Positions 1-64,000 of a stretch of 64,000 nt of DNA are shown in pieces. The stretch is from the NCBI GenBank assembly GCA_964343975.1, contig CAYFLU010000002.1, forward strand, positions 7,082 to 71,081. The letters are read 5' to 3'. Source of the stretch: an uncultured Solibacteraceae bacterium (GTDB lineage Bacteria; Acidobacteriota; Vicinamibacteria; Vicinamibacterales; SCN-69-37). Position 1 is the first letter of the stretch; every line of letters begins with the position of its first letter. The notes beneath the pieces were generated by a model. The model was not told the DNA's origin. It saw nothing but the letters and a program-made list of their open reading frames with translations, and ran no database searches. Both the position numbers and the translations under genes were made by a program.

Positions 1-1
1 G

Positions 2-229
2 GCTCCGGTCGAGGAAGAACTCCGGGCCTTCGCGCGACGCAGTGTCTTTGCGATGCGCGACATTCCGGCCGGCGCGGTGTTGGCGGCGGCTGATCTTGCG
101 GTCCTCCGCAATGGCGCGCACACGCCGGGCGTGTCGCCGGACGCGATGGCCGGATTGGTCGGACGCCGCGTACGCATCGGGCTCGCCGCCAACCGACCGA
201 TCCAGTGGCGGGATCTCGAGGACGCGTGA
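2..229 (+). CDS. pseI: Sialic-acid-synthase family protein, C-terminal SAF (antifreeze-like) domain only. The 5' end is outside the window. Likely pseudaminic acid synthase.
   Basis: The frame is open from the window edge to TGA 227-229. It translates to APVEEELRAFARRSVFAMRDIPAGAVLAAADLAVLRNGAHTPGVSPDAMAGLVGRRVRIGLAANRPIQWRDLEDA, which matches the NeuB/PseI SAF-domain pattern. PseH-like and PseG-like genes follow directly. It is absent from the ORF track because it is 5'-truncated. Confidence 0.7.
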   Translation, partial: APVEEELRAFARRSVFAMRDIPAGAVLAAADLAVLRNGAHTPGVSPDAMAGLVGRRVRIGLAANRPIQWRDLEDA

Positions 230-699
230 TCGGGATTTCCGTTCGACCGGCGACTACGGACGATTGCCGTCGCTACTGGGAGTGGGCCAACGATCCAGTG
301 GTGCGCGCCGCGTCGTTCACGACGGCACCGATTCCGTGGGAGCAGCATGTGAAGTGGTTCGGTGCCCGTCTCGCCGAGCGTGTGCCGCTCTACGTCGTCG
401 TTGGAGACGGCGGCGCGCTCCTCGGCCAGGTGCGATTCGACCCGCAGCCCGATGGTGCCTTCGCGGTCGGCATCAGTCTCGATGTGGCGGCACGTGGACG
501 AGGATGGGCCGCGCCGGCGTTGCGGGCGGGCTGTGACGCGCTGCGACGGGATCGGCCATCGGCGTTGATCGTTGCCTACGTGCGAGCGGAGAACGCGCCG
601 TCGCTCTCGGCGTTTGTGCGGGCGGGCTTTCGGTCCACGGGATCCGTCCGGGTCCACGACTGCGACGCGGTGCGGCTGGAGTTGGCCCCGTGTCGGTGA
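226..699 (+). CDS. pseH: Small GNAT-family N-acetyltransferase, PseH-like
   Basis: Lies in the frame of track ORF 205..699. I place the start at GTG 226, which gives a GTGA overlap with the upstream stop. The N-terminus VRPATTDDCRRYWEWANDPVVRAASF and the RGRGWAAPAL loop are typical of small sugar-nucleotide GNATs. It sits between the synthase and the PseG-like gene. Confidence 0.6.
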   Translation: MIGISVRPATTDDCRRYWEWANDPVVRAASFTTAPIPWEQHVKWFGARLAERVPLYVVVGDGGALLGQVRFDPQPDGAFAVGISLDVAARGRGWAAPALRAGCDALRRDRPSALIVAYVRAENAPSLSAFVRAGFRSTGSVRVHDCDAVRLELAPCR

Positions 700-1718
700 A
701 TCCTACGGTCTTGTTCCGTGTCGAGGCGGGCGTCGGTGTCGGGCTGGGGCATCTGCAGCGGTGTCTGGCGCTCGCAGAAGCGCTGGCAGAGCGAGGCGCG
801 CGCCCGGCCTTTCTCCTGCCGCCGTCCGAGGATGCCCGCGGCCGGCTGAGTGCGGCAGGTTTTCCCGGCAGCGACCTCTCGGCAGTGTCGGGAAGTCAGG
901 AAGATGCCGCCGACGTCGTCGCGCGCGCGCACGCGATCAACGCCGCCATCGTCATCGTCGACTCGTACACCGTGGGGGCCGCGTATTTGGACGTCCTGCG
1001 CACGAGCGGAATGCGCGTCGTTGTCCTCGACGATCTGGCGCGCGAAACGCTGCCGGCGCACGTCGTGATCAATGGCGGCGCGCAAGCCCGGTCGATGGCG
1101 TACCGATCGAGTACCGGAGACACGCGCTTCTTGCTTGGACCGGAGTTCGCGCTGCTCGCGCGCGATGTGGTCCCGCGCACGGTGCGTCCGATTGCGCAGG
1201 TCGAGCAGGTGTTGGTGACGGTCGGCGGCGATGATCCGCATGACGCGTTGGTGCCGTGTATCGAGGCGGTGGCGGCCGTCGGGGCGTTGCACATCACGGC
1301 GGTGGTAGGACCATTCAGCCACCGTGGTGCTGCGGTGCACGCGGTGGCCGAACGTTCGCCCGTGCCGGTCACCGTCATCGAGGGCGCGCGAGGTTTGCGT
1401 GCGCTGATTGCCGAGACGGACATCGCGGTGTCTGCCGGTGGCCAGACACTCTATGAGCTGGCGGTGGCCGGTACGCCGACAATCGCGGTGCCGCTCTTCG
1501 ACAACCAACGCGGCAGCGTCGATGCCCTTGTTGCTGCCGGTGCGGTCGTGGCGGTGGACGGATTCGGCACGCCCGGCTTCAGAGCCCGCCTCACACACGC
1601 TGTGGCCTCGCTGTGCGCCGATCTGCCTGCACGCGAGCGTCTGCGGGCGGCAGCCCGTGCGCTCGTGGATGGACTCGGCGCCGGGCGCGCCGCCGACGTC
1701 GTTTTGGAAGGTGCATGA
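690..1718 (+). CDS. pseG: PseG-like UDP-sugar hydrolase (GT28-type fold)
   Basis: The N-terminal signature is LFRVEAGVGVGLGHLQRCLALAEAL. The C-terminal half is GT28-like (VSAGGQTLYELAVAGTPTIAVPLFDNQ). An alternative start at GTG 696 would give a GTGA overlap. Confidence 0.7.
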   Translation: MSVNPTVLFRVEAGVGVGLGHLQRCLALAEALAERGARPAFLLPPSEDARGRLSAAGFPGSDLSAVSGSQEDAADVVARAHAINAAIVIVDSYTVGAAYLDVLRTSGMRVVVLDDLARETLPAHVVINGGAQARSMAYRSSTGDTRFLLGPEFALLARDVVPRTVRPIAQVEQVLVTVGGDDPHDALVPCIEAVAAVGALHITAVVGPFSHRGAAVHAVAERSPVPVTVIEGARGLRALIAETDIAVSAGGQTLYELAVAGTPTIAVPLFDNQRGSVDALVAAGAVVAVDGFGTPGFRARLTHAVASLCADLPARERLRAAARALVDGLGAGRAADVVLEGA

Positions 1719-2992
1719 GAGCGGCGTTTCTCGTGAGCCGGCGGCCCTGGTTCCAGCTCCTTGGTCCCACGATGCTCGCCGCGCGTGAACACGGCTGGGA
1801 TGTGGAGTGCTGGCACGACTACCGCCAGCCCAGCGATGGTGCGAAGGGCTACCAGTTTCCTGCGCTCGATTCAGCGGACGGTCTCACCGCGCGTGGCGTC
1901 CAGAGTCGCGCGTGTCACAGCACCGAGGAACTGTCGTCGTGGCTCGCCCGCACGGATCTCGACGCGCTCGTCTCGCTGCGCACGAGCCAGTTGCCCGCAC
2001 CCGCGAATGGCGCGCGCGGGCCGCTGCTGGTCGAACAACAGCACGTGCTGGATACGTTCGTTGTGCAACGTGCATCGGCACTCCTGACACGTGATCTCAT
2101 CTCGATTGCGAGCCCGTGGTGGATCAACTGGGCAGCGTCCTGGTATGCGCAAGAACGCGAAATCGATGACTTGGCGTCGTACGAGCGTGCCGTTCTCGCC
2201 CGTTGCGCGGCCGTTGGGATGCCGGCGCTCGATGTCGCGCGAGAGATCGACCAATGTGCTGTACGAGCGCGCTGGGGTATTCCCGCGTCGCAGCCTGTGG
2301 TTGTGCTGTTTCCGTTTCCTGCCGGCGTGGGCCAAGAGGCTTTCTGGCCGAAACACATCTTCGCAGAAGCCAGCGTGGCACGAAAGCTGGCGAGGATTAT
2401 CCGACACGGTCGGTACGAGTATCTTCCGGACGTCTGGCGCAGGTGCGATGATGCCAACGTCGTCGCAGCGCTGCGGCGGTTCTGCGACCTCAACGGAGCA
2501 TACCTGCTTGTGAAAGCGCGACAGAAGACACCCGTGCCTCACTACCTAGAGGCCGCAGCAGACCGGTGCGTCTACGACGAGCATGTGTATCCGGGCACGG
2601 TTTTCGAAGCCCTCTCGATCGCAAGTTTGTCCGTAGGACATTTCACGACCGCCGCGATCGAATCGGTGGCGTTGGGGATCCCGCATCTCTGCATTCCGTT
2701 TTCGGCCGATCACTACTTCCCCGCGTCGGCCACGATGAACATCCGCTCGTTCGAGCACTTCTTCTCGACGGCTGAAGGCGGTCCGTTCCAGTTCACCGGC
2801 GCCAGCACGGTCATGACGGTACCGGATGTTCTCGCGCGTCTCGGCCAGATGGATCTGTCGGCCTTCCGCATGGAGGAAGCGGCGCGACGCCGTTACGTCG
2901 AGAAGTTCGTGTCCCACGCCGATGGTCGCGCGGGTGAGCGCCTCGTTTCAGCCATGGCCGCGGCGGTCACCGCACGGCGTCAGGAGAGTTGA
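1715..2992 (+). CDS. Hypothetical protein, possibly a GT-B-fold transferase
   Basis: Internal ATG 1715 of track ORF 1613..2992 forms an ATGA overlap with the pseG stop. The C-terminal segment SVGHFTTAAIESVALGIPHLCIP resembles a GT-B nucleotide-binding half. I recognise no firm family. Confidence 0.45.
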   Translation: MRAAFLVSRRPWFQLLGPTMLAAREHGWDVECWHDYRQPSDGAKGYQFPALDSADGLTARGVQSRACHSTEELSSWLARTDLDALVSLRTSQLPAPANGARGPLLVEQQHVLDTFVVQRASALLTRDLISIASPWWINWAASWYAQEREIDDLASYERAVLARCAAVGMPALDVAREIDQCAVRARWGIPASQPVVVLFPFPAGVGQEAFWPKHIFAEASVARKLARIIRHGRYEYLPDVWRRCDDANVVAALRRFCDLNGAYLLVKARQKTPVPHYLEAAADRCVYDEHVYPGTVFEALSIASLSVGHFTTAAIESVALGIPHLCIPFSADHYFPASATMNIRSFEHFFSTAEGGPFQFTGASTVMTVPDVLARLGQMDLSAFRMEEAARRRYVEKFVSHADGRAGERLVSAMAAAVTARRQES

Positions 2993-2997
2993 TCGAC

Positions 2998-5097
2998 ATG
3001 CATCGCGTATTCCTCGGTGACCTGACGCACGCGTCTCCGCTCGGCTGGGGCACCGAGACCATGCCCTACGGCGTCGGGTGCCTCAAGGCCTGGCTGATGG
3101 CGCATTCGCCTCATGCCGCGGCGCTCGACGTGCGGATCTTCAAACATCCGCAACGTTTCATCGATGCGTGCCTGGCCGAGCCGCCGGCCATCATCGGGCT
3201 CTCCAACTACATGTGGAACCTCGATCTGTCGTACTCGATCGTGGAGGCCATCAAGGCGGAACGTCCCGACGTGTTCGTCGTATTCGGCGGCCCCAATTAC
3301 CCGCTGGACGATGGGGATCGGGAGCGCTGGTTGCGCCGGCATCCGGCCGTTGACGTCCACGTGTCCGGCGAAGGCGAGGCGCCATTCACAGCGCTGGTGG
3401 ACGCGTGGCTTGCGCACTCGGGGAACATCGGGGCCGTGAAATGCACGCCGATTCCGGGCGTCCATGCGCTCGTCGACGGCCGCCTGCTGAAACACGGCGA
3501 CACGGGCGCGCGGACCACGAATCTCGACTTGATTCCTTCGCCGTATCTCGCGGGGTATCTCGACGAGTTCCTCGAGGACGTGACGATCGTGCCGCTGCTC
3601 GAGAGCAACCGCGGCTGTCCCTTCACGTGCACGTTCTGCGTGGACGGGATTGGTGCGCGCACGAAGGTGCACTGGAAGACCGCCAGCCGATTCGAGGAGG
3701 AACTCCGCTACGTCGCGGCCCGTTACTGCGGCAAGGTCCTGGATCTGGCGGACGTGAACTTCGGGATGTACAAGCAGGACGTCGAGGTCACGAAGGCGAT
3801 CGTGCGCGTGCGGGAGCAGTACGGGTACCCGGCGTACGTGCATGTCGCGACGGGAAAGAATCAGAAGAGCCGCGTGCTCGAGTGCGTCGATCTGCTGGAC
3901 GGAAGCCTGCGCGTGTCGGCGTCTGTGCAGTCGCTGGATCCCGAAGTGCTGGAGAACATCAAGCGGGAGAACATCGCCGCGGAGGAACTCGTGCAGGTGG
4001 CGCGGGCGTTCAATGCCGTCGATGCCAATACCTACTCGGAGGTCATCCTCGGGTTGCCCGGTGACACCAAGGCGAAGCACATCGACTCGGTGCTCAAGCT
4101 CGCCGACGCCGACATGAAGCTCATCTCGATGTTCACCCTGATGATGCTGGACGGCACGGAACTGACCACGCCCGCGTCGATGGCGCGGTGGCAGCTCCAG
4201 ACCCGATTCCGGATCGTGCCGCGGTGTTTTGGCGCGTATCGGTTCCGCGATCGCTGGCTGTTGTCGGCGGAGCCGGAGGAAGTCGCCGTCGCGTCGAGCA
4301 CGATGTCGTTCGACGATTACCTCGAGTGCCGACGGTTTGCCCTGACGATGGGGCTGTTCTTTCAGGACCGGATCCTGTACGAGCTCTACGGCTTCCTGCG
4401 AGTCTGCGGCGTGCCGGCATCGGCGTTCCTCCGGCTCCTGCACGAGCGCGAGGCGGCATTTCCTGCGCCGATTCGGGCGTTGTACCAATCCTTCAATGAG
4501 GCGACGCGCGACGAACTGTGGACGAGCAAGGACGCGCTGGTCGCGTTCGTCAAGAACGATCCCAAGGTGATCGACCGGTATGTGGCCGGAGAACTCGGCA
4601 ACAACGTCGTGTTTCGCCATCGGGCGCTGGCGTTTCTCCACCTGGTCGACGACATTCACGACACGGCGTTTGGCATCGCCGGAGAACTCGCGGCGCAGTA
4701 TGCGCCGGATCGTGCCGAGGACGCGGCGCTGTATCTGGCGGAACTGGCCGCGTACAGCCGGTTGCGCAAGCGCGATTTGTTCGGGCCGCCCGTGCGCCTG
4801 TCGGCGATGTTCCACTACGATTTCGCGCGCTTGCAGGCCGAGGAATTCCAGCAGTGGCCGGAACGCCGGGCGGAGCCGGTGGAGGTGATCTTCGAACATA
4901 CGCCCGAGCAAGTAGCGATGCTCGAGAGCCAGTACGCCCAGTACGGTCGCGAAGTAAATGCTATCGGCCGCATCATCTCGCGCATCGCGACGTCGAAATT
5001 GCAGCGCACGGTTCGATTCGGGACGGAGACCAGCGCGCCGTCTGGCGACTTCGGTGCCGGGGCCGGCACGCAGCGGTCGCCGGCCGAGTTCATCTGA
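2998..5097 (+). CDS. B12-binding-domain radical SAM protein with a long C-terminal extension
   Basis: The cluster motif is CPFTCTFC (CX3CX2C) within LESNRGCPFTCTFCVDG. Upstream is a Rossmann-like cobalamin-type segment (IIGLSNYMWNLDLSYSIVEAIKAERPDVFVVFGGPNYP). I chose ATG 2998 because GGAGA lies about 10 nt upstream. The track start TTG 2989 is the alternative. Confidence 0.8.
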   Translation: MHRVFLGDLTHASPLGWGTETMPYGVGCLKAWLMAHSPHAAALDVRIFKHPQRFIDACLAEPPAIIGLSNYMWNLDLSYSIVEAIKAERPDVFVVFGGPNYPLDDGDRERWLRRHPAVDVHVSGEGEAPFTALVDAWLAHSGNIGAVKCTPIPGVHALVDGRLLKHGDTGARTTNLDLIPSPYLAGYLDEFLEDVTIVPLLESNRGCPFTCTFCVDGIGARTKVHWKTASRFEEELRYVAARYCGKVLDLADVNFGMYKQDVEVTKAIVRVREQYGYPAYVHVATGKNQKSRVLECVDLLDGSLRVSASVQSLDPEVLENIKRENIAAEELVQVARAFNAVDANTYSEVILGLPGDTKAKHIDSVLKLADADMKLISMFTLMMLDGTELTTPASMARWQLQTRFRIVPRCFGAYRFRDRWLLSAEPEEVAVASSTMSFDDYLECRRFALTMGLFFQDRILYELYGFLRVCGVPASAFLRLLHEREAAFPAPIRALYQSFNEATRDELWTSKDALVAFVKNDPKVIDRYVAGELGNNVVFRHRALAFLHLVDDIHDTAFGIAGELAAQYAPDRAEDAALYLAELAAYSRLRKRDLFGPPVRLSAMFHYDFARLQAEEFQQWPERRAEPVEVIFEHTPEQVAMLESQYAQYGREVNAIGRIISRIATSKLQRTVRFGTETSAPSGDFGAGAGTQRSPAEFI

Positions 5098-6056
5098 TGC
5101 AACGACTGAAGCACGCGCACCGGGGCGATCGCGCACTCGTGATCTTCGGCGGGCCGTCGTCGCTCGCGACCGGGTTTGATTTCAGCTGGCTCCGTCGATG
5201 CGGGTTCGTGACGTTGCTCGAGACGAAGGCGCTGACGCCGGGATTCCTGCGGAGCGCCTGTCCGCCGGACTACTACCTGATGTTGTTTCCGGAGAAGGCC
5301 AAGGACAACACCCTCCAACATTGGGTGTATCGATCCTTGCTCGCGCACACCAACATCGATTGGCTGCTGAAGAAGCCGTATCGGCCAGTGGCGCGTGAGC
5401 TGCGCGAGAACCTCGACCGGAATCTCGAAGTCTGGCGCCCACATCGCGGGCCGCACAAGAACTACAAGTGGCGTCCGGATGTCTATCTCCGCGACTCCCC
5501 GTACGAGTTGCTCGCGCAAGCGCCGACGTCGAAGGTCATTGCCTGCCGAAGTCTGCGGGAGCAGTACTTCCCACATTACGCGTACGAAGACCGGACCTAC
5601 TACTTCGACCAGCGGTTCGACGACTCGGCCTTCGACCTGCAGCGGTACTTCGAGCCTGTTGAAGAGAACGGGCAGGTGCTCGTGGGCGGCGGTCGGACGT
5701 TCATGAATTCGGCAGCCATCGCGCTGTACCCCTTGCTGCACTACATGGGGTTTGCGGAGGTCTATTTCATGGGGATGGACATGTCCATCCTCGGCTCCTT
5801 CGAATACGCGGCGCCGTATACGTTCCAGTCGATGCTGCACTTCTGGTGGTTCTTGCGTCGCCATGGCCGGGTGTTCAACGGCAATTACCGCGCGAATGGC
5901 TGGATGTTCAAGCGGCCGCAGAGCGAGTTCGACGATCTACGGCTGCTGTGGCGCGACGCGCCGCTGCGTTTCACACGCGTGTACACGCCCTGGACCTACG
6001 CCTCGCCGATCGAGGGGCTTCCGACAATCTCGCCGGAAGCGTTGATGCGTCTGTGA
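5097..6056 (+). CDS. DUF115/MptE-like (Maf-like) protein, a candidate nonulosonate transferase
   Basis: Internal ATG 5097 gives a TGATG junction with the radical SAM stop. Motifs are RALVIFGGPSSL (GNGPSL-like), PDYYLMLFPEK, and SAAIALYPLLHYMGFAEVYFMGMDMS (G-x-D-like). The assignment is by motif memory only. Confidence 0.45.
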   Translation: MQRLKHAHRGDRALVIFGGPSSLATGFDFSWLRRCGFVTLLETKALTPGFLRSACPPDYYLMLFPEKAKDNTLQHWVYRSLLAHTNIDWLLKKPYRPVARELRENLDRNLEVWRPHRGPHKNYKWRPDVYLRDSPYELLAQAPTSKVIACRSLREQYFPHYAYEDRTYYFDQRFDDSAFDLQRYFEPVEENGQVLVGGGRTFMNSAAIALYPLLHYMGFAEVYFMGMDMSILGSFEYAAPYTFQSMLHFWWFLRRHGRVFNGNYRANGWMFKRPQSEFDDLRLLWRDAPLRFTRVYTPWTYASPIEGLPTISPEALMRL

Positions 6057-7357
6057 GCCGTCCGCGTCTCGCGATCGTGTTCTGCGCCCACCACAAACCG
6101 TGGCTGCTCATGTCCTCGTGGCTCACGCTGCTCGCGCAGGAGCCGGAAGCGGCCGACATCTTCGTGGCCTACAACATCGGCGACGGACGGGTGCCGCGCG
6201 CGTCGTACGCGGAGTTCGACGCGCTCACACGCGAGACCGGGACGAATACGCAACTGTCGCCCTTCGATCCGCGCGTCCGGGAAATCGCGCGGGTGCGCGG
6301 CCGGCGGGTGGTGGAGCTTGAGTACGAGAACGATCAGGCGCTCGATTCCGGGACCTGGTACAAGTTCATCCGCGACGGGCACTGGCGCGACTACGACTAC
6401 ACCCTGTGTGTTGGGGAAGGGACGTTGTTCGCCCACCCGTACCTGCTGCGGGCCCTGGTGGCCTTTGCCGATGCGCGCGGTGCGCACTTCATCGCCTCGG
6501 GTCACGAGAAGCGCCGCCTGCCGCGGGCCCTTGTGGAGCGCCTGATCGCCCGCGGGAACACGCCGACGCCGCTCGACGCCCTGCATGAACGGATGGTCGC
6601 CCGCGCCTTCGAGATCTTCGGCCGGGATCCAGCTTTTGCCGCCGTGTACGACCAGTGGGGGAGCGGATTCGCGCCGGAGACCGAACATCACGTGCCGATC
6701 GTCAGCGGTGATTGGCCCGCGATGCGGAAGCTGCGCGCGCATTGGCAGCGTCGTTTCGGCCCGACATCGGAGCACCTGCCGCCGTCGTGGGCTGGGCGTC
6801 TGCTCCAGCGGCTGCCCGATACCCTTGACCGCTGGGCGTCGGCCGCGGCGCTCGGCGCGGATGCCCGGGTGCCCCCGGTCTTCTCGGCGCACGCGTATCC
6901 GGCCGGACGCTTCGCGCCTGCTTCAATCCCGGCCGTGGAATCGGCGGCGCATTTCGGTGTGACGTTCCATCGGGTGGTCGAGCCCGAGTGGTTTGGCTGT
7001 GCCACCAATCACCTGTTCTCGCGCGCATTCCTGGAACGCTTTCACGAGAAGATCGTGGCCTTCGATCTGCTCGACGCGATCGACCTGCCGTTCGCGGGCA
7101 CGCCGTTGGAGGTCATCTGGGGGCTGCTGCCCGCGTGGCTGGGTGTCGACAAGTGGTTCACCAACGGCTTCCACCGTGTGCGGAAGAACTTCGTGACGTA
7201 CCAACGCGAAGACACGGCGTCGGTCATGGCCAGTTACATCAACCGGTATCACCGGGGCCGCGTCGTCGTGGGATGGCGCGGCGACTTCCTGAAACTCCAG
7301 GCTTGGCGGCCGTCACTTGGTGATCTCGCCGCGCAGCTCCCCGAGGCATACTTCTAG
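6053..7357 (+). CDS. Hypothetical protein, possibly GT-A-like at the N-terminus
   Basis: GTG 6053 gives a GTGA overlap with the upstream stop. It begins RLAIVFCAHHKPWLL. I recognise no conserved catalytic motif. Confidence 0.45.
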   Translation: MSRPRLAIVFCAHHKPWLLMSSWLTLLAQEPEAADIFVAYNIGDGRVPRASYAEFDALTRETGTNTQLSPFDPRVREIARVRGRRVVELEYENDQALDSGTWYKFIRDGHWRDYDYTLCVGEGTLFAHPYLLRALVAFADARGAHFIASGHEKRRLPRALVERLIARGNTPTPLDALHERMVARAFEIFGRDPAFAAVYDQWGSGFAPETEHHVPIVSGDWPAMRKLRAHWQRRFGPTSEHLPPSWAGRLLQRLPDTLDRWASAAALGADARVPPVFSAHAYPAGRFAPASIPAVESAAHFGVTFHRVVEPEWFGCATNHLFSRAFLERFHEKIVAFDLLDAIDLPFAGTPLEVIWGLLPAWLGVDKWFTNGFHRVRKNFVTYQREDTASVMASYINRYHRGRVVVGWRGDFLKLQAWRPSLGDLAAQLPEAYF

Positions 7358-7360
7358 GTC

Positions 7361-8047
7361 ATGACGCCGACGGTCGGAGTGTTCTCGTTCGGGCGAGTGC
7401 AGAGCCAGCGCTGCGCCAACAAGATGCTGCGGCCGTTTGCCGGTACGACACTCGTCGACATCGCGCTGCAGAAGCTCCACGCGTTTACGCCGGCTGCCTT
7501 CTTCGCCGGACTCGAGCCGGTGTTCGCCGAGAAATGTGCACAGCACGCCGTGCCGTACGTGCCGCGGGATCCGCGGAGCGCCACGATCGACGAGCCGATT
7601 ACGGACATCCTCTCGTTCCTGCGGGACGTGCCGTACTCGCATCTGCTCATCGTCAATGCGTGTCTGCCGTTCCTGCGCGTGGAGACGATTCGCGGGTTTC
7701 TCGAGCAGTGCGCTGCGGGAGGGCATGCGCCGGCGTTCGCCGTGCAGCGCCGGCAGAACCATTTCATCAGCCTGGAGCATCGGCCCCTCAATTTTCCGGC
7801 CGACATGAAGACCATCAACAGCAAGACCGTGCAGCCCGTGCTCGAATTCGCGCACGCGTTGTATTTCTTCGAGCGCGACTACTTCTTCACGCACGGGCGC
7901 TACTGGGATTGGGCCACGGTGCGGTTGCTCGAGGTCGCGGATCCCCGAGAGCTCGTCGACATCGACACGGAAGCGGACTTTGAGTTCGCAGAAGCACTGT
8001 GGCGCGGGACCGGCGGCACGTTTCGCCGGGCAGACGCCGCCCAATGA
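7361..8047 (+). CDS. Acylneuraminate/nonulosonate cytidylyltransferase family protein (PseF/NeuA/SpsF-like)
   Basis: The N-terminus GVFSFGRVQSQRCANKMLRPFAGTTLVDIAL fits the AR-x-GS-x-R-x-x-x-KN-x-x-x-x-G-x-x-L pattern. Its size is typical of the CTP-transferase domain. Confidence 0.65.
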   Translation: MTPTVGVFSFGRVQSQRCANKMLRPFAGTTLVDIALQKLHAFTPAAFFAGLEPVFAEKCAQHAVPYVPRDPRSATIDEPITDILSFLRDVPYSHLLIVNACLPFLRVETIRGFLEQCAAGGHAPAFAVQRRQNHFISLEHRPLNFPADMKTINSKTVQPVLEFAHALYFFERDYFFTHGRYWDWATVRLLEVADPRELVDIDTEADFEFAEALWRGTGGTFRRADAAQ

Positions 8048-8058
8048 GGACCTCACGC

Positions 8059-8772
8059 ATGACCATCATCGCGGAAATCGGCATCAACCATAACGGCAGC
8101 ATTCATCTCGCGCACGAGTTGATTCGTCAAGCGCGCCTGGTCGGCGCGGATGTGGCGAAGTTCCAGTTCTACGATCCGTACAAGATCTTCGGCCCGTCCG
8201 GCTCGTATCCGAACGCCGACGCGCTGGCGCAGGCGTTGACCGTGCAGTTCGGACTCGACGAAGCGCGTCAGCTCAAGGCGATGTGCGACGACGAAGGGAT
8301 CGAGTTCATGGCGTCGGTGTTCGACCTCGAGCGCTTCGGCTGGGTCGAGTCGCTGGGTGTCCGCCGACACAAGATCGCGAGCCGCGCCGTCGAAAATGCC
8401 GAGCTCTGCCGCCAGATGCTCGCGACCGGCAAGGAAACGTTCGTCTCACTCGGGTTCTGGGAAGGCGCCGCCGTGCCGTTCGCGGCGGCGAATGCGCGGT
8501 ATCTGCATTGCGTGCCGAAGTACCCCTGCGCGATGGCTGACGTGCACCTACCGGCCGCCTTCGCGGGCGCGCCCTATGTCGGGTTCAGCGATCACACGAT
8601 CGGCATCGAAGCGGCGTTGATCGCCGTCGCCCGCGGCGCGACGGTCATCGAGAAGCACTTCACGCTCAACAAGGGACTGGCCGGGCCCGACCACATCTGC
8701 AGTGCGACGCCCGCCGAACTGGCGGACCTCTGCAAGTACGCCCGCCTGATGGCCAAGGCGGTGCGGGTGTGA
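8059..8772 (+). CDS. NeuB-family nonulosonate synthase, TIM-barrel domain only (no SAF domain)
   Basis: Motifs are MTIIAEIGINHNGS, ADVAKFQ, and GFSDHTIGIEAALIAVARGATVIEKHFTLNK...GPDHICSATPAEL. The protein ends right after the barrel. GAGGA lies 8 nt upstream of ATG 8059. ATG 8044 is an alternative start. Confidence 0.75.
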   Translation: MTIIAEIGINHNGSIHLAHELIRQARLVGADVAKFQFYDPYKIFGPSGSYPNADALAQALTVQFGLDEARQLKAMCDDEGIEFMASVFDLERFGWVESLGVRRHKIASRAVENAELCRQMLATGKETFVSLGFWEGAAVPFAAANARYLHCVPKYPCAMADVHLPAAFAGAPYVGFSDHTIGIEAALIAVARGATVIEKHFTLNKGLAGPDHICSATPAELADLCKYARLMAKAVRV

Positions 8773-9392
8773 GAGGTCCCGACATCTCGGTCGTCGTCAC
8801 GAATTACAACTACGCGACGTACATCCGTCGATGCCTGCGGTCGCTCCTCAATCAGGACATCGAACGCGGCCGCTACGAGATCATCGTGGTCGATGACCAC
8901 AGCACCGACGACTCGTTGCAGGCGATCGCGGCATTCGTCGAAGCCGGTGACGTCAAGGTCGTGGTCAACAAGAAGAACCTGGGTGTGGGCGGGTCCTCTC
9001 GCGTCGGCGTTGATCACTCGCGTGGCAAGTATTTCGTGCGCGTCGACGCCGATGACTACGTGCAGCCCGCCTTTCTCTCGATGCTCTACAACGTGCTGCG
9101 CTTCTGCCCGCAGTTCGCCGGCGTGTCCTGCGATTACTTCCTCACCGACAACAACGAGCGCGTGCTCTCGGTCGAGAAGTTCGAGGAGAACGGGTTGGCG
9201 TGCGGCCTGATGCTCCGTACGTCGTATCTCGAGATCATCGGTTCCTACAACCAGAAGCGGAAAGTGTTCGAGGACCGCGACCTGTTCAGCCGGATAGATC
9301 GGTCCAAGATCTTCCATTTGCCGGTGCCCCTTTACAACTACGTCAAGCACGGCCAGTCCCTGACGGATCGCGTTGCCACACGCCGCCGCTGA
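8769..9392 (+). CDS. Family 2 glycosyltransferase (GT-A)
   Basis: Motifs are ISVVVTNYNYATYIRRCLRSLLNQ, YEIIVVDDHSTDDS, and a VRVDADD DxD-type motif. GTG 8769 forms a GTGA junction. Confidence 0.8.
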   Translation: MRGPDISVVVTNYNYATYIRRCLRSLLNQDIERGRYEIIVVDDHSTDDSLQAIAAFVEAGDVKVVVNKKNLGVGGSSRVGVDHSRGKYFVRVDADDYVQPAFLSMLYNVLRFCPQFAGVSCDYFLTDNNERVLSVEKFEENGLACGLMLRTSYLEIIGSYNQKRKVFEDRDLFSRIDRSKIFHLPVPLYNYVKHGQSLTDRVATRRR

Positions 9393-11241
9393 ATCGGGTG
9401 TCACCCCCCAGACCGGCGTTTTTCGCTGGCTGATTGACCGCTACGCGCGACAGCACGGTCGCGCGCTGGTGGGCCTGTCGCTGCTCACGCTGGGTGGCAA
9501 CTTGCTCATGGTGCTGCAGCCCGCCATCCTGGCCGGTCTGCTGTCCAGCTTGTCGGGGCCCGCGGCGGCGCCGCCCACCGGGACGTCGTGGCTCAACCTC
9601 AACTACCTCGGCGCGCGGGTCACACACGCCGTCCTCGGAGACGCGGCGGCTGGCGCGTCAGTCGCCACGCTCTTCGGCGTCCTGTTTGTCGTCCATGCGG
9701 TGGCCGTGGCCGGCGCGACATATCTGGCCGACTACGGCGCCGCCTGGTTACGCGCGCGCTACGCACGACTGATCCAGCTCGACCTGCTCACGCATCTGCT
9801 GCATCAGGATGTCGCGTTCTTCAGCCGCGAGAAGGCCGGAGAGTTGATTGCGCGCGTCACGACCGACGCCAACAACACGGCCACGGCCCTCGGCCCGCTG
9901 ATTCGCAGCCTGATCCACCACAACGTCCAGATCGTCATCTACGCGGCCTATCTGCTGAACACGAGTGTCTGGCTGACGGTGGGGTCGTTCGTGCTGCTCG
10001 GCGTGCAGTTCGGTATCACGCAGGTGCTGAAGCAACCGATCCGCCGGCTCACGCGCGAGGAGACGGATGGCCATGCCCAGTTGATCAGCGCCGTGCAGGA
10101 GTCGCTGACCAGTGTCCGCGTCACCAAGTCGTTCGGTGCCGAGCGCTACGAGCTGCGCAAGCTGGCCGAAACCATCGGCCGTGTCGCCGAGGCCGGTTTG
10201 CGCAAAGGGCGCGTCGAGAAGATCGAGGCGCCGGCGCGCGCGATTCTCGATTCACTGGCCATGCTGGGCATCTTCCTCATCGCCATGGTGCAGGTGCAGC
10301 GCGGGACGCTCAGTTTCCAGGGATTGCTGCTCTTCACCTACGTGGGCAAGCAGCTGATCGCCCCGATCAACAACTCGGCCACGTCGGTGCTCTGGATTGA
10401 AGCCACGCGCGCAGCCTACGGGCGGATCAGCGAGTTGCTCGCCGAGCGCCCCGCTATTGTGGACGGCCCCGTGGTCAAGCAGACGTTCGAACAGGGGCTC
10501 GCGCTCGAACACGTGACGTTTGCGTACCATGACACACCCGCGCTCGACGCCGTGTCGCTGGAGATTCGCAAAGGCGAATTCGTGGCGATCGTCGGGCCGA
10601 GCGGCGCCGGGAAGTCGACCCTGGCGGACCTGGTGTTGCGGCTGCGTGATCCGCAGCGCGGCATGGTGCGCATCGATGGCGTCGATCTGCGCACGCTGCG
10701 GCAGAGTGAATACCGACGCTTGTTCGGGGTCGTGTCGCAAGAGACCCTGTTGTTCCATGACACGGTGCGCGCGAATATCCGGTTCGGCCGCGACGAGGTC
10801 ACCGACGACATGATCGAGCAGGCGGCCACCGTCGCCTACGCGCGCGACTTCATCGCCAGGCTGCCGCAGGGATACGACACCGTGGTCGGAGACCGTGGCG
10901 TCCGCTTATCGGGCGGGGAGCGGCAGCGGCTCGCGATTGCGCGCGCGGTCGCCCACAATCCCCAGATCCTGTTGCTCGATGAAGCGACGAGTGCGCTCGA
11001 TTCCGAGTCCGAACGGTTCGTACAACAGGCCATCAACCGCATCGTCGAGCACACGACCGCCATAGTCATTGCCCATCGGTTGTCGACCGTGATGCATGCC
11101 GACCGCATCGTGGTGTTGAACCACGGTCGCATCGAGGCGATCGGTCGGCACCAAGAGTTGTTGTCCGCCAGCGAGACCTACCGCCGGTTCTGCCAGTTGC
11201 AGTTCGATCCGGCCGCCCTCCAAGGAGCACAGAATGCTTGA
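9373..11241 (+). CDS. ABC exporter, fused permease and ATPase (MsbA/PglK-type), a candidate lipid-linked glycan flippase
   Basis: It has an N-terminal six-helix-type hydrophobic half. ATPase motifs are Walker A GPSGAGKST, signature LSGGERQRLAIARA and Walker B ILLLDEATSALD. The TTG start overlaps the upstream gene by 20 nt. Confidence 0.85.
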   Translation: MPHAAAESGVTPQTGVFRWLIDRYARQHGRALVGLSLLTLGGNLLMVLQPAILAGLLSSLSGPAAAPPTGTSWLNLNYLGARVTHAVLGDAAAGASVATLFGVLFVVHAVAVAGATYLADYGAAWLRARYARLIQLDLLTHLLHQDVAFFSREKAGELIARVTTDANNTATALGPLIRSLIHHNVQIVIYAAYLLNTSVWLTVGSFVLLGVQFGITQVLKQPIRRLTREETDGHAQLISAVQESLTSVRVTKSFGAERYELRKLAETIGRVAEAGLRKGRVEKIEAPARAILDSLAMLGIFLIAMVQVQRGTLSFQGLLLFTYVGKQLIAPINNSATSVLWIEATRAAYGRISELLAERPAIVDGPVVKQTFEQGLALEHVTFAYHDTPALDAVSLEIRKGEFVAIVGPSGAGKSTLADLVLRLRDPQRGMVRIDGVDLRTLRQSEYRRLFGVVSQETLLFHDTVRANIRFGRDEVTDDMIEQAATVAYARDFIARLPQGYDTVVGDRGVRLSGGERQRLAIARAVAHNPQILLLDEATSALDSESERFVQQAINRIVEHTTAIVIAHRLSTVMHADRIVVLNHGRIEAIGRHQELLSASETYRRFCQLQFDPAALQGAQNA

Positions 11242-12052
11242 GCGCGTCATTCGCAAAGGCACGGACGCCGCGGAATTGCTGGCGTGCATGCGCGAGTTCG
11301 GGATCTGCGTGGTCCCGGGGTACTACGCATCGTCGTTCGTCGACACGATTCGAGAGGCGTGCGTGGCGCGCATCGACGAACCGGGCGACATGAACTATCC
11401 GGATGGCTCGTACAAGCGATTCGACGCGTATCAGGGCTCCGCGGCGGCCGCCAATGAACGCATCTACCACATCGATTGTTTCAGCGACGAGGCCGCACGC
11501 TTCCGACATGATCCGATCCTGAATACGGTGGGGTCCGAGTACTACGGAGACCCGCACTCCGTCCATTTGTGCCTGTACGAACGTCATCGACCCCATCCGG
11601 TGCCGGTGCGCGGATTCCACGTCGATACGTTCGAGACGTCGACGTACAAAGTGATGCTGTATCTCAGCGACGTCGAAGAGAAGGATGGCCCGACGTCCTA
11701 TCTCATCGGCACGCACACGGACGACGAGCTGCGGCGCATGAAGGAGAACGTGTGGGGACCGGCCGTCAGTCCGGGTGACCCTTCCGGGACGAAGCACCCG
11801 ACGAATTTCACGGACGAGGAGCTGGGGGATCGGCTGCAGCGCCACGTGAAGGTCGTTGGGCCGCGCGGCACGATCGTGCTCTTCGACACCTTCGGCGTGC
11901 ACAAAGGCATGCCCCCGATGGCCGGCGGTGAGCGGCACGTGCTCGTGAACTACTACCGCAAGGGCGCGGATCTGCCGCGCTCGAACTTCGGATTTGATGT
12001 GAAGGCCGACCATCAGCGTTACGCGGTCGACTACAAGAAGTACAAGGCCTGA
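11234..12052 (+). CDS. PhyH-like Fe(II)/2-oxoglutarate dioxygenase family protein
   Basis: FHVDTFET supplies the H-x-D motif and FGVHKG a distal His. YKVMLYLSDVEEKDGPTSYLIGTH is typical of the cupin/JmjC-PhyH type. Confidence 0.55.
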   Translation: MLERVIRKGTDAAELLACMREFGICVVPGYYASSFVDTIREACVARIDEPGDMNYPDGSYKRFDAYQGSAAAANERIYHIDCFSDEAARFRHDPILNTVGSEYYGDPHSVHLCLYERHRPHPVPVRGFHVDTFETSTYKVMLYLSDVEEKDGPTSYLIGTHTDDELRRMKENVWGPAVSPGDPSGTKHPTNFTDEELGDRLQRHVKVVGPRGTIVLFDTFGVHKGMPPMAGGERHVLVNYYRKGADLPRSNFGFDVKADHQRYAVDYKKYKA

Positions 12053-12080
12053 CGATGATCGTGCGTGCGAGGGCCGTGGC

Positions 12081-13628
12081 GTGATCGGGTGGCTGTCCCG
12101 GCGGTGGGTGCGGCGGGCATTGGCATTGGCGCCGCTGCCGCTGCTCATCCTGTGGCAACTGTCGCTACTGCGGTCGGATCTCCCCAATACCCACAAGATG
12201 CGAATCAGTGGCCTGCATTCGCAGGATCGATTCGTGTATTTCCTGTTCTACAAGAACCTGTTCCCGGTCGCGACGCTGGAGTCCGGGCGCGATTACTACT
12301 TCTATTACTCGAACGATGCGCCGCCGAAGGAACCCAATCACCTGACGTATTCGCCCGAGGCGGCCGACCGCAGTCTCGTCGAGCACGGCGATGCCCTCGT
12401 CCAAGAGTGGGGCCACACCATGCGGTGGGGCAACTTTCTGGAGACGTACCTGTATCTCTTCGACGCCTGGCGACTCGGATCGCCGGAACTCGCCGAGACG
12501 CGTCTGTTCAACGCGCTGATGTTTCTTCTGGCGCTCTCCGTCGTCTACGTGGCGTTCTGGGCGTGTGAGCACACCGTGCTGGGCGCCGCGCTCTTCGTCC
12601 TCGTGGGCTCCGACCCGGCACAACTCTTTGCCGCCTATCGGGAAGAGAACGTGAAGTCGTGGCCGATCACGGTGGCGTGCCTCGCGCTGGCGCTCGTCGC
12701 GCCGCTGGTGACCGGACGCCGTTGGCCGACGTGGGCCCGGGCCGGCATCGCGTGCGGTGCGGGTCTTCTGTGTGCGACGTCGTATCAGATTCGGTCTGAA
12801 ACGGCGGCGCCGCTGCTGGGAGTCATCATCGTGTTGCTGACGGCGGCCGGTGCGAGTCGACGATCGCGCCTCGTGACGGCCGCGCTGTCGCTGGTCGTAT
12901 TCGTGATCGGCTTGCAGGCCTGGCAGGCGTTCTTCTCGCACAAGATCGCTGAATCGACCGCGGTCGTGACGAAGGCCGGTGGCCATCCGTATCCGGGGCC
13001 GTGGGCCAACGCCCACAACCTGTGGACGATCGTGTTCGTCGGGCTCGGGGACTTCGACACCAAGTACGGCTATGAAGCCTCCGACAACTCGGCCGTGGCC
13101 TACGCCGAGCCCGCGCTGCGGGCCCGCTACGGCACGCCACTGCCGTGGTGGTGGGGCATGTCCCGCGAGCACCAGCCGCGGATCGATGCCGATTTCTACG
13201 ATGCCGCGCATCTCTACTACCGCGCGCCGTTCGAAGCGCCACACGTACAGGAGCTCCTCCGCGACAAGGTGCTCCACGACATCACGCACGACCCGAAGTG
13301 GTACGCCGTCATTCTCGCGAAACGGACGTGGCGCATTCTGTCAGAGACCACACCCGTGCAGTGGTACGCGCGGCTCGGGACACAAGTGCGCGTGCCCTTC
13401 CACGGGCTCGTGGCGCTGCTCGTGATCGTCATCGCGGCGTGGCGCCGAGAGGCGACCGCGCTTCGCGTGATGGCGATGGGGGCGCCGTTGTCGTTCATCG
13501 CGCTCGGCATCTCGACGGCCGGGAACTTCGCGTATCTCGGGATCTACCATCTCTGCGCGGCGGCCATCGTCGTGTGGTGGGCGAGCCGCTTCCTCGTGGC
13601 CCGATTCCAGGCACCGCAGCATGCGTGA
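12081..13628 (+). CDS. Polytopic membrane protein of unknown family (GT-C or polymerase-like candidate)
   Basis: It has many hydrophobic segments, for example LMFLLALSVVYVAFWAC, ITVACLALALVAPLV, LLGVIIVLLTAAGA and LVALLVIVIAAW. A roughly 150-aa hydrophilic loop precedes the last helices. Confidence 0.5.
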   Translation: MIGWLSRRWVRRALALAPLPLLILWQLSLLRSDLPNTHKMRISGLHSQDRFVYFLFYKNLFPVATLESGRDYYFYYSNDAPPKEPNHLTYSPEAADRSLVEHGDALVQEWGHTMRWGNFLETYLYLFDAWRLGSPELAETRLFNALMFLLALSVVYVAFWACEHTVLGAALFVLVGSDPAQLFAAYREENVKSWPITVACLALALVAPLVTGRRWPTWARAGIACGAGLLCATSYQIRSETAAPLLGVIIVLLTAAGASRRSRLVTAALSLVVFVIGLQAWQAFFSHKIAESTAVVTKAGGHPYPGPWANAHNLWTIVFVGLGDFDTKYGYEASDNSAVAYAEPALRARYGTPLPWWWGMSREHQPRIDADFYDAAHLYYRAPFEAPHVQELLRDKVLHDITHDPKWYAVILAKRTWRILSETTPVQWYARLGTQVRVPFHGLVALLVIVIAAWRREATALRVMAMGAPLSFIALGISTAGNFAYLGIYHLCAAAIVVWWASRFLVARFQAPQHA

Positions 13629-14442
13629 GGCGTGGCTGCGCGCGGCATTGGCGTGGACCGAAGCGCGGCTCGAGCGTCCGTTCGACACGACCCCATTCTG
13701 CGCGGCACCCCTGGCCGCACCTGAGGACTACCGGCGCCGATGGGAATCGGCGAGAGCGATCGAGTACCCGGAAGTCGACCGCTGGGAACGTGAGTGGGGG
13801 GTCGCCATCGACCGCACGTGGCTCGACGCGTTGGCCCTGCCGACGCAGATCACCATCAAAGCGTCCGAGTTGTGTTATCAGCACGGCCGTTTGCTCTATG
13901 CGCTGGCGCGTCGCGCGGCGCAGCGTGTGACCGACGGGCGCGTGACCATCGTCGAGACCGGCACGGCGCGCGGGTTCTCGGCGTTGTGCATGACGAAAGG
14001 GCTCGCGGATGCCGGCGCGTCGGGACTCGTCATGACCGTCGACGTGCTGCCGCACGACCGCCCGATCTACTGGAACTGCTATCGCGACGCCGAAGGGCGT
14101 CGGACGCGCGCGCAGTTGCTCGAGGCCTACCGCGACCTGCTCGAGCGCTACGTCGTGTTTCTCCGAGGCGACAGCCCTCGCGTGTTGGCGCGGGTGTCGG
14201 TGCCACGCGTGCATCTGGCGGTACTCGACAGCGTGCACACCTACGAGCATGTGCAAGCGGAGTGGGCCGCACTCCATGGACGTCAACAGGCGGGCGACGT
14301 GCTCTTCTTCGACGATTACACGCCGGAGCAGTACCCCGGCGTCGTGCAAGCCGCCGACGAGATTTGCGCGCGAGGCGGCTACGTGCCGACGGTCATCACC
14401 GCGGCGGCGCGCCGACGATATCTGGTGGCCGAGAAACGGTGA
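13621..14442 (+). CDS. Class I SAM-dependent methyltransferase (Methyltransf_24/CmcI-like)
   Basis: Motifs are VTIVETGTARGFSALCM, VMTVDV, and VHLAVLDSVHTYEHV. Confidence 0.6.
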   Translation: MREAWLRAALAWTEARLERPFDTTPFCAAPLAAPEDYRRRWESARAIEYPEVDRWEREWGVAIDRTWLDALALPTQITIKASELCYQHGRLLYALARRAAQRVTDGRVTIVETGTARGFSALCMTKGLADAGASGLVMTVDVLPHDRPIYWNCYRDAEGRRTRAQLLEAYRDLLERYVVFLRGDSPRVLARVSVPRVHLAVLDSVHTYEHVQAEWAALHGRQQAGDVLFFDDYTPEQYPGVVQAADEICARGGYVPTVITAAARRRYLVAEKR

Positions 14443-15530
14443 TGACAGCGGCGGCGAACGGGATCTGGCGTGCGCTGGCGACGCTGACGCCGGGAGCGCC
14501 GGGCCGGTTCCTCACCGTCATCGGGGATCAGTCCGGTTGGGTTCTCGATCATGAGGCTCGACAGGTCGGCGCGCTGTTGCGCCGGCAGGGTGTCAGTGTT
14601 CGTGAGGCGCGGACGCCGTGGCCGAACCAGCCGGCGTTCTTCGCGGCCCGTGAGCAGGCCTTGCACCAGCTCGAGCGCTGGCAGGCGATGCGCGTGCCAG
14701 TGTGTTTTCCCTACTACCACGGCTACCCCGGCGACGGGGATCGCGCGTTCGACGCGACCTATGCCCAACTCGTGCGAGGGCATCGGCACGTCGCGCGAAT
14801 CCAAGTCACGCACGCCCGGATGCACGAGGCGGTATTGGCGTCGGGAATTGACGCGTCCAAAGTGCATCGCATCGCCATCGGCGTCGATACGACGGCGTTC
14901 ACGTTGCCCGGCCCCGGCGTCCGCGAGACCGTGCGCGCGAGGTTAGGCGTTCCCGCCTCCGCCGTCGTCGTCGGGTCCTTCCAGAAAGATGGAAACGGGT
15001 GGGGCGAAGGCCTCGAGCCGAAACGGGTGAAGGCCCCGGAGATCCTCGTGGCCGCGATTGTCGAATTGCACGCCCGCATACCTGAACTCTGGGTGTTGTT
15101 GTCCGGGCCCGCGCGCGGCTACGTCATGCGCGCCCTGTCAGAGGCTGGGGTTCCGTTCGTGTATGCGGGCGCCGGCGAGATCGATGTGCCGTCGCTGTAT
15201 CACGCCATCGACGTGTACCTCGTGTCGTCGCGTCAGGAGGGCGGGCCGAAAGCCGTGCTCGAGAGCATGGCGTCGGGCATTCCTATCGTCAGTACTCGAG
15301 TCGGGCAAGCGACGGCCGTGATTGAGGATGGCCTCACCGGGTTTCTCGTGGACATCGACGACGCGGAGGCGCTGGCGGAGGCCGGAAGGCGAGCCCTCGA
15401 TGCGACGTGGCAGCGTACGGCGATTCCTGCCGCACGTGCCGTTGCCGAGCGTCATGACTACGCCAATCAGACACCGCAGTGGCTCGCATTCTTCGACGGG
15501 TTGGTCGCGCGGGACGGAGCATACCGATGA
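14442..15530 (+). CDS. GT-B glycosyltransferase (GT4-like)
   Basis: Internal ATG 14442 forms a TGATG junction. The C-terminal motif is SRQEGGPKAVLESMASGIPIVSTRVGQ...DGLTGFLV. Confidence 0.8.
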   Translation: MTAAANGIWRALATLTPGAPGRFLTVIGDQSGWVLDHEARQVGALLRRQGVSVREARTPWPNQPAFFAAREQALHQLERWQAMRVPVCFPYYHGYPGDGDRAFDATYAQLVRGHRHVARIQVTHARMHEAVLASGIDASKVHRIAIGVDTTAFTLPGPGVRETVRARLGVPASAVVVGSFQKDGNGWGEGLEPKRVKAPEILVAAIVELHARIPELWVLLSGPARGYVMRALSEAGVPFVYAGAGEIDVPSLYHAIDVYLVSSRQEGGPKAVLESMASGIPIVSTRVGQATAVIEDGLTGFLVDIDDAEALAEAGRRALDATWQRTAIPAARAVAERHDYANQTPQWLAFFDGLVARDGAYR

Positions 15531-16219
15531 AGTTGTTTCCAGGCGACATGCAGAGTCGCGACGAGTACAAGTCCACGCAGATCGCGCGGTCGCAGCGGAA
15601 GTTTGGGTACTGCAAAGTCTCCGTGCACGACGTGTGCAAGTATGCGGATCTGGTGCGCGGCCTCGATGGAACGCGCGCGTCGTTGCCCGGTCCCGTGCTG
15701 TGCCTCGGTACGCGCAACGGGCGTGAAGTCGACCTGTTCCGGTCGCAGTGGTTCGGCCCTCGTGCCGTGGCCGCGGGCGTGCGGGTCACCGAGATCTATA
15801 GCCAGTCGTTTCGGAGCCGACTGCCGGTCCTTGAAGGTATCGGCCGGTCGGACCGCAACGATCTCTCGCCGCGGTCCGTCATTGGCGTCGAACTCAATCC
15901 TCAGGCCGAGCGACGTGACATCTGGATCGGGTCATTCGACGAGATGCCGACCGAATGGTCGGCGTCGTTCCCCGTGATCTACTCGAACTCGTTCGATCAG
16001 TCGCAGGATCCGGAGCGGACGGCGGCTGAATGGAAGCGCGTGCTGCGGCCCGGCGGCATCCTGATCTTCTGCTTCACCAACGGTGCGAAGCCGACCGTGG
16101 CCGATCGCGTTGGAGACATCACCAAAGAGGACGTCCTCGCCTTGTTTGGTGGGCGCCTGCTGCACTTCGCGGATCGCGGCAGCCGCAACGGCTACACCGA
16201 GGTCATCCTGCAACGGTGA
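15527..16219 (+). CDS. Class I SAM-dependent methyltransferase-like protein
   Basis: ATG 15527 forms an ATGA junction. Motifs are VLCLGTRNGREV, IGVELNP, and WKRVLRPGGILIFCF. Confidence 0.55.
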   Translation: MKLFPGDMQSRDEYKSTQIARSQRKFGYCKVSVHDVCKYADLVRGLDGTRASLPGPVLCLGTRNGREVDLFRSQWFGPRAVAAGVRVTEIYSQSFRSRLPVLEGIGRSDRNDLSPRSVIGVELNPQAERRDIWIGSFDEMPTEWSASFPVIYSNSFDQSQDPERTAAEWKRVLRPGGILIFCFTNGAKPTVADRVGDITKEDVLALFGGRLLHFADRGSRNGYTEVILQR

Positions 16220-17205
16220 TGGCGAACGCGTCGGTGCGTGTCAGCGTCGTGACCGCCGTGCGGAACGGCGGGCCGACCGTCGCGGCATCGTTGGCCGGCG
16301 TCCTCGGTCAGGAGGCGCCCGCGTTTGAAGTGATCGTGATCGACGACGGCTCGACCGATGAGACACCGCGGATCCTCGCGGAGGCGGCGTCTCGTGACTC
16401 ACGGATCACGGTGTTGCGCACGGACGGCGAAGGACTGACGGCAGCGCTCTGCCGAGGGATCGCTGCAGCGAGCGGCGACTACATCGCGCGCCATGACCTG
16501 GATGATGTGTCTCTGCCCGGCCGGTTTTCCGCGCAGGTGGCGGGGCTCGATGCCCGCCCAGACATCGCCGCGCTTGGGACCGCCGCCGACATCATCGACG
16601 AACGAGGACGCCGCGTCGGCGCATTTCCGACCGTCAGTGGGCCGGACGCGGTGCGTCGCGGGTTGCTCACGCTGCGCGCTACTCCCGTGCACGGCGCGAT
16701 GATGATTCGACGGAGCGTGTTGCAGGCGGTCGGCACGTACCGCACCGCGTTCACCGCCGCGCAGGACTACGACCTCTGGTTGCGCATGACGGATCGCCAT
16801 GCGATCGACATCTTGCCGACGCCCTTCTACCAATGGCGACTCAATCGCGCGAGCACCTATGCGCAACGCCGATCCGAGCAACTGCAACTGGCCGGCATTG
16901 CCCGGGTGTTTGCCGACGAGCGGGCACAGTTCGGCGAAGACTCGTATGCCGCGCTGGTGGCCGCCGCGGGGAATCGCGAGCAATTCGCCGCAGGTTACCG
17001 ATGTCGCGGACGCCTGGAGGCCTGGTGGGGCGAACTGCTGTATCGAGGTTTGAACGACCCGCGCGTGGCGCGCAAACATCTGACCGCGGCACTGAAGGCC
17101 GGAACGTGGCGGCCGCGGACCTTCCCGCTGTGGCTATGGGCATCAGCGGGTCTTCCGTGGCCCGGACGGTCGCCGCTCTCGGCGGCGCCCGAGGTGGCCC
17201 ACTGA
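16219..17205 (+). CDS. Family 2 glycosyltransferase (GT-A)
   Basis: ATG 16219 forms a TGATG junction. Motifs are VSVVTAVRNGG, FEVIVIDDGSTDETP, and YIARHDLDDVSLPGR. Confidence 0.8.
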   Translation: MANASVRVSVVTAVRNGGPTVAASLAGVLGQEAPAFEVIVIDDGSTDETPRILAEAASRDSRITVLRTDGEGLTAALCRGIAAASGDYIARHDLDDVSLPGRFSAQVAGLDARPDIAALGTAADIIDERGRRVGAFPTVSGPDAVRRGLLTLRATPVHGAMMIRRSVLQAVGTYRTAFTAAQDYDLWLRMTDRHAIDILPTPFYQWRLNRASTYAQRRSEQLQLAGIARVFADERAQFGEDSYAALVAAAGNREQFAAGYRCRGRLEAWWGELLYRGLNDPRVARKHLTAALKAGTWRPRTFPLWLWASAGLPWPGRSPLSAAPEVAH

Positions 17206-17215
17206 GATCAACGGT

Positions 17216-18046
17216 GTGACCGTGGCTGGTGATTGGCTCGTCCATCCGTTGGTGCGAGGGCTCCACACCGATGATCCGGCAGCGATCCGCGCTCGGCGGG
17301 AACTGATCCGCCGTCGTCCCTTTCTGCGCCGTGTTTACAACGAGTGGTACGACCTCATCGAGCGCGCGTTGCCATCAGGCGAAGGCGCCGTGGTGGAACT
17401 CGGGTCCGGCTGTGGCTTTCTTGAAGAACGCCTGCCGGGTCTCATCACGTCCGACCTATCCTTTCAGGCGCCCGTCCGCCTCGCGTTCGATGCGCATGTG
17501 ATGCCGTTTGCCGACCGTTCGCTGCGCGCCATCGTGATGACCAACGTCCTTCATCATCTGCCCGACGTGCGCCGTTTTTTCCGAGAGGCCGGTCGCTGCG
17601 TTCGTCCGGGCGGTCGGTTGTTACTCGTGGAACCCTGGGTATCGACGCTGTCAGCCGGTGTCTACGGACGGGTGCATCACGAGCCGTATGTACCGATGGC
17701 GACCACCTGGGAGTTTCCCGCTGGCGGGCCACTGTCGGCGGCCAACATCGCGATGCCGTGGATGGTGTTCGCTCGAGACCGGGCGCAATTCCACCGTGAG
17801 TTCCCGGAGTGGCGCGTCGTGCAGGTGACGCCCGCGATGCCGCTCCGGTACTTCCTGTCGGGCGGCGTGTCATCGCGGTTGGCGATGCCGGCCTGGACTT
17901 TTCCGGTGTGGACGTGGCTCGATCACCTGCTTGTGCGCTGGCCCGAGTGGTGGGCGAGTTTCGCGTACGTGGTCGTGGAACGCACAGACCAGAGCGACGC
18001 CGGCGACCATGCCGTGCAACGTAATGAGGAGCGCACTCGCGCATGA
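17216..18046 (+). CDS. Class I SAM-dependent methyltransferase (Methyltransf_11-like)
   Basis: Motifs are VVELGSGCGFLEE, AIVMTNVLHHLPD, and VRPGGRLLLVEPW. Confidence 0.75.
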   Translation: MTVAGDWLVHPLVRGLHTDDPAAIRARRELIRRRPFLRRVYNEWYDLIERALPSGEGAVVELGSGCGFLEERLPGLITSDLSFQAPVRLAFDAHVMPFADRSLRAIVMTNVLHHLPDVRRFFREAGRCVRPGGRLLLVEPWVSTLSAGVYGRVHHEPYVPMATTWEFPAGGPLSAANIAMPWMVFARDRAQFHREFPEWRVVQVTPAMPLRYFLSGGVSSRLAMPAWTFPVWTWLDHLLVRWPEWWASFAYVVVERTDQSDAGDHAVQRNEERTRA

Positions 18047-18789
18047 CTGATCAGCAGGCTTCGGCGCCGACTCATCGTCGTCGCAACGAAGTGAACCACG
18101 GCAAGTACCTGGCGGAAGGTGGCGCCGAAGCGATCTGGGGGTGGGGGACCCCTGCGGGCCGATTGCGTGCGGAGCGGCGCGCCGCGCTCATTGCGCAAGG
18201 CGGACGATTGGGCCCCGGGGCCAACGTGTTGGAGATCGGTTGCGGTACGGGGCTGTTCACCGAGTACTTCGCCCGCACTGGCGCGCGCCTGATCGCCGTG
18301 GATCTGTCGAGCGAGTTGCTGGAGATTGCGCGCGCCAAGGACTTGCAGGACGTTGAGTTCCGCGAGCAGCCGTTCGAAACGTGCGACCTGGACGGCCCGT
18401 TCGATGCCGTCGTGGCGTCGTCCGTGCTGCACCACCTCGAGTTGCCGGACGCGTGGACCAAGATCTTCGCGCTGCTCAAACCCGGCGGCTACATGAGTCT
18501 GGCCGAACCCAACATGCTGAATCCGCAAATCTACGCGGAACGCCACTTCCGGTCCTGGTTTCCACAAGTCTCGCCCGACGAGACGGCGTTCGTGCGGTGG
18601 CAGGTGCGGCGCGTGCTTGAACGCGCGGGCTTCCGCGACGTCCGCATCACGCCGTTCGACTGGTTGCATCCGGCGACGCCACGCCCCTTCATTCCGGTGG
18701 TGCGTGGGATCGGACGGGTCTTTGAGTCGATGCCTCTGGTTCGTGAGTTCTCAGGATCGTTATGGATTACCGCACGACGTCCGGCATAG
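18043..18789 (+). CDS. Class I SAM-dependent methyltransferase
   Basis: ATG 18043 forms an ATGA junction. Motifs are VLEIGCGTGLFTEYFA, LIAVDLS, VVASSVLHHL, and LKPGGYMSLAEPN. Confidence 0.8.
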   Translation: MTDQQASAPTHRRRNEVNHGKYLAEGGAEAIWGWGTPAGRLRAERRAALIAQGGRLGPGANVLEIGCGTGLFTEYFARTGARLIAVDLSSELLEIARAKDLQDVEFREQPFETCDLDGPFDAVVASSVLHHLELPDAWTKIFALLKPGGYMSLAEPNMLNPQIYAERHFRSWFPQVSPDETAFVRWQVRRVLERAGFRDVRITPFDWLHPATPRPFIPVVRGIGRVFESMPLVREFSGSLWITARRPA

Positions 18790-27415: not shown

Positions 27416-28689
27416 ACAGGCCGGCGTTCGACGCGCTTATAGGATCGATTGAGGCCGTTGCCGGCCATCGGTTCACCCAAGCACTCCGTCATCATCCGCT
27501 CAGTGATGACATCGTGCTGCGATTGGCCACCCCAGAGGAGGTGCGCCGGGTAGTGGTGCCAGTTCGGCGCGACAGCGGTGCCCTGGAGATGCTCACCGCC
27601 TGGCGGGTCTGTCACTCCCGCGCGCTCGGTCCCAGCAAGGGCGGTGTGCGGTTCGCTGCGGACGTCAGCGAGTCGCAGTTACTGGCACTGGCCTTTCGCA
27701 TCATGTTGAAATGCGCCGTCAATGGATTGCCGCATGGCGGTGCCGGTGGGGGCGTGGTCGTTGCGCCGCATACGCTCTCGCGCACCGAACGTGAGCAGGT
27801 AGCACGTCGGTACGTTGATGCGCTCGGCGCGGCGGTGGCCGTCGACCGCGACATCCTGTCGCCAGACTTGGGGACCGATGCCGAAACCATGGCCTGGATG
27901 GCCGATCAGCACACGAAGGCCATTGGCGACTATCCCGCTGGCGCCATCAACGGGAAGCCCGTGGCACTCGGAGGTATACCGGGCCGGCCAGGGGCGACGG
28001 CCCGTGGCGCGTGGATCGTTCTTGACCAGGTGCTGCGCGCCGTCGAAGTGCGACCGAAAGGGCTGACTTTTGCGATACAGGGGTACGGCAGCGCGGGCGG
28101 GCATCTGGCCGTCTTGCTTGAGCGGCAGGGCCTGCGTCTCGTGGCCGCCGCGGACGGCAGCGGCGCCCTTAGTAACCCGGCGGGCCTGAATGCTGCCGCG
28201 CTGTGGGCGCATAAGCAGGCTGGCGGCCGGTTCAGTGATCTTCAGATGGCCGCGGCTCGACACGGCGCAGCGGTCGACGTACTGACCGCGGATGCCGACA
28301 TCCTCATACCGGCGGCGACGGACAACCAGATTACCGCCGGGCTCGCGTCCCGGCTTTCGGCGCGTTTCGTGCTGGAAATTGCGAATGGTCCCGTGGCATC
28401 CGATGCCGAGCCCGTGCTGGCATCGAGAGGGATTACCGTCATCCCGGATCTTGTGGCGAACGCCGGTGGCATAACGATGAGCCATTTCGAATGGCGGCAG
28501 AACCGCGAGGGCGCACGTTGGACGGAAGCCGACGCGCGTGAGCGGTTGGACGCGCGCATGGCGGACACGTCCCGAGCGTTGATCGACGCCGCGACGCGCC
28601 ACGCCGTGCCCCTGGCCGTCGCTGCGCAACTTCTCGCGATCGATCGCCTTGAGCGCGTCCTACAGTCGTCGTTGGCTACGCTCAATTGA
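27412..28689 (+). CDS. Glu/Leu/Phe/Val dehydrogenase family protein (amino-acid dehydrogenase)
   Basis: ATG 27412 forms an ATGA junction. GPSKGGVRF is the catalytic-Lys motif. The C-terminal half is an NAD(P) Rossmann fold (FAIQGYGSAGGHLA). VIPDLVANAGGITMSHFEW is typical of the family. Confidence 0.8.
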   Translation: MNRPAFDALIGSIEAVAGHRFTQALRHHPLSDDIVLRLATPEEVRRVVVPVRRDSGALEMLTAWRVCHSRALGPSKGGVRFAADVSESQLLALAFRIMLKCAVNGLPHGGAGGGVVVAPHTLSRTEREQVARRYVDALGAAVAVDRDILSPDLGTDAETMAWMADQHTKAIGDYPAGAINGKPVALGGIPGRPGATARGAWIVLDQVLRAVEVRPKGLTFAIQGYGSAGGHLAVLLERQGLRLVAAADGSGALSNPAGLNAAALWAHKQAGGRFSDLQMAAARHGAAVDVLTADADILIPAATDNQITAGLASRLSARFVLEIANGPVASDAEPVLASRGITVIPDLVANAGGITMSHFEWRQNREGARWTEADARERLDARMADTSRALIDAATRHAVPLAVAAQLLAIDRLERVLQSSLATLN

Positions 28690-30824
28690 CGACGTCATTC
28701 ACTATGTCCAAGCTCTTCTATCTGCATTCCGACCTGCCCGGCCTTCGAGACGCGGTGACCGCCGATTACGGCGTGGCCTTTGTTGGTGACGCGCGCGACC
28801 CCGACAGGCTTGAGCCTTTGGAGCTCGCGGCATTCACGATTCGGCTGGCGCGAAAGCTCGGTGTGCTCCCGACGGTGCCGTATGCAGCGACGCGCTTGCC
28901 GTACAGCGACGACAACGACAATGTCGTTTTCGATGCGCCGCTCGCAACGTTGGTGGCGGGGCGTCGGGTGCAGTACCTGCGCGGCTGGAAGGCCTACGCC
29001 AGTTGTGTCAAGTGCTACAACGCGCTCGGACTCATGGGCGAACACGTCCTGCGTGAATTGCGCCGGTTGCGGGCCTCGACGATTGAGGAGCGTCGCGCGC
29101 ACGTGCACGCCTTCGTGCGGTCGAGGTCGCGCACCGAGGCCGGCGGCGCCATCCGGCCCCTGTTCGACGAGGATGCAGTGGGCCGGCTGACGCCGGGCCA
29201 ACTCGATCACGTCGACCTAGAGGCGGTTGCGATCTGGAGGACCTTCTCGCGTCGGCCCATAGTGTGTTCGACGTCGTCGAACATGGGGATCTCCCTGCAT
29301 CAAGCACTGCGCTTCATGCAGGCCACCGCGGTCGACGTTGCGGGCCGGCGCGGCACCGTGCTGAACGGTGATGAAGGCCGCCTGATCATCTGGTGTCCAG
29401 ACGAACAGGCTGACTTCATGAATCCGGAGAAGACCGAGCACCTGCGGTCCCTTGAGACCGAGCAGCCGCCGCTGACGGTGCTGCATACGTACATCAACCG
29501 CAAGCAACGGGATCCCGGCGCACTCCGTGACGCGTTGGAAGCCGGCGGCTACTTCTTCCCGACAAATCCGCAGAGTGCGGACGAGATGCAGAACCTGCTC
29601 GCCAATGCGCTCGGCGACATGGCCAAGCAACGCCGCTCCACCACTGCGGATCTGCTCGCCGATGCCAACGTCCGAGACACACTGGCGTCGCTTGGCTGCA
29701 TCGTCGACGGCGGACACGTGGTCGTGCGAAGCGGGGTCGAGGGTGGGCTTTATGGCCTGATGGCGGCATACCTTTTGATGCTTGAGGAGACGTTGCCGCG
29801 CCACGACGCGTCGGCCTTGTCAACGTGGAATCAGGCGTCGATCGGCGCGGCCTTGGCCGCGGCGATTTTGGCGGATCGGCAGCTGCGGGGCTTCGCTGAT
29901 TTGCCGGCTTCGACACGGGACGCCGTGGCCGACGCGTGTCCGGGGCTGGCTGCGGCGCTTGGAGAACGGCGCCTCGGCTTGGACGTGGATACACAGATTC
30001 ATGGCGTGTTCGATCTGGCGAACCTGCAGTCGTTGGGACAGCTCCTGGGCGTCGTCGTTGAGCGCCACCTGTCAGGACGGGGCACGGCGTTTGTCGGTTT
30101 GGGGTCGAGTTCATACTCGAACGGCAATCGCTGCTACGAGATCCTCCGAGACAGCTTCACGCAAGGCGGCCCCTTTCGTGGCCGCGATGGGTTTCACCCG
30201 GCCACGCATACGCTCAATCCCGTTGCGCAGGCGCTGGTGTACGCCGATGATTTGCGGCGCGCGAGTCGTCATCCGCGCTTCGCTTCGCTCGCCTCGGAGG
30301 CGCGCCTGACGTGGCTGATGCAACACGCACGCAAACCGGAGCCCGCGGGCGCTGCCGCGATGGCTGGCTACCTGCTGACGCGACTCGATGCCGGCACGCT
30401 CTCCCTTGCTGAGGTTGCCGCGACGCTCCGGTTGTCGGGCTTCGATGCCTCACGATTCCTCGAGTTTGCGGGTTTCAGCCAGAGCGTCCAAGGCACAAAT
30501 TGGTTCCTGCAGGAGGCGACGGAAGAGGGCGCCTTCATGGAGGGACTCGCCCGGATCACCCTGCAACTGCTGGAGCTCGATATCACCGAACTCCTTTCCT
30601 TGGCGGCGCGCGAGCGAACGACGAGCGCGGAACGCTACCGGCAATCGCCGATTGATCCCGCGCCCTTCGAAGCGCGTCATCCGATCGTCACCATCTACCT
30701 GACCGGCGACAACACACGCCAGCCACGCGCCAAGCTGGTCGCGGCCATCTACGCAGACGCGCTGCGCCATCAGGCCGCGCTCGACGAACTCGTGGGGGGG
30801 GCGTATGCTGAACTCCTCGTCTGA
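28686..30824 (+). CDS. Large hypothetical protein (712 aa) with no domain I recognise
   Basis: It is a long, uninterrupted ORF with ordinary amino-acid composition. It is coupled to its neighbours by a TTGA junction at 28686 and a 20-nt overlap with the next gene. ATG 28704 is an alternative start. Confidence 0.6.
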   Translation: MTTSFTMSKLFYLHSDLPGLRDAVTADYGVAFVGDARDPDRLEPLELAAFTIRLARKLGVLPTVPYAATRLPYSDDNDNVVFDAPLATLVAGRRVQYLRGWKAYASCVKCYNALGLMGEHVLRELRRLRASTIEERRAHVHAFVRSRSRTEAGGAIRPLFDEDAVGRLTPGQLDHVDLEAVAIWRTFSRRPIVCSTSSNMGISLHQALRFMQATAVDVAGRRGTVLNGDEGRLIIWCPDEQADFMNPEKTEHLRSLETEQPPLTVLHTYINRKQRDPGALRDALEAGGYFFPTNPQSADEMQNLLANALGDMAKQRRSTTADLLADANVRDTLASLGCIVDGGHVVVRSGVEGGLYGLMAAYLLMLEETLPRHDASALSTWNQASIGAALAAAILADRQLRGFADLPASTRDAVADACPGLAAALGERRLGLDVDTQIHGVFDLANLQSLGQLLGVVVERHLSGRGTAFVGLGSSSYSNGNRCYEILRDSFTQGGPFRGRDGFHPATHTLNPVAQALVYADDLRRASRHPRFASLASEARLTWLMQHARKPEPAGAAAMAGYLLTRLDAGTLSLAEVAATLRLSGFDASRFLEFAGFSQSVQGTNWFLQEATEEGAFMEGLARITLQLLELDITELLSLAARERTTSAERYRQSPIDPAPFEARHPIVTIYLTGDNTRQPRAKLVAAIYADALRHQAALDELVGGAYAELLV

Positions 30825-32400
30825 GACTACGCTGGTGCGGCAGATCGCCGCGGTGTTTGCCCGCGAGCGCGATCGCACGTTCCTCGTCGAGTCGATGACA
30901 GGGCGCAGCTGGACGTTCGGCGAGATGCATGCCTGGGCGGAGCGCGCCGCTGCTATGCTGCGTCAGCAGGGCGTGAAGGCGGGCGACCGCGTCGCACTGC
31001 TTCTGGCCAACTCAGCGGAATTCGTCAGCCTGTATTTTGGCTGCCTGTTCATCGGGGCCGTCGCCGTTCCGGTGAATCAGTCGCTGCACCCGTCCGACAT
31101 GCGGTACATCCTGTCGCATTCAGGCGCGAGGCTGCTGTTGTTCTCGAGAACTACCCGGGCGATCCTCCTGCAAGCCACCGAAGGGCTGAGTTCTCTGCGT
31201 CAGGTGCGCGTGATGCTCGGGCAGGAACAGAGCTTCCACCCGGAGGACGTGGAGGAAACTTGGAACCACGAAACGGGCTCAACTGATCCGGATCTAGAAC
31301 CGCTGGAAGGCGTCGTTGATGGCGCCCCGCTGCTCATCCTCTATACCTCCGGTACGACGGGACGCCCGAAAGGCGTTGTGCACAGTGTGCGGTCGGAGTT
31401 CGGAAACGCTGTGGTGTTTAACGCGGCAATGGGTTTCGAGCCGACCGATCGTTTCCTGCACTTGTGGCCGATGGCGTACAGCAGTGGCTACTTGAACGCG
31501 CTCATGTCGCCGTTCATGGCCGGCGCGAGTGTCGTTCTCACGCCGGCCTTTGCGGCGCAGACGATCCTCACATTCTGGAGACCCGTCGTGGAGCACGGCG
31601 TGAATACGCTGTGGTTGTCGCCCACTATGATGGCGGCGCTGGTGCGCATGGACCGGGATGATGCCGGAGGGACGTACTGTCGGTCGCATGTCAGGTCCGT
31701 GTGTGCCGGCACGGCGCCCCTCCCGTTGAAACTGAAACGTGAGTTCGAAGACAAATACGGCGTCGAAGTGTTCGAGAGCTATGGATTGTCGGAACTTCTG
31801 ATCATCAGCGCCAACGTTCCACGCTGTCCGCGGCGCGCGGATTCGGTGGGACGCGTGTTGGCTGGCGTGGAGCTTGCCGTCGCAGATGATCTGGGGGCGC
31901 GGCTCCCGCAGGGCCAGGACGGCGAGATTCTCGTGCGCACTCCCTTCGCGATGTTGGGCTACGTCGCGCCCGACACGGGCGCGATTGAGCCGCTTGGCCC
32001 AGAAGACTGGTTCCCGACAGGGGACATTGGCCGACTCGCTGAAGATGGCAACCTGTTCATCACCGGACGCAAGAAGGACCTGATCATCCGGGGAGGGCAG
32101 AACCTCAGTCCGCGGGCGATTCGCGATGTGTTGCTGCGTCATCCCTCTGTTGTGGATGCCATCGTCGTCGGACTCCCGCACGATTTCTACGGCGAGGAAG
32201 TGGCCGTCGCCTTGAAGTTGGCGCCCGGCGCGGAGCTGGCAGACGAGCAGCTTTCGATTCTGCAACATTGCCGGCAGCACCTGAGTCAGCCGGCCGTCCC
32301 GACGGTGATCAGACAGATTGACGAGTTTCCTACGGGACCGACCGGCAAGGTTTTGACAGCGGCGGTGCGCGCGTGGCTAGCTATAGGGCAGACGCCATGA
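30805..32400 (+). CDS. AMP-dependent synthetase/ligase (acyl/aryl-CoA or acyl-carrier-protein ligase)
   Basis: Core motifs are LILYTSGTTGRPKGVVHS (A3), ESYGLSE, FPTGDIG, and GRKKDLIIRGGQNLSP (A8). Confidence 0.85.
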   Translation: MLNSSSETTLVRQIAAVFARERDRTFLVESMTGRSWTFGEMHAWAERAAAMLRQQGVKAGDRVALLLANSAEFVSLYFGCLFIGAVAVPVNQSLHPSDMRYILSHSGARLLLFSRTTRAILLQATEGLSSLRQVRVMLGQEQSFHPEDVEETWNHETGSTDPDLEPLEGVVDGAPLLILYTSGTTGRPKGVVHSVRSEFGNAVVFNAAMGFEPTDRFLHLWPMAYSSGYLNALMSPFMAGASVVLTPAFAAQTILTFWRPVVEHGVNTLWLSPTMMAALVRMDRDDAGGTYCRSHVRSVCAGTAPLPLKLKREFEDKYGVEVFESYGLSELLIISANVPRCPRRADSVGRVLAGVELAVADDLGARLPQGQDGEILVRTPFAMLGYVAPDTGAIEPLGPEDWFPTGDIGRLAEDGNLFITGRKKDLIIRGGQNLSPRAIRDVLLRHPSVVDAIVVGLPHDFYGEEVAVALKLAPGAELADEQLSILQHCRQHLSQPAVPTVIRQIDEFPTGPTGKVLTAAVRAWLAIGQTP

Positions 32401-33065
32401 CTCCGCGCATCATCGACCTCTCGTACGCCATTCATGAAGGCATGACGACCTACCCGGTGCACTGGCACTTGCCGGTGGAGATCACGCAGTTGGCGCGTCA
32501 CGGCATCGAGAATCGCGAAACCCGCAAGATCACGATGGGTACGCACTGCGGCACACACATCGATGCCCCACGCCACTTCATCCCTGGTGGGGGCACGGTC
32601 GACATGATTCCGCTCGATCTGCTGGTTGGGCCGGCGCGAGTGCTCGATATGACCCCGGTCGAGACGGCGAAGAAGTGCTACGACGTCGCCGACTTCGAGC
32701 ACCGGTTGGGCGATGAGCGCCCGCTGCGACTGATCCTCCGATTCGACTGGAGCGACCACTGGGGCACGATGAAGTACTACACCGACCAGCCGTTCATCTC
32801 GGAGGCGGCGGCGCAGTGGCTGATCGATCGCGGCGTGCGGCTGCTCGCGATGGATACGCCGCAAGTGGATAGTCCTGACCACGGACGAACAGGCCCTAAG
32901 GACTCGCCGAATCACAAGATCATGCTCGGGCAGGGCGCGTATTTTGTGGAGTACTGCACCAACCTCCGGTCCCTGTCGCAGACGCACGTGGAACTGGTCG
33001 TGTTGCCGCTCAATATCCTCGGATCGGATGGCGCACCCGCGCGCGTTGTGGCGATTGAGCGCTGA
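32397..33065 (+). CDS. Cyclase-family protein (kynurenine-formamidase fold)
   Basis: ATG 32397 forms an ATGA junction. The metal motif is HCGTHIDAPRHF (H-x-G-T-H-x-D-x-P-x-H). Confidence 0.75.
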   Translation: MTPRIIDLSYAIHEGMTTYPVHWHLPVEITQLARHGIENRETRKITMGTHCGTHIDAPRHFIPGGGTVDMIPLDLLVGPARVLDMTPVETAKKCYDVADFEHRLGDERPLRLILRFDWSDHWGTMKYYTDQPFISEAAAQWLIDRGVRLLAMDTPQVDSPDHGRTGPKDSPNHKIMLGQGAYFVEYCTNLRSLSQTHVELVVLPLNILGSDGAPARVVAIER

Positions 33066-33086
33066 TCGGCATCGGAATCCCCGGCC

Positions 33087-33899
33087 ATGAAGAAGGACTA
33101 CATCACCGTTGGCGACGCGGCGCTCGCCGACGACGAAACCCGTTTCGTCGAAGCGTTCTGGACGAAGAACTGGCAGGCCAACCAGACGGGCCCCGACCTG
33201 TCGTCGATTCTGTCGCGCGAGGAGTATCGCCGGATGAAGCCGTTTCTGGACCGGTTGCCCAAGGGCAGCCGAATCCTCGACGGCGGATGCGGCCTCGGTG
33301 AGTGGACCGTCTTTCTTGGACAGCAGGGCTTCGACACGGTGGGACTCGACCTCAGCGCGGAGACCGTCGCCTTGCTGAACTCCCGCTTTCCGTCACTGTC
33401 CTTCGTCCGGGGAGACATCCGGCAGACGACGTTTGCGGATGGGTCGTTTGCGGCCTGTTTTGCCTGGGGTACCTTTGAGCACTTCGAGAACGGCCTTGCC
33501 GATTGTCTGAATGAGGTGCATCGGCTGTTGCCGCCCGGCGGCTTCCTGTTCATGACGGTGCCGTTCCAGAACTGGCGCCACGTGGTGCGCGAGGCCGGTT
33601 CGCTCGAGCGATGGGACACGAACTTCGATCCGGCCGCCGGCTACCGACAGCCCCACCGGTTCTATCAGTGGCGGTTCACGCGTCAGGAATTGCGACGCGA
33701 ATTGGAACTGCGCGGGTTTCGCGTGCATGAGGTCGTTCCGGTTGGCAAGGACGCCGGCGTCGGGCGTTGGCTACAGTGGGATTTCCGGATTGCGAAGAAG
33801 GGCACGCGCGCGTTCGGCGTGGCGCGACGGATCTTCTCCCGACTCCTGCCGGCGTCGTATATCAGTCACATGTTGTTTGCCGTCGCGGAGCGCCGGTGA
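33087..33899 (+). CDS. Class I SAM-dependent methyltransferase
   Basis: Motifs are ILDGGCGLGEWTVFL, VGLDLS, FAWGTFEHF, and LPPGGFLFMTVPF. Confidence 0.8.
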   Translation: MKKDYITVGDAALADDETRFVEAFWTKNWQANQTGPDLSSILSREEYRRMKPFLDRLPKGSRILDGGCGLGEWTVFLGQQGFDTVGLDLSAETVALLNSRFPSLSFVRGDIRQTTFADGSFAACFAWGTFEHFENGLADCLNEVHRLLPPGGFLFMTVPFQNWRHVVREAGSLERWDTNFDPAAGYRQPHRFYQWRFTRQELRRELELRGFRVHEVVPVGKDAGVGRWLQWDFRIAKKGTRAFGVARRIFSRLLPASYISHMLFAVAERR

Positions 33900-33945
33900 C
33901 GATCCCTGCCGCAGGCGCGGCGGGTGACTGCGCGGGATCCCGAGC

Positions 33946-35094
33946 GTGATTGCCGAGGTTCGGACGTTCACATCCCAGAGCGGCCCCGACGAGTACTTCT
34001 TGGCGCTCGAGGGCCTGGCGGGTGCCGGACGGTTTGAGGCACAGGTCGAGCATTTGGCGGCACAGTATCGCGATCTGCTGGCCGCACGCGGCCTCGCTCC
34101 GACGACGGCCGTGTTCCACCGCGTGTTCGTCAGTGACTCACTGAACCAGCATGAGACCAAGGCGTTGGCAGCCTTTCGCGACATCGACGGCAGCCCCGTC
34201 GCGTGTTCGTTCATCCAGCAGCCGCCGCTCTCCGGCGGCAAGATCGCGCTGCTCGCGTACCACATCGCCGACCCGGCGATGCGGAAGGTACGCCTCGATC
34301 CGCACCATGTCTTGGTGGAGCGAGGCGGCGCCCGCTATTTGTGGAGCACCGGCTTGGCGTCGCCGGCGACATCCGCGGTCACGATTGCGGCCGATGCCCA
34401 GACCCGGGATGTGTTCGGACAGCTCCAGCGCCAATTGACGCAGTGCGGCGCGGCCCTGGCACCGCATTGCCAGCGGACGTGGCTGTTTGCCAAGGACGTG
34501 GACGTCTTTTACGAGGGCATGGTGCGTGCGCGGACGGCGCTCTTCGCGGCGTCGGGCCTCACGCCGGAGACCCACTACATTTCCAGCACCGGCATCGAAG
34601 GCGCCGGTGCTCATCCCTTCGCCGTCATCACTATGGACGCGTATTCGTGCCTGGATATCACGCCAGCGCAGGTGTCGTACTTGCACTCGGACGACATGCT
34701 CTGCCGGACGGATCGGTATCAAGTGACGTTCGAACGAGGCACGTGTCTCGACTACGCGGATCGTCGTCACTTGTTGATCTCGGGGACGGCCAGCATCGAC
34801 GCGGACGGTCAGACGCTCCATGAAGGTGATGTGATGCGGCAGTGTGACCGCGCGCTCGACAACGTCGCCGCGCTGCTCGCGTCACGCGGCGCCGGGCTCG
34901 CGGATCTGCAATACGTGATCGTGTATCTTCGCGACGCCTCCGACTACGATCAGATCCGGCGCCGGCTCTCGAACGTGTGTAATCACGTGCCGATGGTGAT
35001 CGTGCAGGGCGCGGTGTGCCGGCCCGCCTGGTTGATCGAAATCGAGGGTGTCGCGATGGTCGGGAACAACGATCCGTCGTTGCCGCGGTTCTGA
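33946..35094 (+). CDS. FkbO/Hyg5/XanB2-like chorismatase family protein (RidA-type fold)
   Basis: LLISGTASIDADGQTLHEGDVMRQCDRALDNVAALL matches the ISGTASI...H-x-GDV...Q core as I remember it for chorismatases. The roughly 380-aa, multi-domain size also fits. The call is from motif memory only. Confidence 0.55.
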   Translation: MIAEVRTFTSQSGPDEYFLALEGLAGAGRFEAQVEHLAAQYRDLLAARGLAPTTAVFHRVFVSDSLNQHETKALAAFRDIDGSPVACSFIQQPPLSGGKIALLAYHIADPAMRKVRLDPHHVLVERGGARYLWSTGLASPATSAVTIAADAQTRDVFGQLQRQLTQCGAALAPHCQRTWLFAKDVDVFYEGMVRARTALFAASGLTPETHYISSTGIEGAGAHPFAVITMDAYSCLDITPAQVSYLHSDDMLCRTDRYQVTFERGTCLDYADRRHLLISGTASIDADGQTLHEGDVMRQCDRALDNVAALLASRGAGLADLQYVIVYLRDASDYDQIRRRLSNVCNHVPMVIVQGAVCRPAWLIEIEGVAMVGNNDPSLPRF

Positions 35095-35103
35095 GGCCAC
35101 TGC

Positions 35104-36978
35104 ATGCTGATGAAGCCCCGCGACGTGTTGCGAGACGAGATGGCGGTCTTCGGCATCCGACGCTTCGCCGTGCTCGTGGACGATTCCACGGACCCGTCAT
35201 GGCTGACCGACCTCGTCGATGAGGGATGCGTCGGCTTCTACACCTGTACGCTGGCCTGTGCCGGAACCCAGCTCCTGGGGCGGACCGTTGTCCTGCTTGA
35301 CGGGCTGGCGGCGCTCCCGGCGTGCCATGGTTGGATCCTCGCCACGGGGTCCAAGGCGGTGTACGCACTCACGCAATGGCTCTGGGATGCCGGGCGTGGG
35401 CACGAGGTCGTGTTGCCCCTTGTGCTGGATCGCGTCACGCGGATCTTTTCTTACATCGATTTCTTCAAGGGCGAGACCGCGACACAGGTCTATGTCCACA
35501 ACATCTTCGAACGCGCCTACAAGATTCACTTCCCGGTGGCGCTGCGCTTCGTGTTGCGATCCGACACAGGCGCGGTGATGGCGGCCTCGCAGCGTTTACT
35601 CGGTCCGGGGCACACGGTCGTATTTGACAGCGCCGACTTCGACGTCTCCGAACCGTTTGCGGGCTATCTGGAACTGCATGCGGATGTGCGCCATTTCAAC
35701 GGTGAGATCTCGCCGTTTCTCCATCTGAACGCCGACTACATCTCCGCAGACGCGATGACCACGGTGCACTCGTCCGGGTACGGTCCCTGGCCGGCCGGTT
35801 CAGAGTTCTGCCGCGGCCTGTTTCCGCCCGAACCGGAGCGACGGCTGACGGTGTCGATGTACAACCACGTCAATGCGGAGCCCATTCGGCCGAAGGCGAT
35901 CCTGCGGGCCACGCTCGACGGCGAGCGCGTGCGTGTCACGCGGGATTTGCCGGCCGTGCCACATCGGCACATGGTGTTCGCCGATCTGAGCGCGCTGTTT
36001 GCCGACGAGTTTGCGCGAGGCGCCACGGCTGCGGATGCGATTGTCGTGCCGGACAAGCCCATGCACCGGCCGAACTTCTACTACCACCGCAAGGATCGCC
36101 GGTGGTCGTGGGATAGCGTGGAGCACTCGGCCGCGCCCGTTGAAACGGTGCTGCCGGACGCGCGCCGAACGCAACTGCGTGCACACGGGCTGCATCCGTG
36201 GGTGGCGCCGCTACCTGTGCTGCCGCCCGAGCAAGAGCTGGACACCAAGCTCTACTTTTTTGAGGAAGGGCCGGCGCAGCTGCACGACTTCCGCTTTCGG
36301 GCCTACGACGATCAGGGGGCCTGCGTTCTGGACGTCGACGAGACGATTCCGTTCGGCCGGATTCTCAACGTGAACGAGTGGGTCGCGCGGCGTGGACTGA
36401 CGACGTGCCGGATGGTCACGCTCGTGCCGAGCGACCGGGCGCCGATGATTCCGGCGGCGTACCAGATCATGGGTGGCTTCGCGTCTCGGCGACATCCGGG
36501 GCCGACCGCCACGCTCCTGGCCGGCACGCATGCGGCCAATGTGCCGATTGAAGTCGACCGGTCCACGCGTCCGGCGAGCTGGTCGCATCCGATGGTTCCG
36601 ATTCATAACACCGAGGTGTTCGGCAAGGCGCGCGTGGGCGAGGAATTCGATACGACGGTGGTGCTCTACAACATGAGTCCGTCGGATCACTACACGCGCG
36701 TGGCCCGATGCGAGGTTGATGTCGTGACATGGGACGGCCGCGCCACCCGCTTCTTCCGTGATGTGCCGCCGAATGGATCCATCGCATTCTCGGTGAGTGA
36801 ACTCATTGCGGAAGGCCGAGTGCGGTCGAATCGCGACGACTTCACCCTCTGGGTGTACTGCCGCGACTGCTTCGTTTACGGCTACCACGTGGTCCGACGC
36901 CGCCGCGACGATGCGCTGGGCATCGAGCACTTCTATTACAGCCGGTTCAATGTGCCGGAGTCGCCGAATGGCGCGTGA
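35104..36978 (+). CDS. Large hypothetical protein (624 aa) with internal repeat-like modules and no domain I recognise
   Basis: It is a long ORF. Repeated segments are visible, for example TVSMYNHVNAEP..LDGERVRVTRDLPAVPHRHMVFADLSALF versus TVVLYNMSPSDH..WDGRATRFFRDVPPNGSIAFSVSELI. Confidence 0.6.
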   Translation: MLMKPRDVLRDEMAVFGIRRFAVLVDDSTDPSWLTDLVDEGCVGFYTCTLACAGTQLLGRTVVLLDGLAALPACHGWILATGSKAVYALTQWLWDAGRGHEVVLPLVLDRVTRIFSYIDFFKGETATQVYVHNIFERAYKIHFPVALRFVLRSDTGAVMAASQRLLGPGHTVVFDSADFDVSEPFAGYLELHADVRHFNGEISPFLHLNADYISADAMTTVHSSGYGPWPAGSEFCRGLFPPEPERRLTVSMYNHVNAEPIRPKAILRATLDGERVRVTRDLPAVPHRHMVFADLSALFADEFARGATAADAIVVPDKPMHRPNFYYHRKDRRWSWDSVEHSAAPVETVLPDARRTQLRAHGLHPWVAPLPVLPPEQELDTKLYFFEEGPAQLHDFRFRAYDDQGACVLDVDETIPFGRILNVNEWVARRGLTTCRMVTLVPSDRAPMIPAAYQIMGGFASRRHPGPTATLLAGTHAANVPIEVDRSTRPASWSHPMVPIHNTEVFGKARVGEEFDTTVVLYNMSPSDHYTRVARCEVDVVTWDGRATRFFRDVPPNGSIAFSVSELIAEGRVRSNRDDFTLWVYCRDCFVYGYHVVRRRRDDALGIEHFYYSRFNVPESPNGA

Positions 36979-38104
36979 CGTGGGCGGCCGGCTGGTCGGC
37001 CTGTTGGTCGTGATCGGGCTCGCCGCGGCATGCGGGGGGCGCGCGCCGGCGCCGTTGAACATCGGACTCCTGGTGCCGCTGACGGGGCGAGCCGCGCCGC
37101 AGGGCGAATACGCACGCAACGGCGCGGAGTTGGCCGTGCGTGAGATCAATGCCGCTGGCGGTGTCCAAGGGCGGTCTGTGCAGTTGGTTGCCGAGGACAG
37201 CCAGTCGACCGAAGCTGGCGGTGTGCCGGCGTATCAGAAGCTGTCGGTCGCCGACCGTGTCGCGGTCTCGGTGGGGCTCTTGAACCCCGTGGTGGTCCAG
37301 GCGGCCGGCCTGGCGGCGCGGCACGACACGATTCTGTTGAATCTGGACGCTCAGGACCCGCAGTTGCGCAAGCTCGACAGTGCGCATGTCTTCTCGCTCG
37401 TGCCGGATGCGACGATGGAAGCATCGCGCATGGCGCGCTACGCGTTCGAGACCGCGCACTGGCGCCGCGTGGCCACGATGTATCTCGAGAATGATCCCGG
37501 CGTGACGGCCGTCCGCGCGTTTGCCGAGGCGTTCCGTCGACTGGGCGGAACGATCGTCCTCGAGGAGATGGTGGACAAGAACAAGGAACTGGCGAAACTG
37601 CCGGAGTCGATGGCGCGTGTCCGCGCCGCGGCCGCGGACGCCATCTACCTCGTCGCGCCGCCGCGATTGAAGTTCAGGGCGCTGCGCTTTGCCGATGACG
37701 CGGGCTGGCGAGCGACGTGGTTGACCGATGCGTCGATGGAACTCGACGCGCAGTCGGAGGCGCTCGGCCGGATCGCCGACGGCGTGACCTACACGTTCGT
37801 GCGTCCGTTCATCGCGGAGGGGGCGGACGCGGCGCGGTTCGACGCCGCGTATCGGCGTCGGTACGCCATCGCGCCCGAGCATTACGCGGCCACCGCCTAT
37901 GAGGCGGTCTATGCCATCAAGGCGGCGGTTGAGCGTGCCCACGGTGGCGTCGCCGGTGAGGCGTTGTCCCAAGGCCTCCAGGACGCGCCGATTGCGGGGC
38001 TTTCCCAACCGCTGGACTTTCGGGCATCCCGGTTTCTCGATCGTCCGCTGGAAGTCCGGCGCATCGGGGCAAAGGGCAGTGTCGTGATCGAGGGAGCGCG
38101 GTGA
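36968..38104 (+). CDS. Periplasmic solute-binding lipoprotein, Leu/Ile/Val-binding (Peripla_BP_6) type
   Basis: It has a signal peptide with a lipobox (LLVVIGLAAAC). Family motifs are IGLLVPLTGRAAPQGEYARNGAELAVREINAAGGVQGRSVQLV.EDSQS. Internal ATG 36968 overlaps the upstream gene by 11 nt. Confidence 0.75.
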   Translation: MARDVGGRLVGLLVVIGLAAACGGRAPAPLNIGLLVPLTGRAAPQGEYARNGAELAVREINAAGGVQGRSVQLVAEDSQSTEAGGVPAYQKLSVADRVAVSVGLLNPVVVQAAGLAARHDTILLNLDAQDPQLRKLDSAHVFSLVPDATMEASRMARYAFETAHWRRVATMYLENDPGVTAVRAFAEAFRRLGGTIVLEEMVDKNKELAKLPESMARVRAAAADAIYLVAPPRLKFRALRFADDAGWRATWLTDASMELDAQSEALGRIADGVTYTFVRPFIAEGADAARFDAAYRRRYAIAPEHYAATAYEAVYAIKAAVERAHGGVAGEALSQGLQDAPIAGLSQPLDFRASRFLDRPLEVRRIGAKGSVVIEGAR

Positions 38105-38697
38105 TGCGGCGAGGGTGGATACGGTTCGCGGTCGTGGCCCTGATGTTCGTCGGGCCGATGATGATCGGCCGGTGGTACTACCGGTTGGAGGCTCCGCCGG
38201 ACAGCGGCGTCTACGTTGAGACGGACCACGACTATCAGGCGACGCTCGTCGACGCGGATCGGGCGCTGGACGTGGTCCCGGGGTACGCGCCGACGGGGCC
38301 CGGCGCGTCCGCTTCGGCGTTGCACTCGCCGGCGCTCGTGCGCACCCGGAAGTTGCGCTTCTTCGTGGTGGCGCCCGAGGGCGATCCGTTGCTGGGGCAG
38401 GTGAAAGCCGCGAAGCTGCTCACGTTTGCTGCCGACGGGCACAACGATGATTTTCGTGCGAACGCCGTGGAATTGGCGGCTACCGTGACGCCCATCAACA
38501 AAGGGGCATATGTCGTGTCGTCACCAGAACTGGCCGAGGGGTGGGGGCCGGACCGGGCCGTATTCCGTGAATGGGAAGCGGCACTGAAGCGTCTCGACAG
38601 CCCCCGCGGTGCGATCGAAGTCCTCGTCGGCCTCGAGCTGCGTGACGCGCGCGGCGACGCACATCTCTACTCTGTGCGCGTGGGGCCCCCGCGATGA
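38101..38697 (+). CDS. Hypothetical protein with a single N-terminal membrane anchor
   Basis: GTG 38101 forms a GTGA junction. IRFAVVALMFVGPMMIG is a hydrophobic N-terminal helix. I recognise no other motif. Confidence 0.45.
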   Translation: MMRRGWIRFAVVALMFVGPMMIGRWYYRLEAPPDSGVYVETDHDYQATLVDADRALDVVPGYAPTGPGASASALHSPALVRTRKLRFFVVAPEGDPLLGQVKAAKLLTFAADGHNDDFRANAVELAATVTPINKGAYVVSSPELAEGWGPDRAVFREWEAALKRLDSPRGAIEVLVGLELRDARGDAHLYSVRVGPPR

Positions 38698-41600
38698 CCC
38701 GCGTCCGACGATTCGTTCCGTGGGTGTCCGCGCTGCTCATGCTGGCCGGACTGGCACGGTTCATCCAGAACGGGCTGATTCCGGCGACGCGATTGTCGCT
38801 CGGCGATTTTCGCGCCAGCTTTCCAACCGAGTATTTCGCGTGGCTGCGGCCCGACTTTCCCACCACGATGGTCTGGCCCGGTTGGACCTACGGTCCGGTC
38901 CTGCACTTCGTGACGCTGCCGCTGTTCCTCGTGCCGCGCTGGTCGATGGTCGGCACGGTGTGGGCCGCGGTCAATCTCTGCGCGTTGATGGCGAGCTTCG
39001 TCTATGCGTGCCGACTCTCCGGGGCGGAGCGGCGCGTGTCGTGGAACACGCTGGCGGTCTTGCTCGGGTTGTGGTGTTGGTTCAAACCGCTGCAGTCCTG
39101 CTTTGAGCAGGGCAACATCGAGATCCTCGAAATGGCCGTGACGCTGGCGGCCGTGGTGCGCTTCACCCGCGGCCGTGAGACCGACCCCGGCGTGTTGCTG
39201 GGGACCGCCACGATGATGAAGTTCGCGCCGGTCGGATTTCTCGGCTGGATGGGCCTGCGTGGGCGCTGGCGCGTCGTCAATGCCGGATTCATCACGATCG
39301 TGCTGCTTGCGGCCGCCGCCCAGCTGACGCTGGGGTGGGAGAACAACGGCCTGTGGCTGCGCTCCTTGTGGCTGCGTGGGGTACCGCAGATCAACGCCGA
39401 CACACAGACGGTGATTTCGACGTTCCTGCATCGCGCGGGCGTCCTGGATCTCACCGATGGCTACTTCTTGCAGCGGTGGTTCCCGGATGCCCGCGCCGCA
39501 GTGGCGGCGCGCGCCGGCAGCGTGGCGAGTCTGGCGTTCGCGTGCGGGTTTGGCGCGCTGCTCTGGCTCCGTCGGCGATCGCGTGTGTCACCCGTCGAGT
39601 TGTCGGCGCTGTTCGTGCCGATGATTCTGTTGCCGACGTCGAATCATCAGTACTACTTCATCTTCGCGTTGATTCCGTTCACGGTGCTGTTTCTGCGGGC
39701 GGCGGCCGATCGGCAGTGGGGCCTGTTGAGCGCGACACTGATCTGTTACCTCCTCTTGTCGCCGCCACTCCGTCTCACCGGGGGCGACCTGCACGCCTAT
39801 TTCCAGACGCCGTTCTTTTACGTGCTGCACTACAACTCCGTGATGGCATACGGGGCGTTGGGGTTGTGGGCCGTGGCCACGTATCAGATGCTCGGCGAGC
39901 CTGACGCACTTCCTCGTCCCTGGTGGTGGCGCGGCGCGGCGCGTTGGGTCGTCGTCGCCGCCGTGATCGTGATCAGTGGTGTCGGCGTATCGTCGTGGTG
40001 GCAGGGCCGTGCGCGGCGTCATCAGCCCGTGGCGTCCGAGGACCTCGTGGTGGCCGCCGGACTGCGCTTGTCATCGACGGCCTCGCTGGCGATGTCGGCG
40101 GATGGCACCCGCCTCGCGTTTGTGACGAACGACGGCCGCTTGTGCGCGCGTGAACTGGCGACCCGCGCCGAACGTTGCTGGGATGAGCACAGCGGGGCTG
40201 ATCGTCTCGCGGCGGATCCCTCCGGTCCCTTCTTCTCATCTGACGGCCGCTGGATCGGGTTCTTTTCTCGCGGATATCTGCGGAAGGTCCCCGCGGCCGG
40301 CGGTGCGGTCGAGGCCATCAATGGCGGAGGCGGGGGACTGGCGGCGGAGTGGTTACCGGACGAATCCATTCTGTACGCGTCGGTGACGGGCATCATGCGG
40401 ATGCGTCCCCGGAGCACGGCAGAAGTGCTGGTGCCGCAACGACCGGACGAAGGCCGGTACACGACGCCCACGCTGTCGGCGTCCGGGCAGACGGTCTACT
40501 TCACGATTCTCCCGCCCGGGGGCAGTCGCGGCGCGGGCACGATCGTCGCGCAGTCGCTCGTGACCGGCCAACGGAAGGTTTTGGGCGTCGGCATCAATCC
40601 CCGGGTGGATCGGGCGGGACGACGTCTGCTCTTTGTGCAAGGACGTCGATTGGTTGCCGTCGCATTCCGAAACGATGAGCTCGAGATCGAGGACTTGTCC
40701 GTGCCGGTGGCGACTGATGTCTTCGTTTCGGGCAATGGCGGGGCCGCGTACGGCGTGAGTACCGACGATACGCTGGCGTACGTGACGGATCGCGCGTCGG
40801 AGGGGAACGCTTTCCAGTTCATCCGCGTTGATCGGACGGGGCATGAAGAGCCGCTGCCGATTCCGCCGCAGCCGGTGGCGACCTTCAGCCTCTCTCCCAA
40901 CGGGCGGTATCTGGCGGCTTCCGTGATGTCTTCCGAAACCGACATCTGGGTGTGGGACCTGGTGACGGGGCGACGGGAACGCATGGCGGCTGATGCCAAT
41001 GCGAATGACTCACCGATCTTCATCGAGGATGGCGCGACGGTGGCGTTCACGGCCTCCGGATCACCCTTGCGCTGGTCGACGATTCTGAAGTCGCGCCTGG
41101 GTGATGGCGGTCGCATCAATGCAACCGTGTGGGACGCGGGCTCCCGCGACCGCCTGTCTGTTCCGCTCCTGCGCTCCGTCGCACCGGATGGGACGCTGGT
41201 CGGCACGTTGGGCGGCGATCTGTGGTTCCACGGCCCCGCGCTCAGTCCCCGGATTTCGGTTGTGCATACCCCGACCTCCGTTGATCAGACGCAAGTCACG
41301 ATCACGGCGCCCGCCGTGTCGCCGGACGGTAAGTGGATCGCGTACTCGTCGAACCGAACCGGCAAGTATCAGGTGTGGGTGCAGCCGTTCCCGGCGCTCG
41401 ATCGCTTCATTCAAGTGTCCGTGGCCGGCGGCACCGAGCCCGTGTGGAGTCGCGATGGTCGTGAACTGGTCTTCCGCGGCTGGAATCCGCAGAGCAATAC
41501 GTTCGGTGTGTTGGCAGCGACGGTGACGCCCGGGGCGTCCGCGCAGGTCGCGACGCCGGTGACGTTGTTCGGGGAGCCGCGCGAGTGGGGGGCCCTGGCG

Positions 41601-41714
41601 GGTTTTGCCATGGAACCCGACGGGCGGCATTTCATCATGATTCGCCGCGTCGAAAGTCCGGCAGCCACTCCGCTGCGCGTGGTCCGTCGCTGGGCCGCCC
41701 GGCTCGTGCAGTAA
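38694..41714 (+). CDS. Fusion protein: N-terminal polytopic GT-C-like domain (DUF2029/GT87-like) plus a C-terminal TolB/PD40-type beta-propeller
   Basis: The N-terminal 430 aa or so contain many TM segments, including WTYGPVLHFVTLPLFLV and TATMMKFAPVGFLGWM (DUF2029-like). The C-terminal part has repeated blades: SADGTRLAFV, SSDGRWIGFF, LSASGQTVYFT, LSPNGRYLAAS, VSPDGKWIAYSSNRTGKYQVWVQPF, and WSRDGRELVF. Confidence 0.7.
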   Translation: MTRVRRFVPWVSALLMLAGLARFIQNGLIPATRLSLGDFRASFPTEYFAWLRPDFPTTMVWPGWTYGPVLHFVTLPLFLVPRWSMVGTVWAAVNLCALMASFVYACRLSGAERRVSWNTLAVLLGLWCWFKPLQSCFEQGNIEILEMAVTLAAVVRFTRGRETDPGVLLGTATMMKFAPVGFLGWMGLRGRWRVVNAGFITIVLLAAAAQLTLGWENNGLWLRSLWLRGVPQINADTQTVISTFLHRAGVLDLTDGYFLQRWFPDARAAVAARAGSVASLAFACGFGALLWLRRRSRVSPVELSALFVPMILLPTSNHQYYFIFALIPFTVLFLRAAADRQWGLLSATLICYLLLSPPLRLTGGDLHAYFQTPFFYVLHYNSVMAYGALGLWAVATYQMLGEPDALPRPWWWRGAARWVVVAAVIVISGVGVSSWWQGRARRHQPVASEDLVVAAGLRLSSTASLAMSADGTRLAFVTNDGRLCARELATRAERCWDEHSGADRLAADPSGPFFSSDGRWIGFFSRGYLRKVPAAGGAVEAINGGGGGLAAEWLPDESILYASVTGIMRMRPRSTAEVLVPQRPDEGRYTTPTLSASGQTVYFTILPPGGSRGAGTIVAQSLVTGQRKVLGVGINPRVDRAGRRLLFVQGRRLVAVAFRNDELEIEDLSVPVATDVFVSGNGGAAYGVSTDDTLAYVTDRASEGNAFQFIRVDRTGHEEPLPIPPQPVATFSLSPNGRYLAASVMSSETDIWVWDLVTGRRERMAADANANDSPIFIEDGATVAFTASGSPLRWSTILKSRLGDGGRINATVWDAGSRDRLSVPLLRSVAPDGTLVGTLGGDLWFHGPALSPRISVVHTPTSVDQTQVTITAPAVSPDGKWIAYSSNRTGKYQVWVQPFPALDRFIQVSVAGGTEPVWSRDGRELVFRGWNPQSNTFGVLAATVTPGASAQVATPVTLFGEPREWGALAGFAMEPDGRHFIMIRRVESPAATPLRVVRRWAARLVQ

Positions 41715-41723
41715 AGTGTAGCG

Positions 41724-42749
41724 ATGAGTGATCCGACCTTCACGGCCTTGCGCCGCCACGTCGATGATCAGGCGCGGCGGCAGCGCTTGCTCGACATCGA
41801 GTCGAGTCTGACGGAACACGACTTCCCGCCGCAGTTGGTGATCGAGAACACGTCGTACTGCAACATGACGTGCGTGCACTGCTGCCACAAGGAAATGCAG
41901 CGGCCGCAGCGGCACATGGAGGAGGCGCTGTGGCGCAAGATCGTCGACGAGATCGGCCGGGAGGCGCCCGATTGCGAGGTGTGGCCGACGTTCTACGGGG
42001 AAGCCTTCATCCTCGGTGACCGGCTCTGGGAGCGGCTCGACTACGCCGCCAAGGCCGGGTGCCGGAATCTCGTGCTGAATTCGAACGGGACCCTGTTGAA
42101 CCGCAACGAGAACATCGACAAGGTGTTGGCCTCACCGTTGCGTCGCTTCATTCTCAGTCTCGACGGCTTCACGAAAGAGACGTTCGAGAAGATTCGTGTC
42201 AAAGGAAAGCACGAACTGATCTTTCCGGCCGTGGAAGAACTCTGCCGGCGTCGTCTTGAACGCGGCCAGACCTACCCGGTGGTGATCACCCAGTTCTCGG
42301 TGATGAAGGAGAACGCGGCCGAGGCCGCGGAGTTCGCCGAGTTCTGGCGCGAACGCGGCGCCGAGGTGAAGTTCCGCCCGATGCTCGAGTGGACGGCGAG
42401 TGGCTCGGTGCGCACGGACACGATTTCGCATGACACCGATTTCCGCATCGCGTGTCCTTGGGCCAGCAGCACCATGGCCGTGCATCAGGATGGCTCGGTC
42501 GTGGCGTGCGCCGTCGACTACGACGGACACGTCAAGGTGGCGAATCTCAACGAGGTCTCGATCCGAGAGGCGTGGCGTCGGTTGGGCGAGGTGATCCGCC
42601 GTCCGCACCGCGAGCATCGGTGGGCCGACCTGCCCGCCCTCTGTCAGGGATGTGGTGATTGGCAGTCGGCCGGCTCCAGCTACGACGACGAGCAGGTCAG
42701 CAACACGCGCCCGTTCTGGTACTACGAGGAGCGGCAGAACCGGACATGA
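41724..42749 (+). CDS. Radical SAM protein with a SPASM/twitch-type C-terminal Cys-rich domain
   Basis: The cluster motif is ENTSYCNMTCVHCCHK (CX3CX2C). C-terminal Cys motifs are CPWASSTMAVHQDGSVVACAVDYDG and LCQGCGDW. Confidence 0.8.
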   Translation: MSDPTFTALRRHVDDQARRQRLLDIESSLTEHDFPPQLVIENTSYCNMTCVHCCHKEMQRPQRHMEEALWRKIVDEIGREAPDCEVWPTFYGEAFILGDRLWERLDYAAKAGCRNLVLNSNGTLLNRNENIDKVLASPLRRFILSLDGFTKETFEKIRVKGKHELIFPAVEELCRRRLERGQTYPVVITQFSVMKENAAEAAEFAEFWRERGAEVKFRPMLEWTASGSVRTDTISHDTDFRIACPWASSTMAVHQDGSVVACAVDYDGHVKVANLNEVSIREAWRRLGEVIRRPHREHRWADLPALCQGCGDWQSAGSSYDDEQVSNTRPFWYYEERQNRT

Positions 42750-43681
42750 TCCCGTTTGCGCAGGCCACGCTGACCGTTGTCACTCCGGTGTATCGCAATG
42801 CGCGCACGCTGGAGGAGCTGACGCGTCAGGTGTTCGAGGTGGCGGGACCGCGGTTCGCGTCCGTCGAATACATCTTCGTGAACGACGGTTCACCGGATGA
42901 CTCGCGCCAGGTGCTCCGGCGGATGGCCGACGCGGATCGCCGCGTGAAGGTGATCAACTTCGCACGGAACTTCGGCCAGCACACGGCGCTGATGGCGGGG
43001 ATGCGGGCGGCGGCGGGCGACTACATTCTCATGATCGATGGCGATCTCGAAGAGTCGCCGTCTGACCTGCCCGCGTTCATGGCCAAGATGTCCGAAGGAT
43101 TCGAGATCGTGGTGGGCGAGCGCCTCAATCGTCGACGCACGTGGCTGCGCGCGACGCTGAGCCGGACGTACACCGCGCTCTTCAACGCGCTGTCGGATTA
43201 CAAGATCATCGACAACACGACGGACATGCGCCTGATGACGCGGCGCTACGTGTCGTACCTCACCAGCTTCAGCGAGCGGCCGTTTCTCGCGGGTATCACG
43301 GCGTGGGTGGGGTTGCCGGTGGGGCTCATTCCCGTGACGTTCCGTGAACGCACCGAGTCGAGCTACAACTTTCGCCGGTTGATCCAGCATGCGCGGGTCG
43401 GTGTGTTGGGATTTTCCAATCGGCCGATTCGGCTGGCGATGGCGTTCGGGCTGGCGTTGTGCGGTTCATCGGCGGCCTACGGTCTCTACGTGATGGCCCT
43501 GCATTTCCTGCGCGGGGGCATCGCGGCGGGCTTCACCACCATCGTGGTGCTGTTTGCGTTCCTGCTCGGGGCCCAGTTCGTATTCATCGGGTTGCTCGGC
43601 GAGTACATCGGCGAGATCTTCATCGCGACAAAGCAGCGGCCCAGCCACCTCATCTACGATCGATTCGGATTCGACGACTAA
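42746..43681 (+). CDS. GT2 polyprenyl-phosphate glycosyltransferase (ArnC/GtrB/DPM1-like) with two C-terminal TM helices
   Basis: ATG 42746 forms an ATGA junction. Motifs are LTVVTPVYRNA, YIFVNDGSPDDS, NFGQHTALMAGM, and ILMIDGDLEESP. The tail is hydrophobic (LAMAFGLALCGSSAAYGLYV and TTIVVLFAFLLGAQFVFIGLLGEYIG). Confidence 0.8.
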   Translation: MIPFAQATLTVVTPVYRNARTLEELTRQVFEVAGPRFASVEYIFVNDGSPDDSRQVLRRMADADRRVKVINFARNFGQHTALMAGMRAAAGDYILMIDGDLEESPSDLPAFMAKMSEGFEIVVGERLNRRRTWLRATLSRTYTALFNALSDYKIIDNTTDMRLMTRRYVSYLTSFSERPFLAGITAWVGLPVGLIPVTFRERTESSYNFRRLIQHARVGVLGFSNRPIRLAMAFGLALCGSSAAYGLYVMALHFLRGGIAAGFTTIVVLFAFLLGAQFVFIGLLGEYIGEIFIATKQRPSHLIYDRFGFDD

Positions 43682-43684
43682 GTC

Positions 43685-45526
43685 ATGTGTGGGATTGCCG
43701 GATATACCGGGCCCGTGCGCCCGGGGCGCATCGAGGCCATGACCGCGGCGATGACGCATCGCGGCCCTGACGATGACGGGTTCTTCGAGGGCGAGCGGGT
43801 GCATCTCGGGATGCGTCGTCTCTCGATCGTGGATCTCGCCACCGGCAAGCAACCGAAGCACAGCGCGCACGGCGCGGTGACGCTGGTGTTCAACGGCGAG
43901 ATCTACAACTACGTGGAACTGCGCCGCGAACTGGAAGCGCGCGGTCACGTCTTTGAAAGCCGGTCGTCGGACACCGAGGTGATCGCGGTCCTCTACGAGG
44001 AGTACGGGCCGGCGTTTGTGGATCACATGGTCGGCATGTTCGCGATCGCGTTGTATGACGCTCGGATCGACGAACTGTGGCTCGTGCGCGATCGCCTCGG
44101 GAAGAAGCCGATTTACTACCGGCACGATCCGGTCACCGGCCAATTGGAGTTTGCGAGTGAGTTCCCCGTGATCGCCCTCGACGATCTGGCGGCGCATATC
44201 GACCGCGGATCTCTGGCGTGGTACTTCAGCCAGAAGGCCATGCCGGCGGAGGGGACGATCGACGATCGCGTGCGCAAGGTGCCGCCTGGGGCGATGCTGC
44301 GCTGCCGTCTCGGAGACGGGACGGTTCGGATCGAACGGTACTGGCACGGCCCGGCGCTGCCGCGCACGCAGCCGCTCGAGACGGACGAGGGGCGTGCGGT
44401 GGATCAGATCGAGTCGCTGCTCACCGAGGCCGTGCGTCTGCGGATGCGCGCCGACGTGGAGGTCGGCGCATTTCTCAGTGGCGGCATTGATTCCAGCCTG
44501 GTCGTCGCACTCGCATCACGCTGCACCGACAAGCCGCTCAAGACCTATTGCCTGACCTACGAACAGGCGATCAATGAAAAGGCGACGGATCGGGCGATGT
44601 CGCGGCGGGTCGCCGAGCGCTATGGGACCGACCATCGGGAAGTGCTGCTGACGCCCGACGGGCTGATCTCGGCGCTCCCCGACATCGTGGCGCACTACGG
44701 GCAGCCGAACTCGGCGGTCATCTCGAACTGGTTCATCTCGCGCGAGATGGGCAAGGTATTCAAGGTCGCCCTGAGTGGCGATGGCGCCGACGAGTTGTTT
44801 GGCTCGTATTTCCTGCACCGGACGGCCGCCGCGCTCGAAGCGTACCGCCGCACGCGACGCGAGGACGTGCTCGCGGGCCTGCCGGCGGCCGAAGCGGCCT
44901 TCGTGCGCGACGCGGCAGGAGAGTCGTTCGCCGAGGTCCTCGACCGCTTTGCGGTGTTCCGCGATGCCGAGATCGCCCAACTGATGGCCCCGCAGGGCAT
45001 TCGCCCCGGAGAAATCTTGGCCCTGCTCGACGCGCGGGCCGCCCAACTGACCTGCGACGATCCGCTGGATCGGATGCTCGAGTTCGACTGCCAGAACCTG
45101 TTGGTCGATCAGATCCTGAACTACTCGGATACGTTGTCGATGGCGCATTCTCTGGAAGTGCGGACGCCGTTTCTTGACCACCGCCTCGTCGAGTACGTCT
45201 TCACGCTCTCACCGCGATTGAAGATCAAGGACGGCGTCACGAAGTCCCTCTTGAAACAGGTGGCCTTGCGCCACCTGCCGCCTGAACTCGTGCATCGCCG
45301 GAAGGAGGGCTTTGTCGAGCCGGCCGTGTACTGGATCGCCGACGAGATGAAGGACTTCTGCCTGAGCTATCTGGAGTCGCCGACGTTCAACCGGCTGGGC
45401 CTGCTGGACCGCGCCTACGTTCGCACGGTGGTGGATCGGTTCTACCGCGACCGCGCTTTCGACGTGGGGAAGAAGGTCTGGAATCTGTTGATGTTTGCCC
45501 TGTGGGAGCGCAGCCTGCCGGCCTGA
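43685..45526 (+). CDS. asnB: Asparagine synthase (glutamine-hydrolysing) family amidotransferase, copy 1
   Basis: The N-terminal MCGIAG is the Ntn-glutaminase nucleophile. The PP-loop is FLSGGIDSS. It is 613 aa. Confidence 0.85.
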   Translation: MCGIAGYTGPVRPGRIEAMTAAMTHRGPDDDGFFEGERVHLGMRRLSIVDLATGKQPKHSAHGAVTLVFNGEIYNYVELRRELEARGHVFESRSSDTEVIAVLYEEYGPAFVDHMVGMFAIALYDARIDELWLVRDRLGKKPIYYRHDPVTGQLEFASEFPVIALDDLAAHIDRGSLAWYFSQKAMPAEGTIDDRVRKVPPGAMLRCRLGDGTVRIERYWHGPALPRTQPLETDEGRAVDQIESLLTEAVRLRMRADVEVGAFLSGGIDSSLVVALASRCTDKPLKTYCLTYEQAINEKATDRAMSRRVAERYGTDHREVLLTPDGLISALPDIVAHYGQPNSAVISNWFISREMGKVFKVALSGDGADELFGSYFLHRTAAALEAYRRTRREDVLAGLPAAEAAFVRDAAGESFAEVLDRFAVFRDAEIAQLMAPQGIRPGEILALLDARAAQLTCDDPLDRMLEFDCQNLLVDQILNYSDTLSMAHSLEVRTPFLDHRLVEYVFTLSPRLKIKDGVTKSLLKQVALRHLPPELVHRRKEGFVEPAVYWIADEMKDFCLSYLESPTFNRLGLLDRAYVRTVVDRFYRDRAFDVGKKVWNLLMFALWERSLPA

Positions 45527-45553
45527 TTGCCAGATCGGCCTCCGGGGCGTACG

Positions 45554-45970
45554 ATGGTTCTACCGATGTCGCATGTGGTCTTTTATGACGGGCTCTGCGG
45601 GTTCTGCAGCCGGGTGACGCAGTTCATCCTGGCCCGCGACCGGCACGACCGTTTCCGGTTCGCGCAACTGCAGGGGCAGTTTGCGAGCGATACGCTCCGT
45701 CCGCGCGGGTTCGATCCCACCGACCTCGACACCATGTACGTGCTAACTGCGGATGGGCGCGTACTGTCGAAAGCCCGCGCCGCGCTGTTCATCGGACGTG
45801 CACTGGGCGGGTGGCTGGGGGGCGTGTCGCGCGGGCTGTCCCTGTTGCCTTCAGGCCTCCTGAATTGGGGCTACGACCGCGTGGCGCATTCCCGCTATCA
45901 GCTGTTCGGCAAGGTCGACATGTGTCTCCTGCCGTCCGAGAGCGAGCGGCGCAAGTTCATCGTGGGCTGA
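45554..45970 (+). CDS. DCC-family thiol-disulfide oxidoreductase (DUF393)
   Basis: VVFYDGLCGFCSRVTQFILARDRHDRFRFAQLQ carries the C-x-x-C motif. The start is uncertain: TTG 45527, ATG 45554 or ATG 45566. Confidence 0.7.
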   Translation: MVLPMSHVVFYDGLCGFCSRVTQFILARDRHDRFRFAQLQGQFASDTLRPRGFDPTDLDTMYVLTADGRVLSKARAALFIGRALGGWLGGVSRGLSLLPSGLLNWGYDRVAHSRYQLFGKVDMCLLPSESERRKFIVG

Positions 45971-45976
45971 GCGCTG

Positions 45977-46534
45977 ATGCGGCTGCTTGTATATGGTTCG
46001 AAAGACTTCAGCCGCGTGATCCGGGTCTTGGCCGCCGACTGCGGACATGAGGTGGTCGGGTGCATCGATGACTTCGCGGCAGGGCCGGAGATCCTCGGGA
46101 CGTTTGCCGAGACGCGTACCGTGATGCCTCCGGCCGCCGATCTCGGTGTGGTCATCGCCATCGGCTACGAACATATTCCCGCACGCTGGCAGGTGTTCGA
46201 GCGGGTGCGCGAGGCCGGCTATCAGACGCCGGCGCTGGTGCATCCCTCGGCGCTCGTGCACCGGTTGGCGCAGATTGGGGACGGTGCCTTCGTCATGGCC
46301 GGAGCGAACATCGATCTCGGCGCGACGATCGGGCCGCTTGCGGTGGTGTGGCCTGGTGTCATCGTGAGCCACGAATCCCACGTCGGCGCCAACACGTTCC
46401 TGTCACCGGGGGCCATTCTCTGTGGTCTCGTGTCGGTCGGCGAGGGGGCCTTCGTGGGAGCGGGCGCCGTCGTGGCGGATCATCGCACCGTGCCGGCCGG
46501 CACGTTCATCAGAGCGGCACACCTCTACAAGTGA
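45977..46534 (+). CDS. NeuD/PglD-family hexapeptide-repeat sugar acyltransferase
   Basis: The N-terminus is a Rossmann-like MRLLVYGSKDFSRVIRVLAADCGHEVVGCIDD. The C-terminus is a left-handed beta-helix with hexapeptide repeats (IGDGAFVMAGANI, IGPLAVVWPGVIV, VGANTFLSPGAIL, VGEGAFVGAGAVV). Confidence 0.75.
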   Translation: MRLLVYGSKDFSRVIRVLAADCGHEVVGCIDDFAAGPEILGTFAETRTVMPPAADLGVVIAIGYEHIPARWQVFERVREAGYQTPALVHPSALVHRLAQIGDGAFVMAGANIDLGATIGPLAVVWPGVIVSHESHVGANTFLSPGAILCGLVSVGEGAFVGAGAVVADHRTVPAGTFIRAAHLYK

Positions 46535-47322
46535 CCTCACTGCGACTGGACGCTTGGTCCACGGACATGCTCCGTGCGGCGCGGAACGCGAGCGATCGAC
46601 TGGGCGTCGTGATTCCGGTCGGCGCGGTCGAGCAGCACGGCGCGCACCTGCCCGTCACCTGCGACACCGACATCGCGGTGGGCGCGGCCGCCGCGGTGTC
46701 CGACGCGCTGGAGCAGACGGGGCGGTATCGAGCCTGGGTCGCGCCGGCCATTCCTTACGGACCAGTGCCGGGAGCCGACCTCACGCCTGGGACATCGGCC
46801 GTCAGTTTCGACGTGCTGGGCGCCTACCTGTCGGCGGTCGTCGACGGATTCGCCGTGACGCGGCAGTGGGACTTCCTCGTCATGGTCAACGCGCACGCGC
46901 ACAACCACGGCCGCGTCATCGAAGCGTCGAGTCGTGCCTTTACGGCACATCGGGTGCCCGCGATCGTTCTGCAGGTCTACGAGTTCATGTCGGTGTGCGA
47001 TGGACTCGATCTGGTGCCGGGATCGCACGGGGCGGAGTTCGAGATCGCGCTGCACCACTTTTACACCGGCGCCTCTCCCATCCCCGGCCGTGTTCCCGAT
47101 GTCACGCCGCGGCCACGGCCGGCGTCGATCTACGGATTGGATCTGCTCCCGCGATCGCGCGGCGGCATCATCGGCCCCAACGTGCCGGATGTCGATCGCG
47201 CACGCCGGGCGGCGCCGGACGTGGGCCGGCGGATCAATGCCGCGATGGCGGCGCGCGCGATCGGCGACCTCGACACCTTCGAGGCGCACTGGCGGGAATC
47301 GCAGGACCGGGAGGCGCGGTGA
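46531..47322 (+). CDS. Creatininase-fold amidohydrolase family protein
   Basis: GTG 46531 forms a GTGA junction. VVIPVGAVEQHGAHLP is the family metal motif, followed by MVNAHAHN. Confidence 0.7.
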   Translation: MTSLRLDAWSTDMLRAARNASDRLGVVIPVGAVEQHGAHLPVTCDTDIAVGAAAAVSDALEQTGRYRAWVAPAIPYGPVPGADLTPGTSAVSFDVLGAYLSAVVDGFAVTRQWDFLVMVNAHAHNHGRVIEASSRAFTAHRVPAIVLQVYEFMSVCDGLDLVPGSHGAEFEIALHHFYTGASPIPGRVPDVTPRPRPASIYGLDLLPRSRGGIIGPNVPDVDRARRAAPDVGRRINAAMAARAIGDLDTFEAHWRESQDREAR

Positions 47323-48014
47323 ACGTCGCTGTGCTGCAGTCGAACTATCTGCCGTGGCGCGGGTACTTCGACATCATTCACGACGTCGACACGTTCGTGT
47401 TCTATGACGACGTGCAGTACACCGTGAATGACTGGCGCAATCGCAATCGGATCAAGACCGCAAACGGTCCGGTGTGGCTCACGATTCCGGTGGGCAATCA
47501 AAATGACCGGCGGATCTGCGACGTGGAATTGCGCGACCCGAGCTGGGCGCGCAAGCACTGGCGCACCATTGAACAGGCGTACGGGCGCGCGCCGCATTTC
47601 GCGGTGGTCGCGCCCTTTCTGCGCGACCTGTATGCGCAACCATGGACGTCGCTCTCCGCACTGAACCAGTACGCGATCACGACCATCGCGCGCGAGTTCC
47701 TCGGCATCCGCACGACGTTTCGTGATTCCCGCGAGTTCCCGCTCGATGGACAGAAGGGCGACCGGTTGCTCGACCTGTTGCGGCAGGTGGGGGCGACCGA
47801 CTACGTGAGCGGGCCGTCGGCCCAAGCCTATCTCGACGTGGCGGCGTACGCCGATGCCGGGATTCGCGTGCGCTGGAAGGACTACAGCGACTATCCGACG
47901 TATCCCCAAATGCACGGCGACTTCCTGCCGGCCGTCTCGATCATCGATGTGCTCGTGCAGTGCGGGCCGGGGGCGGCAGAGGTGATCTGGGGCCATCGGG
48001 AGCGTGTGTCATGA
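47319..48014 (+). CDS. WbqC-family protein
   Basis: GTG 47319 forms a GTGA junction. VAVLQSNYLPWRGYFDIIHDVDTFVFYDDVQYTVNDWRNRNRI and WLTIPV are the WbqC-like N-terminal signature. Confidence 0.7.
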   Translation: MNVAVLQSNYLPWRGYFDIIHDVDTFVFYDDVQYTVNDWRNRNRIKTANGPVWLTIPVGNQNDRRICDVELRDPSWARKHWRTIEQAYGRAPHFAVVAPFLRDLYAQPWTSLSALNQYAITTIAREFLGIRTTFRDSREFPLDGQKGDRLLDLLRQVGATDYVSGPSAQAYLDVAAYADAGIRVRWKDYSDYPTYPQMHGDFLPAVSIIDVLVQCGPGAAEVIWGHRERVS

Positions 48015-48841
48015 CGATCGATATTCGCGCGTGGACCGATGCGCTTGAGCAGGATGCACACGGCATCTGGCGCGCGCCATCGGCGCGAGCGGTGTCGTAT
48101 CCCGAACACGACAATGCGGTGTGTTTTCAGATCGAGGATGGATCGCCCTGGTTTCGTCACCGGAATGAGTGCTTGGTGACCATGCTGAAGCGCTTTCCAC
48201 CCGGCGGGCCCATCGTCGAGATTGGCGCGGGCAACGGCTTTGTGGCTCGGCGTTTCATCGACGAGGGGTGCCCGACCGCGGTTCTCGAGCCCGGCCCGGA
48301 CGGCGCACAGAATGCGCGTGACGGGCGCGGCATTCCCGATGTCATCTGTGCGACGCTGCAGGACGCGGGGTTTCGCTCGGGCGTGCTGCCGGCGGTCGGT
48401 CTGTTCGACGTGCTCGAGCACATTGAAGATGATCGCGGCGTGGTGGACGAACTGGCGCGCGTTCTTCGGCCAGGCGGTCGTGTGTATCTGACCGTGCCGT
48501 CGCCGCCATGGCTGTATTCCATCAAGGATGTGGACGCTCAGCACTACCGGCGCTACAGCATCGATCAGCTGACGTCGCTCTTCGGCGATCGGTTTGCGGT
48601 CGACTACGCGACGTATTTCTTCGCCGCGCTGACGCTGCCGACCTTGCTCCTCCGTGCCGTGCCGTACCGGCTGGGATTGGCGCGACCGCGAACGTCTGAA
48701 CAGTACGCCGCAGAACACGAGCGGGGACAGCAAGCCGGCGGGTGGTTGACCCGGCTGTTCGATGCGGAACTTCAGAAGATTCGGGCCGGACGCGTGCTCA
48801 GGTACGGCACCAGCCTGTTGTTCGTCGCCCGGCGACGCTAA
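48011..48841 (+). CDS. Class I SAM-dependent methyltransferase
   Basis: ATG 48011 forms an ATGA junction. Motifs are IVEIGAGNGFVARRF, VGLFDVLEHIEDD, and LRPGGRVYLTVP. Confidence 0.75.
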   Translation: MTIDIRAWTDALEQDAHGIWRAPSARAVSYPEHDNAVCFQIEDGSPWFRHRNECLVTMLKRFPPGGPIVEIGAGNGFVARRFIDEGCPTAVLEPGPDGAQNARDGRGIPDVICATLQDAGFRSGVLPAVGLFDVLEHIEDDRGVVDELARVLRPGGRVYLTVPSPPWLYSIKDVDAQHYRRYSIDQLTSLFGDRFAVDYATYFFAALTLPTLLLRAVPYRLGLARPRTSEQYAAEHERGQQAGGWLTRLFDAELQKIRAGRVLRYGTSLLFVARRR

Positions 48842-49725
48842 CGTCCGAGCTGTTCTCTCACGCGCGGGAATGTGGCCCGCGCGCCCGCCGCGGTTCGCGC
48901 CGACTCGATGCGGATCATCCCTGATCCGCAGATCACCTCGGGCCGGCCCTCGTCGAGTCGCCAGATCTTTCCCGCGTGCCGCTCTTCGAACCGGAGGTCA
49001 GCAATGACTTCGACGGTATCGACGATGATGGGGTCGCCACCGTAGGTCGTGCGCGCGCCTTCGTACGGCCAGCCCACCGCATCCACGAACCGTCGCACCC
49101 TCTCCGCCGGCCACGACCAGTCGATCGCATAGTCGTGCGGACCGCGCCACACGCTGTACGTGGCGCGTGACTCATCCTGAGGGACCGCGCTGTCGATCAG
49201 TCGTCCACGGCCCACCAACGCCAGCACCTGGCGTCCCGCTTCGGTGTAGCACCCGGCGAGTCGCTGATAGGCCTCACGAATGGTGATCGGGTACGTGATG
49301 CTGGCTGGCGCCTGCGCGTACACGGGGCCCGCGTCAAACGCTTCAACCGGACGGAACGCTGTGACGCCAATCGTCGTTCGGCCGGCGATCAGTGCCGTGG
49401 CGGTGGGCGCAAAACCACGGACCTCGGGCAGCAGAGAATCGTGGAACACCACCAGACGCTCGAGCGCCGCGGCGATCAGGTACTGCCAGCCGGCGACGAA
49501 CACGTGATCGGCGTGGGCCAGTTGCGCCTCGTCGATCGCCTCGCGTTCGACGAACGCGTAGCCATGCGTCCGGCAGAACTCGCGAACCAGCCGATACGCG
49601 TCCACCTGCAGGCCCCGTACTGGATGCGATGAGACAAAGGCCACGTCGCAATCGCGATGGAGTCCTTCGAGCAGACTGAATCCCTTGGGGCCCGAGACGA
49701 GGAAGCCGATGCGGGGACGGCTCAT
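48838..49725 (-). CDS. Formyltransferase (Fmt/ArnA-N-terminal/sugar N-formyltransferase type) with a C-terminal Fmt-like domain
   Basis: The motif is VVFHDSLLPEVRGFAPTATALIAG, followed by IGVTAFRPVEAFDAGPV. Its start overlaps the upstream minus-strand gene by ATGA. Confidence 0.75.
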   Translation of the reverse strand: MSRPRIGFLVSGPKGFSLLEGLHRDCDVAFVSSHPVRGLQVDAYRLVREFCRTHGYAFVEREAIDEAQLAHADHVFVAGWQYLIAAALERLVVFHDSLLPEVRGFAPTATALIAGRTTIGVTAFRPVEAFDAGPVYAQAPASITYPITIREAYQRLAGCYTEAGRQVLALVGRGRLIDSAVPQDESRATYSVWRGPHDYAIDWSWPAERVRRFVDAVGWPYEGARTTYGGDPIIVDTVEVIADLRFEERHAGKIWRLDEGRPEVICGSGMIRIESARTAAGARATFPRVREQLGR

Positions 49726-50693
49726 GCGCGTTCTTCCGTCGTCGCCGACGCGCCGGGTCGCGTGGTGTCGGTGATGAAGTAGAGCGGCCGCTTCTTGGTT
49801 TCGTTGAAGACCTTGCCGAGGTACAACCCGTTCAAGCCGAGAATCACGATGATGAGGCCCGCCAGAAAGTACAGCGACACGATCAGACTGGTCCAGCCCA
49901 GCACCGGCGATCCGAAGAAGACGACTTTCGTGAGGAACCAGAGACCGGCGAGCACGGCGAGTCCCGCGACGACGAACCCGAACCGGATGGCCAGCCGCAG
50001 GGGTTTGTCGCTGTAGGCCACGATGGTATCGACGCCCAACTTGAGCAACTTCCTGTAGGTGTACGTACTGCGTCCGTGCGTGCGGGCGTCATGCCGCACC
50101 TCGATGGCCGCGGTGCGGAATCCGGTCCAATCAACCAGAGCGGCGAAGAACCGCAACTGTTCGCGCAAGGCACACACGGCGTTGACGACCTTCCGGGACA
50201 TGATGCGGAAGTTCCGCACGCGTCCGTCGAATCGGACATCGGTCAGATAGCTGAACGCCTGATAAAAGCCCCAGGAAATGGCGCGTTTCAGCGGCGGATC
50301 CGCGCGTTCGGCGCGCAAGGCCAGCACGATGTCGAAGCCGTCGAGTGCCTTGCGGTACAACGCCGGAATGCCTTCCGGCGGGTCCTGCAGGTCGCAGTCC
50401 ATGACGACGACCCAGCGGCCCACGCTCGCATCGAGTCCAGCGGTAATGGCGTAGTGCTGACCGAAATTCCGGCTGAGCTGCAGCCCCACGACACGCGGGT
50501 CGCGCGCGCTGAGCGCCCGGATCATCTCCCACGACCGGTCTCCGCCGCCGTCTTCGACGAGCACCAGCTCGTAGTGGGCGGTGAGTGGGCTCAGGGCAGC
50601 CGTCAGCCGCGTATAGAGCTCGTCGAGACAGGCCTCCGCCCGATACACCGGAACGACGACGGAAATGTCTGGGACGCGCGGGTCGCTGGCCAC
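49722..50693 (-). CDS. ArnC-like GT2 polyprenyl-phosphate (formamido/amino)sugar transferase
   Basis: Motifs are ISVVVPVYRAEACL, YELVLVEDGGGDRS, SRNFGQHYAITAGL, and VVMDCDLQDPPE. It has two C-terminal TM helices. The start is GTG at 50693. Confidence 0.8.
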   Translation of the reverse strand: MASDPRVPDISVVVPVYRAEACLDELYTRLTAALSPLTAHYELVLVEDGGGDRSWEMIRALSARDPRVVGLQLSRNFGQHYAITAGLDASVGRWVVVMDCDLQDPPEGIPALYRKALDGFDIVLALRAERADPPLKRAISWGFYQAFSYLTDVRFDGRVRNFRIMSRKVVNAVCALREQLRFFAALVDWTGFRTAAIEVRHDARTHGRSTYTYRKLLKLGVDTIVAYSDKPLRLAIRFGFVVAGLAVLAGLWFLTKVVFFGSPVLGWTSLIVSLYFLAGLIIVILGLNGLYLGKVFNETKKRPLYFITDTTRPGASATTEERA

Positions 50694-50732
50694 GGTTCGC
50701 AGGCCCGATTATGGCATGTAAGATAAGTGACA
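50694..50732. promoter_or_regulatory. Short divergent intergenic region with a local AT-rich patch and back-to-back -10-like hexamers
   Basis: The sequence is gttcgcaggcccGATTATGgcatgTAAGATaagtgaca. TAAGAT lies at 50719-50724 on the plus strand, 8 nt before ATG 50733. CATAAT lies on the minus strand at 50708-50713, 14 nt before GTG 50693. This is the only strand-switch region with room for promoters. Confidence 0.25.
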
Positions 50733-51866
50733 ATGCAGCGAAACCCTGTGCCGTTCAATCGCCCCTCGCTGGCGGGCGCGGAGTTCGAGTACATGAAGGC
50801 CGCCATCGACGCCATGCAGATCTCGGGCAATGGTCCGTTCGGTCGTCGGTGTGAGCAAGCGCTCGAGGCCGCGATTGGTGCGCCGAAGGCGCTGTTGACG
50901 ACCTCCTGCACGCACGCGATCGAGATGGCGGCGATGTTGCTCGACCTGCAGCCGGGCGATGAGGTGATCGTGCCGGCCTTCACGTTCGTCACGACCGTCA
51001 CGCCGTTCGTGCTGCGTGGCGCCACGCCGGTGTTCGTCGATGTCCGCCCGGATACGCTGAATCTCGACGAGCGTCTGGTGGCCGCGGCGATCACGCCGCG
51101 GACGCGCGCCATCGTGCCCGTGCACTATGCCGGTGTGGGATGCGAAATGGACGCGCTGCTCGACATCGCCCGCACGCACGGCCTGCGGGTGATCGAAGAC
51201 AACGCGCATGGATTGTTCGGGGCCTACAAGGGGCGGCCGCTCGGCAGTCTCGGCGCCGCCTCGACGCTGTCCTTCCACGAAACGAAGAATTTCACGTGTG
51301 GCGAGGGCGGTGCGCTCGTCATCAATGAGCCGGCGTGGATTGAGCGCGCCGAGATCTTGCGCGAAAAGGGGACGGATCGCAGCCGGTTCTTTCGCGGGCA
51401 AGTCGACAAATACACATGGGTCGACATCGGCTCGAGCTATGTGCCGTCGGAGATTCTCGCGGCGTTCCTGCTCGCGCAACTGGAAGCGCGTGACGCGATC
51501 CAGGCCACGCGCGCCCGGCTGTGGCACACCTACAACGACGCGCTGGCAGGGTGGTGCGAATCCTCGGGTGTTCGTCGACCGTTCATTCCGGCTCACTGTG
51601 ATCAGTCGTTCCACATGTTCTACCTGCTGTTTCCGTCGCTCGAGGACCGTCAGTGGGCCATTGTCCAGTTGAAGGCGCACGGCGTACAGGCCGTCTTTCA
51701 CTATCAGGCGCTCCATTTGTCGGACATGGGGCAGAAGTTCGGTGGACGGCCGGGGCAGTGTCCGGTGACCGAAGGCCTCGCCGACCGGCTGCTGCGTCTG
51801 CCGTTCTACAACGCGTTGACGGCCGACCAACAGGCGCACGTGATCGAGGCTGTGCAGGCCTGTTGA
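50733..51866 (+). CDS. wecE: dTDP-4-amino-4,6-dideoxygalactose transaminase (WecE/RffA type; DegT/DnrJ/EryC1 family)
   Basis: It is near-collinear with my memory of E. coli WecE. Shared segments include VPFNRP...EFEYM, PGDEVIVPAFTFV, VFVDVRPDTLN, IVPVHYAGVGCEMD, LSFHETKNFTCGEGGAL, EKGTDRSRFFRGQVDKYTWVDIGSSY, and HMFYLLFP. GTG 50727 is an alternative start. Confidence 0.85.
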   Translation: MQRNPVPFNRPSLAGAEFEYMKAAIDAMQISGNGPFGRRCEQALEAAIGAPKALLTTSCTHAIEMAAMLLDLQPGDEVIVPAFTFVTTVTPFVLRGATPVFVDVRPDTLNLDERLVAAAITPRTRAIVPVHYAGVGCEMDALLDIARTHGLRVIEDNAHGLFGAYKGRPLGSLGAASTLSFHETKNFTCGEGGALVINEPAWIERAEILREKGTDRSRFFRGQVDKYTWVDIGSSYVPSEILAAFLLAQLEARDAIQATRARLWHTYNDALAGWCESSGVRRPFIPAHCDQSFHMFYLLFPSLEDRQWAIVQLKAHGVQAVFHYQALHLSDMGQKFGGRPGQCPVTEGLADRLLRLPFYNALTADQQAHVIEAVQAC

Positions 51867-53128
51867 TGACATCGGCCGTGCCGCGTCGAGGGCGTCTCGA
51901 CCTGTGGGGGCTGTTTGCGGGCGCGCTAGCGGTTCGTGTCCTGGCCGCGCTCGTGCTCGACGGCTATCGCCATCCGGGACTGAACGAATACGAGGACATC
52001 GCGCGAAGCGTGGTGGCGGGGACGGGGTACCGCTTCTACCATCTCGGCGTCTGGTACTACTCGTTTGCGGCGCCGCTCTTCGGTGGGATCTGCGCCGCCA
52101 TCTACTGGCTGGGCGGGACGGTCGGCACGGTCGTCGCGCTGCAGGGCATCGTGAGTGCGGCCCATGCGGTTCTGATCGCGGTCATGGCCGAGCGGCTGTT
52201 CGCATCGCGCCGCGCCGGTTGGCTGGCCGGGGCTTTGATGGCCGTCCATCCGGGATTGACGGTCTACGCGTCAGGAAAAGCGCACGATCTGACGTTCGAT
52301 GCGCTCTTCTTCACACTCATTCTTTTCTTCTGTTGGCGGCTGCACGAGCGTCCGACCGTCGGTCGCGCGATCGCCGCGGGGGTCATCGTCGGGATCGGCG
52401 CCCATTCGCGTGGCACTGCGGTCGTGTTCCTGCCGGTGGCCGCGGTGTGGATGCTGTGGTGTCATCGCCACGGGGCGTGGCGGCACTACCTCGCACGCAT
52501 GGTGGTGGCGGGGCTCTGTGCGGTGGCGGTCATCACGCCCTGGGCGACGCGCAATATCCGCATCCACCACGCGTTCGTGTGGATGCTGACGACCGACGGC
52601 GAAAGCCTGTGGGACGGCAACAACCCGAATGCGACCGGGCATTCGTATGCGAGGCCGGATCAGTTGGTGCTCGACCTGCTGCCGCCGGCGGCCTACAAGG
52701 AAATGCGCTCGCAGCCGAATGAGTTGGCGCAGTCGCGGTGGTTCACCGACCAGGCGCTGTCCTTCGTCCGCGAGCATCCCGGGTGGGCCGCCAAGCTCTA
52801 TGCGATGAAGTTCTACGCGTTCTGGTGGTTCAGTCCGCAGATCGGAACACTCTACGCGCGGAGCTGGTTGCTGGCCTACCAAGCGTTCTATGCCGGCGTA
52901 CTCGTGCTCGCCGCTCTGGGCGTGCGGTCGGTGATCGTCGGCGGCACGCCCGCCCGGCGGCAGGAGCTGGTGCTGCTCGGATTGTTCCTGCTGGCGCTAT
53001 CGGCGTTGCAAAGCGCGTACTACGTCGAGGGGCGGCATCGGTGGGCCATCGAGCCGTTGCTCCTGATCGTTGCCGGAGGTGGCGCGGCGTGGTGGTGGGA
53101 TGCGATGCGAAGGCGTTCGTCGTCGTGA
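51866..53128 (+). CDS. GT-C family membrane glycosyltransferase (ArnT/PMT_2-like)
   Basis: ATG 51866 forms a TGATG junction. The first-loop motif is GLNEYEDIARSVVAGTGY. It has more than ten hydrophobic segments. Confidence 0.65.
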   Translation: MTSAVPRRGRLDLWGLFAGALAVRVLAALVLDGYRHPGLNEYEDIARSVVAGTGYRFYHLGVWYYSFAAPLFGGICAAIYWLGGTVGTVVALQGIVSAAHAVLIAVMAERLFASRRAGWLAGALMAVHPGLTVYASGKAHDLTFDALFFTLILFFCWRLHERPTVGRAIAAGVIVGIGAHSRGTAVVFLPVAAVWMLWCHRHGAWRHYLARMVVAGLCAVAVITPWATRNIRIHHAFVWMLTTDGESLWDGNNPNATGHSYARPDQLVLDLLPPAAYKEMRSQPNELAQSRWFTDQALSFVREHPGWAAKLYAMKFYAFWWFSPQIGTLYARSWLLAYQAFYAGVLVLAALGVRSVIVGGTPARRQELVLLGLFLLALSALQSAYYVEGRHRWAIEPLLLIVAGGGAAWWWDAMRRRSSS

Positions 53129-54309
53129 GTGACCGCGCGGCGCGGCCGGGCGTGCTGATGGTGACTGGCGCGTACGACCCCGAGATGAGCGGCGCGGGCT
53201 TGCAGTGTCGCCAGCTGATCCGTGAGATCCGGTCCGCCGTCGACTGCGGTGTACTGACCACCGTGACCGATCCGTCGCTGCCGCTGGATGACGAACGCGA
53301 CGGAATTCCCGTGTGGCGTGTGCCCGTGGATCCGTCGCGGTTTTCATCCAAGGTGCGCGCCGCGTGGCGGATGTGCCGGATTCTGTGGCGGACACGGCGC
53401 CGGTTCCACATCCTGCACTTCCACGGGTTCTCGCAAAAGACCGTTCTGGCCATTGTGATCGGCCGCTGCCTCGGCAAAGCCATCGTGATCAAGCTCACGT
53501 CGGTCGGTCACGATGATCCGATGTCGATGCGGGCGCGCGGCGCGCTGGCGAACTGGTGCTATCGCCAGGCGACGATGTTCTTCGGTGTGAGCCCGCGGTT
53601 CGCGGAGCTGTATCGCGAGGCGGGACTGCCACCGCAGCGGTTCTGCCTCATTCCGAATGGCGTGGATCTGGCGCGGTTCTCGCCGGCCTCGTCAGACGCG
53701 AGATCCGCACTCCGGGCGCGCGTCGGCGTGCCGCGGCACGCGTGGGTCACGTTGTTTGTCGGTTTCTTTTCCCACGAGAAATGTCCCGACGTGTTGTTTG
53801 AGGCGTGGCTGCCGATGGCGCAACGAGACCCCCATCAGGTGCTCGTGCTGGTCGGCGCGACCCGGTCGGCCTATTACGAGGTCGATCCGGCACTGGCTGA
53901 CGGCATTCGAAGCCGCGCCGCGGATGCCGGTGTGGGCGACCGGGTGATCTGGGTCGAGCGCACGGCGTGCATTGAGGACTATCACCGGGCCGCCGATGTC
54001 TTCGTGTTGCCGTCCACCCGTGAAGGTCTCCCGAACGCCTTGCTCGAGGCGATGGCGTGTGGCACGGCGTGTGTCGCCACGCGACTGCCCGGCGTCACCG
54101 ATCGTCTCATCGACGACGGCCGAGAGGGGCGCCTCGTGCCCCCGCGCGATGTCGCGGCGCTGGCCGACGCGTTGACCGCGTTGGCGGCGGATGCCGAGAC
54201 GGCGCGCGCGTGGGGCATGCGTGCGCGCGCACGGGTGGCGCAGGAGTTCAGCGCGAAGGCCATGGGCGCGGCGTATGTCGCGGCCTATGCGCGTGTGGTG
54301 ACGCACTGA
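53125..54309 (+). CDS. GT-B glycosyltransferase (GT4)
   Basis: GTG 53125 forms a GTGA junction. ATG 53158 is an alternative start. The C-terminal motif is PSTREGLPNALLEAMACGTACVATRLPGVTDRLIDDGREGRLV. Confidence 0.8.
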   Translation: MSDRAARPGVLMVTGAYDPEMSGAGLQCRQLIREIRSAVDCGVLTTVTDPSLPLDDERDGIPVWRVPVDPSRFSSKVRAAWRMCRILWRTRRRFHILHFHGFSQKTVLAIVIGRCLGKAIVIKLTSVGHDDPMSMRARGALANWCYRQATMFFGVSPRFAELYREAGLPPQRFCLIPNGVDLARFSPASSDARSALRARVGVPRHAWVTLFVGFFSHEKCPDVLFEAWLPMAQRDPHQVLVLVGATRSAYYEVDPALADGIRSRAADAGVGDRVIWVERTACIEDYHRAADVFVLPSTREGLPNALLEAMACGTACVATRLPGVTDRLIDDGREGRLVPPRDVAALADALTALAADAETARAWGMRARARVAQEFSAKAMGAAYVAAYARVVTH

Positions 54310-56150
54310 TGTGCGGCATTGCCGGCCTCGCGCACTTTGATGGCACCGTGCCGGACGAGGCGCTGGTGTCGCGCATGTGCGATGCGTTGCGACATCGCGG
54401 GCCTGATGACGCCGGGGTGGTGGTCTCGACGGGGAGCGCGTCGGGCGGCGCGGCGGCGTTGGGCAATCGCCGGCTGAGCATTGTCGACGTGGCGGGCGGA
54501 CACCAGCCGATCAGCAACGAGACCGGCGAGATCTGGACCGTCCTCAATGGCGAGATTTACAACCATGCCGAGTTGCGGACGCGGCTGGAGGGACTCGGAC
54601 ATCGATTCGCCACGCGCGCCGACACGGAAGTGATCGTGCACGCCTACGAGCAGTACGGCGAGGCGTGTGTGCAGCACCTCGACGGGATGTTCGCGTTCGC
54701 GATCTGGGATCGCCGGGCGGAGCGGTTGTTGCTTGCGCGTGACCGGTTCGGCAAGAAGCCGCTCTGCTATTGGGCCCACGGGGCCCGCCTGGCCTTCGCC
54801 TCGGAATTGCAGAGTCTGCTGTGCGTCCCCGGGATTGCACGCGACCTCGACGGCATCGCGCTCGGCGACTACCTCGCGTACATGGCCATTCCGGCGCCGC
54901 GGACGATCTACCGGCATGTCAAGAAGTTGCCGCCGGCGCATGTGCTCACCGCCGACCGACGCGGGATCGAGGTCCGTCGGTACTGGCAGCTGCGCTTCGC
55001 GCCGAAGGTGCGCATCAGCGAGACGGAGGCCGTCGAGGAGATTCGCACACGTCTGGCGGCGGCGGTCGATCGTCGCCTGATGAGTGAGGTGCCGCTGGGC
55101 GCGTTCTTGAGTGGCGGCGTCGATTCAAGTGCGGTGGTCGCCATGATGGCGCGCCATGGACGGAATGTGCGGACGTTCTCGATCGGATTTGAAGAGGCGG
55201 CGTACGATGAACTGCCGTATGCCCGTCGCGTGGCGGCGCACTTCGGATGCACGCACGAAGAGTTCGTCGTGCGACCGGATGCGGTCGAGATCCTGCCGAG
55301 ATTGATCCGTCATTTTGGCGAGCCGTTTGCCGATTCGTCCGCGATTCCCACGGCGTATCTGGCCGCGCGCACCAGAGTCCATGTGGCCGTGGCCTTGAGC
55401 GGCGATGGCGGTGACGAGATCTTTGCCGGCTACGGGCGGCATCGCGCGAACTGGCTGGCGGAGCAGCGGTCGGTCCGGCTCCTGGCCGTCCTGGCGCGAC
55501 GCGCTGGAGTCTCCGGGCGGTCGCGGGCCGGGCGCTTTCTCAACGCCGCAGCGGTGGATCGCGCGGACCGGTATCAACGTTGGGCCGGCGTCTGCACGCC
55601 GGACCTGATTCGCGCCATGGCGCCGCCGGCCGCCGACGGTCAAGCGGCGGTGCGGGCCGCGTACGCGGAGGCGGCCGCGCTCGATGCCGTGGATGCCATG
55701 CTGTCGGTGGACACGAACGTGTATCTGCCCACGGATCTGCTCGTGAAGATGGACATCACCACGATGGCGGCGTCACTCGAAGCGCGTTCGCCGTTGCTGG
55801 ACACCGCGCTCGCCGAGTTCGTGGCGTCGTTGCCGTCCGACCTGAAGTTGCGCCGGGGACGCACCAAACACCTGTTGAAGGCGGCCATGGCAGGCCTGCT
55901 CCCCGACGACATCCTCGATCGACGGAAACGCGGGTTCGCGGTGCCCATTGGCGCGTGGCTGCGCGGACCGCTTTACGACTTCGCCGCGGCGCATCTCGAG
56001 TCGTCCGCGGCGGCAGCGGGTGGGTGGCTACACCAGCCGGCACTGACGGCGCTGCTGGCCGAGCATCGCACGGGCGCGCGGGACCATGCGCACCAGCTTT
56101 GGGCCCTCTTGGTGCTCGAACTTTGGTACCGTACGTCGGTAGCGGTATGA
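54309..56150 (+). CDS. asnB: Asparagine synthase (glutamine-hydrolysing) family amidotransferase, copy 2
   Basis: ATG 54309 forms a TGATG junction. It has the MCGIAG nucleophile and the FLSGGVDSS PP-loop. It is 613 aa, the same length as copy 1. Confidence 0.85.
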   Translation: MCGIAGLAHFDGTVPDEALVSRMCDALRHRGPDDAGVVVSTGSASGGAAALGNRRLSIVDVAGGHQPISNETGEIWTVLNGEIYNHAELRTRLEGLGHRFATRADTEVIVHAYEQYGEACVQHLDGMFAFAIWDRRAERLLLARDRFGKKPLCYWAHGARLAFASELQSLLCVPGIARDLDGIALGDYLAYMAIPAPRTIYRHVKKLPPAHVLTADRRGIEVRRYWQLRFAPKVRISETEAVEEIRTRLAAAVDRRLMSEVPLGAFLSGGVDSSAVVAMMARHGRNVRTFSIGFEEAAYDELPYARRVAAHFGCTHEEFVVRPDAVEILPRLIRHFGEPFADSSAIPTAYLAARTRVHVAVALSGDGGDEIFAGYGRHRANWLAEQRSVRLLAVLARRAGVSGRSRAGRFLNAAAVDRADRYQRWAGVCTPDLIRAMAPPAADGQAAVRAAYAEAAALDAVDAMLSVDTNVYLPTDLLVKMDITTMAASLEARSPLLDTALAEFVASLPSDLKLRRGRTKHLLKAAMAGLLPDDILDRRKRGFAVPIGAWLRGPLYDFAAAHLESSAAAAGGWLHQPALTALLAEHRTGARDHAHQLWALLVLELWYRTSVAV

Positions 56151-58003
56151 CCGAAGGCCCTCTCCTGCAGAACCGGGACATCGTGTGCCTGTCGTCGATT
56201 GATTGGCATTTCATCTGGCAGGGCCATCAGGAAATCATGTCGGCGCTAGCCGCCAACGGCAACCGGGTGTTGTTTGTTGAAAACACCGGGCTCCGTCGGC
56301 CGTCGTTCAAGGACATGCCGCGTTTGCGCAAGCGGATGACGAACTGGTGGCGCAGCACGAAAGGATTCCGTCAGGAGCGGCCGAACTTGTTCGTCCACTC
56401 CCCGATGATCCTGCCGTTTCCGTACTCCCGTCTGGCGCGCGCGGTCAATCGCTGGCTGATGCGACGGTCACTCTCGCGTTGGATGAATGCGGCAGGTTTC
56501 GGGCGGCCGATTGTCTGGACATTCCTGCCGACGCCGCTCGTGCAGGATGTGATCTGGGATCTCGACCCCTTCGTGACGATCTACTACTGCATCGACGATC
56601 TCGCGTCGAGTTCGCCGGGGGCGTGGCGCATCGCCGCACCGGAAACGCGTCTCTTCAAGAGTGCTGATCTCGTCTTCGTCACCTCCGAGAAGCTGCGTCA
56701 GCGCGCCGCACAGTTCACCGACCGCGTTCACTTGTTTCCCTTCGCCGTCAGTTTTGCGAAGTTCGACAAGGTCCGCGAAGAGGACGGCGGGATCCCGGAG
56801 GATCTGGCCGCGCTGCCGCGGCCCATTGCCGGCTATGTTGGCGGCATCCATCAGTGGATCGACTTCGACCTGTTGCGCGCCACTGCGGAGGCCATGCCGG
56901 ATGTGACGTTTGCGCTGGTCGGTCCACAGCACGCCGACGCGTCGCGGCTCGCCGGCGTGCCGAACGTGCATCTGCTCGGCCAACGTCCTCATGATGACGT
57001 CCCGCGCTACATCAAAGGCTTTGACGTCGGGCTCGTGCCCTATGTGCGCAACGAATACACGGCGAACGTCTATCCGACGAAGCTGAACGAGTATCTGGCG
57101 ATGGGCATTCCGGTCGTCGCCACCGATCTGCCAGAGATCCGGCGCTTCAATGCCGACCATGACGATGCCGTGGCGGTGGCGCCGACGGCGGAGGCCTTTA
57201 CACGCGCTGTGCGTAGCGCCCTGGCCGGCTCGACCCCGGAGGTGCGTGCGGCGCGGGTCTCGATCGCCCGCCGGAATAGCTGGTCCGGCCGTATTGCGCA
57301 GATGTCCGCACTGATCGAGGGCGTGATTGCCCGCCGACGGAGCGAGCGGTCATGGGAACTGCGCCTGCGCCGGCTGTATCGAGCCGCGCGTCGTCGGGTC
57401 GTCTGGGGCGGCGGTGCCCTGTTACTGACGTTCCTCCTCTTGTTCCAGACGAATTTGCCGTGGTGGCTCGCCGCGCCGCTGCGCCAGGCCGCAGCCCCTC
57501 AGGCCGCCGATGCCATCGTCGTGTTTGCCGGCGGCGTGGGCGAGTCGGGGTTGGCGGGAGGCGGGTATCAGGAGCGCGTGAAGGAAGCGATCGATCTCTA
57601 TCGTGCCGGCTACGCCACGCACATTCTCTTTTCGTCGGGCTACGTGGGGCCGTTTCGCGAGGCCGAGATCATGCGCGACCTGGCCGTGACCGTCGGAAAT
57701 ATTCCCGCCGAGGCGATCGCACTCGAGACGAACGCGGCCAACACGCGCGAGAACGTGCTCTTCAGCCGGCAGATCCTCACGCAGCACCAGTGGCGCCGCA
57801 TCTTGCTGGTGAGTTCGCCGTATCATATGCGCCGGGCCTTGCTGACGTGGCGCAAGCTGGCGCCGGAGATCTCGGTCGTTCCCACGCCGGTCTCGCTGAG
57901 CCAGTTCTATACCCATGATCGTGGCGCGTCGGTCGAGCAGTTGCGCGGGCTCTTGCAAGAGTACGTGGCGATCCTTGTCTATTGGTGGAAAGGCTGGATC
58001 TGA
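56147..58003 (+). CDS. Fusion protein: GT-B glycosyltransferase, one TM helix, then a DUF218 (YdcF/ElyC/SanA-like) domain
   Basis: ATG 56147 forms an ATGA junction. The N-terminal GT-B part carries DIVCLSSIDWHFIWQGHQEIMSAL and VYPTKLNEYLAMGIPVVAT. The TM segment is GGGALLLTFLLLFQTNLPWWL. The DUF218 part carries DAIVVFAGG, ILFSSGY, ANTRENV, and ILLVSSPYHMRRA. Confidence 0.7.
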   Translation: MTEGPLLQNRDIVCLSSIDWHFIWQGHQEIMSALAANGNRVLFVENTGLRRPSFKDMPRLRKRMTNWWRSTKGFRQERPNLFVHSPMILPFPYSRLARAVNRWLMRRSLSRWMNAAGFGRPIVWTFLPTPLVQDVIWDLDPFVTIYYCIDDLASSSPGAWRIAAPETRLFKSADLVFVTSEKLRQRAAQFTDRVHLFPFAVSFAKFDKVREEDGGIPEDLAALPRPIAGYVGGIHQWIDFDLLRATAEAMPDVTFALVGPQHADASRLAGVPNVHLLGQRPHDDVPRYIKGFDVGLVPYVRNEYTANVYPTKLNEYLAMGIPVVATDLPEIRRFNADHDDAVAVAPTAEAFTRAVRSALAGSTPEVRAARVSIARRNSWSGRIAQMSALIEGVIARRRSERSWELRLRRLYRAARRRVVWGGGALLLTFLLLFQTNLPWWLAAPLRQAAAPQAADAIVVFAGGVGESGLAGGGYQERVKEAIDLYRAGYATHILFSSGYVGPFREAEIMRDLAVTVGNIPAEAIALETNAANTRENVLFSRQILTQHQWRRILLVSSPYHMRRALLTWRKLAPEISVVPTPVSLSQFYTHDRGASVEQLRGLLQEYVAILVYWWKGWI

Positions 58004-59836
58004 GTGCGATTCGTCCTGTACCCGTTTCTGGCAGCCTTCAGCGCGGCGTTGGTGCTCGTGCCGGTGGCGCGCGCCGTGGCCATCCGGTTCGGGGCCGTGG
58101 CCCAGCCGAAACAGGACCGGTGGCACCAAAAGCCGACCGCGCTCTTTGGCGGCGTCGCCATTGCGTTGGCCGCACTTGGCACGGCGGTGTACTTCGACGG
58201 CGTGCGGAGCCAGCCGGCCCTGCTCGTGTGTGCCGCCGGGATGTTCCTGTTTGGCCTGGCGGATGACCTGCTTGGCGTGAAGCCCGCCACCAAGCTCATC
58301 GCGCAGCTGTCGATCGGATCGGTCTTTCTGTTCCTTCACTATCGTCTCGGTTGGTCGCACTCGATCACGCTCGATAGCGTCCTGACCTTGTTCTGGTTGG
58401 CCGGCATCGTCAACGCGTTCAATCTGCTCGACAACATGGACGGGCTGTGCGCCGGCGTGGCGGTCGTGGCGGCCGCGGCGTTCATCGTGAATTTCCATCC
58501 CGTCACGCCGGGCCAGCCGACCTTCTATATGGTGCGCTACGCGGCGGCGGTGGCCGGCGCTGCACTGGGGTTCCTCGTCTACAACGCGAAGCCGGCCTCA
58601 ATTTTCATGGGCGACAGCGGGAGCCTCTTTCTCGGCCTGAGCCTCGCCGCGATGGCACTGCAGCCTGGCGCGTCGCTGGTGTCGCCGATCGTGCCGGCCA
58701 CGGGGTTGGGCGTGAAGTTCCTCACGGTCGTGCTCGTTCCGATCGCGATCCTGCTCGTTCCGATCTTCGACACGTCGCTCGTGACGGTGGCCCGCCTGCT
58801 GTCGGGACGCTCGGCATCTGTGGGCGGCCGGGATCATTCGTCGCACCGGCTCGTGGCGATCGGGCTGTCGGAACGCGCGGCCGTCGCCGTGCTGTGGGGG
58901 CTGGCCGCGCTTGCTGGTGCCGTCGGTGTGATCGTGCGCCACTCCAGTGAGAGCTGGTCGATTCTCGCGGCGTTCGTGTTCTTCGTCTCGACGGTGCTGT
59001 TCGCCGTGTACCTCACGCGGGTGAAGGTCTACGCGGAGGGCGATCTGACGTTGCTGACGCAAGGTCGCATGACGCCGGTCGTGACTGAGATCTTCCAGCG
59101 TCGTCGGGCGGCCGAAGTGCTCCTGGACTTCTGCCTCGTGGTCACGGCCTACTACAGCGCGTACCGGTTGCACTTTGATGACCGTGCGTTCGTGGCCAAC
59201 TTCTTTGCGTTCATCAACACGCTGCCGCTCGTGGTCGGTGTGCAGATGGTCACGTTCTTCATCGTCGGATCGTATCGGGGTGTCTGGAAGCATTTCGGGC
59301 TGGCCGACGTCCTGTCGTTCGCACGGTCGGTGTTTGTCGGCACCGTGGTGGCGCAGTTGGCGGTCCTGTATCTCTACCGCTTTCAGGGGTACTCTCGCGC
59401 CGTCTTCGCGATCCACGCGGTGCTGCTCATGGTGCTGTTGGTGGGATCGCGCGCATCGTTCCGCCTGTTGAGTGACTTCGCCCATCGGCAGCGGCAGAGC
59501 GGCCATCGCCTGGTCATTTATGGCGCGGGAGATGGCGGGGTGCTGGCGCTCCGTGAACTACTCTCGCATCCGACCACGACCTACAAGGTGCTCGGTTTTG
59601 TGGATGACGATCCGCTGAAGCGGCGCGTGCGTCTGCATGGCTATCCCGTGCTCGGCGGCTCCGACAGGCTGATCGCAATGATTGAAGCGAAGGAACTCGA
59701 TAGCGTCGTCATCAGCGCGCGCACCTTCGATGAATTCCGCCAGCGTCAACTCGAGCGGTTGTGCCGCGAACACGGGGTGTCACTGTCGAGACTACGCGTC
59801 GATCTCGAGTCGCTCGTCGCCGACGCCGCGTCGTGA
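58004..59836 (+). CDS. Initiating polyprenyl-phosphate HexNAc-1-phosphate transferase (WecA/MraY family) fused to a CapD/PglF-N-terminal-like TM-plus-Rossmann region
   Basis: WecA/MraY motifs are NAFNLLDNMDGLCAG and IFMGDSGSLFLG. The C-terminal third has extra TM helices, followed by LVIYGAGDGGVLALREL...LGFVDDDPLKRRVRLHGYPVLGG...LDSVVIS. No dehydratase domain follows. Confidence 0.75.
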   Translation: MRFVLYPFLAAFSAALVLVPVARAVAIRFGAVAQPKQDRWHQKPTALFGGVAIALAALGTAVYFDGVRSQPALLVCAAGMFLFGLADDLLGVKPATKLIAQLSIGSVFLFLHYRLGWSHSITLDSVLTLFWLAGIVNAFNLLDNMDGLCAGVAVVAAAAFIVNFHPVTPGQPTFYMVRYAAAVAGAALGFLVYNAKPASIFMGDSGSLFLGLSLAAMALQPGASLVSPIVPATGLGVKFLTVVLVPIAILLVPIFDTSLVTVARLLSGRSASVGGRDHSSHRLVAIGLSERAAVAVLWGLAALAGAVGVIVRHSSESWSILAAFVFFVSTVLFAVYLTRVKVYAEGDLTLLTQGRMTPVVTEIFQRRRAAEVLLDFCLVVTAYYSAYRLHFDDRAFVANFFAFINTLPLVVGVQMVTFFIVGSYRGVWKHFGLADVLSFARSVFVGTVVAQLAVLYLYRFQGYSRAVFAIHAVLLMVLLVGSRASFRLLSDFAHRQRQSGHRLVIYGAGDGGVLALRELLSHPTTTYKVLGFVDDDPLKRRVRLHGYPVLGGSDRLIAMIEAKELDSVVISARTFDEFRQRQLERLCREHGVSLSRLRVDLESLVADAAS

Positions 59837-59838
59837 CA

Positions 59839-61056
59839 ATGCCGCGCGTCGCGCTGGTCCTGACCCGCCTCAATGTCGGCGGCCCCGCCACCCAGGTGGC
59901 GATTGTGGCCGACCATCTTCCCGAGCGCGGCTATGTGGCGCGTCTGTTCCATGGGCAGTTGTCGGCCGGCGAGGGCGACATGAGCTACCTGTTCGCTCCC
60001 TCGATCGATCGAGAGCCGATCGCGGGGCTTCGCCGCGAGGTCGCGCCGCTCGACGACCTGCGAGCGTTGTGGCAGACCTATCGCGCATTCTGCCGGTTGC
60101 GGCCGGCGGTCGTGCACACGCACACGGCCAAGGCGGGAACCATTGGTCGGCTGGCCGCGCTCGGATACAACCTGACGATCGGCCGGGAGCATCCGGCCGG
60201 AATCGCTCACACGTATCACGGGCACGTCTTCGAGGGGTACTTCGGTTCACTGTCCACGCGGATCTTTCTGGCGATCGAACGCTGGTTGGCGCGGCATACC
60301 GACATCGTCGTCGCGATCGCTCCGGCCGTGGCACGGGACCTCGTCGAGACATTTGCGGTCGCGCCGGTGGAGCGTGTGCGGGTCGTGCCGCTCGGCCTTG
60401 ACCTCGCGCCGTTCGCGGCCGTCGATGACAACGCGCGCCGGTCGGCGCGCGCCGCGCTCGGCGTGGCACCTGGGCGCCTGGTCGTCACCACCGCCGGCCG
60501 CCTGACGGACATCAAGCGTCACGACTTGTTTCTGGAGATGGCCGCGGCCATTCGTCGCCGCCGGGCCGACGTTGATTTTCTGATTGCCGGTGATGGGGAA
60601 CTGCGCGCGACGCTTGAAGCGCAAGCCGCCGCGCTCGGACTCGGAGAGGCCGTGCGGTTCTTGGGATGGCGCAAGGATCTGGCGACCCTCTATGGCGCCA
60701 CCGACCTTTTCGTGCTGACCTCACGCAATGAGGGCACACCGGTCGCGCTCATGGAGGCGATGGCGACCGCCGTGCCCGGGATCAGCACGGACGTCGGCGG
60801 CGTTCGTGATGTGATCACGGGACCAGAGCGCGGTGTGCTGGTGCCGTTCGGCTCCGGCCAGGCATTGGCGGATGCGGCCCTGTCGTTGTTGGAGGCGCCC
60901 GAACGGCGGCACGCCATGGGGGCGGCCGCCCGCGCCGATGTTGTGGCCCGATTCGGTCTCGATCGCCTGCTCGACAACACTGTGGCGTTGTACGACGACC
61001 TACGGGCGGCGTCCGCGCAGCGGGTGCGAGGCGAGAACCCGTCGCCAGTGAAATAA
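59839..61056 (+). CDS. GT-B glycosyltransferase (GT4)
   Basis: Motifs are VALVLTRLNVGGPA, HTHTAKAG, and LTSRNEGTPVALMEAMATAVPGISTDVGGVRDVI. Confidence 0.8.
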   Translation: MPRVALVLTRLNVGGPATQVAIVADHLPERGYVARLFHGQLSAGEGDMSYLFAPSIDREPIAGLRREVAPLDDLRALWQTYRAFCRLRPAVVHTHTAKAGTIGRLAALGYNLTIGREHPAGIAHTYHGHVFEGYFGSLSTRIFLAIERWLARHTDIVVAIAPAVARDLVETFAVAPVERVRVVPLGLDLAPFAAVDDNARRSARAALGVAPGRLVVTTAGRLTDIKRHDLFLEMAAAIRRRRADVDFLIAGDGELRATLEAQAAALGLGEAVRFLGWRKDLATLYGATDLFVLTSRNEGTPVALMEAMATAVPGISTDVGGVRDVITGPERGVLVPFGSGQALADAALSLLEAPERRHAMGAAARADVVARFGLDRLLDNTVALYDDLRAASAQRVRGENPSPVK

Positions 61057-61064
61057 TACGGACC

Positions 61065-62435
61065 GTGATTGAGCTGTCTCGAAGCGCTCTGATCGGCGCG
61101 GTGGTGGCCGGGGTCGCGGTCGGCGTGGCCTACGCCACCTCGCCGTCACTCGTCATCTGCGGTGTGGCTCTTGGCGGGATTGTCACGTGGGCTCAGCGTG
61201 GAACCTCCCCACGCGAGCGGCGCTGGGTCATCGGCCTCTTGGTGGCCTCGCTGGCGCTCCGCGCACTCGTGTTGGCCGGGTTCTTCCTCTTTGGTGGTTC
61301 ACGCGAGTCGCTCCCGGTGCTGGTGGGCGATGAGTGGCTGATCAAGTGGCGTTCCTTGCTGCTCGTCAATCTCGCCCTCGGGCGCCCGCTGGCGCCTCCC
61401 GACTACTTCAACGTCCTCGAGGCCTACGGCCGGACGAGTCTCATGAACGTGTTCGGCGTGTGGCAGTACGTCGTCGGCCCTGCGCCGTACGGCGTTCACC
61501 TCCTCAACGTCGTGTTCTGGTTCGCGGCTGCGGTGCTGATGTTTCGCACCGCCCGGCGTGCGTTTGGTCCGATTCCCGCGTGGCTGGGCCTCGTGATGCT
61601 GTTGTGCATGCCGACCTTGTTCGTGTGGTCTGTGTCGGCGCTCAAGGAACCCCTGTTTTTTCTCATGACGGCGCTGGCGTTGGCCGGTGCCTACGGCGTG
61701 CTGACTGGCCCAGGTGTGGGCCGCCGGCTCCTTGGCGCGTGCGCGCTGGCGGCGGGTTGTTGGGGTATCGATCCCATTCGATCGAGCGCCCTGTTTGTCA
61801 CCGCCGGCGGTGTGGCGGTTGGCGTCATCGGGTGGCTGATGACACGGCGTGCGTGGCCGTGGGCGCTGGCGGCGGTTCTCGCGTTGACGGTTGGTGGACG
61901 GGTGCTCTCGCACCCGCGCGTCGCCACGCCGCTCACGCAGGCGATCGCCACCGCAGCCAACTATCAGCGCGGTAGTGTCCGCACCGTCGGGTATTCCTAT
62001 CTGCTGCTCGATCAGCACTACTACATGGACTACGGCGCAGACGGCATTCGCACGATGCCGTGGGATGAGGCCGGGCGGTATGTGGTGCGTGCGATCGGCA
62101 GCTTCGTGATCCAACCGATTCCGTGGGAGGCCAAGTCGCGGGCCATGGTGGTCTTCATCGGCCAGCAGATGCTGTGGTACTTGCTGTTCGCGTTCGCCGG
62201 CATTGGCGCCGTCGCCGGCTGGCGTCGCGATGCCACGCTGACCTGGATCATCATCGGCTACTTCATCGTGGCCGGCGCGGTCGTGGCGCTCTTCAGCGGG
62301 AACATCGGGACCTTCGTACGGTTCCGTGACTCGGTGGTGACTATAATCGTGTGGCTCAGTGCTTTGGGCGCCGCTGTCTCGCTCGAGTGGGCCGCGCGAC
62401 GTTTCTCCGGAGATTCACGTGATGCCTCTGCTTGA
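61065..62435 (+). CDS. Polytopic membrane protein (GT-C, polymerase or ligase-like candidate)
   Basis: It has more than ten hydrophobic segments. An early loop reads LVGDEWLIKW. I recognise no firm family. Confidence 0.5.
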   Translation: MIELSRSALIGAVVAGVAVGVAYATSPSLVICGVALGGIVTWAQRGTSPRERRWVIGLLVASLALRALVLAGFFLFGGSRESLPVLVGDEWLIKWRSLLLVNLALGRPLAPPDYFNVLEAYGRTSLMNVFGVWQYVVGPAPYGVHLLNVVFWFAAAVLMFRTARRAFGPIPAWLGLVMLLCMPTLFVWSVSALKEPLFFLMTALALAGAYGVLTGPGVGRRLLGACALAAGCWGIDPIRSSALFVTAGGVAVGVIGWLMTRRAWPWALAAVLALTVGGRVLSHPRVATPLTQAIATAANYQRGSVRTVGYSYLLLDQHYYMDYGADGIRTMPWDEAGRYVVRAIGSFVIQPIPWEAKSRAMVVFIGQQMLWYLLFAFAGIGAVAGWRRDATLTWIIIGYFIVAGAVVALFSGNIGTFVRFRDSVVTIIVWLSALGAAVSLEWAARRFSGDSRDASA

Positions 62436-63657
62436 TGATCGTGGGCGCTTTTTCGGCAAGGTCAACCTGATCGATGCCGCGGTCGTCGCGGTCGTGCTTG
62501 GATTGATTCCGCTCGGCTATGCGTCGTGGGGATTGTTCAAGACGCCGGCGACCAAGCTGATTTCCGTGTCTCCGGCGCAGCTCAAGCCGAATGACGCCAA
62601 CCAGCACCTCGTATTGAACGGTGAGGGATTGCGGCCCTACCTGCGAGCGTTCGTGGGACAGGGCGGCCCGTCGCGCTATCTTTTTGAAACGCCGACGCGG
62701 TCCGAGATCGTCCCGCCGGCATTGCCGCCCGGCAAATACGACGTCTTCCTGGCGGATGAAACGCAGGAAGTCACGCGTGTGCCGAATGCGTTCACGGTAA
62801 TTGCCACTCCGCCGCCGACCATCGCGTCCGCCACGCCTGCGGTCCTGGAATACACACGCGAGCCGCAGCACATCACGCTGAAGGGCGAGCGGTTTCCACC
62901 GGTCTTGAAAGTGACCGTCGGTCCGGTCGAGGCCGGCTACAAGGCTGAATCGGATACACGCGCGGAACTGACGACGCCACCGTTGCCCCCCGGCACGTTC
63001 GACATCGTGCTGTCGGACACGGTGCAGGAACTTGTCCGTCTGCCCAAGGCGATCACGGTGCCGAAGCCAACCATCCAGCAGCTGATGCCCGCCACGGTCG
63101 AGGCGACCCGCGATTCGCAGCGCATCGAGTTTTCGGGGAAGCATTTTCAGCCGACGCTGCGCATGTTCGTGGGCTGGCGCGAAGTGAATCCGACGTTCGT
63201 ATCGCTCGAGCATGGCGAGTTCGCACTGCCGCCGTTGCCGGCTGGCCGCTATGACGTCGCGGTCTTTGACGCCTCGGGGACGACGGAACTGGCCCGGTAT
63301 CCAAAGGCGGTAACGGTGCGTGCGGTCGAGAGCGCCGACGTGACGGTTCAGGTGCGGTTTGTCGTTCGCCCCGAAGTGCTGGCCGTTGTGAAGCAGATGA
63401 AGCCAGGCGACACCGTGCGTCCCGGCATCGTCTTCCAGTCGCTGGTCGAGCGGGAGACGCTGGCGCCGAGTACCCGCGTCGAGCGGCGGGAAGGCACGCT
63501 CGTGGTGGTGGAAGCGCAACTGCGCGTCTCTGCTCAGTGGCGTGCCGATGTATGGCAATACGACGGCCAGACACTGCGGGCCGGTGCGCCGTTCTCGCTG
63601 AAGACCGCGACCTTCGACATCAACGGGGACATCCTTGGGACCAACCGACTCCGCTGA
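62422..63657 (+). CDS. DUF4330-like membrane-anchored protein with three tandem IPT/TIG-like beta-sandwich repeats
   Basis: The N-terminus LLDDRGRFFGKVNLIDAAVVAVVLGLIPLGY is followed by three modules of about 80 aa. Each module ends in PPLPPG-x-(Y/F)D(V/I) ... (V/L)-x-R-x-P-x-A-x-TV. Internal ATG 62422 overlaps the upstream gene by 14 nt. Confidence 0.6.
   Translation: MPLLDDRGRFFGKVNLIDAAVVAVVLGLIPLGYASWGLFKTPATKLISVSPAQLKPNDANQHLVLNGEGLRPYLRAFVGQGGPSRYLFETPTRSEIVPPALPPGKYDVFLADETQEVTRVPNAFTVIATPPPTIASATPAVLEYTREPQHITLKGERFPPVLKVTVGPVEAGYKAESDTRAELTTPPLPPGTFDIVLSDTVQELVRLPKAITVPKPTIQQLMPATVEATRDSQRIEFSGKHFQPTLRMFVGWREVNPTFVSLEHGEFALPPLPAGRYDVAVFDASGTTELARYPKAVTVRAVESADVTVQVRFVVRPEVLAVVKQMKPGDTVRPGIVFQSLVERETLAPSTRVERREGTLVVVEAQLRVSAQWRADVWQYDGQTLRAGAPFSLKTATFDINGDILGTNRLR
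62554..63330 (+). repeat. Three tandem, diverged protein-level repeats of about 80 aa (IPT/TIG-like) inside the DUF4330-like CDS
   Basis: Repeat 1 is ISVSPAQL...LPPGKYDVFLADETQEVTRVPNAFTV. Repeat 2 is IASATPAVL...LPPGTFDIVLSDTVQELVRLPKAITV. Repeat 3 is IQQLMPATV...LPAGRYDVAVFDASGTTELARYPKAVTV. They are diverged at the DNA level. Confidence 0.55.
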
Positions 63658-63682
63658 TCGCCCCGGGCGTCGCGTACGCCAG

Positions 63683-64000
63683 ATGGTGGAGCACAGCGTG
63701 CTGGTTGGCCCGGTGATCCGCGTGGCCCGCCAGAGCGTGGTGTGCCGCGGGTTCGTCCGCTTGGCACGGTCGCTGTCGGGGACCTCATCCGCGTTCGGAC
63801 GTGCCGTGCAACGGCGTCCCGCCTCGCGTGAACTGGTCGTGGCGTCGGCGGTCGGTACGAGCGGTTTGCCGCGCCTCGGTGACGAGTGGCTGCGCGCCAG
63901 TGCGACCTCGTGGCGTCACTCAGCGGTGCGCCGGCTCCTTGTGGAGCGCTTGGGCGTGTCGTCGGCCGAGTCTGCCGTTGCCATGGCCGGCGTCTTGTGC
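63683..64000 (+). CDS. Possible 5' part of a CDS running off the window end (function unknown)
   Basis: ATG 63683 opens a frame of 106 codons with no stop up to position 64000. G/C dominates third positions. It is not in the ORF track because it is unterminated. Long chance ORFs are common in GC-rich DNA. Confidence 0.3.
   Translation, partial: MVEHSVLVGPVIRVARQSVVCRGFVRLARSLSGTSSAFGRAVQRRPASRELVVASAVGTSGLPRLGDEWLRASATSWRHSAVRRLLVERLGVSSAESAVAMAGVLC

Follow-up and report, generated by a model that had tools for sequence, protein, structure and literature searches.

An Arn-like gene cassette with an atypical formyltransferase-fold protein recurs in many phyla

The window, by which we mean the whole 64-kb stretch of DNA that was analysed, carries one copy of an uncharacterised, Arn-like cassette that recurs in many phyla and is built around a formyltransferase-fold protein (FT), a glycosyltransferase (GT2) and an aminotransferase (AT). 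We lean, with modest confidence, towards reading positions 48011-53128 as a Gtr/Arn-type "lipid-linked monosaccharide" decoration module for a dTDP-4-amino-4,6-dideoxyhexose. The Arn-like logic put forward in the initial annotation stands on this reading, but the creatininase deformylase that it added is not supported. An open-literature search found no account of any member of the FT/GT2/AT cassette.

Organisation of the locus

The FT, GT2, AT and GT-C genes are closely packed within 48838-53128, in the inverted and divergent arrangement that had been described. On the minus strand, FT (48838-49725, 295 aa) and a GtrB/ArnC/DPMS-type polyprenyl-phosphate (Pren-P) GT2 (49722-50693, 323 aa) overlap by 4 nt, the GT2 stop lying over the FT start. 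On the plus strand, a WecE-type dTDP-4-keto-6-deoxyhexose 4-aminotransferase of the DegT family (AT, 50727-51866, 379 aa) overlaps by 1 nt, stop over start, with a short GT-C of the PMT_2 family (51866-53128, 420 aa). A divergent intergenic gap of 33 bp (50694-50726) separates the two pairs and is comparable to the 42-bp gap in a relative, L003. All genes named in the initial annotation are intact and lie where it placed them, and codon bias is uniform over these genes (GC3 0.75-0.85).

A class I SAM methyltransferase gene (48011-48841, plus strand; Pfam Methyltransf_23/11) is convergent with FT, with overlapping stop codons. It had been passed over initially, yet it is a recurrent cassette member: its BLAST cluster occurs in 20 FT loci, usually in the order GT2>FT>MT>AT, and in other cassettes a gene of this family separates FT from AT.

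A scan of approximately 50 ORFs across the 64-kb window revealed neither an ArnA-type decarboxylase domain nor an ArnD-type (PF01522) domain, in line with what had been claimed. RmlA, RmlB and a flippase (GtrA or an EamA pair) are likewise not encoded in the window. The window holds two ArnC-like GT2s and three GT-C-like genes in total, which makes the GT2/GT-C pairing ambiguous.

The encoded proteins

AT, the single DegT-family match in the window, clears both WecE models (NF008687, 541.3 versus a cut-off of 375; TIGR02379, 500.9 versus 434.85), whereas it reaches only 210.6 against the ArnB model NF008658 (cut-off 631). Among PDB sequences, the match to E. coli WecE (4PIW) has an E value of 8e-127, compared to only 2e-52 for ArnB. 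The dTDP-Fuc4N-type sugar proposed initially is thus supported by the WecE equivalog scores. In addition, RmlA and RmlB adjoin homologous cassettes and a WecF-like transferase adjoins the FT-AT pair in other loci, which together form the basis for regarding the sugar as a dTDP-4-amino-4,6-dideoxyhexose, most likely Fuc4N.

FT has N- and C-terminal domains resembling those of Fmt and the ArnA formyltransferase domain (Formyl_trans_N, 50.1 bits; Formyl_trans_C, 44.8 bits). Of the PDB sequences, the ArnA FT domain comes nearest (E 1e-13), and the AF2 model (pLDDT 91) superposes on Fmt and ArnA-FT with TM scores of 0.80-0.86. FT is not an Fmt orthologue, given a TIGR00460 score of 68.6 versus a cut-off of 201.5 and a sugar aminotransferase clustered with FT in 76 of 86 loci. 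Of the characterised dTDP-sugar N-formyltransferases, the sequence search reached only WbkC (E 5e-4), while FdtF/QdtF have TM scores of about 0.7 to the model. The motif of FT is atypical (V93-F-H95-D96-S-L-L-P...D131), with V93 aligned to N102 of ArnA. All 86 locus homologues and all 150 cluster representatives have the [VI]-x-H-D-S-x-L-P motif, i.e., Val or Ile instead of the catalytic Asn, which is found in none. His95, Asp131 and the folate-site motif SLLPxxRG are invariant in the family. A formyltransferase-fold gene is present where it had been annotated, but the loss of the canonical Asn was not foreseen. Judged from sequence, FT would transfer a formyl group; the missing Asn of the Asn-His-Asp triad is a point against our preferred reading.

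The entire length of GT2 is covered by its PDB matches to GtrB (5EKP, E 6e-59) and ArnC (E 1e-45), and its NCBIfam scores for PgfS (220 bits) and ArnC (176 bits) are both under cut-off. Two TM helices lie at the C terminus, and the metal/base motif reads DCDLQD; DxDLQx matches the description of Pren-P GTs, for which the characterised donors are UDP or GDP sugars and among which ArnC, the Arn precedent, takes only the formylated sugar (PMC12690121). Cassette GT2s from other genomes score higher against this GT2 than against the other ArnC-like GT2 in the window and thus form a distinct clade.

GT-C scores 34.1 bits for PMT_2 (cut-off 26.1), and its 188 homologues are annotated at source as "ArnT-like" or "GT39". 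With the AF2 model (pLDDT 92.5), Foldseek retrieves STT3 (OST), PglB, ArnT (5F15, E 6e-5), Pmt4 and AftB; the first outer loop contains an invariant Glu41. An iterative search connects GT-C with cassette-flanking membrane proteins from Omnitrophota, Hymenobacter, Ohtaekwangia, Chitinophagaceae and Bryobacterales. What the initial annotation did not anticipate is that the nearest GT-C relatives also occur without the cassette: family members at 48% and 33% identity lie in FT-less loci that retain the same GT4/AsnB/GT4-DUF218/WecA block, so that the donor of the window GT-C may differ.

The cassette across genomes

Scanning 185,579 species genomes yielded 267 FT relatives, and the family comprises 379 clusters at 50% identity (E<=1e-30) among 1.84 billion representatives. 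Co-occurrence was counted in 86 non-redundant FT loci from many phyla. A WecE-like AT is clustered with FT in 76 of these, an ArnC-like GT2 in 47, RmlB in 39 and RmlA in 30. The distance from the GT2 stop to the FT start is -30 to +60 nt, frequently with an overlap, in 35 of the 47 GT2-containing loci, which span Cyanobacteria, Bacteroidota, Firmicutes, Proteobacteria, Planctomycetota and others; four further loci have the reverse order, FT>GT2. The gene-order comparison with relatives thus shows that the FT/AT/GT2 association is widely recurrent, and since it appears in dozens of unrelated genomes it is not due to chance.

Among the membrane neighbours of 43 cassettes are flippase-like proteins (GtrA eight times, EamA half-transporters seven times, as pairs like ArnE/F, and SMR proteins three times) as well as GT-C-like proteins (PMT_2 nine times, GtrII twice and PMT once). 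No recurrent amidohydrolase family is present among 131 soluble neighbours. GT2 is missing from about 39 of the 86 loci, and in thirteen of the GT2-less loci a WecF-like (TDP-Fuc4NAc transferase-like) GT adjoins FT-AT, indicating a stable nucleotide-linked donor of the formamido-Fuc4N type.

The creatininase sub-module

Upstream of the methyltransferase, on the plus strand, lie genes for a PglD/NeuD/VioB-like hexapeptide acyltransferase (45977-46534; Pfam Hexapep and PglD_N), a creatininase-fold amidohydrolase (46531-47322) and a WbqC-family protein (47319-48014), and further upstream a Pfam-assigned radical-SAM/SPASM enzyme (41724-42749). The NeuD-like and WbqC-like neighbours that had been assigned on either side of the creatininase are borne out by the PglD_N and TIGR03570 matches (the latter at 130.8 bits, under the cut-off of 160.8) and by PF08889 (E 5.5e-79), respectively; a PDB search found no relative of the WbqC protein. 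The creatininase itself matches PF02633 (87.9 bits, cut-off 31.3), belongs to a small subfamily (21 matches) and has MftE (62), creatininase (54) and IolN (39) as best NCBIfam matches, all far under cut-off. Its gene overlaps both the hexapeptide gene stop (GTGA) and the WbqC start, and among the relatives examined it is always directly upstream of WbqC. The hexapeptide gene is kept beside creatininase-WbqC in L088, L089, L090 and L094. The window, L089 and L094 have both the radical-SAM/SPASM and the creatininase gene, whereas L003 has neither, and the joint loss of the two genes there suggests that they cooperate. The PglD-like acyltransferase, the radical-SAM/SPASM enzyme, the creatininase and then WbqC form a separate conserved sub-module. 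The hexapeptide gene opens this neighbouring sub-module, to which the creatininase and WbqC genes also belong, and is probably no part of the shuttle.

Proposed pathway and alternatives

Comparative genomics agrees with the order of steps borrowed from Arn, in which amination and N-formylation are followed by an ArnC/GtrB-type GT2 that loads polyprenyl phosphate and then by a GT-C. In the pathway that we favour, dTDP-4-keto-6-deoxyglucose would come from RmlA and RmlB, whose genes would lie in another part of the genome, and AT, a WecE-type enzyme by family membership, would turn it into the dTDP-4-amino sugar. FT, despite its atypical catalytic motif, would then N-formylate the amino sugar from N10-formyl-THF, with a methyl group possibly added by the adjacent methyltransferase. 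Judging from its family and its coupling to FT, GT2 would move the formamido sugar onto polyprenyl phosphate at the cytoplasmic face. A flippase, for which the GtrA or ArnE/F-like proteins of sister cassettes are candidates, would turn the lipid-linked sugar outward, and a GT-C, most simply the adjacent PMT_2 protein, would pass it to a surface glycan, presumably the product of the neighbouring WecA-like, GT4 and AsnB-like genes. To our knowledge there is no Pren-P GT2 that uses a dTDP-sugar donor, which counts against this proposal.

It is unlikely, but still the strongest of the alternatives, that AT-FT and GT2-GT-C are two independent modules that are adjacent by accident. The dTDP-4-formamido sugar would then be put into an Und-PP-linked repeat by cytoplasmic Leloir glycosyltransferases, possibly the GT4s of the cluster, while GT2 and GT-C would be a usual Gtr-like pair with a UDP-sugar as its source of glucose, GlcNAc or a similar residue. 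The loci without GT2 fit this, having WecF-like, Wzx-like or Wzm/Wzt genes instead, as do the GT-C homologues that keep the GT4/AsnB/DUF218/WecA block without FT, the status of the UDP-Glc enzyme GtrB as the best structural relative of GT2, and the three GT4 genes downstream in the window. However, accidental adjacency does not sit well with the tight GT2-FT junctions in many phyla, with the distinct GT2 clade that accompanies FT, or with flippase-like and GT-C-like genes inside the FT-AT cassette itself (e.g., L060, L029, L028, L015 and L062). Improbable, in our estimate, is that FT is no formyltransferase and transfers another one-carbon or acyl unit; its substrate may be an amine N-methylated by the neighbouring methyltransferase, or it may instead serve GT2 as a binding or scaffolding partner. 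The family-wide Val/Ile with its invariant His-Asp pair, the distance to every characterised dTDP-sugar N-formyltransferase and the recurrent methyltransferase would all suit such a role. Against it are the invariant His95, Asp131 and folate-site motif, an overall fold like Fmt and ArnA-FT, and a directly adjacent aminotransferase, the exact context of known sugar N-formyltransferases; the strong purifying pattern across the family likewise argues for an active enzyme.

The full model of the initial annotation, in which the creatininase-fold enzyme is a non-orthologous ArnD, strikes us as quite improbable. Polyprenyl-P-Fuc4NFo would be deformylated and a cationic 4-amino sugar flipped and transferred, as for Ara4N of lipid A. 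The creatininase fold does include amide and formamide hydrolases, such as the formamide hydrolase ArfB; the sequence has an EQHG metal motif, and its homologues carry the JGI name [quoted passage not shown]. Moreover, the syntenic relative L003, which lacks the creatininase, has a YdjC-Formyl_trans_N fusion beside its FT. The YdjC-family enzymes NaxD and LgmC remove the N-acetyl group from Und-P-GalNAc/GlcNAc in the lipid A pathways of Francisella and Bordetella, making a deacylation step in this lineage conceivable. However, all relatives examined show translational coupling of the creatininase to WbqC (a 4-nt overlap in five of five), and the creatininase co-varies with the radical-SAM/SPASM gene, which together with the PglD-like acyltransferase accompanies it even at 43% identity. 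In L089, FT-GT2-AT lies approximately 7 kb away from it, beyond unrelated genes. No homologue of it occurs near any of the 80-odd other FT loci, and no creatininase, YdjC or PF01522 protein lies near any other cassette. Its best family match is, weakly, the peptidase MftE. Sub-module membership and absence from other cassettes lead us to conclude that the creatininase is probably not the missing deformylase. A deformylation step as such also fits poorly with cassettes lacking any recurrent amidohydrolase and with the use of the FT family by O-antigen loci of the Leloir type, in which the formyl group has to remain in place. The formyl group is probably kept, because FT-family members also serve O-antigen-type loci that have a WecF-like transferase; in our preferred reading, no deformylation is required, unlike in Arn, and the product most likely retains the formamido group.

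Comparison with known systems

The Arn (Pmr) system for Ara4N modification of lipid A (ArnB, ArnA, ArnC, ArnD, ArnT and ArnE/F) shares the sequence of a 4-keto sugar nucleotide, a PLP aminotransferase, a folate-type N-formyltransferase, ArnC-type transfer, a flippase and a GT-C. GT2>FT corresponds to the arnC-arnA(FT) order, the ArnA domain is nearest to FT, GT2 aligns to ArnC over its full length, and EamA pairs in sister cassettes recall ArnE/F. The cassette differs in its sugar, a dTDP-6-deoxyhexose (WecE-type AT, RmlA/B context) rather than UDP-Ara4N, in having no UDP-GlcA decarboxylase domain, ArnD or catalytic Asn, in a GT-C of 420 aa without the periplasmic domain of ArnT, and in the methyltransferase as a frequent additional member. 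All its proteins fall under the Arn equivalog cut-offs, and the acceptor need not be lipid A.

With the Gtr-type decoration of O-antigen and teichoic acid (GtrA/GtrB/GtrC-type; CsbB-GtcA-YfhO, GacI-L, PgfS/PgfM), the cassette shares the three-part logic of Pren-P GT, flippase and GT-C, a GT2 whose best matches are GtrB (structure) and PgfS (NCBIfam), and GtrA- and GtrII-family proteins in sister cassettes. Gtr systems, however, use ready-made UDP-Glc or UDP-GlcNAc, whereas this cassette contains its own aminotransferase/formyltransferase(/methyltransferase) set, which is coupled to GT2. The Francisella FlmF2-NaxD-FlmK and Bordetella LgmA-C systems, which modify lipid A with amino sugars, pair an ArnC-like GT2 with an ArnT-like GT-C to carry an N-acylated amino sugar via Und-P; once lipid-linked, the sugar is the substrate of a YdjC-family deacylase. 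The YdjC fusion beside the L003 cassette is reminiscent of these, but the window has no YdjC gene, and their sugar is a UDP-HexNAc rather than dTDP-linked and formylated.

The sugar N-formyltransferases ArnA-FT, WbtJ, VioF, Rv3404c, FdtF, QdtF, WlaRD and WbkC have the Formyl_trans_N fold, the His, Asp and SLLPxxRG motif, and neighbouring genes for a DegT-family aminotransferase and RmlA/B in common with the FT family. New in the FT family are the exchange of Asn for Val/Ile throughout and the invariant Asp after His; the architecture is of the two-domain Fmt/ArnA type, and sequence similarity to the dTDP-sugar enzymes is only marginal. The Fuc4NAc branch of ECA (WecE, WecD and WecF) resembles the cassette in its aminotransferase, as judged by the WecE cut-offs, and in the WecF-like GT56 beside FT-AT in GT2-less loci. 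We propose that FT-fold N-formylation here takes the place of N-acetylation by the GNAT WecD, and that the sugar in the window is routed via Pren-P GT2 and GT-C instead of WecF.

Gene content of the cluster

The window has a G+C content of approximately 65% and carries a single long glycan-biosynthesis cluster that spans 38.6 to approximately 62.4 kb, nearly all of it on the plus strand. Within this cluster, positions 45977-53128 hold 8 intact, tightly packed genes: a PglD/NeuD-like hexapeptide acyltransferase (45977-46534, +), a creatininase-fold protein (46531-47322, +; PF02633, 87.9 bits versus a cut-off of 31.3), a WbqC-family protein (47319-48014, +), a SAM methyltransferase (MT; 48011-48841, +), a 295-residue formyltransferase-fold protein with Formyl_trans_N and Formyl_trans_C domains (FT; 48838-49725, -), a GT2 glycosyltransferase (GT2; 49722-50693, -), a DegT-family aminotransferase (AT; 50727-51866, +), and a 420-residue PMT_2 membrane protein (GT-C; 51866-53128, +). 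Wherever adjacent genes share a strand, the stop codon of one overlaps the start codon of the next; 33 bp lie between the divergent GT2-FT and AT-GT-C pairs. This inventory and arrangement are those of the initial annotation, which had left out only the methyltransferase. At the true gene boundaries, GC3 of the creatininase-to-FT segment is 0.75-0.83, like that of the neighbours, and we accordingly rejected the idea that the segment had recently been acquired by horizontal transfer.

A gene for a DCC1-like thiol-disulfide oxidoreductase (45527-45970, +) also lies inside the glycan cluster; in its place, the locus of one relative (L003) has a 479-residue protein of unassigned family with 6 TM segments. 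A separate glycan island is present upstream (2938-26415, +), with genes for a B12-binding radical-SAM enzyme, a MobA-like NTP transferase, NeuB, several GT2 and GT4 enzymes, at least 6 methyltransferases, an ABC exporter, a PhyH-like dioxygenase, and an AAC(3)-like N-acetyltransferase that adjoins a DUF4910/DUF2172/HTH_47 protein.

The aminotransferase and its predicted product

AT, the lone DegT-type gene in the 64-kb window, scores above both NCBIfam WecE cut-offs (NF008687, 541.3 versus 375; TIGR02379, 500.9 versus 434.85) and fails the ArnB model NF008658 (210.6 versus 631 bits). Its best solved relative is E. coli WecE (E 8e-127), compared to 2e-52 for ArnB. The two WecE models that AT passes bear different product names; as for the configuration at C-4 (galacto or gluco), the WecF-like genes at other loci speak for the Fuc4N type. 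The co-occurrence of WecE, RmlA, RmlB, and WecF-like genes points to an FT that acts on the WecE product and to a sugar that is dTDP-linked and most likely of the Fuc4N type.

A formyltransferase-fold family with an incomplete triad

FT scores 50.1 against the Formyl_trans_N cut-off of 26.1. The nearest PDB sequence is the formyltransferase domain of ArnA (E 1e-13), with Fmt next, and the AlphaFold2 model (pLDDT 91) gives TM scores of 0.80-0.86 on Fmt and on the ArnA domain. By the terms of the initial annotation, orthology to Fmt would have undone its interpretation. FT is not Fmt: it reaches 68.6 bits where TIGR00460 requires 201.5, and the family resides in glycan clusters, with a sugar aminotransferase as neighbour in 76 of 86 loci.

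The folate motif SLLPxxRG is invariant among the aligned FT homologues. In a HMMER alignment with ArnA, His95 and Asp131 of FT correspond to His104 and Asp140, and Val93 corresponds to Asn102, which we take to complete the canonical Asn-His-Asp triad of Fmt, GART, and ArnA. The triad is incomplete in this family, with the His and Asp present and the Asn position occupied throughout the homologues by Val or Ile, rarely by Thr, Ala, or Met, and never by Asn. This Asn-less centre is common to all 15 aligned homologues, to all 86 FT ORFs of the fetched loci (L002-L087), and to all 150 best cluster representatives (P0263-P0410), down to approximately 33% identity. The resulting family motif is [V/I]-x-H-D-S-x-L-P-x-x-[R/K]-G, in which the Asp following the His is invariant. 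Judged on sequence, members of the family are probably active enzymes.

The family is large, with 391 matches in a library at 90% identity, 379 clusters at 50% identity (E<=1e-30), and 267 confirmed matches when one genome per species was searched; the closest FT among these species genomes is just 50% identical to that of the window. No match to plasmids was obtained by tblastn. Comparison with PDB sequences and structures revealed no solved structure for the family and placed it far from the characterised dTDP-sugar N-formyltransferases. One ORF of 644 residues (P0287) looked like an FT fusion, but its N-terminus is of low complexity and bears no similarity to GT2, and it is likely a gene-calling artefact.

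The glycosyltransferases

The similarity of GT2 to known structures is full-length, juxtamembrane and C-terminal TM helices included: its residues 9-309 pair with 27-328 of Synechocystis GtrB (E 6e-59), and its residues 7-321 with ArnC (3 structures, E approximately 1e-45). At the C-terminus, the sequence shows two hydrophobic helices. In the GT-A domain, the sequence reads VVMDCDLQDPPE, and the DxDLQx motif that defines polyprenyl-phosphate GT2s (PMC12690121) takes the form DCDLQD. GT2 falls below the ArnC equivalog cut-off (NF007986, 176.5 versus 529) and misses that of PgfS as well; going by alignment and motif, it is a member of the broader polyprenyl-phosphate glycosyltransferase family (GtrB/ArnC/DPMS). 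From locus context alone, we infer a dTDP-sugar as its donor, and we know of no polyprenyl-phosphate GT2 that uses one. Those that have been characterised structurally take UDP or GDP donors (PMC12690121).

A second ArnC/PgfS-like GT2 (42746-43681, motif DGDLEE) is encoded 3' of a GT87-PD40 fusion and a radical-SAM gene. The stretch 38694-43681 (+), which encodes this second GT2, the radical-SAM/SPASM enzyme, and a 1006-residue protein that joins a GT87-family membrane domain to PD40/Tricorn-like beta-propeller repeats, is possibly a second lipid-linked sugar module. An AsnB-like amidotransferase gene (43685-45526) comes after it.

GT-C lies above the PMT_2 gathering score in Pfam, and its 188 homologues carry the names "ArnT-like" or "GT39" in their sources. 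A Foldseek search with the AlphaFold2 model (pLDDT 92.5) matched STT3/OST, ArnT (5F15), PglB, Pmt4, AftB, and Emb; ArnT was among the top matches (E 5.7e-5, TMq 0.46), with STT3 at an equal score. As modelled, the protein has a GT-C fold. A PDB profile search with an 11-member GT-C alignment yielded no meaningful matches. Plain phmmer finds the window GT-C family in 3 loci; jackhmmer raises this to approximately 10 ORFs, and iterative searching ties the window protein to cassette-flanking proteins in 6 distant genomes. A third GT-C-like ORF, at approximately 61040-62435 (+), has no Pfam match and reaches E 2e-29 against the PMT_2 GT-C after jackhmmer iteration. With two ArnC-like GT2s and this third GT-C-like ORF in the window, pairings of GT2 and GT-C are therefore not unique.

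Downstream of GT-C, the block 53158-59836 (+) encodes a GT4, an AsnB-like amidotransferase, a GT4-DUF218 fusion, and a fusion of a WecA/MraY-type phosphoglycosyl transferase to CoA_binding_3. This block, which recurs in L003, L092, and L093, travels with the short PMT_2 GT-C family, also at loci that lack the FT cassette: GT-C homologues at 48% and 33% identity lie in loci without FT-GT2-AT. Because GT-C homologues keep the same downstream block in such loci, GT-C may belong to the core glycan machinery, taking whichever lipid-linked sugar is local.

FT loci across phyla

From 80 genomic loci and several more of metagenomic origin, whose ORFs we grouped into clusters, we obtained 86 non-redundant loci. 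A WecE-like AT is beside FT in 76 of these and an ArnC-like GT2 accompanies it in 47; dTDP-glucose 4,6-dehydratase and glucose-1-phosphate thymidylyltransferase, both identified above NCBIfam cut-offs, are present in 39 and 30 loci, respectively, and the family of the window methyltransferase in 20. The layout that we term class A is [large multi-TM protein] GT2>FT>(small TM protein)(MT)AT>[large multi-TM protein], and its carriers include Crocosphaera, Pantanalinema, Omnitrophota, Bradyrhizobium, Hyphomonas, Pseudomonas fluorescens, Synergistaceae, Flavobacterium, Bacteroides, Chitinophagaceae, Hymenobacter, Ohtaekwangia, Paenibacillus brevis, Sporanaerobium, Planctomycetales, and Bryobacterales, among others. 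In 35 of the 47 loci with GT2, its stop codon falls between -30 and +60 nt from the FT start, overlap being commonest, and in 4 further loci the order is FT>GT2. Cassette GT2s are consistently nearer to the window GT2 at 49722-50693 than to the second ArnC-like GT2.

The small TM proteins of class A are either GtrA-family members (8) or half-transporters of the EamA (7) and SMR (3) types, which are paired like ArnE/F. Those large membrane proteins that could be assigned to a family are PMT_2 (9), GtrII (2), and PMT (1). Many of the flanking multi-TM proteins fall into no Pfam family, and a recognised GT-C is not found in every cassette. An EamA/SMR pair or GtrA genes are present in 3 sister cassettes (L060, L029, and L068), while the window itself contains no RmlA/B, GtrA, or EamA/SMR pair. 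Class B loci lack GT2; here, the gene after FT>AT encodes a WecF-like glycosyltransferase that matches TDP-Fuc4NAc:lipid II transferase models only, accompanied by a Wzx-like protein or Wzm/Wzt genes plus RmlA/B.

Gene order thus shows, in about half of the loci, a predicted FT product that passes to an ArnC/GtrB-type enzyme in a flippase/GT-C context. The Arn-like logic put forward in the initial annotation is supported by the FT-AT and FT-GT2 associations and by the flippase- and GT-C-like neighbours. Searches of the open-access literature yielded no characterised instance of this cassette, of a lipid-linked formamido-dideoxyhexose, or of an ArnC-like enzyme with a dTDP donor.

Two alphaproteobacterial loci, from Tardiphaga sp. 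vice154 (L002; CP041399.1, 4036262-4057215) and Bosea sp. BE125 (L011), have FT-AT together with an LPG_synthase_TM protein, similar to the flippase domain of MprF, which is a possible alternative flippase. Next to FT-AT these loci also have an AsnB-like gene, a GT2, and a pair of large proteins with 7-14 TM segments, with neither GtrA nor EamA.

Fate of the formyl group

In the initial annotation, the creatininase-fold protein was cast as a candidate non-orthologous ArnD that would deformylate the lipid-linked sugar, a role that we consider improbable. One hint of such chemistry comes from the syntenic relative L003, where a 580-residue fusion protein (10890-12632, -) is encoded next to FT; it begins with a YdjC (HpnK/ChbG-like) domain and ends with a Formyl_trans_N domain in which the N-R-H motif is canonical. 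The YdjC family includes NaxD and LgmC, which de-N-acetylate Und-P-linked amino sugars in the lipid A pathways of Francisella and Bordetella. Given the fusion and this kinship, a deacylation or acyl-exchange step may exist in the lineage, and the fusion protein could serve as a deacylase/re-formylase of an amino sugar. The YdjC fusion and the creatininase are distributed in a complementary manner and could have analogous roles, although this pattern comes from four or five genomes only. By contrast, in every context recovered (L088, L089, L090/091, and L094, a Deltaproteobacteria MAG at 43% identity), the creatininase gene directly precedes and overlaps that of WbqC and has a PglD-like acyltransferase gene close by, and no homologue of this small subfamily (21 matches) is near any other FT locus. 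A radical-SAM/SPASM gene is inserted between acyltransferase and creatininase in L094, and a radical-SAM gene is found a few genes upstream of the creatininase in L089 and in the window (41724-42749); L003, the sole relative without the creatininase, is also without the radical-SAM gene. Moreover, in L089 approximately 7 kb, encoding an epimerase, an Acyl_transf_3-SGNH protein, an MBOAT protein, and a GDSL lipase, separate creatininase-WbqC from MT-FT-GT2-AT.

The wider survey likewise argues against removal of the formyl group. Among 131 soluble neighbours of 43 class A cassettes, the Pfam families that recur are those of GT4, GT2, and methyltransferases, while polysaccharide deacetylases, YdjC, creatininase, and similar hydrolases all have fewer than 3 members. 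In class B loci the FT product goes to a Leloir transferase, and the formamido sugar is therefore an end product there. A deformylase function for the creatininase-fold protein is thus not borne out, given its coupling to WbqC, its absence from other FT loci, and its distance from the cassette in L089. The protein scores below the functional subfamily cut-offs (creatininase TIGR04448, 54 versus 235; MftE TIGR03964, 62 versus 172; IolN NF041098, 39 versus 245), has no ArfB model among its NCBIfam matches, and finds no PDB sequence at E<=1e-3; WbqC has no PDB match either, and the literature on it is uninformative. The conserved sub-module consists of the PglD-like hexapeptide acyltransferase, in some cases the radical-SAM/SPASM protein, the creatininase-fold protein, and WbqC (41724-42749 and 45977-48014 in the window), and its pairing of a creatininase-fold with a SPASM radical-SAM protein resembles MftE/MftC.

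Of the initial interpretation, then, the Arn-like shuttle logic is supported by co-occurrence across loci, and the creatininase as deformylase gives way to the WbqC sub-module. We lean, with some reserve, towards a Gtr/Arn-like shuttle of a dTDP-derived 4-formamido-4,6-dideoxyhexose in which the formyl group is retained and from which the hexapeptide-transferase/creatininase/WbqC sub-module is separate. A more far-reaching proposal, which we hold to be doubtful at best, combines the first ArnC/GtrB-type loading of such a (perhaps methylated) sugar onto polyprenyl phosphate, following an Asn-less FT, with deacylation by the creatininase to a cationic sugar. The FT family of that system would have the non-canonical Val/Ile-x-His-Asp centre, and the creatininase-fold enzyme would strip the N-acyl group from the lipid-linked sugar, with the YdjC-FT fusion as its counterpart in the sister lineage. 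Such a deacylase would be a non-orthologous ArnD/NaxD, and the product would be a cationic 4-amino-6-deoxyhexose decoration comparable to Ara4N.

Implications

Periplasmic decoration of surface glycans with monosaccharides from polyprenyl phosphate is the basis of polymyxin resistance (Arn), of serotype conversion (Gtr), and of the tailoring of Gram-positive cell-wall glycans. A formyl-retaining shuttle as favoured here would carry this logic over to dTDP-derived formamido-dideoxyhexoses, with N-formylation perhaps a permanent antigenic mark versus the transient handle that it is in Arn. The cassette extends well beyond one metagenomic contig, with hundreds of FT clusters and a GT2-FT-AT core that occurs from Cyanobacteria to Firmicutes and Bacteroidota; its logic is familiar, but the cassette itself is phylum-spanning and uncharacterised in the open-access literature. 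A predicted dTDP donor for an ArnC-type enzyme and an Asn-less formyltransferase are concrete, testable surprises, and cultivable carriers with compact cassettes are available in Pseudomonas fluorescens PS655 (L028), Paenibacillus brevis MSJ-6 (L062), Flavobacterium sp. (L034), and Ohtaekwangia koreensis DSM 25262 (L065).

Comparison with the Arn and Gtr systems

As the initial annotation had noted, the window contains neither an ArnA decarboxylase domain nor an ArnD-type deformylase: FT has no ArnA-type decarboxylase domain (NF005998, 75.9 versus 777), there is no adjacent decarboxylase or SDR gene, and PF01522 is absent from the approximately 50 window ORFs scanned. The module shares with Arn the amination and formylation set and an ArnC-type GT2, and with Gtr-type decoration the logic of a Pren-P glycosyltransferase, GtrA, and a GT-C. 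However, it fails the ArnB, ArnA, and ArnC equivalog tests, AT being WecE rather than ArnB and GT2 remaining under the ArnC cut-off, and it differs further in an FT that has an incomplete triad and no decarboxylase partner, and in the lack of ArnD and ArnE/F in the window. The families that it does satisfy are the broader ones, i.e., polyprenyl-phosphate GT2, WecE, the GT-C fold, and the formyltransferase fold. The module is best described as a widespread variant of lipid-linked monosaccharide decoration systems rather than as an Arn system.
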